DNA of 64,000 nucleotides from Yuukianura sp. NJ FZ-2021. Lineage: Eukaryota. Position numbers and translations under genes: made by a program. How positions within the stretch are numbered: position 1 is the first letter of the stretch; each line of letters begins with the position of its first letter. The stretch lies in NCBI GenBank assembly GCA_046563655.1, contig CM102289.1, positions 3,906,001 through 3,970,000 of the forward strand. Direction: 5' to 3'. Below, piece after piece: positions 1 to 64,000 of the stretch. A model generated the notes under the pieces. The model did no database searches and had not been told where the DNA came from. It worked only from the letters and a program-made list of their open reading frames with translations.

Positions 1-1203
1 CAGTTGGTCAACTTGCCCGTTGGGAAAACACTGGTGGATCATATTGGAGCCAACTTGGAATTCACAGTCAGTGGGCCCAACATTGCTTTCGTTCCACAAC
101 GAGACACAACTCCTGCTGTTTTGTTAGAGTATGCAACCAATGGCACTGGTATACGACGAAATTATTTATTATGTTATGTATTTAATATGTTGCTTATGCT
201 GTTATACTGAACAACACCCAAAATCAATATCAGCAAAACTATGTTTTTACTTCTTCCCATGTATTTTTATTGATTTTTTTTTTTCGGTTTCTCAATAAGG
301 TCCTTATGCTTCCCCGTTTTTCAATCCACGAGCCTTGGTGTATATGACTACGAAAGAATTCAACAGTCCACTGTGGCCTGATATTGAAGTTCTTTACCGC
401 GGGGAATATGAAAACACATCTCTTGGAAATAACGTTTACCAAAACAAAATTTTGGCTCAAGTAATTCTAATGCGTCCCCTCAGTTCTGGTTATTTGAGGC
501 TAGCTAGCAAGAATCCTAGTGATCCGCCAGTAATCGATCCACAAATATTTTCCAATTCAAGCGACTTGAATCGGCTAGCCGAAGGTCAAGGAATTTTTTT
601 TACCAATTTGGAACAATTAATATACACTACAATACATTTTTTATTTGGTTTCAGGGGTTCGGTTTGCAGTAAAACTATTAAGGGAGACGAAAGTATTTAA
701 AAATCTTGATGTCAAGTTAATAAGGTTACCAGCGTGTGAGAAGTATTTGAAACGGAAGCAGAAATATGCCAAATGCATTGTACAGCAGGCAACGTTTACG
801 CGTAAGTATTCTAAAGTTCTAGCATTACACTGTTGATTTGAATTGTGCTGTATGTACAGTATGTCACCCGGTGGGAACTGTTAAAATGGGCAGCGCCGAT
901 GACATGTCAGCCGTCCTTGACTCAAAACTGCGGTAAACTTTGCGTCCTAAAATTTTAATTTTAACTTCAAATAAATTTTATGTCTATTTTATTTTTACTT
1001 TTAAATGCTTAAGTGCTTATTTTGATGTTAAAGGTTACAAGTACATTTAAAATTTTAGGGTTCGTGGAACATCGGGCCTGCGTGTCGTGGACAGTTCCGT
1101 AATGCCCACTGTTCCGGATGGGCACACTCACACGCCGACTCTCATGATTGGGGAAATGGGATCACAGTTTATCTTATCAAAATATTTTCGGAGCCTGAAA
1201 TAA
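1..1203 (+). CDS. GMC oxidoreductase (glucose dehydrogenase-like), 3' part; exons <4-148, 300-584, 655-801, 860-932, 1059-1203
   Basis: Spliced translation shows GMC motifs: LPVGKTLVDH, RPLSSGYLRLASKNPSDPPVIDP, TLCHPVGTVKMG, VLDSKLRVRGTSGLRVVDSSVMPTVPDGHTHTPTLMIGE. GT-AG introns keep the frame; stop TAA at 1201-1203. Confidence 0.93.
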
Positions 1204-1503
1204 TGGAAAATAACGTTGGCTAAGTACTGAAAGCAACTTTAAGTGACATTTAATCGAATTTCTTTAATCAATGGGAAAACATTGGAGGTGTCTGTGTATA
1301 ATGCATACTGTAAAATCAGGACCAGTTCTTCTCTGTAATGTGGTTTTATTCACCTTGTATTAAATTCTTGTACGTTTTAGAGAGTGAAGAGGTTAATGCG
1401 TAAAGTAGATACCTTTTTCCTACTTGTTAGCAACAAATTTAGAGCCTCTCACCTAATGCAAACAATGTTTAAAGAAAAAAATCTACTAACGCTTCAAAGT
1501 TAT

Positions 1504-3312
1504 TTAGTATGGAAAACGTTGTTCTCTAGGATCGCTGCCAACTTCAACAAAATTATATCCTTCCTGTTGCTGATGGTAGTAAAATTGCATCCAAAGAAAT
1601 TTCAAACATGAAAAACTTATCTTACTGGAATGAATTAATCTTGAACTTAGATAATCTCTGCACCATGTCTCTGTTTCCAAATTCGTTAGGTCTTGATCCA
1701 CAACGTTTGAATATTCGGCTTCATTGTTTTTGCTTGCGGTTACACCCGCGTTGCTACTATGTGGTTCCTGTACATCCGGAACTGTACTAATTTTTGGCAG
1801 TATTCTAGGTTCTTTTTTGAAATTTGAACCACCTGGCAAAACAAAATTTGGAAAAATTGAGTTGGATCTTGTTAAAGCATCGTTGCGGACTTCAGTTGAC
1901 GCGCCATCATTTTTTGGAGCAGGAGAATTTCCATGAACTGGAGGCGGAAGAACGTTTATCACCGTTCCAGATCCGGCCGTTTCTAAATCAGGTTCGCCGG
2001 AAACCGTTCCTGCTCCTTGTGTATCACTGGTTCCATACAATGACTGAAATCGGGTAATAAAATCAGGAAAAAAATAAAGAATGACTGTAAATGATGATAC
2101 TTTCCACAAAAAAACTTGTTTGTACAGCAAGTACCTGAATTCCATTGACGTCATCTAAATGCAGCTCAAAGTTTGGTATATACTGTTCAACATGGGTGAA
2201 CATCACAGCCTTCTGGATCATTGAGTGCTCAAGGCCTAGGGAATGGCCCAGCTCGTGGCATGCGGTTTGTAGAAATGTTTGACCACTGCGATCCTCTCCA
2301 GAGGTCCAATTAACTTCGTCATTGAAATGTATATCTCCCTTTTTGGAATTCAGAAATGTAGAAAAATAGGTATTAATCCATTTTTTTTATTGCAACGCAG
2401 TATTAGTTAGTCAATTTTTAGCTACTCACGCGTAGAGGGTGGTTGCCAGTTTGCTGCGGATAAAACGCATGTGCAAGGGTATTCATCTCAGCAAAACTCA
2501 TATTGTCATGATGTGGTCCCTTAACAAACACAACGTCAATGTCTGCCGTTTTCTATTGAAAACAGAAATTTATGTTACCGTAAAACTGGATAATATAAAT
2601 CAGCATACATGTAGAATGCAATACTGTTTTGCAAGCGTTTTAAACTCACAGCATCGTTTTCTTCTTTAATCAATTTAAATGTTGGTGAGATTACGGACAT
2701 CCACAATTTGATGGCGAGCGCGAATTCTTCTTCGATCTGCTCTTCAGGGAGGCAGCAATTTGCGTAATTTTTGAATCTGTACGTAATAACTGACTTTTCC
2801 CAGCCCGCTTGAACCGAATACCTGCACAGTAAATTACGCATGTTGTATTAATTTATTTATTTTGAATAAAAGGTCGAATCCTACAGAAAGGAAACCATTA
2901 CTTACCGTTTCCTGCGACCTGAATGTAGCATTTGTTCGACAACGGATCGGTCACTGTTGCCACACCTTGGAGACTCCATCATACTCGTTGTTTTTTGATC
3001 CATTTTACCGGTTGGTTCAATATGATTGTACTCTTGGTACATCATAATAGCAGACTCCATCGCTTCACTTTTTTCCTCACCATCTTTCATCGCCATTTGA
3101 CTGTCCGTTAAGTAACCAAATTGATTCAAGAATTTCTAGAATTCATATTTCTAGAGTTTAATTTCTTAGAATGAAGATTAAAAGCAACTTGTCTCTGGAA
3201 ACATTAAAAGTCTTACCATGCCCATTGACGTGTCATTGATTTTAACAGCATCTAGGCTTAAAGTAAACAATATTATTTGTGTTGTAACAAATGAAATCAA
3301 TTTCCGCCTCAT
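1504..3312 (-). CDS. Matrix metalloproteinase (M10A), no hemopexin domain; exons 3312-3217, 3135-2906, 2821-2650, 2552-2430, 2338-2135, 2043-~1504 (3' end uncertain)
   Basis: Signal peptide MRRKLISFVTTQIILFTLSL, pro-domain FLNQFGYL, cysteine switch PRCGNSD, furin site RRKR, LAHAFYP, GDIHFNDE, zinc motif HELGHSLGLEH, Met-turn AVMF. Confidence 0.92.
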
Positions 3313-3940
3313 TGTCTGCTTTCGGCACTATGTTACGAGCTTGGAACAGTTGGTAAAAAAGTTATATGAAAAATCCAATTCCGGTAAAAACAATACTCAA
3401 GTATCGTCAGAAGTCCAGGATTTACTTTTGTTTAATAATGTGAACAATTACTGAACACCTTCGAATTCTACTGACAGCGTCAAAATAATGTTGCACAAGT
3501 AAAGCATTTTTTATTACTTTGAATTTAGCGAATTTTTCCTGCTGATTACATCAAGCCTCCCGCAAGGGTGTAGAAGAAGATACGGTTAAGGCAGTAGCGG
3601 AAAAGGAAACCGCATTGTAAAACCAGTTGCATCTTGCCAGAAAAACGACTAAACACGTTACCAATTCAATTTTTAATGCAATACAAGACATATGATACAA
3701 GTGTAGCAATGGCGCTCGTGGATCCCAACGGGATTTTAAACCTTACGGCGCATGAGCGAAGAGTATTACGCTTGGCGTGCTTTTAGCAGACTTTCACCAA
3801 AGCACAAGATCACATTCATTCTTAGCAAGCTCAGATAATTCAATCCAACTCTCTTTGTGGTGCAGTCGTGTGTTTAAAGCGTCCGCAAATAAATAAATCT
3901 GTTTCAAAACTTTGCTTAAATTCATAGGTCTGTCTTAAGA

Positions 3941-5005
3941 ATGTGGGAAAGTGCACAAAAACCATTAAAAGTACGCGGAACCCTCAGACCCGACGGTACA
4001 ACGTATTTTTTTCTTGGAGGACAGGAAGAGACGACACTTCCGAAGATATCCCGACGACAAAAAATATTTCCAAAATCTATAACGCAAATGTCAAAAATTC
4101 CCGATAACTTTGAAACGCTTCCACGACATTTCGATGCAAATCATCAGCCAATCGAGCAAAGCAAAAGCGCAGGTAATCCTTGCCCGAAACTTTCTCAAGA
4201 TTCTGAACATTATTGGTGTGACTTGGCGGGAAAAGAAGCAAACCGACTTCTGAAGATGGATCTCTTCGCAGAGAGGAGTCCCTTAATCAAATCCTTGAAG
4301 CGAAGCGGGTATCAAAATTCTCAAAGGAATTCCCGACCTTCCGATTCTGAGTTTGGGCAAAACGTGTCAAGAAATTCTCTTTGCTCAAGAATACTAACAT
4401 GGATTGATCATGAGGTGCAACGTAACACAAAAACAAAAATTCAAAATTCCATGGAACGTGGAACACATCTAAAAGACTATAGACTATGTGGGAGCACATT
4501 TGAGAATTCAAGGAAGCTGTCGGCAGATAGAAGGTCAAGCACGAGTTCAATGACCTCATTTACGTCATCTGAAACCTGTTCAGAGCAGCATTCCATTTCG
4601 GATTCCAGTGAGAGTACGGGGTCAATGACCTCGTCAACATTGCATAAACCGACATACAGGAAGCAAAACTTGAAAAAACGTAGTAAGATTATTCAAGAAT
4701 ATCAAGTCACTCCGCAAAAAAAGACGAACGGTGCCGTAAGCGATGTGTCCGCCCTGGGTCTTGCGGAGCTTAGAATCGATGATTGTCGCTTGTTTCTTCT
4801 AGGTGAAACCGATTCACGCCATACTTGTAACATCCCATTACCCAACAGTGGCGCAGAAGAGGCTTCAAATGAAATAGACGAAAATGGACAAGGAGAAAAA
4901 GTGCTGAGAAATTTTTCGGACAGGAAAAAGCCTAAAAATAAAATTTATCTGCACATTTTTCTTCCTGTGACTTCGATTTCCTGTTCAAATAAAAATGCAA
5001 ATTAA
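3941..5005 (+). CDS. Hypothetical 354-aa Ser/Arg-rich intronless protein
   Basis: 1065-bp ATG-started ORF in AT-rich DNA, preceded by an acceptor-like ttcatag, with AATAAA near the stop; no recognisable domain. Confidence 0.6.
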   Translation: MWESAQKPLKVRGTLRPDGTTYFFLGGQEETTLPKISRRQKIFPKSITQMSKIPDNFETLPRHFDANHQPIEQSKSAGNPCPKLSQDSEHYWCDLAGKEANRLLKMDLFAERSPLIKSLKRSGYQNSQRNSRPSDSEFGQNVSRNSLCSRILTWIDHEVQRNTKTKIQNSMERGTHLKDYRLCGSTFENSRKLSADRRSSTSSMTSFTSSETCSEQHSISDSSESTGSMTSSTLHKPTYRKQNLKKRSKIIQEYQVTPQKKTNGAVSDVSALGLAELRIDDCRLFLLGETDSRHTCNIPLPNSGAEEASNEIDENGQGEKVLRNFSDRKKPKNKIYLHIFLPVTSISCSNKNAN

Positions 5006-5845
5006 AGGCTTACGTTGTGAGAGAAAAAGTGACAACTGAAGTTTTCGTGCATTTTTACTCAACTTTCCAAGTTTCCTTAAGTGCAAAACTTTCCTCTTTT
5101 TTCATTCTCTTCTACGTTGTGATTCTTTTTAGAGAAAGCAGTCTACTTTCCTTTCTGTAACCTAACGTTTCCCTAGTTTTTTCACAACTTACCGTGATAG
5201 AGGAGAAGGGAAGTGGGTAATTATGCATCATTATCCAACATAAAAAGTCTGTCTTTTCTAAAAATGCATTATAGTTAGTACACTTGGTGCAAGGACCGAA
5301 AACACATTCAAAGGTATTCGTTCCTGCTTTCTAGACACGAGTAGCAGGAATTTGACTTTACATTCCCTTAAATACATTTTCCGCAAATTTTAAAAGTGAG
5401 CAACGCATGCAACTATAACTTTGAAAGTAATGCTTAATTTAAGTTTTTTTAGTATGTTTGTTTGTACCCTGCTCCTGGCATATCACATTTGTTACTAAAA
5501 GTTGTGTAAATTTTTAGTTTGGAAAAACGGCGTTTCTTGCGTTCCGCTTCTTGCTGTTTTAAAACGTCAAAAATCCTTCTCAACTTCTTCTACTAGCTTC
5601 CAAGGGACAAAGTTTCGAAACGAATTCAAAAACTGCGTGAGTTTTACAATAGTTGACTTTATTTTAAAGCCGAAACAGGATAATTAGCCAAAAGGAACAC
5701 ACAACAGGCCTTCGCTTGACTTCTTTCTTAATATTAATAATATACTATACAATACATAATAATGCTGAGAGCAGGAGTATGTAATAGTAGAAAAACAACA
5801 GTATTTTGATTGGATAGGGAAATTCGAATAATCATGAGAAAAGCA

Positions 5846-8043
5846 TTAATAATGTTCCAGGAATGCCCATTTTCTTTCCCGAAAAATAGTTGGAATATTC
5901 AATCCACCTAGATGACTGAATACGATGACTGCTTCCCTTCCCTTCAACGTGTCTTCATGAAGGAATTTCTTGTGATGACCACTGAGTTTCTCTCGGCATT
6001 CGTCAGAAACCTGAAGAAAGAGACATGATGTACGGACGCCATTTTATAAATATAAGGTTAGGATATCAATGAATTAATTCTTTACTTTGACTCCATCTAG
6101 CGTCAAGCAATCGAGCGGAGGAAGTTGGAGTAACTTCAGATGAACCGACGAATCTGTCCTGCAGCGTAGATCACAATATCGGAAGTTTATTGCCAGTGTT
6201 TTCAAATCTGCAACAAAAAAAAGTTATTAATAAGCCTTTCTTGCAATTTTTTGTTTTAAGAAAGTCCTTCTTACTGATAAGTGATAGGAACGTATGTTGA
6301 TCCTCTTTGAATTCGGGCCCAGTATCCGAATTTTCTTGTTCTACGTTCAAACCCAAACACGCCGCATTAGCAGTCTCCGTCTTCTCATTACTTGGATATG
6401 CTGAGTAGATAATGCTGGAATCAATCTTGCAGTTGAACATATTTCCAATGGTGTGTGGTTCAGTATAGGGAGCACTTATATCCAAATGCTCTAACTTTTC
6501 CATCTCCAAAACATGTTTCAGTGTCGCTTTCGAAACTCCACTCACTTCGACCTTCCGCACGTTTGGCAAAACTTGATTCCAGTTGGCTTTGACTGATGAG
6601 TGATATTCCGCAGGACCATGTTCATATATCCTTAGTTCCTTAACAGAGTCGACATGTATTGAGAGAGCTGAAAATAGCGATTCTGCAACATGCCCGTTCT
6701 TCATCACAACAATGAGCTTTTCAAGTTTTTTAAATTGGTTTGGTTGAAATGGAGTCAAGCTCGACAGCAATGGTTGGTAAGGATGTTCATTCCTCGGTCC
6801 GTAGGTATCTAATTCAAGTGTCTTCAGTCTGGGAAGTGGTGGTAAGGTAAGTTTGCAGTCTTGTGCATGGCGTGCTGTCAGGCGGTTATCACCAATTCTT
6901 AAATATGTCAGTCGATTGGAGTTCTGCTTTAGAAAATGTTCCAACGGCCGAAAGAAGTGTGGACTGTCATTCAGAACTGAAGACATCGGGAGATAATCCA
7001 GACGAAATTCTGTTACTTTTAAACCAGAGTTTGCTAAATGTTCAAACATGTCCAAATCATTAGAGCTCGCATCCACGTATTGGATGGAAATACTTGGAAT
7101 TGAAGTCAAACCCTCTAGGAGAGAGTTGAGCTGGGTGAAGTTAAAGGTATGTCCGATCGTAAAATGAAAATATCTCAAGTGCTGAACGTTGATCCGATTG
7201 AAGAGAAACCTTGTTATCCTGGCGAAAGTGTACAAACTTAATTCAAGCACGTGTAGATCCTGCAGTTTTCTCAGCTTCACTGAAACATTATTTTCCGAAT
7301 CGACGATATGGTCCCAGGTTTCTGGTTCTGGTAATAGCATCTCGTTAGTCTCAGCCCCAATTATCAGTGTTTCCAAATTCGGCATTCCGTTGAAAACGTC
7401 TATGATGAATGCAGTGCGATTCCCTGTGAGTGTTACTTTTCGAATTTGGGTTCCAAATGCGTCCAGAAATCGTCGAAACATGTCTGGGGTCAATGCATCA
7501 CCCGAATCATCCAATTTCCTCTTTGAATTTGTGACGTTGATGGTACATGCCGACCATGGAAGCTGATCGCCCAAGTCCTTAAATGTGCACATCATTTCCT
7601 CAAAATTGGGTGGTCCCCACTCCGAGCGTAAATGAACATGTTGTCTTCTTGCAACAGTCGACGCCGCTAATTTAAACCTCCTGGAGACTTGTCGGCATTT
7701 CATTAAGTCCGTGAAGGAAAGGTACCCCAGGATCGAACAAATCATCTAAAAAATTAAACAAATGGCTTTGGCCTTTGTCAATAGCTTAGATAACATTAAT
7801 TTCCCGAAACTACTAAACTGGGTTCGGGTGGATTGGGGCAAGTGTTAAGCAGTAAAAAAGACAAAGTCCGTGCGCAGCCAGGAGAGATTCATATTCGCTC
7901 TAAAATGCGCGTGGACTTCGAGTTTTTTTTTTAAAACCTAACCCTAAAACATTATAAGCTGCTTGACACTTGCCCCAATCTAGCCACTGGGTTCCCGTCA
8001 CCGAAAACCTTCGAAAACTTACCTCTTCCGGAAGTGTCCCCAT
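5846..8043 (-). CDS. F-box/LRR-like protein 1; exons 8043-8023, 7745-6275, 6207-6086, 6010-5846
   Basis: N-terminal F-box MGTLPEE|MICSILGYLSFTDLMKCRQVSRRF followed by LxxLxxL repeats; in-frame GT-AG introns; clear paralog at 49895-52186. Confidence 0.9.
7826..7985. mobile_element. 160-bp MITE with 9-bp TSD (Mutator- or Merlin-like) in intron 1 of F-box gene 1
   Basis: TIRs GGGTGGATTGGGGCAAGTGTTAAGCAG / CTGCTTGACACTTGCCCCAATCTAGCC, flanked by direct repeat ACTGGGTTC (7817-7825, 7986-7994). Confidence 0.85.
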
Positions 8044-8447
8044 TTTTTGAAGGTCAAAACAGATCTAGATAGATGTGGAATCTAAATACTACAACATCAA
8101 ATCAAATGAAATCTTCAATATTACTTTATTAATATTGAACCAAAAAGTTGTAACAACTCACTTCTTGTTCGATGTTGGATGTTATATTAGTAATTCCTCT
8201 TCTGCTAATGGAGAAAAAATGTTTGTTTACAATTTTGAATGAGAGAGAAAACACAAAAACCAGCTGATAAGGCTTGACTAATAGTGAGAAACCGCATACA
8301 CGCTGGCAGCGGCAACCGCCCGCCCTAAACCCATCAAATGAGTGTTTTGATTGAAAGTTTTTTTTTAACATTGTTCATAGATTGTTTGTACCAACAATTT
8401 AATAAACAAGAAAGAGACGCTGTCTTTGGAAAGCTCCCAATCCAATT

Positions 8448-8615
8448 GGTTCCAGGTAATTTGGTCGGAATTGGATTGGTCGAAAACGCAGAGGTCGGCA
8501 AACCTAACCTACCCCTAGCATTAGAAAGATTAAACAATCCAGACCTAAATCCCATATACGCCTGCCGACCTCTGCGTTTCCGACCAATTCACTTCCGACC
8601 AAATTACCTGCTACG
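8448..8615. mobile_element. 168-bp foldback MITE, ends GGTTCCAGG...CCTGCTACG, 8-bp TSD
   Basis: ~48-bp inverted arms (caggtaatttggtcggaa...gaggtcggca / tgccgacctc...ccaaattacctg); TSD ATCCAATT at 8440-8447 and 8616-8623. Confidence 0.9.
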
Positions 8616-11600
8616 ATCCAATTAATTTAAAGTGTTATATTTTAGAATGCTGAATACGATGAATTTTAGAAATTTTGAAACAAAGTTTCCCGGATTTTTC
8701 TCCGAGTGGTACTCACTCTTTATAGTAGTATCAATGTACGTCCGCGTAAGTGACAATAATCGTTAACTAGATTCAATGCTGTGTCATTGCATCTTAGCTC
8801 GGAACATTCGTTACGCTACCGTTCCTTCTATTCCCCATCTTTGCCAGCTCCGCTCCCGCTCTGCAGAAAAAAAAACAATTTCTTCCAGATAATACTTTGT
8901 AGCTGGACCCAAAATTTTTTGTAGGGAAAACAAACTTTCGCTTTGTCAAATCGTTAATTTTTTTTTTCCTTTCACTGTACGACGTTTTAAGTCATTTCCA
9001 ATCGTTTCTAGCAAATAATTTTTGCATGTTTTGCGACTGCCTTACTTGAACATTTTGGATATGAAGTGAAGGAGAGACCTTCTCATCAACAAAATTTTGT
9101 TTTTTTTTCATTCTTGCGTCAAGCCAACTCAATGTATATTCTTACACTATAAAAACCGCTGAAATGAGCCTTCGGATCTGGTAACGATTTTTTTTTCGAA
9201 ATTCGAAGTTGAATTTGCCTACTGATTTTCCCAACAGCGATAATTCTTACATTTATGAGCGAGACGCTTAAATACAAACAAAAAGTTGACGGATTATAGC
9301 GACACAATATTAAACAATAATTATTGAAAATTTATGTGGAAAATTTTTGGAAAGTTTTAGGTAGAGAGTAATTGTAAATGTACTTTTGCATTAGCAGAAG
9401 CATTGCTTCCAGTCAACAGTAGTTCACGCATAGTGCTCGGCTGAAGTTTTCGTATTTAGCTGTGTTGTGTTGTGTCGGTGGGGGTTTCTAAACCAAAAGA
9501 AAAGAAAAAGATGGGGAATGAGCTCGGAGCTTTCTCTGCGTCACTTGCTTCTTCATCCTTTGCCAGGCAACAACTTCCGATTCGGCTCAGCGTCTGTCGC
9601 CATACTGTTGAGACATTAAGAATATCCACTTGGAACTTGGAGTTGCATACCAACACAACGTAAGCTATTTGCTGATTTTTCTACTTTAGTTTTTACAGCT
9701 CCTGACAAATATCACCCTCCTCTTAACCTACGTCATTTTAATTAAATCTAAAACAAAAATATTCAGAAAACCTTTAGCAGCGAGGAACAAAGATTTTCGT
9801 ATTTGGTTTCAAAGTAAAATTTGGTGTGGAGAAAGCGCGACTGAGATTGGTCCATATCGTTACTCTTTAAGGTTAATTAGCCTAAATGCTTCCGAAATTC
9901 TAGCTTAGACACTAACGCCGGATTTTGCGTATGGCGAACTCTCCCTTCACACATAACCTTTTTTCTTTTCCTCAAAAAAATACGCAGTCATAAATACCAT
10001 ACATTCTCAATACTTTTCCCTGTATTTTTGGAATTAAGTTTCGGTGGACGATTAGAATTATAGGAGATTTTTTTAGTTTGAAAATTGGTACATTATCAGT
10101 TTACATTGAAAACGCAGCAATATTACATTACTCCAGTTTCTAATTTTCCAGACAACATTAAGCATCTAAGCTATTTGCTACTTTATAGTTTACTCGTGTC
10201 TGTCACTTTACTTGTAAAAATATCACTGGAACCGTTAAACAAATATTTAATCTGTTGCCTATTACTGACGTTGATCAAGTGGTTTTCAGCTGTATATTTA
10301 CACTCTTTGATTCCCTAGCGATCATAGAGCGTATAATACTGTTTTTGGTTTAACTGGGAGTGAATTACTTCCAGGTCATAGGTCAAATTCACAGTTTTTC
10401 AACGGTATGCCGAAAATGACTTACAAAAGTTATGTACTGTATCGTGACCAACAACTTTTTGTAATACAAATAGCTTGACCTTTGTACACACAACAGTATG
10501 GAGGTCATAGTATACAAGCCACAAAAATCTTTCGCTACTTTCAATTACCATTTCCTCTTTTTTGAAAACGCGTGTTCGATCCGGGATGGCCTCGATGAGT
10601 TGGTTATGCCATTGGAGTAACCTCCCTACGCACCGTATATTTTGTGAAAGGTGCGTTTGTGGAACTTTCACGTTAACATTAGGAGCAGGTGAAAGTGGAG
10701 GTGGTTTATGGCTGGCAGCCACAGACTGGGTCAATGCCTGCCTCCATAAAATTCTGATGAGAAACCTACATTTCCACATCGGAACCCGCTTTCCAGTTCC
10801 AGTCTTGTGGCTTCTCCACGTGCCTCTGCTAATTACGCATTAATGACACTCAAGTGCGTACGCCATTAGAGAATGGCAAGGGCTTAGGACAAAGCTTACG
10901 CGCCTTCTACTTTGCCAGACACACCTTTCTAGTCTTCCAGAATGCTGGAAAGCCTTAAGGCTTAACTATTAGTCACAATATATTTCCAGCGTTCATAACG
11001 CTACCAACTTAATGTAGTTTTTTGTAAGTTAAGATCTCCTTCATAAAGTTTCTAATTCCAATGTTTTCTGTGAATGTCTTGTAAACTTTGACAAATAACT
11101 CATTAAAAAATTGGAGAAACGAAGGTTCTTTCTTTGAGAAATTGTTTTGGAAAGGAACATTGTTAATTCAGTGCATCGGACCTAAGGCATAAGGTTGATG
11201 GTTAGTGATGATGGGCGCTCCATATTCCCATTACGCTTGAACACGCACTCACGCACACCCACTCGCACCATTTCCTATACTACACGAGGTAATGACACGA
11301 GAGAAAAAGAGGAAATGAAATTGAGTACTATTGGGGAAATGGAATCAAGACGCTTTTTCCCTCCCGCCACGCTCCATATTTTCCAATTCAAATGGCCACG
11401 AAAAAACAACATTTTCTTTTTCGCAATTTTTACGCTCATCTGTAAGCTCTAAAAATGTACACATTTGAGAGCTACCGAAAAGCATAAAATGTGCGTGTTT
11501 TTAATACAAGATTTTAAGGAAAGTCGTCTCTTTTTCTTGTTTTAGAAGTTTTATTGAAGGCGTAACTGTCGTTTGTTTAAAAATGTTGGTTGGCAGAAGT

Positions 11601-14532
11601 GGGTGACAGTGACGTTGTGTCTTTTGTTGGCACATTTTGCCTTGTGACAGAAAGTGCGTAGAGTGGAGCGTTACCCCGTTGCGGGAGTTATTGATCCGGA
11701 AGGAGGTTTCGGGGCAAAAGGTTTCCCTCCTTTTAGATTTGTTGTGCCTTGAGATCGAGTGTCTCCTCCTTTGACGTGCGTGTGTCACTTGTACAAGTCT
11801 CGATCTGCCTGCCCTTGCCACTGGCTTCCGGAATGGGGTCAGAGGGAAGAATGCGGGAGATTTGAAATCTGGCGCTTGATCTCCTGACACCTCATTGCAC
11901 ACAATGGGATCCAGATGAACAATTAGAGTCCTCATCAAACCACTTACTTGGGAACCAATTAACACTTGAGAGTGTGCCAAAGTTACTGCGTGGTTGCTTT
12001 CTAATTAAGGCGCATGTGTAACAACTTTTGACGCATTTTATTCGCATTTTTTTTAAACGAAAACAATGTAGCTGGTTGTTTGTATTTCCTCGGTTGAAAG
12101 TCCGTTGACCTTAAAAACTTAATTACATGGGCGCTCCTTCCTTGTATGCGGTTTGTTTGTCGAATTTTAAATTTAGGAAACTCTTCCGGGACTTCTTTAT
12201 GCCTTTCAACTAAACTTTTTAACCAGCTAAAAATCGCTTTTAGTAACAGCAAAGCTAGAGGGAATTTCCTATATCAAGAGCACATGCCGGCAAATACTGT
12301 CCATTTGAAAAAAAATCAACCAATCGTACAACATAAAAATTTACAAAAAAAAAACAGAATTTTTGAATCAGTTCTAATGCCTTTTTGCAATTTTTCAACT
12401 CAAGTCAGTCCATTTTGGTTTCAAATTGGTGAAACTTCTCGAGTGGGATTTGTCCATCAAAGAGATTGGTTGCTGTGTGTTTGACAGGATATGAAGTTTC
12501 TAACGTTTGAAAGATTGTAAGTTTGTAAGGCTTGTTTTGTAAGTTTGTAAGATTCAGTGACTTTGTTGAGCCAAAAAACACGCTGTGTAGGATACAATAT
12601 GTTCGAGACGTTAACAGTGGATGTATCGAATGTAAAACAAAAGTTTGACGCTGTCGGCCCCTGACTGGTTTCTTATTATTTCAAATCCCCAACGTCTGTC
12701 TCCACTCGTCAGTTTCCCTAACTGAACTTTGACTTGAGCCGCCGACGCTCTCTGTTTATTTTCCAGTGACAAAACAACTTCGCAAAAGTAATGGAATGGC
12801 TCAAGTTTCACACTTTCCAAATGAGATTTCCCGGCTTTCAAAGAAAAAGCCAAAGGAAATTTACAATTTCCATGAGAGTAATAAGGTGCCAAAGCCGTAA
12901 TGAACAAACTGTTCAACCGTGATTCTGATTATAACTCCAAAGTTTATAAATCAAAGAAATTTTACACTCTTTTGGCACGGAGCCAGAGATTAAAAAATTC
13001 AGACATTTCCACTACCACTACTAAATCTCCGGATTTTTTAATTTCTAAATCTAATATATTTTGTTTTCCTTTCGTGAAACTCCAATTGACTTTCAGTTTT
13101 AATCCAAACTTTTGATTCCAAGGTCCTTTGTGAATTTGGAAGTAAGGACTGACTGAAAATAAGTTCAGAAAAACTGGTGCTTAGTGTGGGAAGCATAAAT
13201 AGGATGTGCTGGAATTCGGAGTGCATCGAGGTCACTTGTGATTTCATTAGTGGGAAAGAGTGGAATTAAGGAAGAATTAGTCATGTTCCGTCCAGACTCA
13301 AATTGAAATGAAAGTGTCCTCTTGCTTTTCCCAATCTCTAACTTTCTCTGCTAATCTGAAATGTCAGCCTAACGGAGCCCACCCGGGAGGCAGATGAGGT
13401 CGTAGGTGTTGAGAGAACCACTTAACCACTTTCTCATTAAGTTTTATGGGACCCACTTTAACAGAGACCCCACGAAATACTCACTTTTCAACTGCTCAAG
13501 CTGTCTCAACTTAATCCGAATTTAAGTGCGCACTAATTTCCTTCTTCTGCAGAAAGTTAGAAAGTAGAAAGTAGTGCGCAAGCTTTTCTAGTAGGATGTG
13601 CTTCACATAATTCAACTTGAGTCGTTTGTCATGGACTGCCAGATTCAAGTTATTCTAGCACTTTTAGTGCACAAAAAAATTAGTGTTTCTATTACATTTT
13701 TTTTTCGAAACTTCTAATTTTTCAGATTTTCTCTGAAGATACTTCTCAAAACAAGCCTGACCCCAGTGACCTCGCTCTTCTATACATCAGAAGGGCGAGA
13801 AAAATTGGAGTTTTGAGTTGAAACAACCAATTTTCCGCTACTCTCTCGTCTAGTCGTCCATCATTTTTCAATCAAAAACTTCCACTCTGTCACTTTTAAA
13901 TTTAATTAAGGTTATGATTTGGAAATAGCGGTCGTTGACCCTGCAGTGTATTTTGGGTGGTTATTTGGTAGATGATGGATGAATTCCATGTGCATTCTGT
14001 TCATCTCTCCATCTGCTCAAGGAGAGATGTTTGGCAGTGGAAGTGGAATTGACGTTTTAATGAGATGCTTCCGCACGAAGAGATGTATGTCTCCCCGTTT
14101 AACGTCTTTAGTTTACACCTGACATTCAATTTATCAACAGTCGAACATTCTCCTGCTATTTCTTGCCCTCACCCAACCACAACCACAATCCAATTCCAGT
14201 CTAACAACAACTCCAGTGAAATCACTTCTCAGTTTTAAAATACACATGGAAAGCAGTTTTTAAAAGATCCCACGGCTTCAAGCAGTGTACTACGCTAATG
14301 GTGTACGTACATTGTTTGGAAAGTTTCTTCCACTTTTGTGTAAAATACTAAAATATAAGAACTTTGTTTTGAAAGCAGTGAGACAGTGAGAGTGTCAGTA
14401 AAAGAAAGACAAAAAAGTGAAAGCTAAGCAGTCTCGTTATACTCAAACGCTTTTTGTTGTAGGTGCAGACTTCTGAAGTGATTGTTGAATAGATGGCGTC
14501 TCCGCGGAAGAATAACGTGACCTAAGCTAGGA

Positions 14533-17500
14533 ATGGATGGAAGTGAGATATTCTTGGATTTGGATCCGGAGGTCAAATTGTTCCTGCGGAACGCAAGCAG
14601 ATTGAATGGAACTTTTGGTTTGGCCGAACCGACCTTTCCAGCCTACGTCAGAACGATCTCCACCGTGTTTTGTACATTAATTCTTGGAATTGGTATCGTG
14701 GGGAATTCTCTCGTTCCGTGGGTCGTGTACAAGAACAAGGACTTGCGCAGTTCAACCAACATTTTCCTGGTCAACCTCAGCCTGGCTGACCTCCTTGTTC
14801 TCATCGTCTGCGTCCCCACAGGACTCGTGGAACTCCATACGGAACCTGAAGTATGGCTTCTCGGTCCAACGATGTGTAAGTACCAAATCGTTTTCATTCA
14901 AACGAACGTTTTCATTCATTCATACAAACTCCCTGGAATTGGGGCCTCCACGAGGTCTAAATTTTAATTTAAAAATGTCATAAATCTGCACAATTGTCCA
15001 GACAATAATTAAAACGCAGTCATACATTCTATCTATGAGAATTTTCGCAAAAAAAAAAATAGAAAAAGAAATTGGTTTTGATTCATTTTCATATTTAGAC
15101 TAAAAGTCAACCAAACCCTTACCGGTTTAATCAACTTTCTCTTCCTGCATGATTTTACTTTGCGCGTTTTGGGAAACTGCATTACCTCTTTTCTTTTTTT
15201 TTCGTTTTTTTTTTTAAATTCAAAAATTTTGAGGAAAAAGTTGTGAAATGTTTCTGTTTGGGCTCAGAGATGAAATTGTGAGAGGGAATGGATTAATTAG
15301 AATATTTCATTAAAGAGAATGTTGCTCATTTGGATTTTTAGTTCCTTTTCCTACCATATCCAGGGAACTATTCTCTCCATAATTCTATGAGAACGAGCGG
15401 CAGGGGACGTCTCATTTTTAGCTTCATTATAATGCGCAGGCATTTCCAAAATTGTAAAGGCGGCAAACAAAAGCAGTTTCAAAATTGAAAGCACAGAGGA
15501 AAAAAGGAGCCGGAGACTGAGAATGTTTATTTTTAGGAGGATCATGATTCACTGCCCTTGTTTCTCCTTTGATGAACATTTGATCTTAGTTTCAACATTA
15601 CTTTTCCACTTCAACAAGATTTGTAGTTTGTTCTATTTATGTTTGAAACATTTGGCAGGAATGAGAGTGACAGAAATTGAATGATTTGCGAGAGAAATGT
15701 ATAAGTAGAGAGATGCCAGTTAAAAGTGATTCCAACAGGTTTACGTTTCACTTTCTAATTCATAAAAAACTCATAATTTTTTTAGCAAATTAAATTGCAG
15801 TTTACAGAATGCAATTGAAGTGACGTGTTGTTTTATTTTTTACAAAAAATTGTGGGAAAAGTTAAACGTAGTTTAAAAACATTTCAAGTTATTTTTTTTT
15901 TTGCTAAAGGATCTGCCGACAGAGAGGTAGGTCAGGCGTAGGAAATGCACTTTACTGTTATTACTGCGTAGCACTTTACTATAATTTTAATCAGGATTGT
16001 CGTCACTCCTTGAAAGCTTCCGCCGTTTCGCTCGGAAATACTGAAAAAAGTGGAGTGGAACGAAGAAGAAAGTTCAGTAGGAAATTGTTGAAATCCTCCG
16101 AGTTACTTTCGCTTTTTTTTTGTAAATCGTTTGAGTCCATTTGTTTTATTTTTGGGAAGATGTTTCCTTTAGCCAAACGAAGAATCTGAAGTCACCCGAC
16201 GACTTTGTTTCGATTAAACGAAAATCCCATTTCCTTTCTGGAGTAATCGCAGAGGTTGATGGTTTTGAATTAGTTTTTATGTGTTCTAGATATGGCCATA
16301 ATTCTTGAAAGATGGGAGTCAGATGGAAAGTTTCACCTCAGGAACATCCTGATTCCTGAGTCATTCTGAATCGAAATTTTTTTTACGAGCACCAACTTTA
16401 TGTCCATTCGCTTTTTAAAAGCTGTTCGGAAGTGAGTTGCTGACAGGATCAATCATCATCAGTCACTCATCTCCATCCAGTTAAAGTTTATGACTAAATC
16501 AATAAGGACTCTTGTTCCTTTTCGAAATACATAGTTTCATCTTTCACCGACAAACAATTTTAGAAATAACATGCAGGACATGCAGCTATGCGTTCCAGAA
16601 GAAATAAAACTTGGCAAGGAAAAGTAAATGACCATGCGATGACTTGAACATAATGTTCAATGCCATTTTAGTGCTTTTTTATTTTTTGTAAGAGCCAATG
16701 AAAATTTTTATTTCAAATTGATCGCAGCAGCAACCCTGCTGGTTTTAATTGCTCAAAACAGTTTAAGTCGTAGGCTGCAGAATTTTCTGAAAGACATACT
16801 ACTTGACCAAAAGCTTCCAAAATTCGGTTGGGTTTGGTCAACCATGAAACGGGTTTTAGTCGAGGTTGCGTTGGCTTAGGTTATGTTTCAGATTCGGTAT
16901 CGCTCCAATTTCCACTTGACTTGTAACGACGCAAAAGTCACGTTTCGCATCGTGGTCTACGAATGTATTGCTCAATGGATTCCATTTCAAATCCAGACTA
17001 TGAAACTATTCCAATCCACTTTACTCCTCATCTCGCATTCGCACCACAAACGAATTCTAAAAAAAAAGCTCAACCAATCAAAACCTTGCATTTTCAATCA
17101 TTCCCACTCAATCTGTTCCATTTACTTGAAATTCGAAAGTTCAGTTGGAGAAAAAATTGCCTGAAACTTGTTTATTTTGTTAAACTTTGGCAAAAACTGT
17201 AAAAATGTTAGCAGCATTGGAGATTTCCTTTTGAAATCCATTTTAGGGAATGCGGTGAGAGGATGAGGTGTGGTATGGGTCTCATAAATGGAGCGACATG
17301 TTGACACCATGACATGACGAGTTCTTTTGAGCAACGTCCTTTTGCAGCAACTCTTGTGGAATACACAAAGATCGTTGGAGAGAGATTGGGTCCATTTCCT
17401 AAATCACTTTGGACGCAAGAGGGAGATTCAAAATTCCTCAGAGTCCCACAACACTTTGTCTCTTTACAAGGAAACAGAGATTGAGGGAGACTTAAAAGGA

Positions 17501-19928
17501 AATAAGGGCTACAAATGGTTACCAACATCTGCACAGACATGTCAACTCTTTCATTTAAGCGTTCACGCTTCTGCGCACCTCAATCCTCATTTGTCACTGC
17601 ACACCAAATCTAAAAACGAACAGTTTCATCTTATCTTGTCCCCGTCAACCGCATTCCCCTTGGTAGTCCACATGTTGTTTACTGCAACTGCAATGTGTCA
17701 CAGCATGACACAACGACAAAACGCTCTAATCTCTTTACCATTTGTTGCACTTTTAGTTTCACAAACAATTTTTCTTACGAAATCTAAACATCACCAAGAT
17801 CGAATTCAGAAAAAAATGGCGCCAGAGAGACACAAAAGTTATGTCGATACGCGTCATAGATAATTTGTTTTTTTTTAAATTCCAAAGTTTTTCTTTAAAA
17901 AAAAACGTCGTGAATTTTAGTTCGAGGTTTCCGGAGAATGGTTTGGCGACGATAACTTGGAATTTGCTGTGATTCGTGAGATATGGGAGCGATTGAATTG
18001 ATGTTTCCGTTTTAAGTGTTTTTCCATGAACACATTTAGTTTGTTGATGAGGCCATTCGGGTGCAACTGGAAGAAACAAAGACACTGGGCAAATGACATC
18101 CGACGCTACAGTCTACTTTCCGCCAAACTTCAAATTCCCTGCGGAGTGTTTGAGAGGGAGGGACAAATGGCTTTGAGTTGTTGTCATTCCATTCTTCCAT
18201 GAAATTAAAGTTTCCTTATTTGTTTCTTTTGCAAAAATAAGTTCAGGAATTTTCAACTTTCCAAATGTAATTCAATGAGATTGCTTTTTAACAGAACTTT
18301 CTAAAGTGGAATAAATTTTACTCAGCATGTAGCTAAAAAAAATTGTAAATTGATGACAGTGTTGTTTTTCATTTGCAGGCAAATTAGTCCCCTTCGCGGA
18401 ACTGTCTGTTGCGCATGCCTCTGTGTTGACAATCCTTGCAATTAGTTTGGAGCGATACATTGCCATTTGCCGGCCGTTGAGTGCCAACTACACTTGCACC
18501 AAACAGAGAGCAGTTGTCTTGTGCATCATCATTTGGATTTTTGGATTTGTTTCAACCAGGTTCTGTCAACACTCGTTTAATCACTCATTTCAAATCAATC
18601 TTTAATGACAGAAATCCTGTTCTAAATTGCTGATTTGTTTAAAATTGCAGTCCAATGTTATTAATTGCAACACACAAGGAGATGCCGTACATTGACAGAT
18701 CAATTCGCCCAGCCTGTCTAATGGAAGCTCGCCACTTTTGGTCAACGTTTTACTTTCTGTCATCTATTGCCATCTTCTTTTTTCTACCACTTTTTCTTCT
18801 CATTGGTCTCTACTGGGTCATCTCGCGCAGCCTCATGTCCGATCCATGCAACATTTCACTCACTACACGCTCTGATGTGAACGGAGAACATCCCAATATG
18901 AGAGCACGGAGACAGGTCTGAACAACTAATAAACCGGTGGTTTACGGGACGTGCATAAAGTAGCGAAAGATATTTTAACTTTTGACTTGAAAGTCATGCG
19001 GGGTCAAATATTTAAGACAAAAGTTGTCCGTCTGTATGAGAAGAATAAGTTTTGTATGCCATTTCCTATGGTAACGGGATCAAACCGGTAGAACCTGAGC
19101 CTTGACCGGACGGGAGTTGATCCAACAAGATAATACTAAATATTGAATATGCCGGAATCAACTTGTGCTGAACGGTCAGAGTTGAATCTTGGAAATCCCG
19201 GTTCCGAGATAATTCCCGCAAACGGACGGACAGCCATACAGACCGACATAAAGTAGCTTTCGCTATTTAATAAAAAGCATGTTACTTATAGGCATTTGTT
19301 AAAGTGTTGACACTGTGTTTTCGTTTAGGTCGTTGTGATGCTGGGCACCGTTGTGTTTTTCTTCTTCATATGTCTCCTTCCCTTCCGTATTTTGTCCGTT
19401 TACATCATATTGGCACCACCCACTACACTGGGAGCGATGGGGGAGGAACTCTACTACAACATCCTGTACTTCTCACGTCTCATGCACTACTGCAACTCCG
19501 CCATTAATCCCATCCTCTATAACGTCATGAGCTCCAAGTTCAGAACTGCGTTTCTCAAAGTCCTTGGCTGTCCCCGTAGATCCACTGCCGACAAATCACG
19601 GTGGCTCAGACGCCACCTCAGCTGCCAATCCACATTCACCACCACGTCCTCCACCCTTGTACATTCCAGTGTCAAGTCCAATGGGTTCCAAAGTGGACGA
19701 ATTCCTCGCCCAACTTACGAGTCAGGCAAAGGTGCAGCATCAGTACGAATTCAACAGTTCCGAGGCGGAACAACTGGCAGGCTGAATGGAACGCAGCTCC
19801 CGGGAAACAGTCAGCCGGATCGTCCGTTGCGACAAACCAAGTCGGACAGGATTTCAGAAGGATCTCGAGCTCCATTCGGCAACGTTCGGAAGAAAGTCTT
19901 AATTGTGCGAGCAAACAGCATCGTGTAG
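14533..19928 (+). CDS. ETHR: Ecdysis-triggering hormone receptor (class A GPCR); exons 14533-14875, 18379-18559, 18651-18915, 19329-19928
   Basis: NKDLRSSTNIFLVNLSLADLLVLIVCVPTGLVEL, CKLVPFAELSVAHASVLTILAISLERY, ARRQVVVMLGTVVFFFFICLLPFR, YYNILYFSRLMHYCNSAINPILYNVMSSKFR are characteristic of arthropod ETH receptors. Confidence 0.88.
18928..19268 (-). mobile_element. DINE-1/HINE-like (Helentron-associated) non-autonomous element in ETHR intron 3
   Basis: Subterminal IR aagtagcgaaag (18958) / ctttcgctattt (19257), terminal hairpin aagtagctttcgctattt, ggac/agac microsatellite remnant, core hairpin acaaaagttgt...agttttgt, and end aataaaccgg shared with the 34097 element. Confidence 0.7.
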
Positions 19929-20996
19929 TTGCATTTTGGTATTTTGAGCTTAAATGTTTGTTTTTACAATTCTGCTGAATCTCAAGTATTTATCACAACA
20001 AACCCCTCATGAAATGTGTAAATTCTAGTCTTCTCGCAATACAGGTAGTAGGAATGGTCGAATAAAGGTCAGAAGTAATAACGTCGAAAGTGAAAAAGTC
20101 GGAGGTAAAATGATCGGGGTATTCAATTTTCCAGATGCAACCATGTTTTCTCCCAACTGTCTAGAAATTCTCTGAAGAGTGAAGAATTTCCTTTATTAGT
20201 GAAGAATAGTGAAGAATCGACTTTAAAAAGCTCAGAAAGTCAAGTTCTGAATTCTCACTCCGAGGGATTCCAGTTGAAGATTGATTTCATTTTTGTTCAA
20301 ATTTTAAGTCAAGCGTTTGGAAAACTTATCTTTCTGTACACAGGGGTTGGAAATTCTATGTTAAAACTCTGGGATTTGGATGATTCATGTTTTCGGCCAA
20401 TAGGCAATTACACTTGAGTTTAAGTTAATGTGAACTTTAGTTAATATTCTAACGGTCAGATTTCTAATTCTAAATATATAATTGTGTTCGGTCGCATTGT
20501 TACTGAAGGTTATTACGGGTAAACATTACTTTGAAAGAAGAAAATGCTTATCAACTTTGCTTTGAAATACGTGAGGTACAACAAATATTTACTTATATTT
20601 AAATGTAAGGACAGGCAGTGCACATGTAGTTTTAACTGAATTTGCGGATATGCTTAGACAAAGTTGTAGGAGACAGAAACAGAAATAGTAGTTTAGTTTT
20701 GAAACAAGAACGGGAGACTAGTGAATTACTTGGTAACTTTTCAATTTTATTTCCGAGTCAAAATTTAGACTTTGTCTCAGACGAGACGATGATTCGGATT
20801 AAAATTACATTTTATTAAAAATGAACTTTATTTTCAAGTTGTTTTAAGATAAAATTATTCTTTATAGCTTATTTGCCGTGTTTTGGATTTATACTTCTTC
20901 TAAACTAGAACTTTGTTGAAAAAAGTTGTAACAAAGCAGGTCTTATAAAAAAAAATGTTTGGTACTGTGCTAAGAAGTCCTAGTGGTTTCTCCAAT

Positions 20997-21764
20997 TTAG
21001 TCAAAGGAGTATTTGGCTTCTTTGTAAATCCAGCATGAAAATATGATACCAATTAGCTGTAAAATCGCAACCGTAATTGCAATCGCTATTACAGAAAATG
21101 CGGCATTCTCGGTCATAAGCTCCTTTTTAATTTGATCAAAACAGCCGAAATCCGTGTACGAGTTGTCCGATGTTGCATTGTACATGCAATTTGGACTTGT
21201 TTGGTTCTTGCAGCAACTCGTTGGTACTTCGTAACGCAAAACTTCAAGATCAGGGATTCCTTTAAAGTCCGTTCCATTGTAGATTCCGCAGCAGTGCAAA
21301 TCGATCATAACACTGTCGATAAAAGTTGTTACGTTTCCGTCACGCTTGTAACGCCCAATCAAATTTTGTTTGAGGAGGACTTTAGTTTCTTCTTCCATTT
21401 GAGGTCCATAAATAAAGAAAACGAGAATCACTGCTACAATTTCCAAAATCAAAATAAGGCCGAGGAGAAAGGCGTAGAATCCTAGGAGAAATCGGGATTC
21501 TTTGATTGCTCCGCAGTATCCAAGGAAACTGAGCAGGAAGATGAAACCACCAAATGCAATTAGAACAAACGAAGCCTGTCGGAGTGCTTCCACAATGTTG
21601 TTTGACGCTTGTTCATCCGTTTCTCCTACTTTCTTCAACATTTCTTTGAAAACTCCATCTGCCTGTGGTTCCAAGGAAAACCAAATCCCAACGGCTAGTA
21701 TGGCTCCACCGATGAGCAGAAAGAGAAAGTTGTAGAAACAGAATAGGAATCGGACGCAGTTCAT
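20997..21764 (-). CDS. Tetraspanin, single-exon CDS
   Basis: Four TM helices, FLGYCGAIKES, CCG motif, PTSCC and GC in the large extracellular loop. Confidence 0.95.
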   Translation of the reverse strand: MNCVRFLFCFYNFLFLLIGGAILAVGIWFSLEPQADGVFKEMLKKVGETDEQASNNIVEALRQASFVLIAFGGFIFLLSFLGYCGAIKESRFLLGFYAFLLGLILILEIVAVILVFFIYGPQMEEETKVLLKQNLIGRYKRDGNVTTFIDSVMIDLHCCGIYNGTDFKGIPDLEVLRYEVPTSCCKNQTSPNCMYNATSDNSYTDFGCFDQIKKELMTENAAFSVIAIAITVAILQLIGIIFSCWIYKEAKYSFD

Positions 21765-23174
21765 TGCGCAGTCGCTGTCGTCCTCAGCTTCAAGGTATCT
21801 ATCAACTCTAAAGCAGAGACAAACTGTATGAATTTAATTAAAATTGTTTCTGTTTTATAAAAGTTTTACTTACGCGGATTTAAATTCCCGTGAAACAAAA
21901 TGTTGATTCAGCGTTCCTCTGCGTAGGTTCGCCACGATAATGAGCAAGTCAGACAGCAGGCTTCAACTTCTATTGCGGTTAGTTTAGGGTTTTGTTTTCC
22001 TGTCAAACGATGAGGTTTAGACGGTGTTTTCAGCTTTTAGGAAAAATTTGTTGTAAACTTCCTATGAATTGATGGCAAAACTTTGAGAGGATTCACGCGT
22101 CATTGCACTTCTTTTGCCATTCTAGGACGAACCGCATGGAAATTCTAGTAACTTTCAGTTTCGATAATTGTGGTGGTGGTTGTGAAACATCCTGGTACAC
22201 TATGAATAGACTTCGCAAGTGACTCACTTCCTAACTTGCAGAAACTTAGACGCGAAGATTATCATTTTGTTCTTTGCAATTCTCTTAACGTGCATGACGA
22301 CACTGGAGTTGGTTCTGAAGAATTTGTAGAGACGATAGGAATGGATGCTGGATAAGTCAAGACAAATGAACAAAGCATATGGGATAATCAATGCAGGACG
22401 CCGTCGCATTAACGAAAAATGGCATGCATGGTTATGGCCCACCGAAAATCCTTGAGTCCTAGAATGACTTCTAATGAGGCACGCCATGCAAGAAGTTCTA
22501 GTTACACCTCTCTCAATTTTTCGTGACAAATACTAATTATTTGTTAATCACACTAAATGGGCAGTCAAGAGCAGTCTTATTTTTTGCAATATTTCATTAC
22601 CGCTGCATGGAATTTTTTTTTTCAAAAATGACCTCCGCGAAAAAAAATAAGTCACAATTCATCTAAAAACAATACAAAACGCCTTCCTGCAATTTCTGGA
22701 ATAAAGATCTAAGGAGATCTAAGGATGACTTGGGCAGAATTTTTATTTCGTTTGGCATTGGGTTCTACTTCTACATCTCTACAAATCAAAGACTCTACAA
22801 ATGCAGCTTTGAACTTAAATGATAACATTTGTGAGCTTTAATTTTGAGGGTTTAGAAAAACTTAAGATTAACACAAATAAATTGAGTAACTATCTAATTC
22901 CAATTTAGTCAATTGTATTAACCGTTGTTTAGAATCGTTTGCTTGATGTAAACATTTGCATGTCTTTGTTTATGTTTTCGTAATAAGCTGCACTCATGGC
23001 TTAAAATAATCCCCTTGTTTGGAAACGATGAGAGACTTTTTTCGCAGTTGGACCAACTTCCTTGTGAAAGATGCCAAATGTTTGTTTTTGCCAAAAGTTC
23101 TATAGCAGAGCGTGCAGTGGTAAACAAGTTCAGAACAAAACAAAGTAGTTGCCAAGTTCCAGTGCTCGAAGGGG

Positions 23175-23181
23175 TATAAAA
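23175..23181 (+). promoter_or_regulatory. TATA box of microprotein gene copy 1 (twin at 25130)
   Basis: gtgctcgaaggggTATAAAAgtaga is identical in both duplicated copies, ~130 bp upstream of the ATG. Confidence 0.7.
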
Positions 23182-23308
23182 GTAGAACACAGACTTGAGT
23201 CTGCTAAATAACCAAGCAAGACCTTCGGCAGATAAGTCATTACAAAATCTGAGCGTCGCTGTTCGATTAAGACACAATAACTGTTTCTCAACAATCGTTT
23301 CTGCAGAA

Positions 23309-23807
23309 ATGGCAAGTTACTTTTCCTTAAATATTGATGAAACATTGCAAAAATTATCACGTAACAAAATTTTTTTATAATTTAGGACAAGCAAAATACG
23401 CCGCCTGCTCCAATTCCAGACCCTGGTAAGCTTGACCCAACTGTACTGAAAAAATTGTTAGGTGTTAATTTTCACGTTGATTAAACAAGTTTTTTTTTAC
23501 TCTCCTTCACGTAAATAGGAAGAACTTCTTTCTTTAATGCTGATGCCAAGCGCATGTCATTTGGAACGCAAGACACAATGTTTGACTACAAGGCTTCTCC
23601 ATCGCTTTCATCGTTTTTGGGAACTCGCGGAATATTCAAACCAGAAGGTACTGCACCCATTTGGTGAAATCGAAAATTTCAAGTTGTATGAAACGTAAGC
23701 AATATGTTTAATATGTTTCAGGAGATCCATTGACATCAATGGCTTCCGCTACGCGGCGGGATAGTTTGAAAACGATGGCCGTCTTCTCGGATTTTAGCAC
23801 TGATTGA
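23309..23807 (+). CDS. Uncharacterised 85-aa microprotein, copy 1; exons 23309-23311, 23386-23425, 23519-23647, 23722-23807
   Basis: Splices to MDKQNTPPAPIPDPGRTSFFNADAKRMSFGTQDTMFDYKASPSLSSFLGTRGIFKPEGDPLTSMASATRRDSLKTMAVFSDFSTD*. First intron is GC-AG; TATA upstream and AATAAA ~110 bp downstream; frame conserved in the paralog. Confidence 0.8.
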
Positions 23808-25258
23808 ACATTCATTTTCAGTTTGTTCTTTTTTTTGTAACCGCTTTGGGTGTATTTAATTTTTATTGTTGGCGTTAGTAATTTATTAGTTAGCATTTCA
23901 AATGGATTAATCGCACAATAAATATTATAGTGACTGAAAATACATTGAAAAATATTTCATCCTTTCTTTAATTTTAATATTGATTTTCTCGATGTGTTGA
24001 GTAAAGCCATTACAGTCTAGTTGAATATACAAGATGTACGAAATATATTATCCAATTCCTCCAGAGTTTTCTGCAATCTAGGTATTAAGTTCGGTTAGTT
24101 TGTGGTACATGTCATTGTTATTTTGAAGGAATTTGCCGTTTTCAATGTTAGTTATGGCATGGCTGAAGTTGCGATGGCACGCTATAGTCAACAGGCAGTC
24201 CTGCTTAAGATTTAAGATAAGTTCTTTAATTCAGCAATTAACCATCGCCAACTCAGCAGCCGAATCTTGGCAAAAAATGGAAAATATTTGTGTTCTTTTT
24301 TTCGCATTCCATTGTTAAATCGAATCTCACCCTCACTTTCGCCATATTTGTCTCTTGTTTGAATTTTAGCGCTGGAAAAAAACTGAATTCTTTTTGTTTT
24401 TGTGTGCGCAGTAAGGTTTAACGACATCCATTGTATCCACATGGCGTCGCCATTCCCCATTTTGGTTTGCTACAATAGGTGGCTGCCTCTAAGTGGCAAC
24501 ATATGTAGCCGCTTCAACATAACCTAACGTAACTTTAAGTGGCAACATAAGTTTTGAGGCGCAGTGAACAATGAATGACGGAGTGGCTATACTGTGCAGC
24601 CACAATGATGATCGATAAACCTTAACCCAACCAGGCTTTGCGAAGAGCGAGTACTAATAAGATAAACTCATGCACGTGAACAACATGTAATAACAAAAAG
24701 TTATACGTTATCGAATAGTGACTCATGCAGTACTAGTGATTATGATTCTGTTATTGACATTCACGTAAAATACTGGTCAGTTTCCAGTATTTCAACTCAA
24801 AAAAGCGAATGCAACTTCATTAGTGATACGCGTGGATCATCAAGGTCTACTGTTTTTAGTTTTAGTATTGTCAGTAAACATAACTTTTGCTCATGTCATG
24901 TCAGTATAACACAGATGAGATGAGTGTCACTGAATAATCTTTCACGTGAGAATTAAGTAAAAATATTGGTTGGTTAAGTATTTCTTCACGTGAGTATTAA
25001 ATGAAAGCTTTTTTTTGCGAAAAGCCACTTAATAAGATGAGTCAGTGCTCTGCAGTTCTAAACATGTTCAGAACAAAACAAATTATAGTTGCAGTGTTCC
25101 AGTGTTCAAAGTTCCAGTGCTCGAAGGGGTATAAAAGTAGAGGCACAGAATTAACTCTGAAAAGCAAATAGTAAGTCATTCTCATTACAAAATCTGAGCG
25201 ACGCCTTTCGATTTCGATTAAGAAGCAGTGCTGTTTCTCAACAATCGTTTCTGCAGAA

Positions 25259-25743
25259 ATGGTAAGTTACTCTTCCTTAAATATTAATGAAACGTACTAA
25301 AATCATCACGGAATTCGTATAATTTAGGACAAACAAAATACTCCGCCCGTTCCAGTTCCTGAGCCCGCCAGTAAGCTTGACTCAAATATGTCGGAAAAAT
25401 TATTTAGGTGTAAATTTTCAATTCTTTAAGCAAATTTTTGTTAGTTTCCGTTACGACATTTCAGGAAGACCTTCTTTCGTCTATGCTGATGCCAAGCGCA
25501 TGTCGTTTAGCTCGCAAGACCCAATTTATGACTACAAGACTTCTCCGTCACTTTCATCGTTTTTGGGAACTCGCGGAATAGTCAAACCAGAAGGTATAAT
25601 ACACAGCCTTTTCTGGAATCAAAAATTTCAAATTGTAGCAAACTAGTAACAATGTTTGTGTTCCAGGAGATTCAATGGCTTCCGCTACGCGGCGGGTTAG
25701 TTTGAAAAATATGGCCGTCTTTTCGGATTTTAGCACTGAATGA
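25259..25743 (+). CDS. Uncharacterised 83-aa microprotein, copy 2; exons 25259-25261, 25328-25370, 25465-25593, 25667-25743
   Basis: Splices to MDKQNTPPVPVPEPARRPSFVYADAKRMSFSSQDPIYDYKTSPSLSSFLGTRGIVKPEGDSMASATRRVSLKNMAVFSDFSTE*. All introns GT-AG; TATA and AATAAA present. Confidence 0.85.
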
Positions 25744-26262
25744 ACATCATTTTCAGTTCTTTTTTTCTATCCGCTTTTGGCCTATTTAATTTCGATGGTT
25801 GGCTTTAGTAATTTATTAGTTAACATTTAAAATGGATTAATCTCATAATAAACATTATAGTGATTGAGGAAGTCATTGCACGACATTTCGTGGTTTCTTT
25901 ACCTTTAAGTGCCGTTACTGTAACTTAAGTATTTTGTGCACGTTACTTTAAGAGCGAGTAAAAGAATAGACTAATCGTAGCTGAACTGAATTTAATCTTT
26001 CAATTTCAAGCTCAACACTAAAAAGTGCGCCATGGTGAAAACTTTTCTTTTTCTAGCATTTGCAAAGCAATGGAATTTATTCAGATACATACAGTGTTTT
26101 TATGTTTCGCTACTGAAAGAATCTTTAGAGAAGATCAAAAACTGAGTTAGTATGTTCTTTCATAAATAATTTATGTTTCTAAAGTTATTAAGCCCATAAT
26201 TATTCAAATCACACATTGTTCGTAGCAGTTTTTCTTATAGAAATAGAACTATTGCAAGATTC

Positions 26263-27417
26263 TCACTCCGCGTCGTCATCAGCAGCACCTTCTCCCTTGA
26301 GAGCGATGACCCACCCTGACCTTGGCTGAAGCGAATCCCCACCTTCCCCTATTTCCATGCCCATTGACCCCGCCAACATCACCGTCTTGTATTCTTTTCC
26401 ATTGTCATCCACTATGACATCCACTTCAACAATTCCCGGTGGAATGTCATTTGTATCAACGAGTGCCCACTCCTTGTCTTCCTGGAAGTCTCCTTGGAGT
26501 TTCCCGTCTTTGTCAAAAAGACAAAAGTTCGTGATCCACCCACTGAGGTAAGTGGGGCCAGAGCCACCGCCCTCATAGTGACAGATTCGATTCCAGAATT
26601 CCTTATTGGCATTCCCACGTTTTGCATTGACAAATTCGTCTAGTACTGGCTTCAGCATCTTTCCCCAATCCTTGAGTCTGTAAGTATCCAACTTGTCCAG
26701 TCGACGACGAATGTTTTCCCAGTCTTCAACAGTACCATCCAAAGTGACTGTTGGAATTCCGCAGCACAGGCAGAACTTGTAATCGAAATACTTTTTCATC
26801 GCGGCCATAAACACGACACCGGAGGTCACGAGGTCATCTTTAGTAGTTGTTGAGAAATTGGGCATAATCCAGCCCCGAACTTCAGGATCAACCAAATTTT
26901 TGTCTATTTCTTTCTCCATTTGACCCACGAGATCGCTATACGAAACGCTAAACAGGGTTCCTGTAAACATAAATTCTCGGTTCAATTTTGAAATTCAAAA
27001 TTACAATTTTGAAAAGAATTAAAAAAAAGTACCAGTTGTGTAAACTGTCAGTTGTTTTTTTCCTTGGAAACTGACAAACTTGCTTCTAAATTCCTCTGCC
27101 CTTGCATTTAGATAGAACGAAAACTGGGTCATGATGGAAAGCCAGACGTCATCGGGACGGAGGATAAGATGGTGATGTTCATTGTAAGCCTTGGTAACGG
27201 CATCTACGAATCCATTGTTGGCTGGAATAATGTTTTTGCTGGGGAAAGTCGTTCCTTGGATAATTTCACCGCATTTAGCCTGTTGATAAATTTTTAGCTG
27301 TAGAGCGACGTGTCCAGTTCCTTCTTTTGATCGATGCAAGTCTACCCTCTTTGCATCCACGTCTGAGACATTGAATGTCGTTAGATATGGTTCCTGCTTA
27401 GCCACCTTTGTTTCCAT
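26263..27417 (-). CDS. DUF4419 domain protein; exons 27417-27033, 26960-26263
   Basis: NGFVDAVTKAYNEHHHLILRPDDVWLSIMTQF, PNFSTTT, CGIPTVTLDGTVEDW, GGSGPTYLSGWITNF match DUF4419; one 72-bp GT-AG intron joins the two ORFs in frame. Confidence 0.88.
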
Positions 27418-27833
27418 CTTAACACACAAAATTTAGGGCGTAAAGTTGCTGAAACTGTTCTGTTATGAGTTTGTTTTGATGCGACTCTTTAAATAAACTT
27501 CCACTGTGTATGGTGTTTAACAAGTATTGCAGAAAACGAAAATCAGACGAGCACAACTTACGTGTTGCTTTTGGAACTAAAAAATACTGGAATATATTAC
27601 AGCAAAAAATGAATCACACAAGGTCTGTATAGAAACTACAAAAACGAAAATGAACAGGAACACCGTATAGCGAAAGCGATGCAGAGTAGAATCCTATGCA
27701 ATTCATATTACAATATTACATATTCACATAGCAGATGGTGCTGAAGGCTATAGTATAGTATACTCAAGTGAAAAATGAGTCATGCATTTCTGCAAAATCG
27801 AATTTCCATTGAGAAAGGCAACTGTACGACCTA

Positions 27834-28476
27834 CCGAGTGGAAAATAATTCCTTTCCAAGCCATGTATAAGAACGCGACGGAGTTGGGCGGAGTTTGGAT
27901 GGCGGGAACCGAAAATTTGAACGGTTGACTTTCCGCTGAGGTGACAAAAGTGTTCACATCTGGTCTTGTTTATTCTCATCCTTTCACTCATTCTTTTACT
28001 TCACTCTCGTTAATTGTTTTAACAATTAACGTCATTAATGAATCCTTTAAACCCTACTAGAGTGAGCTTTAGTGTGCAGCAGCGAGCCTTTATAGTCTAA
28101 ACTTACCACACACACACACAGAGATTGTAATTTTTAATCTTTAATCTACCAGGAGTACCGCACAACTTAATTGGCTTCATCATTCCACACAATCCTGTGA
28201 GACAAAGACAAAGACTCCTAAGGCTCGCTGCTGCACACTAAAGCTCACTCTAGTAGGGTTTAAAGGATTCATTAATGACGTTAATTGTTAAAACAATTAA
28301 CTAGAGTCAAGTAAAAGAATGAGTGAAAGGATGAGAATAAACAAGACCAGATGTGAACACTTTTGTCACCTCAGCGGAAAGTCAACCGTTCAAATTTTCG
28401 GTTCCCGCCATCCAAACTCCGCCCGACTCCGTCGCGTTCTTATACATGGCTTGGAAAGGAATTATTTTCCACTCGG
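27834..28476. mobile_element. 643-bp foldback element with 257-bp TIRs and TA flanks (Tc1/mariner/pogo-type MITE candidate)
   Basis: 27834-28090 is a near-perfect reverse complement of 28220-28476; 129-bp spacer; TA|CCGAGTGG...CCACTCGG|TA. Confidence 0.88.
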
Positions 28477-29234
28477 TAAATCATCTCCAGGTCATATTTA
28501 TTCATGGACTTGTGGTTTGGGACTGAATTTATGCAACCGTCGTGTTTTTTATTAGGGCACTGAGAAATTTCCAACGTAAGCTATAATTGTTCACAAATTT
28601 AGTATTTATTTTTAAATCAACTAATTAATAACTGAATTAATAAGTTACATTTTAGTAATTCAAGCGCATTCAAAAATTGGAACTGCAAATCTTAGCTCTT
28701 AAAAGTTTTGATTTTTACTAAAAATATAGTAAAGTTGCAAGCATACGCCTTGCTATCTTCAAAGGAAATGGAAGATGAAACAAGTCAACGCTACTCCTAG
28801 TACTACGATTCTATCGAAATATTTGCATAACGAATTGAATGAATGGAGACGTATCGAATGAATTCCGGATTCTACCAGTACGTGCTAACAACGTTTACTG
28901 CCAATTACAAAACCGCACGCAATCATATTCTCTCTGAAGCTCCGGGTATGCTTTCCGTGACATTGTCGATTTTCAAACATCGGCAATGCAGCAAACGGTC
29001 GCCAGATTTATGTCGAACTTTTTGTTGCACCCGTGTAACTAACCACAATTAAATTTTCCAGATGACATCGTAGTTTCATCAGCTTCTGGACTGACGAGTC
29101 AAAATCACAAGCTTTTATCTAATGAAAGTGGGTGTAAGCTTTCACTCGCACAGTGAAAATAATAATCGATTTCATTTTTCATTTTGCTCATTACCTCAGG
29201 GAAAAGACCCCACATCGCCTTCAAGCCTAAAGTT

Positions 29235-30116
29235 CAATACGCCGGAAAGTACGAAAGTAGCGTGAGATGGCGCTGCATTCGCCGGACTGCTGTTCAGAAC
29301 AGGACTTCATGGTTAGCCATATTATAATTCTGAACGAAAAATAAAGAAGGTTGACCTTTGGCACAGAAGAAGGTCCCAGTCACATACCATGCACAAAAGT
29401 TGTTGACCTGGATGACAGGTTCCAGGTCATAGCCGCCAATCCAAAAGCGGCCAATCCCATAGGAGCCAATCAATAGCGGCCAATTTCTAAAGCGGCCAAT
29501 CCCTTAGCGGCCAATCCTAAAGCGGCCAATTTCTAAAGCGGCCAATTTCCAAAGGCGCCAATTCCTTAGCCGCCAATCCTAAAGCGGCCAACGTCAATAG
29601 CCGCCAATAGTTAAAGCCGACAAAATTAGAAACTGCTGATTATAACTTAAGGTAATCACCCTACGAAGTAATTCACATTAACGTGACCTAACCAAACCTA
29701 ACCTAGGTTAATCAAGCATAACACAACCTAAATAACCTAACCTGATTAAATTAAAACTCGTTTCTAGTTTTGTCGGCTTTAGAAATTGGCGGCTATTGAC
29801 GTTGGCCGCTTTAGGATTGGCCGCTAAGGAATTGGCGGCTTTAGAAATTGGCCGCTTTAGAAATTGGCCGCTTTAGGATTGGCCGCTAAGGGATTGGCCG
29901 CTTTAGAAATTGGCCGCTATTGATTGGCTCCTATGGGATTGGCCGCTTTTGGATTGGCCGCTATGACCTGCTACGGGATGACATAAACAACATTTGTGTA
30001 TGCTATTTTCCATGTTAACGGGTACAAAACTGGGTAACCAACCTTGACCTTTGGCCCGGCAGACAGACATAGAGACAGACAGACAAGGTCAAACCAACAA
30101 TTAGCTTACGCTACTT
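29235..30116 (-). mobile_element. DINE-1/HINE-like element interrupted by a MITE (left end approximate)
   Basis: Subterminal IR aagtagcgtgag (29255) / cttacgctactt (30105), (agac)n microsatellite, core hairpin acaaaagttgt...acaacatttgt split by the insertion. Confidence 0.7.
29418..29975. mobile_element. 558-bp foldback MITE, ends GGTTCCAGG...CCTGCTACG, 8-bp TSD, arms built of tandem repeats
   Basis: ~210-bp inverted arms (29423-29633 / 29760-29970), each with 12 copies of a ~15-16-bp GCCAAT unit; TSD GGATGACA at 29410-29417 and 29976-29983. Confidence 0.93.
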
Positions 30117-33100
30117 AATAAAGACTCAAGTTAAAAAAAAACTAATGAACTGCGCCCATCTTCAACGATTTCTCCTTAGCTTTCTCATTAGGTTTTCCTA
30201 ATCAAAGCGAATATGGGAGGGGGGGTGAATATCTCGCTTTAGTTTTTGCCAAATTGTTCCCTAATTTAACTCTGCAAATGCAAAAGTAACTAACGAATGA
30301 TATAGTACGAATTCTTTGGCATATTAATTTTTTTGCAAGTCTGGGCGCGCTCTCCAGTGTTCTTGTAAGATGTAGCCTGGAAGCGATCCTCGGGAATTTG
30401 GCGCAGTAGTGTAGTGAAAGATTCAATTCAACCACTAAGGAAGCTATCTGAGGAATTTTCTTTTTTACTGTCAAAAACTACTTGAAACAACTGAGAGCGG
30501 AATTTAAAAATTCGGAAAATAACATCTGTCATTCATCGTTTGTCTACCATCATCACAGTGTCAGTCCCTATTTCTTCCTTTGTCTTACTGTTTTCGTTTT
30601 TCGGTTTTTTTCCCATGAATTCGGTCAAAGCGGGTTGAAAAATAAGACCCTATGGCATTTGAATTTGATTTGGTTGAGTAATTTCCACTTCACCTTGTTC
30701 TCGCTACTGTCGTCTCATGAGATTCTTCCGTATCCACGTCAACGGAACACTTCTTTCATCCGTATTCTTCCACCACTGTCATCTTCCTAGCCGGAAATGT
30801 CAAACCTCCTTTTGTTGAAGGTGGAAAAAAAAAAGAGTTCTCGTTTAAAACATTTTCTGGGAAAACTGAAATCCCAGTTTGGGTCTCCATTCAAAATAAA
30901 ATTCTCTTTGCATTAGGATGTTATATAAAACATCAATCCAATTCCAGCACCTTTTTCTTGTTTTGTCTTTGAAGCTTGAAACGAATTTTGTTTCATGTTG
31001 TGAGTTACGCTGAAATAAACATTCTCCTTTGAATCTATCAACAGCAATTTTATGTTATTCACACCTTCGTTTCATAAGAAACGCTTTAAAACTTCTGGGG
31101 CAATGGAGTTACTATCAAGCTATTTCTCCCCTGCCGTTAAATATTCTTGGTTTTAATTGTAGAGTTCTCGGTTACTAGTTTCGGTAATGTTCCTTGGTCG
31201 CCATCTCATGCTGTTGTTAATTGGGCAACGCTTAGTTAAATTTTCGAGACGCTGAAAGAGGCAGCGCTACAGGCAAAGTCGCAAAGTCAGTTACGGAATC
31301 ATATAATCTGTACTGCGGCCTCACTGGAGGAAACTTGCACCAAAAACAATTTGTTGAGAGAATAATGACGTTGAAGATTGTTTATAAGAAGCTTGGTGGT
31401 CACGTACGGAATCCGGAAGACGCTTTGGAATTCAGGTTATCACTGAAAATCGGTGGCTCTTGGACGAGTATCCCTGTACCGTCGTTCATGAACACGCACT
31501 CTTTTGGCCGTCCAGAATGTTTTTGAGAACGGTAAACTAGTGTTAGGTCTAAAACATTTAACTTTTCAATGAAAAATGAAAAAAACTTGAAAAACTGAAA
31601 AATACATGAATTGAAATAAACCTTTTCAGCTTCTTCAATTTATTTTACTGATAAACTTATAAGATTCTAAATTGCGTAACGCCACTTCTGTGGGGGCAGT
31701 TAGAAAATGAAAGAAAATGCAATAATAATCGTAAAATAAATCAACTTGAAATCTCAAAACTGAAACATTTCAACGAAATATTTCAATTTCTTCACTTTTT
31801 TTTTGGATTTGTTGCAGTGAAATGAAAAAAATATAACCTAGATGACATGAAATTTTAATTTAGTTTCACTTTTTATCAAGTCTTTTCAATTGTTCAATTT
31901 ATTTCAGGTTTTTCAGAGAAATGGAGAAAACCTCTCCACAATGGAATTTATACAACACTGCGGTAAACTTATAGCGATCTCTGGCATGAGTCTGCAAATT
32001 GATAAATACTATCGGTATGATATTAGAAGGAGATGATTCTGAGACCTTGGATTCAGGCCCTGAACTTCAGGGTCGGCATGCTGCGGAATGAACTTCTGTA
32101 ATAAGATTTTTCCAATTGTCTTTTCTGTTTACTCCAGATCTTTGGTGTCTTCGTAGCTGGAGGTGATGGTCATGGGATCAATGAAGGAGAAAATAGGATA
32201 ACAATAATGACACCAGACATCGACTTTGAAAATGTTTCTGCAGCACTGCACACTCTGCTCACCCTGTTTGTTTCCCAATAATAAGTCATCATTCATCAAC
32301 GAGGTAAGCAGAGTTCTTGTTCGGACGTGAAAGTCAAGACAAAGAGAATTTGAATTTTCCTCATTTCCCTGCCCATGCCAAATCCTGGCCTGGCGGGCGT
32401 CCTCGACAGATCAGGACACCTAAATACACTAGTCAAATCTAGTAAGTTCTGCGTTAATGATGTTCTTTGAAGTGAAATTACTTTGCTTTAAAGTTAACTT
32501 TCAGCAGAAGTTTTGCTAAAGTTCTCCTGATTAGTTAAAAGTCATTATCGTGTAACACTTTGTTCAGAATAAGGCTAAGCTTGGAAGAAAAGTTCAAAAA
32601 CCGGAAGTTACTTTTTTCGGTGAAAATGTTTCTAGTTGTTGCTACATTGTAAAATACATGAAGTGAAGTAGAAGCAACTGGCTCTTTCTTGTTGCTCTCG
32701 GATGAAATTAATTTTGGTTTTCCATTTTCATCAACCAATAACAAAACAAGAAAAAATACAACAAAACATCCTTAGAGTTACCGTTTCATTGTAAAATGTA
32801 CACAAAGACAGAGAATTTTGGCGAAAATGCTTTTAAAAAAGGAGAAAGGAAACCACACGATTCTGCTGCATATAAGCCTTTGGTCTAATCAAAAAATGAA
32901 AAACAAAAAAAAGTAATCATGAGAAACGAGAGACATGTAGAAACCCTTTAAAAAGACTGGCGTAGAAATGAGTATTACAGTACAGTGCAGTCCCTTTCTT
33001 TTAGACCGCGCTTTTCACATTTGTAAAAAATTCCAATCGCCTTATGGACGGTTAACATAGAAATGATCAGTTTTTTTTAAATTTTAAATACAAATACAAT

Positions 33101-34096
33101 GGAGAATTCTGCACTGAATCATTCGACGTGGCAATTCGGCCTCAATAATTCTTGGTACGATTACTCCAGGAAAGGAACTAGATGAAATATACTATTTATA
33201 GTTACTTTCTTAACTCTCTCAACTTGCCTTGAGTCAAGTGATTGTTTTGAATTTCTGTTACGAATAACAAAATAATGAAAAAAGTGGTTTTGAAAAGCAA
33301 AGTTTTCCCATGAGCGTCGCAATGAAAGATGAAAAACCACGAGAACCAAAAGTGCCTTCTAAAAAGAGACAAAACATAGCTATTTTTAAGTCCGATTTTT
33401 CTTTCCGAACGAGGTTTTACGACTAATGCAGAGTTTAAATATTCAGTACACTTAGACAAGATTTATTCTAAGTTTTTATGTTTTGTTTTCAAAAATTCAA
33501 GTTTCGTAAGCAAGAAAAATGTTCTTCTACGTTTAAAATATTTTCCTAAAATTTTTCTAAAATGTCTCTTTTTTTTGCTTATGCCGTTTTGCTTCCTAGG
33601 ACAACGGCTGCTGCAAACGTCTCTCGGCCTTATACTACTAAGGCACGACTAAATCTGAAAAGTTATGAGCAATTCGAGCTTTATTTGCCCTGTAGATATT
33701 TGAATTTACCACACACTATTAAAACTATTCTCCTCCTCTACATTATTAGAAAGACAGAATGCAATTTATACTTTTTGAATTTTTTGGAAAATTCCGCGGC
33801 TTCTATTCAGTATTTCTCTGATTTCAATGTGTCTATTTCTCATTATCTAGATCATTTGGTGCGTCGAAGTAAATTATGAAAAAAAAAGGTCCGCGGGATC
33901 CTTGGAAAGTTAGTTCCTGAATCTTGAGGTGGCATTTTTAACAACAGGAAAGTAAAAAAACAACAAAAAGAAACAAATCAAAAATGTCAAAATTGCGTTT
34001 CAGAAATACATGTAAAGAAACTTTTCAAAAGACCTTTACAGACAAAACGACATAGTATTTTTTATCAAAGAAGAAGAATTCTTCTTTCAAAGAAGA

Positions 34097-35140
34097 ATAA
34101 ACCGGTTGTAAACCGCCCATACTGATAATAGCGAAGCAATAGTCCCCCCGAAGGGGGTTTGTTCCCCCCACTTTCCCGCCTCCCCCCCCCCCCCGGGGGG
34201 AGTAAGGGTGTGTTTTCCCCAGTTTCCCGCCCCCACGAGGAGTAGGGGTGTGTTTTCCCGCTTTTTTGCTCCGCACCCCAGGAGGCGCGGGGGTGTGTTT
34301 CCCCCACTTTCCCGCCCCCCCCCCTCGGAGTAGTGGGGGTGTGTTCCCCCCACTTTCCCGCCCCCAGGGGGTTTTGACAGGTCAGACGTGACAGCTGAGG
34401 CGTGACAGGTGACACCCGGCAAGTGACACTTGAGGGTGACAGGTGACACGTGGCACGTGACAGGTGACACCCGGCAAGTGACAGGTGACAGGTGACACCC
34501 GGCAAGTGACAGGTGACAGGTGACAGGTGACACCCGGCAAGTGACAGGTGACAGGTGACACCCGGCAAGTGACAGGTGACAGGTGACACCCGGCAAGTGA
34601 CAGGTGACACCCGATATGTAACAGGTGACACCCGGCAATTAACAGGTAACAGGTGACACCCGCCAGGTGACAGGTGACACCCGGCAATCAACAGGTGACA
34701 GGTGACACCCGGCAAGTGACAGGTGACACACGGTGGACACAGTGCATAAGTGTGTAAAGTGTATATGTCAACTGCGTAATAGATTTTTTGCTAAGCAGAG
34801 AACCAAGTCCCATGCCAATTGCCTTTGCAGTCTCACAAGCAGAGTTTTTGTTACACACACTTGCATTACAAATGACCTTTGAAATCCATTTTGACCCGGA
34901 AGCAGGTGACCTAGGGTCACACATTACACACAAAAGTTGTTCCCCTCGATGAGATGAACAACTTTTGTAGAGGTCATTTTCCATGTTACCTGGGATGAAA
35001 CCGGTTGACCTTGACCTTTGACCCGGAAGGAATTGACACCCGGGGGTCATATTCAATAGTGACCAAGCCCGGGTCATGACATGGTCACTGGTGAAAACCG
35101 GAATCAAATCGGACCAGTAGTTTCTGAGATAATTAATCCG

Positions 35141-35175
<35 letters not shown>

Positions 35176-35235
35176 GGACGGACGGACGGACGGACGGACA
35201 GACAAACCTCTTTTATCATAATAGCTTCGCTATTA
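34097..35235 (-). mobile_element. DINE-1/HINE-like element with central tandem repeats
   Basis: Read on the minus strand: 5' hairpin aatagcgaagctatt, (GTCY)n microsatellite 35142-35203, core atctcagaaactactggtccgatttg, central tandem arrays, 3' subTIR cttcgctatt, 3' stem-loop cggtt-tac-aaccg, T-rich end. Confidence 0.82.
34143..34730. repeat. Compound minisatellite: ~4-5 G/C-run units (ggggtgtgtttcccccactttcccgcccc), then a 7/14-bp array (caggtga / cacccggcaagtga)
   Basis: Directly visible periodicity at 34143-34372 and 34403-34730. Confidence 0.95.
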
Positions 35236-35933
35236 TAATAACGAATTCTTTCGTCGAGAATTCAGTTTTGTATAAGGAACTAGAATGCCGTCGGAAAAGA
35301 TTCTCTTTTATTTTGGAATTTTTATGGGGCAGATTTGGAGTGCCAAATCAGCAGTTGTTGTTGTATTTAAATTAGTAATCTAGATTGAATTTGGATTGCT
35401 ACATCGTAATAAAACAAAAACTTAATCACTAACAGAAGGTTCGGCGCAAACGCAACAAAAAAAGAGTGTAGAGGAACTTCATTGTGTAGGATGAATTTTG
35501 ACTAATTTGAAAGTATATTTTACATTAGTGTTGGTACGTGTAACTTTCTTGGCAGGAAGATCCTTTCATTTTTAACAAAACTTTTACCTCAAATAATGCA
35601 AAAACTTCCTTTCTAAAACTAAGCAGGACTAAAAAGTTGAGGGAAACTCAATTTATTTGGGATTTGCCTTTCCGTTCAAACAGAAAAAGTTTATATTTTT
35701 TGTTTACCTGAAATCTTGAAGTCTTTCTTGGAAGGAAAAATTGTTGAAGGATAAGGAGAAACCTCAAATTCTAACCTAATATGTATAGTTCTTATTCCAT
35801 TTACGCAAAATCACTTCACTCTTTCAGTGAGTAATAAATAATAAGTAAGTGATTTGTACCAGTCGCATTTTGGTACAAAATTCAAAAGCAACTGTTCCCA
35901 ATTTTGCAACAGAGGCAAATTCTAAAATAGAAT

Positions 35934-38900
35934 TCAAAAAGTTGTCGTACGGAGTGAATTCATTGGCAACTCTGAATTGAGAAGAGTATCTTCTCCCTTA
36001 TCCTCTGTGCGAGACAAAAGATCCACACGGTAGATGCTCGTTTCATTATGAGTCAGCATGTTGTTATACTCTTTGTTGGCGGGAAGATTTGAAATTTTGA
36101 AAGGAAGGAGCAGTTCCTCTGCTAGTTCCGACTTGCCACTTCCTAAGGACGGTTGCGTGACCACCGCTTTTTTGGAATTTGCTGGAGAGTAGGTTCTGGA
36201 CGTGTGGTGTCCGTTTGGTATTCTGCCTGGTCCTGGACAAAGATTCCTTTTGGAACAAAACTGATGACTCTGTGGAAGATGTTGTTGCGCATTTCCATTG
36301 TTGTTTACAAAAAGACGGACGCCATTGACTTCGTACATGGGTCTAGCGTGATTCGAAGATGAGCTGGTACAACTGTGATTACCCGCACACATGCACTCCC
36401 CTTGAGACTTCCAACGAATTCGGAATCTGTAGGGTTGACTCCTACGTACAATCCACAAAAAAAATCATTAAACACAGTGAAAGCCAGGTAAACTTCCGAG
36501 ACGAAGGCATTGAAGGACATGCGAAAAGGTAAAAAAAAGTAAAATAAACTTTCACTTTTGAAAACCAATTTACCGCCAATTGTTGTTAGGAAGTTGAATG
36601 ATGTTTCCGTTGATGAGATTGGGCGTTCCTGGTGGAACTCTACGTCGAATGTGAAAGAGTCCATAGACAATTGGATTGAAGCAAGAGTTTGTCACGGCGA
36701 ATAGAAACAGGGCCTTCTGTATTCTTTGGTCGACTTTTTGAGCAGAGGATGGATCTATCCAGTACCTAAATAAAAAATATATAAAACAGAGTTTTCAAAT
36801 TGTGTAAAAAAAAAAGACAGCAATATTGCATTCCAGCTTCATTTTGTAAAATTCTATCTCCTAGATTTGTCAGAGACTGAGGCAAAGACTTTCATTTTCA
36901 GCGCTATGGAAAGGTGGCAATGTGTACAGACTGTAACCACCACGCTTTAACTTTGATCTTTGTGCTTCCTTTTCGTTCAATTTGAGTGGTTAGTCTATCA
37001 AGTGTGAAATCAATTAATTCTCGTTTGCTTAGCAGTAATAGTGGAATGACGGAAACAAACTAGGATTGAAATTTAATTCCGCTAGTGTCTTTACCACAAC
37101 ATGAGCGGCACAGCAGGGAACACAAGGTTATGGAAAACAAAGTTCGGTTCCCTACTTAGCCAAGTTTTGAGAAAGTGGATAATGCTAAGACTACGTTTTA
37201 TAACAAACCATCCTGTGCGGAATTAGTGTCGCATCAAAAATTAACCAAACCTAGCATAACGTTTAACATAACACTGGTCTAAAACCTCCGAAAACCCTTA
37301 CTGTCGTAATTTGAAGCCCATATTTGCTAAACGCATTTAAACACTAATTAGTCATGAAAAAATGTTTTTCTTTCTTCAAGTTTTTGTTATTCTCCTTTTA
37401 TCTATCATGGAGGCATCGTATTTCAAAACCCATTCAAAGTAGAAGTAATTACTTCCGTCGATTTGGCTTTGTTCGACAGATTTAAACAGTTTCAGCTTTC
37501 CCGCGCGTGGCGTATACATTCCCACGAAGCTCGTCTTTTTATATAATCGTAAATTTCATTAATTGACAAAACTGGAGTTTGATGAAAGACGTTGAAGTGG
37601 TTCTTGAACTGATATCCTCAAACCCTTCAAAAATTCAGCTACTTTGAAGTCAAGCTTTATTTAATTAAATTTAGTAGCTTCACTAAACTGGGCTCCATAC
37701 GTATAATTGATGTTGTTATACAGTTTCGCAAAAACTAAGTTACATAATATATAAAACGTGGCAACGTGCGTTTTCCTTTGAATAATTTTCCAAAACTTAA
37801 AGCGTCTAGAAGTTTTAGTTCCTCAAACTTGTACCGGCAGAGGAGATTGGAGCGTCTTTAGAACGGAAGAGAAAGACTTTCGCTACATTGTACACCAATT
37901 ATTGTAGGTTTGTAGTTGTAAAAGGGGCCGTGCAAAAACCATATTTATAAGATGGGACTTCAATGGACGCCTTCTTCAAATAAAACTTTGTGTCTCAAGG
38001 GACTCAGCTCTTTAGAGTCCACTTTTTCTTCACAAAGAAAAACTTTCTCACACAAACTTTAACATTAGAAAGAAAAGAATAAAAGCGTGCTACAGGAAGT
38101 TAAGAGAAAGCTCCTGAACCATTGTAGGAAATCTGCGGAACCAAGGGAACATGAACTGCAAGATTTTTTTTTACATTAACAGCAACTTCTATTTCCTGGT
38201 AACCTACATCTTCTCAACTAAGTTGTTATGAACTATTCTTTGGTTTTACAAAATGTATAGTTTAAAAATAGTAATTTTGAAATGCGCAGTTTTAACTGAA
38301 GCACAGTGTTATTCACATTTCACAACCACAAAACAGTGAAATGAGTTTCCATAAGGTTGCGTGTTAACTGATTGCGCTCTTTTGGATTGCGCTCGAATTT
38401 GTTTTTGAAGTTTGCCAACAAATTCCCGTGTTGCAAGGTTTACCATGTCTTCCTCCTCTCCAAAAGTTTCTACCTTCGAGTTTTTCTGAAAAATGCAATT
38501 TGTATAAATGTAAGTTAAGGCGTTAATTAATTTATTTTCTGACGGTTTGGTTTTTGGCAATTCCCCAAACTGGATCTCCCTTTTGAACGTTTCGAAACCT
38601 TAAACGAAACCCAAATGGGGAACAATTTTCAAAAATTCAGAGAGAAAACGAATATCCTCAAAGACGTAAACTGACTCTTAGAATGTCCAAAGTTATAAAG
38701 TTTTCGAAAACTTATAACATTTGCGACAACATTTTTGATGCAATATGTAACACTTCGAGTAATCTGGAAAAAGTTGCGTGTTACTTGTTAAAAAGAAAGT
38801 ATGAATGGATTAAATGAAACGAAAAATGCAAGTACAGACGCGGGTTTTTTCCTCTGAAAAAAACACGACAGGATTTCCATTTTCGAATTACTAGAAGGCA

Positions 38901-41900
38901 CCTCAGTTACTTGCCTTACATTTGCTTCCCTATATATGTCTGTTATTTCAATCCAAAACACGTTAAAAGTTACTATTATTACAACAAAGTTACACTGTAC
39001 AAGGTCCTATTCCACTGTAGATAATGTCTAGCAAGTCTTTGTAACCACCAACAATTAGTATTTGAGTCTTTTAGTAGATTTAATTACTACTTTTCTGGAT
39101 TTAGTACTTACCAAATGCTCATGATATTGTAGGGAGCCCAGCAGCAGACAAATGTAGACACTATGACAACTGTCATTTTCAAAGTCCTCACTTTGGCTCG
39201 TCCTAGCGTTCCTATGTTTGATCTTCGGATGTCATCACCTAGCAATCACAAGTCAAAAAATACAGCGAATGTCACTTCCAAAGAATCCCACAACACAAAA
39301 GTCTCCGTTTTCGAGAAAAACTTCATTTTCCTAATTGGAAATTGCGCCTCTGTTATCTGTTTCAACTGCTGAAAGCCATTTGCTTTAATTAACTTTTTCT
39401 TTGCTTTCTTCCTTCACCTTGTTCAGATTTTCTTTGTGTTCCACGTACTAAAAAAAACCCGTAATTTATAAACTTCCAGGAATTGCAGCATTTTATGAGC
39501 GAATTTTGAATACTTAATTGTTTATACTGCTATTATGAAGTACTTGTGGAAATAATCTTTAGCTTTCAGTAGCTAATTGATTCCACTTCATGTAATGGGT
39601 AAGAGAGAAATTAGTGCAAATATTTACCATAAGACATGGGGGCATATTTCCCGGAATTAATTTGTAAGAGGTGAAGAGATATTAGGGTTATCCTTGGAAA
39701 ATATAATAAATTTTGAACTTTGCGCTAAAATTCTACTAATGAAATACATGAGGAATTTTGAAGTAACTTAAGGCAACAATACTTCAAAAGAAGCTTATCA
39801 GTTACTCTTTACGCAACAGCATTAATTGCTTTGGATCATTTTGAACTTCGACCGTTGCCTTACCTCTTCTGTGGATCCGATGGATATTATAAATTTCTGA
39901 GAGGATCCACGAGTAGCAATAGATGATCATGACAAGTGGGAATCCGAACATAACTGCACAACTGAATATGGAGTAGCCCACTTCGTAGGATTTGGATGGA
40001 AAAAAGTTGAATGTCACACATTGTTCGTACCATTTGAACTTCGGATGACGCTCCACGTGGAAGATGGCGGCCTTGGAAAAAAAGAAAGGATTCTCATCTG
40101 AGACAATAATGAAATGTTTTCTATAAGAATCTAGCATAAAAGCAAATTCTATTCTACTTTCTATTTATTTTACACTTCAGGGTTAGAAAACGCTCTTTTC
40201 TTTTAGTTTATTTTCTTTTGAATTGTGCACTTTGGGGTAAAATTTAATCAAAGCTAGAATCCTATTTTAATGCAATATGTCATTGTAATTCTCAGAAAAT
40301 ATTAATGTGAAAGGTTTCTGTTTGAAATCGGATTGACATTTACATCAAAGCAAAAATTTCCGGAATCAACAACAAAAGAAACCTAGAATTCACAATGTAA
40401 TTAAGAAAACAAACGAACTGTATTATAACAGTGGCATAAAAAAAAACTCAGAAAGTTATTAAAATAGACAGATCAAATGAAGGGTGACGTGCCCTTTTGA
40501 CCTTCGGTTTTTACAGAAGTATGTGGTTATTCCTATCATTCAACGCTCCAGCCTTTGTCATTATGGCCACTTATTCCTACTAACTTCCTTTAAGATTACT
40601 ACTCCTTTTGATCAATCTTTCTTTGATTTCGTGACATGAAAAGAAAGTTTTAGTTCCTTCACTCATCAAGTTCAACTTTGTAGAAGATAGAACTTAATTA
40701 GCCATTATGGATTTCATGATAGATACTTTTCTCACAGCAAAATCATTGAAGTCTTACACCTTCTCATCTTCTATCCTCATAAGCTGTAATTGATTGCATC
40801 GATTTTCTCAGATTTAGGAGGAAGAAAATGCTTACTTGTGGTAGGCTAAAAATAACGCTGCTAATCCATGCAGCCGCTAGCATCATTCTGCCTCTGTGAT
40901 TTGCTTCCGGAAGAGTAAGGGGTTTGAGGACTGCAAAATAACGATCCCAACTGATGCAAACCAAAAGAAGTCCAGACAGGTATAGCCCAAATGTACGAAA
41001 AAAAGATAGCACGCGACAGGCCAAGTCACCAGCAGTCCAGTAGACAGTGGCAGCCCAACCAATCTAAATAAAAGAAAGTAAAAAAAAGGAAAGAAGAAAG
41101 TATAGAATAGACTGATTAGGTTGGCCGGGAAACGAAAGGATGTAAATTCGGTTTCAGAGGAAAATTCAATTTGCGATTTCGTCTCTATGGTTATATAGTT
41201 CACTTTTTTTACTGTGCAGTTGCTCGTATTAATTTTTCGAGTGTTGCCCTTAGAAACTGCTTAAGTTGAAGTAAGGCAATCACTTCCACATGTATCCATA
41301 GCTACTCGATCGTTCTGCGTATACTTATTTTGTTTATTTCAAAGCAAAATTGAGAGTGCTTTCTATTAGTCTTCATCTCAAGAACTATCATTTTCGTGAT
41401 CCGATTGTGAGCTTTCTTCCTAGTCGTTAATAATTGGATTGATCGGATTGTGAACAAATGTAAATAGCTAAATTAACTATACTCTTTCGAGCGATACAAC
41501 ATGGCTGTTTTTCAAACAAAAATTGAAAAGTGAACGGTGAAGGTCAAATGTGAAAGGCCACACAGGGGTGGATTAAACCTAATTGACATACATTGACACT
41601 TCTGTTTGTTATCGCAGGTCTCCTCACGGCTGACCATCATATTTCTTTCTCTGCATGAACTCTTAGGTTTCGGAATTTTGGGAAAATCAAAATACTCGGT
41701 AAATGGTATATCCTATTTTAGGAAAGAAGTATTTTGTGAAATAAGGCCTTACATGTTTTCCGTCAACCTAACAGGATTCTAGGAGTGACGCTTGAAAAAT
41801 ACAATTACAACTACACAGTAAAAAAAAGAACTTACAATTCTCATATCAGGCATGTTTGCGACACAAGACAGTGGAACGTTTAGGTGGTTCGGTTGGTTGT

Positions 41901-44584
41901 AAATATAAATGCTAATGATTTTTTTCACGCTGAACGAGCATCCGGAAAAAAGTGTGGAATTGAATTACAAAAAAAAAAGGCGGTAGGAAGCATTTTTAGA
42001 AAAATTCTTTGTTCTATTCTCCAAAAACGATGAATTTAAGAATTTAGGAGAAAGTAGAATGAAAACTTTCGCTGTCGCTCAAGTTCTTTTTTTTGTTTTG
42101 TTTTTCTTCATTATAGCTCGAGTAAGTCTTGTTTTTCTACAGAAATTGCGTAAATTGAAACCATAAGTCCGCAACCTTTGTCAGGATACAAAGTTTAAAT
42201 TATTCAAAACTGAACGACACAAGTTTTTAAACTGTTTTCTACTTTTTCTTTTCTTTTTTTTGGCAAACACGTTTTTGCAACTGGAGTACCTGTTGCTTTT
42301 ACACAATTCCATGAAACGAAAAATCTAAAAAATTCATTCCATCTTGAAAATTGAATTTGACCGGTGAAGAAGGGAAGATGAATGTGGAAACACTCTTACT
42401 TCTAGTGGCATCAGAATAAACGTTACAATAAGATCTGCAATGGCCAAGTGAAGCAGAAACAGGTTAACACGTCCCAGTCGAGATCGAAGATGAATTCTAA
42501 AACAAAAGAAGAACGAAAAGATTTCGAGTAACAAATCTTTGTTCAAATAAAACCATCGGCGTACATATATTATTCAAATAAATTGCGAGGCAGCTCTAGT
42601 ATTACTAGGATACCACACTATGTTTCACGCTCTCACTACAAACTAGGTTTGGCTCTCCGTGCTACGCATCCATTTCCAACAGGATGAGATTGGAACACAG
42701 TGGTTAGGTTAAACATTGCCCGGAAACGCCAGCACTTTCAACTGTCACATTTCTACAGCTTAACGAATATGTTAGTGTAAGTCGTAAACACGCTCGACTA
42801 CGCGAAAAATGTAATACGCAATGAATCATTTTCTAACCCCAAGACCGCCAAATAAAAACTAAAACCTCCGCTCATATTCAAATTATAGAAAAATAGTAAA
42901 ATATTTTATGCTTGCGTTTTGCTAAAAAAGTTTGTCGGAGAACTTCAAATTCAGAGTTTTTGGTTGGGAGATTTCGCACGCGTCACATTTATAGTGAAGA
43001 TTTTAATGCTTAAAATCTTTGTAATGGAATTTTTAAAACAGAGTATTCTCTTCTACACTTTGGAAAATATTTTGTCTTTCTTATGCAATCTTTCTAGGTA
43101 GCTATTTTAAATCATGTGAAACCACTTACGTTAGTACCTTTACACAACCCCTCAAAAGTTTTCCAGCCCTTCAATTTACTTTGGTGATCCTTTGCTATTA
43201 CTTTTGAATTTTGATTTCTCTTCAGCATTTGGAAATAATAGAATCTTGAAAAACGTGAAAGGAGTTTGGAAAGAGCCTTGCCAAAATTTAAAATTCCCAA
43301 AGGAATGTAAGGAATTGGAACCGGGTTTGCTGTCAAAGAGATGAAGAAAGGAATAGACTTTGAGCTGGCATTTTGTCATTGTGATTCTGATGATGATGAT
43401 CTTTGAACGAACGAGGCAGAATGCAGATTAAATAAATCAGAACGCATGCAAAACCATGAATACCATTCTAAAATTCAAAGCTTTTCTCGGAGGTTTCACA
43501 AGCTTTACCCTATTTACTATGTGTCTCTTTTTCATTTTGATGAACCCGAACTCAAAGGCATCTCGTTGCTTTGAACGGTTAATGTAGTCGAACGCTTTTG
43601 ATTAAAAGATCAATTCTATTTGGGTATTACTTTCGTGAGGCTTTACGCTCATTTTTGACTAATCGCTGCACTCTAATCCTGTATTACGCAATGAAAGCAT
43701 ATTTTGCGCATTTTGAAAATCCTTTTCATAGGCCCCTTTATTTTAGAGGTTGATGGAAGTTAAATCCCAGAAGTCGGGTACTTCTGTACGAGCTACATAC
43801 ATCTCCTTTTTCAATTATGATGCAGCGGAAGATCAGCGATGCATCGGTCCATTTAGTACCAGTGTGAGTTGCTCTGATTTAGATTAGATATATTCAAATT
43901 CTAAATATATACAACTAGTGTTAAAATTGAGTTTATGTGTATTTAATTTCTAATAAATCTAATAAGCAGTTATTTTCTTGTTCACACAAGTATACTGACG
44001 CTTTATAAACAGTGTGAAAAAAACCAAATCAGTACGAAGCATAAAAGAACTGCAAAAGTTTTACGAAAAAATAAAGGAGAAGTTAGGAAATAAAATTCAA
44101 ACCTGATTAGAGTGACGAAAAGTGTGACATTCCCGATTGCAGCAATGAAGAATAGAATGGAGTACACCACAATGGAAAGTATATGACCCTGGTTGAACTA
44201 ACATAAACATAAACAAAATTAAGGTGTTGCATTTTCAATTAGTTTGATCATTTATATTCCAACACATTAATTATACTCCAACCTTTTCAAACAAACACGG
44301 AGTTTTATCAATGTAAGTTGTGGAAATAATATAGTAATTTCAAAATGTGTTATTCAGAGATTCGAATTTTATAAATCGACGTTGATTTTCAAGTACGGCT
44401 TTGTGGCGACCAATTTCTTAAAGAATAACGTAAATTACAAACATATTGCATCTCAGAAATATTTGCAAGCGTAGGTGAATGTTAATAAAATAATTTAGTT
44501 AAAACTAACCTGCATTTCGATTGGAAGATCAAATTCAGTGCCATCTTCTAATGTTGAAGCGTTCTGAGCAGTCACGTGACTCAT
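35934..44584 (-). CDS. AkhR: Adipokinetic hormone receptor (GnRH-receptor family), ~509 aa; exons 44584-44510, 44197-44103, 42496-42400, 41063-40836, 40071-39864, 39238-39112, 36765-36574, 36441-35934
   Basis: DLPIEMQFNQGHILSIVVYSILF, LLHLAIADLIVTFILMPLEIGWAATVYW, FHVERHP...YEQCVTFN, LGRAKVRTLKMT, WYWID...KVDQRIQKALFLFAVTNSCFNPIVYG. All splice phases close (1530 nt). Confidence 0.88.
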
Positions 44585-47500
44585 TTTACTTTCGTGTCTA
44601 AGCGACTATGATTGAAACTTGAGGTCGATTTGCAAACTCCACAACGCAATAACAAGTCAATAAAATAAACCACTTTTTTAAAACAGCTGAAATATAAGTT
44701 GGTTTAAAAAAATATTTCCTCAAACAGAATTGACTTTTTTTCTGTACCACCGTTAGCTATGTAATTTGAGAATCTTGACTCACATTGACTCAATTTTCAA
44801 AAAGTAGAAAGAAAAAGCCAATGAAATCGTTGTCCATTGGATACTTTTGGTTTGTGAGTAATGGTGAAAGTAGTCGAAGCACGATAAAACAGGAAAAGCA
44901 GCGTTACCAACACAGTTTACCACTTCCAAATTTTAACACTGTTTTATACGTTCAAAGTTTTAAACTTCCACACTGTTTCCCAGGAAATCATTTCTTCTTT
45001 TCATCTCTTTTGTCTTTTACACCATTTTCCACTTCCGCAAACTCTGAAACCAAAAAAGAGAAGACAGTTGATCATCGTCTGTTGCTGTTTACATGGACAT
45101 GGCTTTTCCTTCTGGCAAGGGTAAATTTCAGTGGAGCGTGAACTTTGACACGGAACATACCAAATCACTGAAGATACATTATTGACCCTTGTCTTCCATT
45201 GATCCTGATGCTCACTAATTCAGTAGAAAGACTTAAGGTTGGGATGTCGCTGTAATTAACAGCATTGAATTAAAGTTTTTCAAAATAAAGCTTTCAAAGG
45301 ATTCGAGTTACACAAATACTTTACAGTTGAGCCTGTTCTCCTTTTTTCTGCATTATGTTTCGAGTATTAGAATTGCTTTTTGACCTGTTCGATATGAAAA
45401 CGTATCAAAATAAGAAAAAAACATTGAGATGTTTAATACACGAGGTTCACTTGATTTCGTACACATTATTAAAACATATTCACTTGATTAATGCCAACTT
45501 TAACATTTTCTTAATGAGACATGCATATTTCGTTTTTGGAAAAAAAAGTCAAAGCAACTCTGCGAACTGGTAAGAGTTGAATTGAAATTAACCTTTTCTT
45601 GATGTTGTCCCAATTTTGTCGTAGCTACAAAAATACTTTCTTTTTAAAGAAGCTTTACTGCTACATATTTAATTGGGAACAGACGTGATCAAGCTTTTAC
45701 TTGTTAAACGAGATACGGGCAAACAAAGCTTTTTTTGAAGTATGGCATTTTCAAAATACTTGTTTGGTTGGCAACGTCTATGCAAAACTAACGTTAGAGA
45801 ACTTTCATTTCTTACAAATTAGAGGAAATGTAAGGATTTACTTTACTCTGGTTCAAGAAGCGTTCACTCTCCAAACCTTTTGTGTAAAGCACTGTTGCGA
45901 CTGACTTGAGCCTTTTACAAATTAAAACCGAACAACTTGGAAAGGCTCAAAATTTAAAGGAGAAGTTTCTGTTAAGAGAGGAAAGTTTAAGAATGCAAGT
46001 TGTAGTACTTTGATGTTTTGAATATCAGAATGCTCTGGATAAAGTGCAATAGATCTTCTATGCTAAATTTTATTATGTGTGTAACTATATAATAATTTTG
46101 TGCTCTTGGCTTTATGAGAAATGTATTAAATTTTTATACGTATAAAAACGTTTTAAAAATTTAGAATTATTAAAAAAATACAATTATCCAAAAGCTGAAA
46201 GAAATTGAGGATCGACGAGTTTCTTCGTCTGGAACTGCATTCGCACCTACTTTCGGTTAACCTTCTCTCATTTGAGATTGATAGGACGTTAAATACGTAA
46301 GTAAAAATATTCAAAAAACCGCTTTCATTTTTCCTTATCCGAATTCTCAACGAAATCCTTCATTTTCAAAATTAGGAAGTTCGGAGAATCATTCGGAGTT
46401 TATTTTTTCTAACCCAGACTGCTTTCAGCATTTCATCTAAAAGTTAATGGAAAATGTCAAAGTAAACAAAATTAGAAACAAAAAATTTCTTCAAAACAGC
46501 CTCGCTCATTTTCTGCTGTCGCTGTCACAAAGCATCAAAATTAAAAAAAAAACTTACCAACCTTGTGCCTAAAAGCTTCCGTTGAGCTTGTAAGCTTCAG
46601 TTTTTGAAAAACTCGACTGATGAAAACATAAATTGGTAACAATGTTCTAAACGACTCTTTAAATTCAAATCCAAATGCCTTTCCTTTCCTTAAAGTTATC
46701 TTCACTGAAGTTTCAAAAAATAGCTACTGCGTTCCTACAAAATACACGTCGTTGCACGTAAATAGTACTTCCCAACAAATCAAACCTTGAGGGTTTGGGT
46801 TGTGTTCCAATCAACCATGGCTTGAAATTGAAACTTTTTTGTTATTGGCACAGGGCACACCATTGCTGGACACTTTGAGTGCTTGGTGCTCTTGGGAGAA
46901 ATGGCTCGTTTTTCACGCGGCACTTGGGGTAACTGGGGAAAGTAAAACGAAAGTAAAAGGTGGAGAAAGTTCTGGTGAGCCTGGAGCACTTTCCTTGTCA
47001 TGCCATGTGCACTTACAGTTCTAACATCCTCTCTTTCACTTCAAACTTTACTTTAGTGAGTCTGAGGCTGAAACTGGAGACAGTACCAAAATCTCTGAAT
47101 TAAAGAATACATTCGTTCTGGTTTTCATTCAAGAGGAAGCATGAATAGTGAGATATGCATTCAAAACATAGAGACATTTTTCAAGTTAGGTTTTCTTTTT
47201 CAAAAACCTCAAAAATTCCTCAAATGGACCATGGATTCCGATTCCACAATTCATCAATACTAGTTAAATACACCAACGGATCATATAAACGTGTTCTACA
47301 TAACTGGCCTCAAATATACTAACAATAAATGACAGTTATAACTAATTTACGCACAGGTTTGTAAATAATTTATGTTCAAATGCTATTCAAACTTTGAATT
47401 ATAGAAAATGAGACCGTAAGAGAAGCTTGTAAGTTGAAAAGGGCGGAATTTTGAAAACCCAAAATACATTTCGCTAGACACGGGCATTACATATTCATCA

Positions 47501-47782
47501 TGTTGTCGTGGCTTGCTTTTTTCAAAATTATGGAACCAAATCGAACTGAAATTACACGGGGAGTAGAAAGTATTGAATTCAAAACTTTACGCCTTGTACT
47601 GTACTTTTCGTGTGGGTTGTTCAATTCTCTAAATATATACACCCATTCTTTGGTACCAACCAATTAACCAGTAAAAGTGTAAAGGCTCTTACAGGAACGC
47701 AACTAAGTTTTTTTTTTTTTGCGTAGGCGCTGTTTTTCATTAACTCCACACACAATGTAAAAAATGATGTCAAATTAGATTC

Positions 47783-47967
47783 ACTAGACGGAACCCGTGA
47801 TGCTTACGCATCACCAAATAGCTTGAAGCACTAGGTCATACCTCGGGTCAAACGAAAAAGCTAGTGGATTTTTGACATGAAGGAAGGATGATTTGGAACA
47901 TTTTGTATGTATGACCTAGTGCTTCAAGCTATTTGGTGATGCGTAAGCATCACGGGTTCCGTCTAGT
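47783..47967. repeat. Perfect 59-bp inverted repeat (67-bp spacer); each arm resembles a Helitron 3' terminus
   Basis: 47783-47841 is the reverse complement of 47909-47967; arm ends gtgatgc-gtaa-gcatcac-gggttccgt-CTAG|T. Confidence 0.85.
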
Positions 47968-48755
47968 TGAATCGAAAATGTATTGTCGAGGCTGGGGGGG
48001 CAAGCCCCCCCAGACCCCCCCCCCACTTCTTTTGGTTTTTGAGTTGAGATGGAATTTTTGAAAGTCTGTGCTTGGAGGAGTAATGTAAAAGGGACACCCC
48101 AGGATCGTTCCACTCTTCCACACAGAGAGTTTTTTGCACATATAGTTTGCATGGCCATGCTATTAGCATTGGCCGGTCGGTCGCGTCGTCAATTAGAGTA
48201 TGATTTCATATACAGGCCTTCCTTCACTTTCCCCTTCGGCCAAATTTTTGTTGTGATGAAGCTCTACTACAGTACCAAACTGAAATATTAAAGACTTTCC
48301 AAACTCTGAAGCTATTTATTTTTTTTACATGCTTCATGATTTTTTATATGGTGAATTTAAAAATGAGTGTGATGACATTCACATAATAAAAGCGTTGTTG
48401 CTACTTTACTACAAAGGAAACAAGTTTAAATGAACAGTTTCAATTTTTCAACAGAAAAAAAATGTAGCAATTTTGTACCACAAAAGTCATGTCGAGTCAT
48501 GACTTAAGAGCATCAAGTGGTGTATTTATACTGGAAGGTAAACAATGTACGAACATCGACTAAGTACGTTTGCTATAGAAAAGTGGACGTTGCTGATGCT
48601 TCCTTACATCAACTATTTAACAAGCTGTAGTGACCACTTCCAATTCCAAGACACTCACTCAGTCAGCGTCATCGAGGTTGTGGTCTTGGTTGAATTGCGC
48701 AAAGATTTCCGTTGTTTTTGTTTTGCGTCAAAAGCAACTATCATCTAAAAGCAAC

Positions 48756-48931
48756 GGTTTCATGTGATTTGGTCAGAAAGTGAAAAGATCAAAAGTAAAA
48801 TGATCAGAAAAAAAAGGTCAAAAAAGGAATGAATGTAACCAAACCTAACCTGAGATCTTTTGAATTCTGACCTTTTCACTTCTGATCATTTCACTTCTGA
48901 CCAAATATTTCTGACCATATCACCTGCTACG
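48756..48931. mobile_element. Degenerate 176-bp MITE of the GGTTCCAGG...CCTGCTACG type
   Basis: Starts ggtttcatgtgatttggtcagaa, ends ttctgaccatatcacctgctacg; repeated ggtcagaa/tctgacc arms; central aaccaaacctaacct; TSD not preserved. Confidence 0.7.
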
Positions 48932-49894
48932 CTAGCGCACACCGGTATACCGGCAAGGTCAAGGTGTAAACAAATTAAAAAAAAACAAAAGAAAGAATAA
49001 GGAAGCCGGTTTGGCGGACCTTCTTGGAAGCGACTTGAACAATGTTTTAACGAAAGTGTAAACCCATTTCTTTTAATTAGATATTTCCAAGATGATGAAT
49101 GCTATACCTGCTAGTATTATAGTAACCACCACTCTGAATGAACACCTCGCGTAGAGAAGAATACCTAACCCTGTAATGACGTTTAACGTTTTGAAATGTA
49201 GGTGGCGGTAGGTTGCAATTAGAGTCAACTATTGTACCTACACAAGAATTTTCGCGCAGTAAGATCATTACTACACATTGAATCAAATGCAACGTACACT
49301 AAAATTTATTCTAACATTTTTCCTATATCTAATATCTATGTACAACACGGTAAAATTAGAGCATTGCACATTTCCAACCTGTCGATGACTTGTGTGTAAG
49401 AATGGTAAGCAAATTGCACGTTTAAAGAAGAGACAAATTGTTATTGCTACCAACAATGAAAACGTTGATACGGCTATAATTATTCCGGTAAGTTTTTGAT
49501 TTCAAACAATGAAAATCAATGTTCATACTGCCGTATTTGTAATATTTGTTTGTAGACTCAAATGTTGACTGTAATATTACTTCTAGGAACTAGATACACG
49601 GATCCTATATAGAAAATCAATCAACACTACAGATGGAACTCTAATTCACGAATCTGTACCTATCCCCACTAACCTTCATCAATTATAGTTTATTAGAAGT
49701 AATCGAGTCTACACAGACGGAAAATCATTTTCTATAATAAGATAGAAAATTGCTTGCCAAAAACCAAACACAAAAGGAGTCTCGTAGTCTTATGCAGCAC
49801 AGTTACTAACAAATATTTAGTAATAGAAAAATAATAAGGCTCTGACATATCTACTGGAAGTTTTGCCTCCAATGTTCAATATGGAAACGTTCGG

Positions 49895-52186
49895 TCAGTC
49901 TAGAATATTGGTTCTGGTGGATCTCCCGTCCTCCTTTAACGTATACTCGTGAAGGAATTTCTTATGATGAGCAATGAGCTTGTCACGACATTCTTCTGAA
50001 ATCTAGAAATTAATAGACATATGAGTTATTTCATTATTGGATGTGCTTGAGATAAAGAACAAAGGAACTGTTGATGCTTTACTTTGACTCCACGCAGCGT
50101 CAAACAGTCGAGAGAAGGAAGCTGGAGTAATTTCAAATGAACGGAAGGATCAGTCTTGCAGATTGAATCACAATTTCGGAAGTCTATGGCCAATGTTTTC
50201 AAATCTGTAAATATAAAGATACATTTTTAGATTGTGGTAATCTGAAATCTCCGCGGATACACAGTTTAATATTTACACGTATAGTAGTAAACACAATTTT
50301 GTCTCTTACGCTTTTAAATAAATACGAGCATCCCAAATACAAAAAAAAAAAAAAATAAAAAATAAACGTATTCTTACCCGTAAGCAACAGGAAGGAAGGC
50401 AAATCTTTTACAGTAACATGACGTACTGTTTGTTCTTCTTCTTTGGTCGTCGAATTCGAGCGAATTACAATTACAGTCACCGTTTTCGAATTATCCGGAT
50501 AAGCAGAATAAATAATACTGGAATCCACATCGCATTTGAACCTGTCTACAACAGGACCCGGGTCACTATAAGCCGCGGTTACAACCAAGTGCTGTACCTT
50601 TCGCATCTTTAATATGTTTCTTAGCGACTCCTTGGACACTCCATGCGCTTCAACCTTCTTCACGTTTGGTAAAATACGATTCCAGTCGATATTCGTCGAA
50701 GATGGATGTTCCACAGGCCCGTACTCGTATATCTTCAGTTCCGTAACCGATTCAAAATGGATTGTAAGAGCTGAAAATAGTGATCCCACATCATGCCCTG
50801 CCTTCATGACCACCACAAGCTTTTCGAGATTTTCAAATCTGTTTCGTTGAAATGGAGTAAGGCTCAATAGAACGGGCACGGGATAATAAGGATGTTCCGG
50901 CGGGGCCCCGAAGCGATCTAATTCAAGTGTCTTGAGATTCGGAAGTGGCGGTAACGTAAGAGTATAGTTTTGTACAAAACTACGATCTGCAAGAAGGTTG
51001 TCACCAATTTTTAAATACGTCAGATGAGCAGAATTGACAGTCAAAAACATTTCCAATGGCTGAAAGAATTCCGGACCACGAATCGTAAATGATGGCATTG
51101 GGACATAGTCTAATATAAATTCGGTTACTCTCAAACGCGAGTCTGCTAAACGTTCAAACATGTCCAAGTTGTTGCAGCTGACGTCGTCGTATTGTATGGA
51201 AATGCATGGAATTGACGTGAGCTGTCGAAGTTCCAGTAAGGAGTCGATAAGACCTAAGTTGTCGGTGTGTCTGATCGGAAAATGAAGATACTGCAAATGT
51301 TGTAGACTCATACGACTGAATAGAAAATCCATAATCTTGACAATGGTGTGCGTATTATTTATCTCAAGTACTTCAAGAGCCTTCAGTTTCTTCAGATTTA
51401 TGGTGCAATCTTTACCTGATTCCACGATATGCTGCCAAGCTTCCTGTTGTGGTGATAACTTCCAGATAGTCCGAAGGCCAATTACAAGTACTTCTAAATT
51501 AGGCGTTCCGTTGAAAAATTCTAGGAGGAAGGCAGTTCGATCGCCTTCAAGTGTAACTTTTCGTATCTGAGTTCCAAAGGCGTTCAAAAATCTTCGGATC
51601 ATATCCGGGCTCAGCGAATCACCTGAGTACTTCAGTGTCCGCTTCGCATTTTTAATATTGATGGTACAGGCAGACCATGGTAGTTGATCACCCAATTCCT
51701 TAAATCTGCACATCATTTCCTCAAAATTAGGTGGGCCCCACTCTGACCGCAGGTGAACATGGCGACGTCTGGTTACAATCGATGCGGCGGATTTCAAATT
51801 CCTTGAGACTAGTCGGCATTTCATCAAGTCGGTGTAGGAAACATATCTCAGTATGGAACAAAGCATCTGCAAAGTTAATACAAAAGTTGAATGTAATTAT
51901 GGGTCTGATCGGTTGTTGAATGTTCTCTGAAAGTCCTCTTCCTAATACAGTAAAACACAACATCCCTGACAAAAGAAAGTCATGAAAGTTAAAGCGGGAT
52001 ATCCTCTTCCCGCCAGTCCCGCGTTCACACCGCTGATTCATCAGGCCCGGCCCGGGTTAGGATTAACCAACGTTATATGGCCTGACCTAATTTTATAACC
52101 TTGAATTGTGACTTTGAGAAAGCCTGCTAGACTTAATAAAAAACACACTGTAACAGATTACTAACCTCTTCCGGAAGCGTGTCCAT
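49895..52186 (-). CDS. F-box/LRR-like protein 2; exons 52186-52166, 51866-50378, 50204-50083, 50002-49895
   Basis: MDTLPEE|MLCSILRYVSYTDLMKCRLVSR; same intron positions as, and extensive similarity to, the 5846-8043 gene (HVHLRSEWGPPNFEEMMC). Confidence 0.9.
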
Positions 52187-52430
52187 GATGCGTAACACTT
52201 ACGTTACAGATACGAATTGTATCGTGTGGTGCCCACTGTGACCGTGTAAAGTCGAAACCTATTCAAATACAAGCGACAGTTAACGTTTCCTTAAGTAACA
52301 ATCAAAGACTGTTTGTTTAAATTACTATAATTAACTTTACGGAGACCCTCTGACTAAAACTTTAAAATCGAGTTTGTTTACAACTTTAAAACAGGGGCTG
52401 GCTAAAGGTCCGAATCGCGGATTCCGCGGA

Positions 52431-52719
52431 TCTGGTATGAGGGGTGAATAGGAATACTGTCAATGCTCTCCGAGTACTGCTCGGACTTTAATCAAGAAAA
52501 GATCATATTTGCTAAAAACCTTACCACATCTAACCATGGAAATAACCTTAAATTGGTAGAGTATAACATAAAGCGAATGATCAGATGTGGTTTTTAAAAA
52601 TTGGAGGAGTTCGGGCTATAAACGTTCGATCGAGTAATCCGACGTGATATGCTAACTCTCCTTACCCCTCATAATGACCCGACGAATTCGACCGGGCAAC
52701 ATGCGCCCCTCATACCTGA
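52431..52719. mobile_element. Possible degenerate MITE
   Basis: Imperfect 16-bp inverted ends tctggtatgaggggtg / cgcccctcatacctga; no TSD seen. Confidence 0.35.
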
Positions 52720-53272
52720 CGCCGAGACTGCGACGTGAGTGGACAGCATGACAGCTTTCCCTTCTCAAAAGGACGGAGATGGCAAATACGCGTGCGTGTC
52801 ACCAAGGACGACATGATTGGACAAACCATGCTGTACGAATACATATAAGAAATAAAAGGTGTCAGGCAACGCCACCGTTTGCATTAATTAGTTAATTTTC
52901 CTTTCTTTTGATTCGTAATTCATAGTTTGTTGAACCGGATCTTAATTCCAGAGTCAAGTCAAGCAATTATAAAATTTTATTTTGTGGTAAGTCGCGGATC
53001 AAGGAATGAAGTCATCGATTGTGCATTTTGCAATTAAACAACACAACCTAAACATGTTGGGATTAAAACAAGAAGAACAAAAGGCATCATTTCAAACCCC
53101 TAAGCTTCGGTTTAGATTTTTTTTTAAGTTGGAAATTCCATTAAACAACCTAAAACCGGATTTGAATTTTTTTCGCGATGTTGTCTAGTAACACTCCACA
53201 AAAGAAAATTTCTAGACATTTGCATTTCAGGAGAAAAGAAGAAGCCTGTCCTATTCGGTGCGTGCACTTATC

Positions 53273-53924
53273 ATGGGTGAGTAAAAAATGGAACTTAAAA
53301 AATTCGCATTTCGGTTTAGTCATTTCTGTATTTTTGTTTGTTTTGGTTTGGAAGCGCTTTTGAAACCAATACAACTCGGAGTGCTACTCGCATTTATACT
53401 GGCGAATACATCGCTTGGAAGATGTAAGTACTGCCCGTGATGCTGTCATTTCACTTTTGAGACAATTTTTGAACAACTCTTGACAACTTGTTTTAGGCAG
53501 TAGCATTCTAAACAGTGATGAGTCCTGTCCTAAGAAGGGCTTCTTTAGGGACAAAGACGACTGTACAAAATTCTACAGATGTATTGAGAAGCCCCACATT
53601 ACGCATGATCAAAGTAGTGACAGAGGTCATGACCTTGAAAAACACGAATTCACTTGTCCGCCCGATACAATCTTCGACGCAAAGTTATACACTTGCAACT
53701 TCCCCGAACGAATTAAGCTGGAACCAGGAGAGTGTCAGTCGTCGAAGCAGCAGCCGAAGAAACCGAATTGCGTCCATGGATCAGTTGCGCATGCGCACTT
53801 TCCTCTTCATCACTTTTACTACCATCCACCAATTGCTCACTTTCCACTGATTCTTCACCACAACATTCCACATTCAGTTTATTACCCAATCCATGCTGCA
53901 CCAGTCCCTTACTACTGGCTGTAA
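53273..53924 (+). CDS. Secreted chitin-binding type-2 (CBM14/peritrophin-A) protein with His-rich tail, 166 aa; exons 53273-53276, 53355-53423, 53497-53924
   Basis: Signal peptide MALLKPIQLGVLLAFILANTSLG; six-Cys domain CPKKGFFRDKDDCTKFYRC...FTCPPDTIFDAKLYTCNFP...EC. This frame is absent from the ORF track. Confidence 0.88.
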
Positions 53925-54072
53925 TAACTTCTATTTGCTTTCAATACTGCTCCATTTCATCTTCATTGCAAATACACAAATTAAATTGGAAGAGAAATCA
54001 AAATTTCATTAAAACAGACTTCTTTTAATGAATTCTTTTAATCAATTTTTATTTGATTAATTAGAATTGTGG

Positions 54073-55226
54073 TTAAAGATGTGCAAATGCAGAAGAAAGG
54101 TAGGTTTTGCCATGGCGAGTAACAGTGTAAGCCGTAATTGGAATCGACTTTCCGCCAAGTGTTATTGGACAAGTTCCGCCAGGCCTTGCGTAGTAGCACA
54201 GAGTGTAAAGTGCGAATTCAAATTCAGGACTTGTACCTATGAACATGTCACTTACAGGCTTTGGAACGCCGTTCCAAGTGAAAGTGCTTTTGAGCACCAT
54301 TCCTTTCTAGAAACAAAAGCGAGAATTCGAAAATTAAACTAGGTGTTTCAAAATTATTGTGTTTCTATGAATCCAAAAAATCAGCCTCACGTTTCCTAAT
54401 CGAACAATTCGAATGTGGCCCAAATAGTTGAGTGATCTGTCAGCCTCTTCTTTGGCATAAAAAATCCAGTTGTGGAATCCAGTCACTTCACCTCCACGCG
54501 TTTCTCCGAGAAAGATGTGTTCAAATCCCGAAGATGAAGGAATGTTCCGTTCTCGGCTGAACTGATCAAACCATATTTGATGTAGGGCGTTCCGAACAGC
54601 GTTTTTATTTATTTGAACTTGGCCATTGGGTCCCACTCGACGATTGATAATGAACCGCTTGTTGGTAAGAAAATCTTCAAGTTTTCGCATTACGGGAGTT
54701 GCCAAAATGGCGTCCAAGAAGGCATACTCTTCAGCAGTTTCAGCTGGAGTGACTTGCTCAGAAACGTTGACGGAAGGAGTGTAGTTGTCTAGAAGAGTTT
54801 CGAGTTTTGCATATGTTGGTTTTTGCAACACTGATGATGGAAAACTCAGTAGGCTTTTTTAAAATTTCCAAAATTAAAAATTGTTCATAAATTAGTGCAA
54901 AATGATAAATTATAATTTGCAACCTTACGGTTGTGGAGCATTGTCTTGTCCGTTTCGACTAGCACGATCTTGTACGTTAATCGTAACTAGATTTGCAACA
55001 TTATTTGTGTCTAATCTCCACAGCTCTTCACCGAGAGCAGTTATTTCAGCGTCGGTTACCGGAGCTGCGAAGAAAAACATTCAAGAAATGATTATAATTT
55101 TTAAGTTTTTGCAAATCTTCTAGTTTTGCTAAATTTTTATTGATTCCTACTTCTGATGATTTGTTGAGATGAAACGAAAGATCCGAAGCTTACTGCAAGT
55201 AACAATATTTCTAAACGTCGATCCAT
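54073..55226 (-). CDS. EndoU/XendoU poly(U)-specific endoribonuclease with signal peptide; exons 55226-55151, ~55064-54929, 54853-54391, ~54306-54073
   Basis: SSGFEHIFLGE, GFHNW, K...FIGTSPEFEFALYTLC catalytic motifs; N-terminus MDRRLEILLLAVSFGSFVSS. Confidence 0.93.
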
Positions 55227-56742
55227 GTTTACTTGGTATTCTTAACTAAAAGAATTTTTGAACCAAGTTTGAAATAATTTGGACAGTTCTGTTGAATTGT
55301 CCCAAACCGAATAGAAATTAAGTCCAATTGACCACTTCCTGTATGGTTTATATGTAGAGCACGAGTGGCCGCAGATTGAGTCACTATGTCACACTACTCA
55401 ACTAAAATTGAGGTAGTATTTCTATTGCCTTAACTATGCACTTGAATAAATGAATACTGAGGAGATGAGGTAATGACGTAGGGCCACTTACTTCTGTAGA
55501 TTTTGGGTTGCGTTTAACCAAAACGAAAGTGATTAACTAATCAACATAGAAGCATTCGCTTCATGTTGTTCTTCTTAATGTAACTAGCTGATCGCCTTCA
55601 AATCTTTACCCAATGCCAAAATACATTTGAACTTGTCCTTTTAAAAAAAAAGTTATTTTTTTATCACATTTTGATGATGGCTATGTTAAAAGTAATGCTT
55701 GGTTCGGTTGGGTTAAAATGTTCTCGCGAGAAGAATGCTATGAATGAATTCTATTTCCAATACAACAAGTTGAAAGCACTTATTGAATCTGGAGTCGTAT
55801 GGTAAATGTTTTTAAAATCTCTCATATTTTAACGTTCTCGGCTTAATTTAACTCTTATATTGTAAATGGCAGCGCAGGGTTTGAATCTGGAAAGACCGAT
55901 GTTTGTCAAGTTAAGGCATGACCAGTCAAATCCAAAACTATTCCGGGAAAATGATTGCTGGTGTGAAATCTGCAAATCCAGTTTTTGCTCTTCATCGCCT
56001 TAATTAAGATGCAAGTGTCGCCTCGGTTTGAAAATCTTATTCGAACACCGCATCATTCGTCGATAGATACTACACAGCGAAACATTTAAAAATGATATCT
56101 TTAGTTTAAATATATTGAACTGACAGAGTAATAAAATACGCCGCAGTATGAGGTTTGTAAACTTTTATTTCCCGGAAGCCATTTTTATGATATCATATTA
56201 GTACCTGGTGCACCAAACATTTCCACGCCATCTAAGGACAAGAAATGGAAAGACAAGATTAATTAATATGCGGAAGTTTAAAAAAAAAGTTTCCTAGTCT
56301 TTATACTTTCGTTTACATAAATACGTGTCGGGCACTGGAAATGTATTGGAAACTTAAAAAGGTAAAAAATAAGAAATCAATAGAGATACAACGCAACAGT
56401 GACTAGATTTACGACGCATGTTCCAATATCATCTATTGATATATTTACATGACATAAAGCGTGGGGACATAAACCGATCCATATATTTTTTAAATTTTTA
56501 TTCATACGAATTCATAAACTGGCTTATTTGTGTTATTATGCTTGCATACTTGTATATGGAATAGTTGTAATGAATTGTGTTAAGTATATGTAATGATTGT
56601 ACAATTAAGTATTTCGCAATAGACAAATATTCGGATAACTGGAATAAAGTTATCGGTTCTGCTGAACCTATCAGCAGTAATTGGAATGAAAATTGTGTAG
56701 TTCATTGTGAACGTTGTGCGGCATAAAATAGCAACTTGTGAT

Positions 56743-58099
56743 TTATTTGATGGCAAGGAGAATGTCCACGGTATAGCTTACAATTGCAGCGTTAATCTTG
56801 GGTAGAACTTGCCTGTCGACGTAGTACATACTTCCACAGTAGATTCTGTAGTCTCTCAAAGACTGTCGTGTTTGTACAACTTCCAATTTTCTCGCCTCCG
56901 CAATTTCCTTGAGTGACTCGATAAAGCGCAAGGATCCATCATTGACTGTAGTAAAGATCTTCATGAGGCCGTTGATAGTAAAGAACAAGCACAATGCCAG
57001 CAGAAACGTTATAACGCTTAGACCTGATAATGGCAATGTGAGCGCAACCGCAAGGTAACTAGAAATGGCTGCTACGAATATGACTTTCTTTGCAAAGTTT
57101 AGGAAAGCATATGTTTCGTTTGCCATGCTCATGAGCAGTCCGCCTACTTTGTACGCGTTGAGAGCAGACTTGAGTGGACCAAATCCTGACTTGACTTGCT
57201 CACTCCATTTCCCCTGCGCGGAGAGCCATAAATTAGCGTAGGTAATGATGTAGTAGCTACATATTCCGTACATGAGCCATTTGTGAACGGACAGAGCAAA
57301 CTGCATGACGACGTAGATGATGCCAAGGAATGACAGAACAGTTACCGTTAGGGTATGGACTTCTGTGTCGATGAACAGTGACAAAAAGTACGTAAAGAAC
57401 ATTCTGGAGTACTCGAAGAGTACTATTGGGCCAAGCAGCATAATACTAACGATTACGATGTGCGTCCCCCAAAAGAATTGTTTCACGGCGCGAATTCTTC
57501 GTTTAATTAGGATACTGGGTGGAGCAAACTGTTTTTCTGATGAAGAAAAAATGACCAATTTTAACGATTATAATGATATCTAAACGGCCAACATGTTGAT
57601 CTTTTCACCTCCTCTTATAATATGTATTGTAAAGAGTATAGTTATTGTATAAAAGATGTTCTGAGTTGGGTAGGAATTTTGTAATAAAGTTTGCATCGTT
57701 TAACGTTAACTATAACCGAACGTAAATAGTTAAGCGTAACTAACCTGCATCGTTTGTCAGGAGAAATATAAAGGAGTTGAACAGTTGAGCTTGAAAGCGT
57801 CCTTTGCAGTGAGTGCTCCAGTCGAGGCAGATGTTGTAGACGGATAGACTTGCGCTGGAGAAGATAAGTACGGTGACGAATACATTCAGATGCCCATATC
57901 GGTTGATACTTCCAGCGGTTGTCGCCAAAATTGCACTGACAATGTCGAGCATGACAATAGCCTGCGAGAAAAACATGTACGACCTTGACCCGTCAAGCAC
58001 AAATTTTTTCTTTTGGATATTCCAGATCAATGGGCTTTGGAAGGTCGAGTGAGCAAAGTGAATTGCCTTCATAAAATATTTTAATTCCTGAGGAACCAT
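56743..58099 (-). CDS. Divergent 7TM chemoreceptor-like (gustatory-receptor superfamily) protein, 382 aa; exons 58099-57745, 57536-56743
   Basis: About 7 hydrophobic segments; C-terminus RIYCGSMYYVDRQVLPKINAAIVSYTVDILLAIK resembles the GR/OR TM7 region; one phase-1 intron joins the two ORFs. The family call is less certain than the coding status. Confidence 0.7.
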
Positions 58100-58347
58100 T
58101 TTGGAGCTTTCTATTTAGTAGTCTTCCACGGCTGCCAGCGGGCTAGTGGCGACAAATTTCTGCTTTCAACCGCTTCTACTTGAAAGCTTTAGAAAACTGT
58201 CTACGACGTTTTCACTAATTTGGGAACAGAAGGCGGACTAATAAACGAAAAATCCATTCGACGGAGAAAATACATAAATTTTACATTCGCCTAAATAACA
58301 TAATACGTGTCGACTTTAGCAACACAAATGTAGTTGGCAATTGAATA

Positions 58348-58636
58348 GGCACTTTGCCGGAGTGGCTGTATCGCCCGGATTTAGCGTTAGCGTTATACCT
58401 TATAACTCGACTCCTCCCCTTTTCATAAAGCGGAGCTCATAAAGAAAAACCGCCTTTATGAGTCATAAATTATGAATCGAGTTTATAAATACGATGTTAA
58501 AGCTGCTTTATCATATTTTTATACAGACGTCACAACGTGACCAGATGAAAATCGACATTCTGGATGGGTTGAAGAGGTTTTAGCGTTAGCTTTAACTTTA
58601 TAAGTTATACAGCTAACGATGTTCCGGCAAAGTACC
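58348..58636. mobile_element. ~290-bp MITE with short TIRs and TA flanks
   Basis: TA|GGCACTTTGCCGGA ... TCCGGCAAAGTACC|TA, with further imperfect pairing (gctgtat/atacagc) and an internal repeat tttagcgttagc. Confidence 0.65.
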
Positions 58637-59363
58637 TAATATTCAAATAAGCGTACTTTATCATCGTTAAATTATTATCCTAACCTGACGATTGAGGTTA
58701 CGACTCTTACCGCACTAACTGTTCCAACTGTTTTTTCACTAATAGAAAGCATTTGTGTAAAGTATTATAAATTATTAAACCGCCATAGTGAAATAGCAGT
58801 TTGGCATGTAGCGTGCTATATGCCATTTTATGTTGTTGTCTGAGAGTCGCTAACTTTGGCAGTAAATCTGTAATTAATTATCGCTATTTCAAAAATAGGA
58901 AGGATATCATATATCATTTTTCCCGTATCGTAATACGGGAAGTATTCTAACCCTTGACCTGTCAAGGCGATTTTCTACTTTTTTCTCTAGACCAGACGGG
59001 AAATAATTGATTTCAACAAAAATTTTGAAGCCATTTTTGACAGGACGAAAGCGGTTTTTTTTTCGCTTTGTAAAGCCCAGTTCACACACCAACCGCCATT
59101 TTTACGTATTATTATTTTAATCAGCGGTCAATCTGAACCTGGCTTAAGCGCCATGTTTTTTTTCCTTGGTGGCATCAAAATTTCAGCTTCCAAATTTTGC
59201 GAAACCAACCGCCTTATTTCCCTTCTAGTCTAAGAAAAATTAAAATTCTTTGACCTACACTATCTCAGCATGCGGTAGTTATAAGAACGGATATCGCAGC
59301 TCATCTCTCATCCGTAGAGCTTGGCAGAGGCGGAGAGAATTGTTCTCGTGTGAGAAAACTAAA

Positions 59364-59665
59364 AGTCTTAGAGGTGTGTGAAATGCAAGTTTTAGAGGTG
59401 TGTGAAATGCAAGTCTTAGAGGTGTGTGAAATGCAAGTTTTAGAGGTGTGTGAAATGCAAGTTTTAGAGGTGTGTGAAATGCAAGTCTTAGAGGTGTGTG
59501 AAATGCAAGTTTTAGAGGTGTGTGAAATGCAAGTCTTAGAGGTGTGTGAAATGCTAGTCTTAGAGGTGTGCGAAATGCAAGTCTTAGAGGTGTGCGGAAA
59601 GTAATACCTTTAGACGTGTGCGAAAGTAGTAGACGTGTGTGTAAAGTGTTAGACGTGTGAAAAGT
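59364..59665. repeat. 24-bp minisatellite (tagaggtgtgtgaaatgcaagtYt), ~10 copies decaying rightward
   Basis: Direct periodicity; alternating gtct/gttt variants. Confidence 0.95.
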
Positions 59666-60021
59666 GTAACATTTGGTTGTGTGTGTGCGTGTTGTTCTTG
59701 TGTGTGTTAGGTGCATTTATGAGTCGATTCTCCCCTCATATTTATCACCTTGGCTTTATGCCCACACGGTATAAAGTTCGTAGTTGCATCATTAACTTCC
59801 ATGCCACGAAAAAACAACGTTTGGGTAGAACACATATTGCGTTGGGGAAAGCGAAAATTTTTTATAATCTAATCTTTTCGTTTTGAATACCTTTTCTATT
59901 GAAACCTGATGAGTCAGAATTTGGTTTTTTTTTGGCACGCCACTTTCCTCTCACAGTTTTAAGTTCGGCAACCAGTGTTACTTTGTGCTTGTGCTCCACT
60001 TCGCTCGACTCTACCAGAGGA

Positions 60022-62073
60022 ATGGAACCAACAACAGTTCTCCCGCCTGAAGTACTGTCAAAGCTAAACACTAAAACAAATAATTTTTTAAACCTAATTT
60101 CTAATCTTGTTTAAAAGAATTGCTTATTCCAAGGAATAAATGTTGTAATTTGTACTTGTATTTTATTTCATTTTAGATGCACCAAAAAATTCTGGAACAT
60201 GTCGACTTCAATGGTCTCCTACGACTTCGCCTTGTGTCAAAAGCATGGAATCACCTTGCGTGTGATGTAGTGAGGTCCAGAGGTTATTCCATTACATTAC
60301 GAAATGAGCATATCAGGACATTCACCTCTGCTTTTGCAAATTCGTTCCCACCATTTATTTTCTACAAAGTGAAAACTAACTGCCTAGGGTCACGAAAACT
60401 CGTGAAGATTCTCATTAGACTGGCATCGAGTTTCCGAAAACTGGAACTTTTGAGTTTCAACGTTTCTCATGAATTTAGAGCACTATGCTCTAAGGAACGG
60501 TGAGTTATTCTTTCCCGATTCTTAGTTAATTAAACTGTCTCAAACTAAATACATGTTTTTTTTTTAGGTTTTCAAGGAATTTGCAGGATCTGCTTACCGC
60601 GTTCACTGGACTCAAAAGTCTAACATTTACCGGTTCCGCATACTTGCCTGTGTTACATCACATATTCTCCAGTTTAAACTTTGGAGCCATTCCGACTCTC
60701 AAATTTGCGCAACTTGAGTGGACAAGTGACTTGGAAAATAGTGATTGTCTTTCCATTTTTCATCAAGTCAATGAAACTTATCCATTTCTTCGAGTGAAAA
60801 TTGAACTTTCCTTGAACTGCCAGAAACCAAATGACTTCGTTCAAATGGCAGTCTTTGTACCAAGGTCGTTCGAACTATCGTTAAACGTCAATTCGGAAGA
60901 CAGCACCGTAAACAACGGCCATGTTCTATTTTCAGTTCCTGTGACCCCAACAAAGTTAAAATTTCATGGGCAAAACGCTTTCCATGACCAAGTAACGAAC
61001 GATATAAACAGAAACGTGCTCCAATGGACCACAAAAAACGCCAAAATGTTAAAAAATTTTGAATTTAGGATTCTGAGAAGAGATTGGTTGGTTACTGGTG
61101 TTCAAAGCATGAAATTTCAGTCACTCAAGCGGTTGCACATTGAAGTAAGTGGACAGAGATGGGAAGAATCTCGACGGAAAGAAACGTTTCCTCTGCCTGT
61201 TTTGAATGGATCAAATTTCCCTTGTCTACAAGTTCTGGAACTTTATAATACTTCAGACAAAATTGACAATTACAGATCTGGATTTACTTGTGGCATTTTC
61301 CCGTCATTGACCACACTTAACGTTTATAAAGTACATCTTGACGTTGTAAAATATTCAATGACGTGTTGTCCGAAACTACAAAACCTGAAAATAACATTGC
61401 CGCATTCCAACGATGTAACGGCGACGTTAGTTGCATTCCGTAAACTTAAAAGTTTACGTCTAAAAATACTTGCTGTGGACAAGAAAGAGCAGAGTGCATC
61501 TGAAACGCAGACGAGACGCCCGTGCAAAACGCACGTCAAAGAGCGGACTCCTCAGGAAATACGAGAAAACAGACGAGTTTTGTCTCAAAAAGAAACGGAA
61601 ACAAATGTATCGCAGGAGTTAAAACGAATGCGAAGTAATTCAGAGCTCACTTTAATATTTTGCAACAAATCAAATACAGCGTTATGTGACTTTCTTTTTT
61701 TTAATTAAGATTAATTTCGTATTAGTTTACTTAACACGTTGTAACAAACTCACTAACTAAATTTTTTTCTTCTTTCTATACCGCAGGCTTGAATCATTTG
61801 GAGGTGAGCTGTCTTTCATCAGAAGTGAATTGGCTGCGAATTCTTGCGAATGCATCAAGTGGTCCAGATCGAAATTTTCTTAGTAGTCTAACGACGAATC
61901 TCAACAAAAATTTTAACATCGAGAGTGTGAGTAACTTAATACTAAAAAAGTTAATAATTTAAAACAAATCAATTGCTATAACTCAGATATTTTTTATTTA
62001 GAACGAACCCTACTTGAGGCTGTTACGTGAGGCCCATAATGATGTCCATATAAGATGGGATATACTAGATTGA
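60022..62073 (+). CDS. F-box/LRR-like protein 3; exons 60022-60051, 60177-60498, ~60568-61634, 61787-61926, 62002-62073
   Basis: MEPTTVLPPE|MHQKILEHVDFNGLLRLRLVSKAWN F-box; FPCLQVLEL, FPSLTTLNV, CPKLQNLKI repeats. Confidence 0.85.
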
Positions 62074-62892
62074 TAAATTATACGTAACTTCAACATACTA
62101 TTCACAAAAGCTCAGCGATTTTGCACAACTGAACTCAAGGAAACATTGAGAGTCAAAATAAAAACCGAAGAACCTCACTAATGTAAAAGTTGAAAACTAT
62201 TTTACTTTGCTTGATTTTGCTTGATAATGTTCTACTAACTTTTCCAAATTGAGAAACAATTTTTTTTAAATAATCAATGCTAGTTGCAAAAGATATGCTA
62301 TCAAGCTTTCATGGTTCTCACTTTGTTATTTTTAACCAATTACACTTCTTGCAAGATTTTCCGAAAAGTTTAGCAAGTGATGGACATACAAAACTTGAAA
62401 AAAAAAAGTGTGGAACAAATGCTTGTAGGATAGGATGTATTGCACCGCCCGCTGTGTTAAAGTAGCTGCGGCTGCCAGATTTTGTACGAAATCGGATGAT
62501 ATCATGTCGTCAGGTTAAATAAACTGAATTTTATATAATATAAAATTTGTTTTAATAGTAGGAACTTGCGTAAGTAATGTTTTGTATTAAAACCAAATCT
62601 AGATTATGTGTTAATTCTACACAAGAGCGTTGGACTTTTAATTATTGATTAGTTAAGTACTAGCTACTATTCTTCAACAACAGTTTGAAAATCAAAGTGA
62701 TAACCTAACATGGAATCATTTGAGCAAGACACAGTAATCTCTTTTGTAGGATTTGTCCATTGAGAGGAGGTTGATCCTCTGCGTCTATTTTCAAAAACAA
62801 TTAAGAAGTAGGAAACTGAATACTTGGATTTGTACATAATTACTCTGCGAGTTGCTGTCTAATGTGAATCCAGCATTGCGTTTAGAGTTAGT

Positions 62893-64000
62893 TCAGACAC
62901 TGCTATCAGCCGAAACCAAAGTCTGGTCGCTGCCATCGTCTTCAACTTCCTTCTTCTTGGGATGCCCATTTCTTTTTGTGAGACAATGTATGGACAACGA
63001 TATTGAAAAAATTGACACAGGAATTGCGAGGATTCCCCACAAGAGAGGTGCGACAGCTTCCGACCTCTGTGCCGAAGGTTGAGGGTCAGTTGGGCATTCC
63101 TGCCAAAAAATCCCGTTAAGAAATTCGTTACTTCCGCTTCTTTCGAAGAAGTTAGCACATCTAGTTCCGATCACCGAAGTAGCAGAGTCTAAACGTTTGC
63201 AGAACTTTCTCAAATGATCAATCCTGGCAGCAAGTGCTCGTCCAGGACAGTTCTCAGATGGAGCGTCGGGTTCTGAAAAATTTCAAAAATTCAAAAACTT
63301 CAAAATGGCTAAATTAATTTGTTGTGCTGTTTTCTGTCTACCTGGATCTACATTGCACTGTGACAAAATGAAGGGTGTCCATTCGGATTGACTCGAGCAT
63401 AAACCAATGGCCTGCCATTCAGTACAAATTCCGTCCAATTGTTGAAAGAAATATGGGATTTGATGCAATTCGTGATCCCAGATTCTCTCGAGGTTACGCT
63501 CCAGTAATCCACAGCGATCCATGCCCATGTCCCACTAATTTTAGATCAACAAATCATAAAACAAGTAAGTAAATGAGAAGCGCAATTATTGTTGAGCATT
63601 TGCAATATTTGGGCTTTTCAGACTCATGCGCAAGTTATAGGCTTTGAATTAGGCTGTGAATATTTTTTACCACGCAATGCTTACCCGTTGGCTCCTTGCT
63701 TTCAGTGTTGTGGGTGACGGTGCAAGTGTGTTAGCACTGGAGGTCACGGTTGTGGTCAACTCGGTGGTCGTTGTTATTTCAGTGGTTGGAATTGGCGTGG
63801 ATGAGGTTTCGTTGATTCCGAAAAAATATTCTCCCTTTACCTAATAATTGTTCGAATTATTAATGTTGGTAATGTCCAACCTGATAACGGTAAAACTAGC
63901 CTTCATAGTAAAACATTTCTTACGCATCCAGAATGTTGCTGAAAATTTTGCAGAAAACGTCTGATAAAGACGTCGACGCTGAGGATAGAACAATTTTGTA
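62893..64000 (-). CDS. Cys-rich single-pass membrane protein with a Thr-rich mucin-like segment; 5' end probably outside the window
   Basis: Exons ~63840-63685 (TPIPTTEITTTTELTTTVTSS), ~63534-63342 and ~63272-62893 splice in frame; TM LLWGILAIPVSIFSISLSIHCL followed by a basic KRNGHPKKK tail. Confidence 0.7.

Follow-up and report, generated by a model that had tools for sequence, protein, structure and literature searches.

The window analyzed here, a 64,000-nt stretch of DNA from Yuukianura sp. NJ FZ-2021 (contig CM102289.1), contains a tandem pair of four-exon genes that probably encode proteins of 85 and 83 amino acids with repeated basic-basic-x-Ser-hydrophobic motifs. If the pair is indeed coding, whether its products function as kinase substrates is an even call. 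The combined reading, a coding tandem pair encoding a multi-site substrate of a basophilic kinase, is one that we adopt tentatively and would place somewhat short of an even chance.

A blastn search with positions 23100-23960 against the window recovers a segment the size of a transcription unit in two copies (23113-23937 and 25051-25867), with 77.7% identity over 860 columns. Nine co-linear direct-repeat blocks connect the copies at a spacing of 1930-1955 nt, and the coordinates given for the duplication in the initial annotation (23125-23935 and 25065-25866) are correct to within ~15 nt. No third copy was found in the window, either as DNA (all other blastn matches are ≤32 nt, with E ≥ 0.16) or as a paralog detectable by tblastn (next best E = 0.82). 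Similarity between the copies begins ~60 nt 5′ of a TATA box and ends ~15 nt 3′ of an AATAAA signal; thus, the conserved unit is one transcription unit. Both copies have retained the exons and splice sites, the TATA block, and the poly(A) signal, whereas similarity is decaying in introns 2 and 3 and in the flanking DNA. These observations support the existence of two intact, separately bounded four-exon gene copies. They most likely arose by local tandem duplication of the whole transcription unit, from promoter to poly(A) site, which would have produced two paralogous, independently transcribed genes.

Each copy has the layout that was originally described: a TATA box, a first coding exon consisting of ATG alone, three short introns, and AATAAA, with products of 85 and 83 aa. 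All features are on the forward strand. The conserved upstream block of copy 1 (23113-23186) comprises repeat blocks D7 and D6 and has the TATA box TATAAAAG at 23175-23182; that of copy 2 (25051-25141) has the TATA box TATAAAAG at 25130-25137 and a 17-nt insertion repeating a GTTCCAGTG element. No mismatch separates the copies over the 33 nt surrounding the TATA box, or over the 32 nt that end with, and include, the start ATG. The putative 5′UTRs are 23187-23308 and 25142-25258, and there is no ATG in the 127 nt (copy 1) or 122 nt (copy 2) ahead of the start codon. Coding exon 1 is the ATG alone (23309-23311 and 25259-25261), followed by a GC donor in copy 1 (ATG, then GCAAGT) and a GT donor in copy 2 (ATG, then GTAAGT). 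Intron 1 is 74 nt long in copy 1 (23312-23385) and 66 nt in copy 2 (25262-25327). Exon 2 (23386-23425 and 25328-25370) gives the encoded protein its Pro-rich N-terminus; it is 3 nt longer in copy 2, where its last base opens the first Arg of RRPSF. After intron 2 (93 nt at 23426-23518 and 94 nt at 25371-25464), exon 3 of copy 1 (23519-23647) encodes a weakened GRTSF (RTSF at 23521-23532), KRMSF (23548-23562), and the invariant block SPSLSSFLGTRGI. Its counterpart in copy 2 (25465-25593) completes RRPSF, which as a whole occupies 25370 plus 25465-25478, and encodes KRMSF (25494-25508) and the same invariant block. Intron 3 is 74 nt (23648-23721) or 73 nt (25594-25666). The coding part of exon 4 in copy 1 (23722-23807) encodes RRDSL (23754-23768) and the invariant C-terminal MAVFSDFST, and ends with a TGA stop codon (23805-23807); in copy 2 (25667-25743), it is 9 nt shorter, with RRVSL (25690-25704), MAVFSDFST, and a TGA stop codon (25741-25743). 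The 3′UTRs (23808-23937 and 25744-25867) have AATAAA at 23917-23922 and 25847-25852, respectively.

Five of the six introns are GT-AG. The exception is intron 1 of copy 1, which is GC-AG with otherwise consensus donor bases, meaning that the copy 1 model requires a GC-AG intron. This GC donor was missed in the initial annotation. If intron 1 of copy 1 is not spliced, the frame hits a stop codon inside the intron after ~23 codons, and use of an alternative GT 4 bases 3′ of the GC donor would shift exon 3 into a frame with three stop codons. An in-frame TAG at the acceptor, directly 5′ of exon 2, rules out read-in from the intron into copy 1 exon 2. All six intron boundaries are at homologous positions in the two copies, with the exon 2 donor displaced by a 3-nt exonic indel. 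Introns of 66-94 nt are normal for this genome, given that the adjacent, Pfam-supported DUF4419 gene has a 72-nt phase-1 GT-AG intron. Read from the predicted transcript's first ATG, the spliced frame runs uninterrupted for 85 codons in copy 1 and 83 codons in copy 2; given this base composition, an open run of 84 codons has a probability of ~0.003 per copy. In exon 3, the predicted frame is the only frame open in both copies. On sequence grounds, we infer that both copies are spliced, including at the GC donor of copy 1, and that they are transcribed and translated.

What does the divergence between the copies suggest about selection? In the coding exons, 28 of 246 ungapped columns differ, versus 65 of 229 in the introns (Fisher p = 3e-6). 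The original statement that introns are more diverged than exons is correct for the introns taken together and for introns 2 and 3 individually (61% and 73% identity), but not for intron 1, which at 85% identity resembles the coding exons (80%-94%); the 3′UTR is 87% identical. Alignment of the copies bears out the proposal that the exonic indels, one of 3 nt and one of 9 nt, are both in frame. Across 82 codons, the Nei-Gojobori method yields Sd 12, Nd 18, dS 0.25, dN 0.10, and omega 0.41, with a bootstrap 95% interval of 0.20-0.95 and 2% of replicates ≥1 for this one paralog pair. The original description of many changes as synonymous corresponds to 12 synonymous differences, against 18 that are non-synonymous. 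Substitutions are distributed 9:5:16 across codon positions (chi-square p = 0.045). Eight of 24 changed codons are synonymous in the predicted frame, versus 5 of 24 and 1 of 22 when the alternative frames are read. Exon 2 has five synonymous changes and three conservative replacements. For exon 3 alone, the predicted frame has three synonymous and 10 non-synonymous changes, and another frame, with four and nine, is no worse. Purifying selection on the protein, the interpretation originally put forward, is weakly supported by this single paralog pair: the dN/dS of 0.41 points toward it, but the interval extends to 0.95 and the frame control is only slightly favorable. Because the 3′UTR and intron 1 are conserved like the coding exons, exon conservation could in part reflect RNA-level constraint or gene conversion.

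The standard consensus for PKA is R-R-x-S-hydrophobic. The initial annotation listed three spaced motifs of this kind per protein, and all are present as stated, except that the first motif of copy 1 (GRTSF) is not strict. Copy 2 has three strict [RK][RK]x[ST][FLIVM] motifs (RRPSF, KRMSF, and RRVSL), a number reached by 1 of 200,000 shuffled versions of its sequence. Of the motifs in copy 1, two are strict (KRMSF and RRDSL), a number reached by 177 of 200,000 shuffles, and the third is the weakened RTSF. The Ser and the hydrophobic +1 residue are kept at all three sites of both paralogs. Relative to copy 2, copy 1 has lost one Arg in motif 1 and has a V-to-D change at the −1 position of motif 3. 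Copy 1 may be decaying, as suggested by the non-canonical GC donor and the Arg lost from the first motif. Both proteins are hydrophilic throughout (mean Kyte-Doolittle hydropathy −0.58 and −0.57), with a maximum 19-residue mean of 0.15 (copy 1) or 0.21 (copy 2), and a mean of −0.96 and −1.16 over the first 20 residues. By this measure, there is neither a hydrophobic N-terminus nor a transmembrane-like segment, in agreement with the earlier view that the proteins have no signal peptide or transmembrane domain. Both proteins lack Cys, Trp, and His, and their net charge is 0 (copy 1) and +2 (copy 2). AlphaFold2 predicted no confident fold for exon 3 (mean pLDDT 62.7, pTM 0.20). More generally, the basic-basic-x-Ser-hydrophobic motif is common to many basophilic kinases, and a dibasic-Ser pattern alone is no proof of phosphorylation.

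No credible family match was found in Pfam, the PDB, atlas look-ups, large protein collections, or metagenome scans, so the earlier judgment that the proteins cannot be assigned to a family stands. Pfam returned no families for any of the four exon peptides at E ≤ 10, Rfam returned no match at E ≤ 1, and no ortholog of either protein was found in the protein or metagenome collections searched. Specific candidates can be set aside. In PKI, Ala occupies the phospho-acceptor position, so that the protein acts as a pseudosubstrate; the pair has Ser at P0 in all three motifs and no Pfam match at E ≤ 10. The hallmark of endosulfine is FDSGDY, and that of inhibitor-1 is a PP1-docking [RK]-x-[VI]-x-[FW] motif plus a Thr site. 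Endosulfine/ARPP-19 was rejected for want of a Pfam match and of the FDSGDY core, with only FDYK and YDYK in the translations. For PP1 inhibitor-1/DARPP-32, the pair likewise gives no Pfam match, and KRMSF, RRPSF, and RRVSL all fail the RVxF-type PP1 docking pattern, [RK]-x(0,1)-[VIL]-{P}-[FW], with Met or Pro where V/I/L is required or Leu where F/W is required.

The alternatives differ in whether they accept the pair as coding. It is unlikely, although worth weighing, that the pair is not coding and is instead a duplicated spliced lncRNA, or a segment kept by RNA-level constraint or gene conversion, with an incidental open frame. Such a reading would account for the 3′UTR and intron 1 being conserved to the same degree as the coding exons, for the weak frame-specific signal with an omega interval reaching 0.95, and for the lack of a homolog in any protein collection searched; language-model “recognition” values are also low (1347 and 1420), although these are, by the tool's own statement, no gauge of gene reality. 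It sits poorly with frames of 83 and 85 codons that run open from the first ATG through three splice junctions, with two of two exonic indels being in frame, with the enrichment of substitutions at third codon positions (16 of 30), with the synonymous and conservative changes in exon 2, and with the absence of an Rfam match. A stronger competitor, quite possible but still well under an even chance, is a real coding pair in which the basic-basic-x-Ser-hydrophobic motifs serve another role. The proteins could be stress or “hero”-type disordered proteins, scaffolds, or competitive kinase decoys, or the basic pairs could contribute to charge patterning, to nuclear or membrane targeting, or to recognition by a different kinase class. 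The gene-structure evidence is identical for this reading and for the kinase-substrate reading; moreover, the longest invariant blocks (SPSLSSFLGTRGI in exon 3 and the C-terminal MAVFSDFST) are not basic motifs, and copy 1 tolerates both the Arg loss in motif 1 and the V-to-D change in motif 3. Against this, the three five-position motifs of copy 2 are rarely matched by shuffling, and the Ser and hydrophobic +1 residue are kept at three sites in both copies. Together, the motif count and the kept residues make a kinase site a better fit than plain charge patterning.

The dibasic pairs invite another idea, namely that convertases cut the proteins, as precursors, at KR and RR to release secreted or processed peptides, and there are two peptide-type GPCR genes within the window. 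This is very improbable: hydropathy reveals no signal peptide or hydrophobic segment, the dibasic pairs in the translations have no preceding Gly as amidation donor, and the GPCR genes do not adjoin the pair. The nearest genes are a tetraspanin gene (20997-21833, reverse strand) and the DUF4419 gene (26263-27432, reverse strand), the closest named relatives of which are from Collembola. Both 7TM genes in the window are peptide-receptor-like, and the second GPCR gene is ~14 kb from the pair. Thus, the initial placement of the pair between two neuropeptide GPCR genes is overstated: two peptide-type GPCR genes lie further out, but the tetraspanin and DUF4419 genes intervene. The suggestion that exon 3 is a horizontally acquired remnant of a bacterial MBG-domain adhesin repeat is effectively refuted. 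The sole matches in the searches were to bacterial MBG-repeat proteins: among 1.84 billion representatives, phmmer listed 18 matches to exon 3, with a best E of 6.8e-39, and 15 of the 17 scanned with Pfam carry MBG_2 repeats. However, these scores are summed over up to 16 near-identical repeats. A single stretch scores 29 bits, with 12 of 25 identities covering ~25 of 72 domain positions, and our scaling places this score far below significance for a library of 2.4e11 residues; the kinase-type KRMSF is not shared with the MBG repeats. Membership of the MBG domain (YGX type, PF18676) was rejected, since neither exon 3 peptide matches the Pfam model at E ≤ 10. The likeness is due to chance.

Returning to the kinase-substrate reading, the product would be an 83-85-residue cytosolic protein with no stable fold, built as a string of short conserved blocks and phosphorylated at several sites by a basophilic Ser/Thr kinase that prefers a hydrophobic +1 residue. 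PKA is the best-fitting candidate, and PKA-type phosphoregulation is plausible; PKG, Aurora, or CaMK-type kinases are also possible. Up to three phosphates would shift the near-neutral net charge of either protein to clearly negative, and this shift could switch binding of the invariant blocks SPSLSSFLGTRGI and MAVFSDFST to a putative partner. Both the phosphorylation and the partner are predictions from the motifs and blocks.

How do these proteins compare with known systems? ARPP-19/endosulfine and inhibitor-1/DARPP-32 are similar in being ~80-120 residues long, with no fold, no signal peptide, and basic-basic-x-Ser/Thr sites, which in the pair are candidate phospho-switches, but they have no sequence relationship to the pair, which is missing their hallmark motifs. 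PKI is likewise a small heat-stable-type disordered protein, organized around an Arg-Arg-x-x-hydrophobic PKA recognition element, but its Ala makes it a pseudosubstrate, whereas the three motifs of the pair read as substrate sites. As an analogy only, vertebrate cardiac myosin-binding protein C has three RRxS/KRxSF-type PKA sites in a short disordered stretch that jointly switch binding; that stretch, however, is a linker in a large Ig/Fn3 muscle protein rather than a stand-alone protein, and homology is not expected. The resemblance of exon 3 to the MBG domain is confined to the start of the repeat, with a partial match and a repeat-inflated score. Lastly, arthropods have orphan short coding genes, often tandem duplicates, that share with the pair a length of <100 codons, no Pfam domain, and no broad-database homolog; the pair differs in its multi-exon structure, in a first coding exon that consists of ATG alone, and in the unusual clarity of its triple kinase-type motif. 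Overall, the two loci have the appearance of genuine, if unremarkable, lineage-restricted genes, to which a function can be tentatively ascribed from sequence.

What would such a pair mean? It is a well-formed prediction rather than a discovery, and it opens no long-standing question. If expressed, it would be a clear-cut case of a lineage-restricted microprotein family that lacks annotation, from a hexapod group that has been poorly sampled. The sequence predicts three PKA-type sites and two invariant docking blocks, a prediction that is specific and cheap to test. The pair also illustrates annotation hazards, in that many gene finders fail when faced with a GC-AG intron and a first coding exon reduced to ATG. 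A bolder version of the kinase-substrate reading, which we consider improbable, is that these genes represent a family of stand-alone “triple phospho-switch” microproteins that is confined to springtails and may be of recent origin: 9-kDa disordered proteins whose sole job would be phosphorylation at three PKA-type sites. Phosphorylated in this way, they could tunably buffer cyclic-nucleotide kinase output or serve as its decoy; alternatively, they could clamp, in a phospho-dependent manner, a partner bound by SPSLSSFLGTRGI and MAVFSDFST. The duplicates would already be diverging in site strength. In such a family, the signs of divergence in copy 1 would be the weakened site 1, the Asp at the −1 position of site 3, and the GC donor.

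A segment at 23113-23937 has a second copy on the same strand at 25051-25867. The two are 77.7% identical over 860 columns (blastn search of the window, query 23100-23960) and share nine co-linear repeat blocks at an offset of 1930-1955 nt. That blastn search found exactly one other copy, the remaining matches being ≤32 nt (E ≥ 0.16), and when the 64 kb were searched by tblastn with the two predicted proteins, no further paralogue came up (next best E = 0.82). The TATA box (TATAAAAG; 23175-23182 in copy 1, 25130-25137 in copy 2) sits within 33 nt that the copies share at 100% identity, and an AATAAA signal is found at 23917-23922 and 25847-25852. Similarity between the copies runs from ~60 nt 5′ of the TATA box to ~15 nt 3′ of the poly(A) signal, which argues that the duplicated and conserved segment is a single, entire transcription unit. 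The initial annotation described a tandem pair of microprotein genes here. Its overall observation is confirmed, with corrections concerning a GC splice donor, the divergence of intron 1 and the 3′ UTR, and the nearest neighbors; its coordinates for the duplication were right to ~15 nt.

Both predicted genes have four coding exons on the plus strand. Those of copy 1 (23309-23311, 23386-23425, 23519-23647 and 23722-23807) comprise 85 codons plus a stop, with introns of 74, 93 and 74 nt; those of copy 2 (25259-25261, 25328-25370, 25465-25593 and 25667-25743) comprise 83 codons plus a stop, with introns of 66, 94 and 73 nt. Coding exon 1 is the ATG alone in each copy, the sequence upstream of the start codon lacks an ATG (127 nt and 122 nt), and reading from the intron into exon 2 is impossible because there is an in-frame TAG at the acceptor. 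The exon-intron structure first proposed holds, but it overlooked the GC donor of intron 1 in copy 1 (23312-23317), where ATG is followed by GCAAGT; the copy 2 equivalent is ATG followed by GTAAGT. Copy 1 is intact only with GC-AG use at this intron. GC-AG introns form a recognized minority class whose donors otherwise adhere closely to the consensus, as the rest of the copy 1 donor does. Either the GC donor serves a working GC-AG intron, or it marks the onset of decay in copy 1. Short introns are normal for this genome. For example, the nearby DUF4419 gene consists of two ORFs (profile positions 1-62 and 61-303) joined by a 72-nt, phase 1, GT-AG intron (27032-26961).

Comparison of the copies lends weak support to purifying selection on the encoded proteins. 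Differences between the copies, counted over ungapped alignment columns, are pooled at 28/246 in coding exons vs 65/229 in introns (Fisher p = 3e-6). This bears out the earlier statement that introns are more diverged than exons, though not for every segment. Identity is 80%, 88% and 94% for exons 2, 3 and 4, and 61% and 73% for introns 2 and 3, with the 5′ UTR at 79%; intron 1 (85%) and the 3′ UTR (87%) are conserved as well as the coding exons. Hence, RNA-level constraint or gene conversion may add to exon conservation. The only exonic indels are of 3 nt and 9 nt. Over 82 aligned codons, the Nei-Gojobori method gives Sd 12.0, Nd 18.0, dS 0.248 and dN 0.102. The resulting dN/dS (omega), which had been suggested as a check, is 0.41 and so below 1, but its bootstrap 95% interval runs from 0.20 up to 0.95, with 2% of replicates at or above 1. 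Substitutions fall at codon positions 1, 2 and 3 in the ratio 9:5:16 (p = 0.045). In exon 3, the predicted frame is the only one open in both copies, and the probability of 84 open codons is ~0.003 at the base composition of the window. The pair probably represents real protein-coding genes.

What might these proteins do? Neither contains Cys, Trp or His, and Ser/Thr and Pro are abundant in both. AlphaFold2, run on exon 3 with a two-row alignment, gave no confident fold (mean pLDDT 62.7, pTM 0.20). Three basic-basic-x-Ser-hydrophobic motifs had been claimed for each protein. With the strict definition [RK][RK]x[ST][FLIVM], all three are present in copy 2 (RRPSF, KRMSF and RRVSL), a number reached in 1 of 200,000 shuffles of the protein’s own residues, but copy 1 has only two (KRMSF and RRDSL; at least two in 177 of 200,000 shuffles), its first site being weakened to GRTSF. 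The basic motifs are not where the paralogues have their longest invariant stretches; those are SPSLSSFLGTRGI (exon 3) and the C-terminal MAVFSDFST. What is shown are sequence features; that the pair is transcribed, spliced and translated is inferred, and its products could be disordered phospho-switches that act on their own. Up to three Ser residues would be phosphorylated by a basophilic kinase with a hydrophobic +1 preference, PKA being the best fit to R-R-x-S-hydrophobic. Phosphorylation would turn a near-neutral protein clearly acidic, and this charge shift might alter the binding of the two invariant blocks to a putative partner. The interpretation in the initial annotation is partly supported. 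In function, the predicted proteins would resemble disordered PKA substrates and regulators of small size, among them ARPP-19/endosulfine, inhibitor-1/DARPP-32 and PKI, and, by analogy, vertebrate myosin-binding protein C with its triple PKA motif. Membership of these families was rejected: none gave a profile match, and the hallmark motifs of ARPP-19/endosulfine, inhibitor-1/DARPP-32 and PKI are absent. PKI also differs in having Ala at P0, where the motifs of the pair have Ser. A PP1 RVxF docking motif, 14-3-3 mode-I sites and an AMPK-type consensus were dropped, as the residues at their key positions do not match.

Given a real gene, the chances that the product functions as a kinase substrate are about even. 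Much of the R-R-x-S-hydrophobic pattern also applies to PKG, Aurora and CaMK-type kinases. Motifs that serve some other role in a real gene are a possible, if doubtful, explanation. A non-coding or neutral duplicate is unlikely, although the conservation of intron 1 and the 3′ UTR at the level of coding exons speaks for it, as does the frame control. Specifically, changed codons are synonymous in 8 of 24 cases in the predicted frame vs 5 of 24 and 1 of 22 in the others, which is only mildly favorable to coding, and for exon 3 alone the predicted frame does no better than one alternative. A processed peptide precursor is very improbable. Both proteins are hydrophilic (mean Kyte-Doolittle −0.58 for copy 1 and −0.57 for copy 2), the highest 19-residue window reaches 0.15 and 0.21, and the mean over the first 20 residues is −0.96 and −1.16. 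On these values, the proteins lack a transmembrane segment and a signal-peptide-like N-terminus, as the initial annotation had it.

Derivation from bacterial MBG-domain surface repeats is the remaining alternative, and it is scarcely credible. A phmmer search of 1.84 billion cluster representatives with exon 3 matched 18 proteins of 705-6241 aa, with up to 16 matched stretches. A Pfam scan of 17 of them, the 6241-aa protein being over the 5000-residue limit, found MBG_2 repeats of bacterial surface proteins in 15; one of the other two had no family and one had DUF5607 only. The E-value of 6.8e-39 sums near-identical repeats; a single repeat matches exon 3 over just 25 residues (12 identities, 29 bits), and the Pfam MBG_2 model itself gives no match. 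We treat these matches as chance resemblance. Other searches gave no family either, in keeping with the earlier statement that the proteins could not be assigned. No Pfam family matched the four exon peptides (E ≤ 10), no PDB sequence matched the exon 3 profile (E ≤ 10), and the ESM Atlas held no usable match to either exon 3 peptide. A word-indexed search of 5.8 billion proteins with copy 2 exon 3 found one word-sharing candidate among proteins of 75-2000 aa, and none scored; the exon 3 alignment found no candidate among those of 23-74 aa. Exon 3 and exon 4 patterns matched 213 and 318 times in JGI metagenome contigs, none confirmed by tblastn. An Rfam scan of 21800-26300 (E ≤ 1) and tRNA scans found nothing, a full-text substring search of the literature found no mention of peptide words from the proteins, and the portions of the literature reached by a topical search held nothing on such a protein. 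The homology queries were single-exon peptides of 24-42 aa, at a cost in sensitivity, and orthologues of moderate divergence could have escaped detection. In addition, the lineage is poorly represented, as gauged by the DUF4419 exon, whose best matches are 71-72% identical (JGI contigs), and whose best named matches, in Orchesella cincta, O. dallaii and Folsomia candida, are 55-57% identical. Missing relatives thus support true orphan status only weakly. In kind, the pair looks like a tandem duplicate of a short, unannotated coding gene restricted to its lineage, and such genes are common in arthropods. What is new is a small-protein family without assigned relatives, the general kind being already known; the prediction is tidy and testable, though unsurprising to a specialist.

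The pair (23113-25867, plus strand) had been placed between two neuropeptide GPCR genes. Both are indeed peptide-receptor-like: the rhodopsin-type GPCR at 14521-19928 (plus) has its closest matches among endothelin, orexin, NPY and galanin receptors, and the second, covering at least 39802-41063 (minus), comes nearest to GnRH and vasopressin receptors, a class that includes arthropod AKH and corazonin receptors. However, the genes adjoining the pair are a tetraspanin (20997-21833, minus) and the two-exon DUF4419 gene (26263-27432, minus), all four assigned by Pfam, and nothing links either GPCR functionally to the pair. Among named organisms, the DUF4419 gene is closest to springtails (55-57%) and then to oomycetes, fungi and protists (~45-50%). 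This patchy pattern might stem from an ancient horizontal transfer into Collembola. Upstream of copy 2, three of the window’s nine CACGTG E-box cores (24673, 24943 and 24987) lie within 320 bp, two of them in a direct repeat, TTCACGTGAG, with 44 bp spacing; upstream of copy 1 there are none. Hence, the paralogues may be regulated differently. A 17-nt insertion in the copy 2 promoter (25086-25102) repeats a GTTCCAGTG...AAG element just 5′ of the TATA box, possibly a duplicated factor-binding site.

Other exons in the window match chitin-binding, matrixin, GMC-oxidoreductase and XendoU families (Pfam). Taken with the affinities of the DUF4419 gene, they indicate that the DNA is from an arthropod, most likely a springtail. 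Intronless F-box genes lie at 6171-7745 (minus), 50199-51896 (minus) and 60177-61708 (plus). The first, which also has a leucine-rich-repeat match, is 58% identical to the second over 498 residues, and the third looks related by eye; together they appear to be a locally dispersed family expansion. At 29429-29608 and 29770-29965, a 15-nt unit (AGCGGCCAATCCTAA or its reverse complement) is repeated in tandem; the two arrays form a facing inverted pair ~160 nt apart and may be mobile element ends or a palindromic satellite. At 34153-34729 and 35141-35204, there are GC-rich minisatellites based on GTGACAGGTGACAC (periods of 21, 28, 35, 46, 49 and 63 nt) and then a (GACA)16 run; they create long, spurious minus-strand ORFs. 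Finally, a 24-nt tandem repeat at 59363-59620 (9.7 copies, 95% match) has open frames on both strands.
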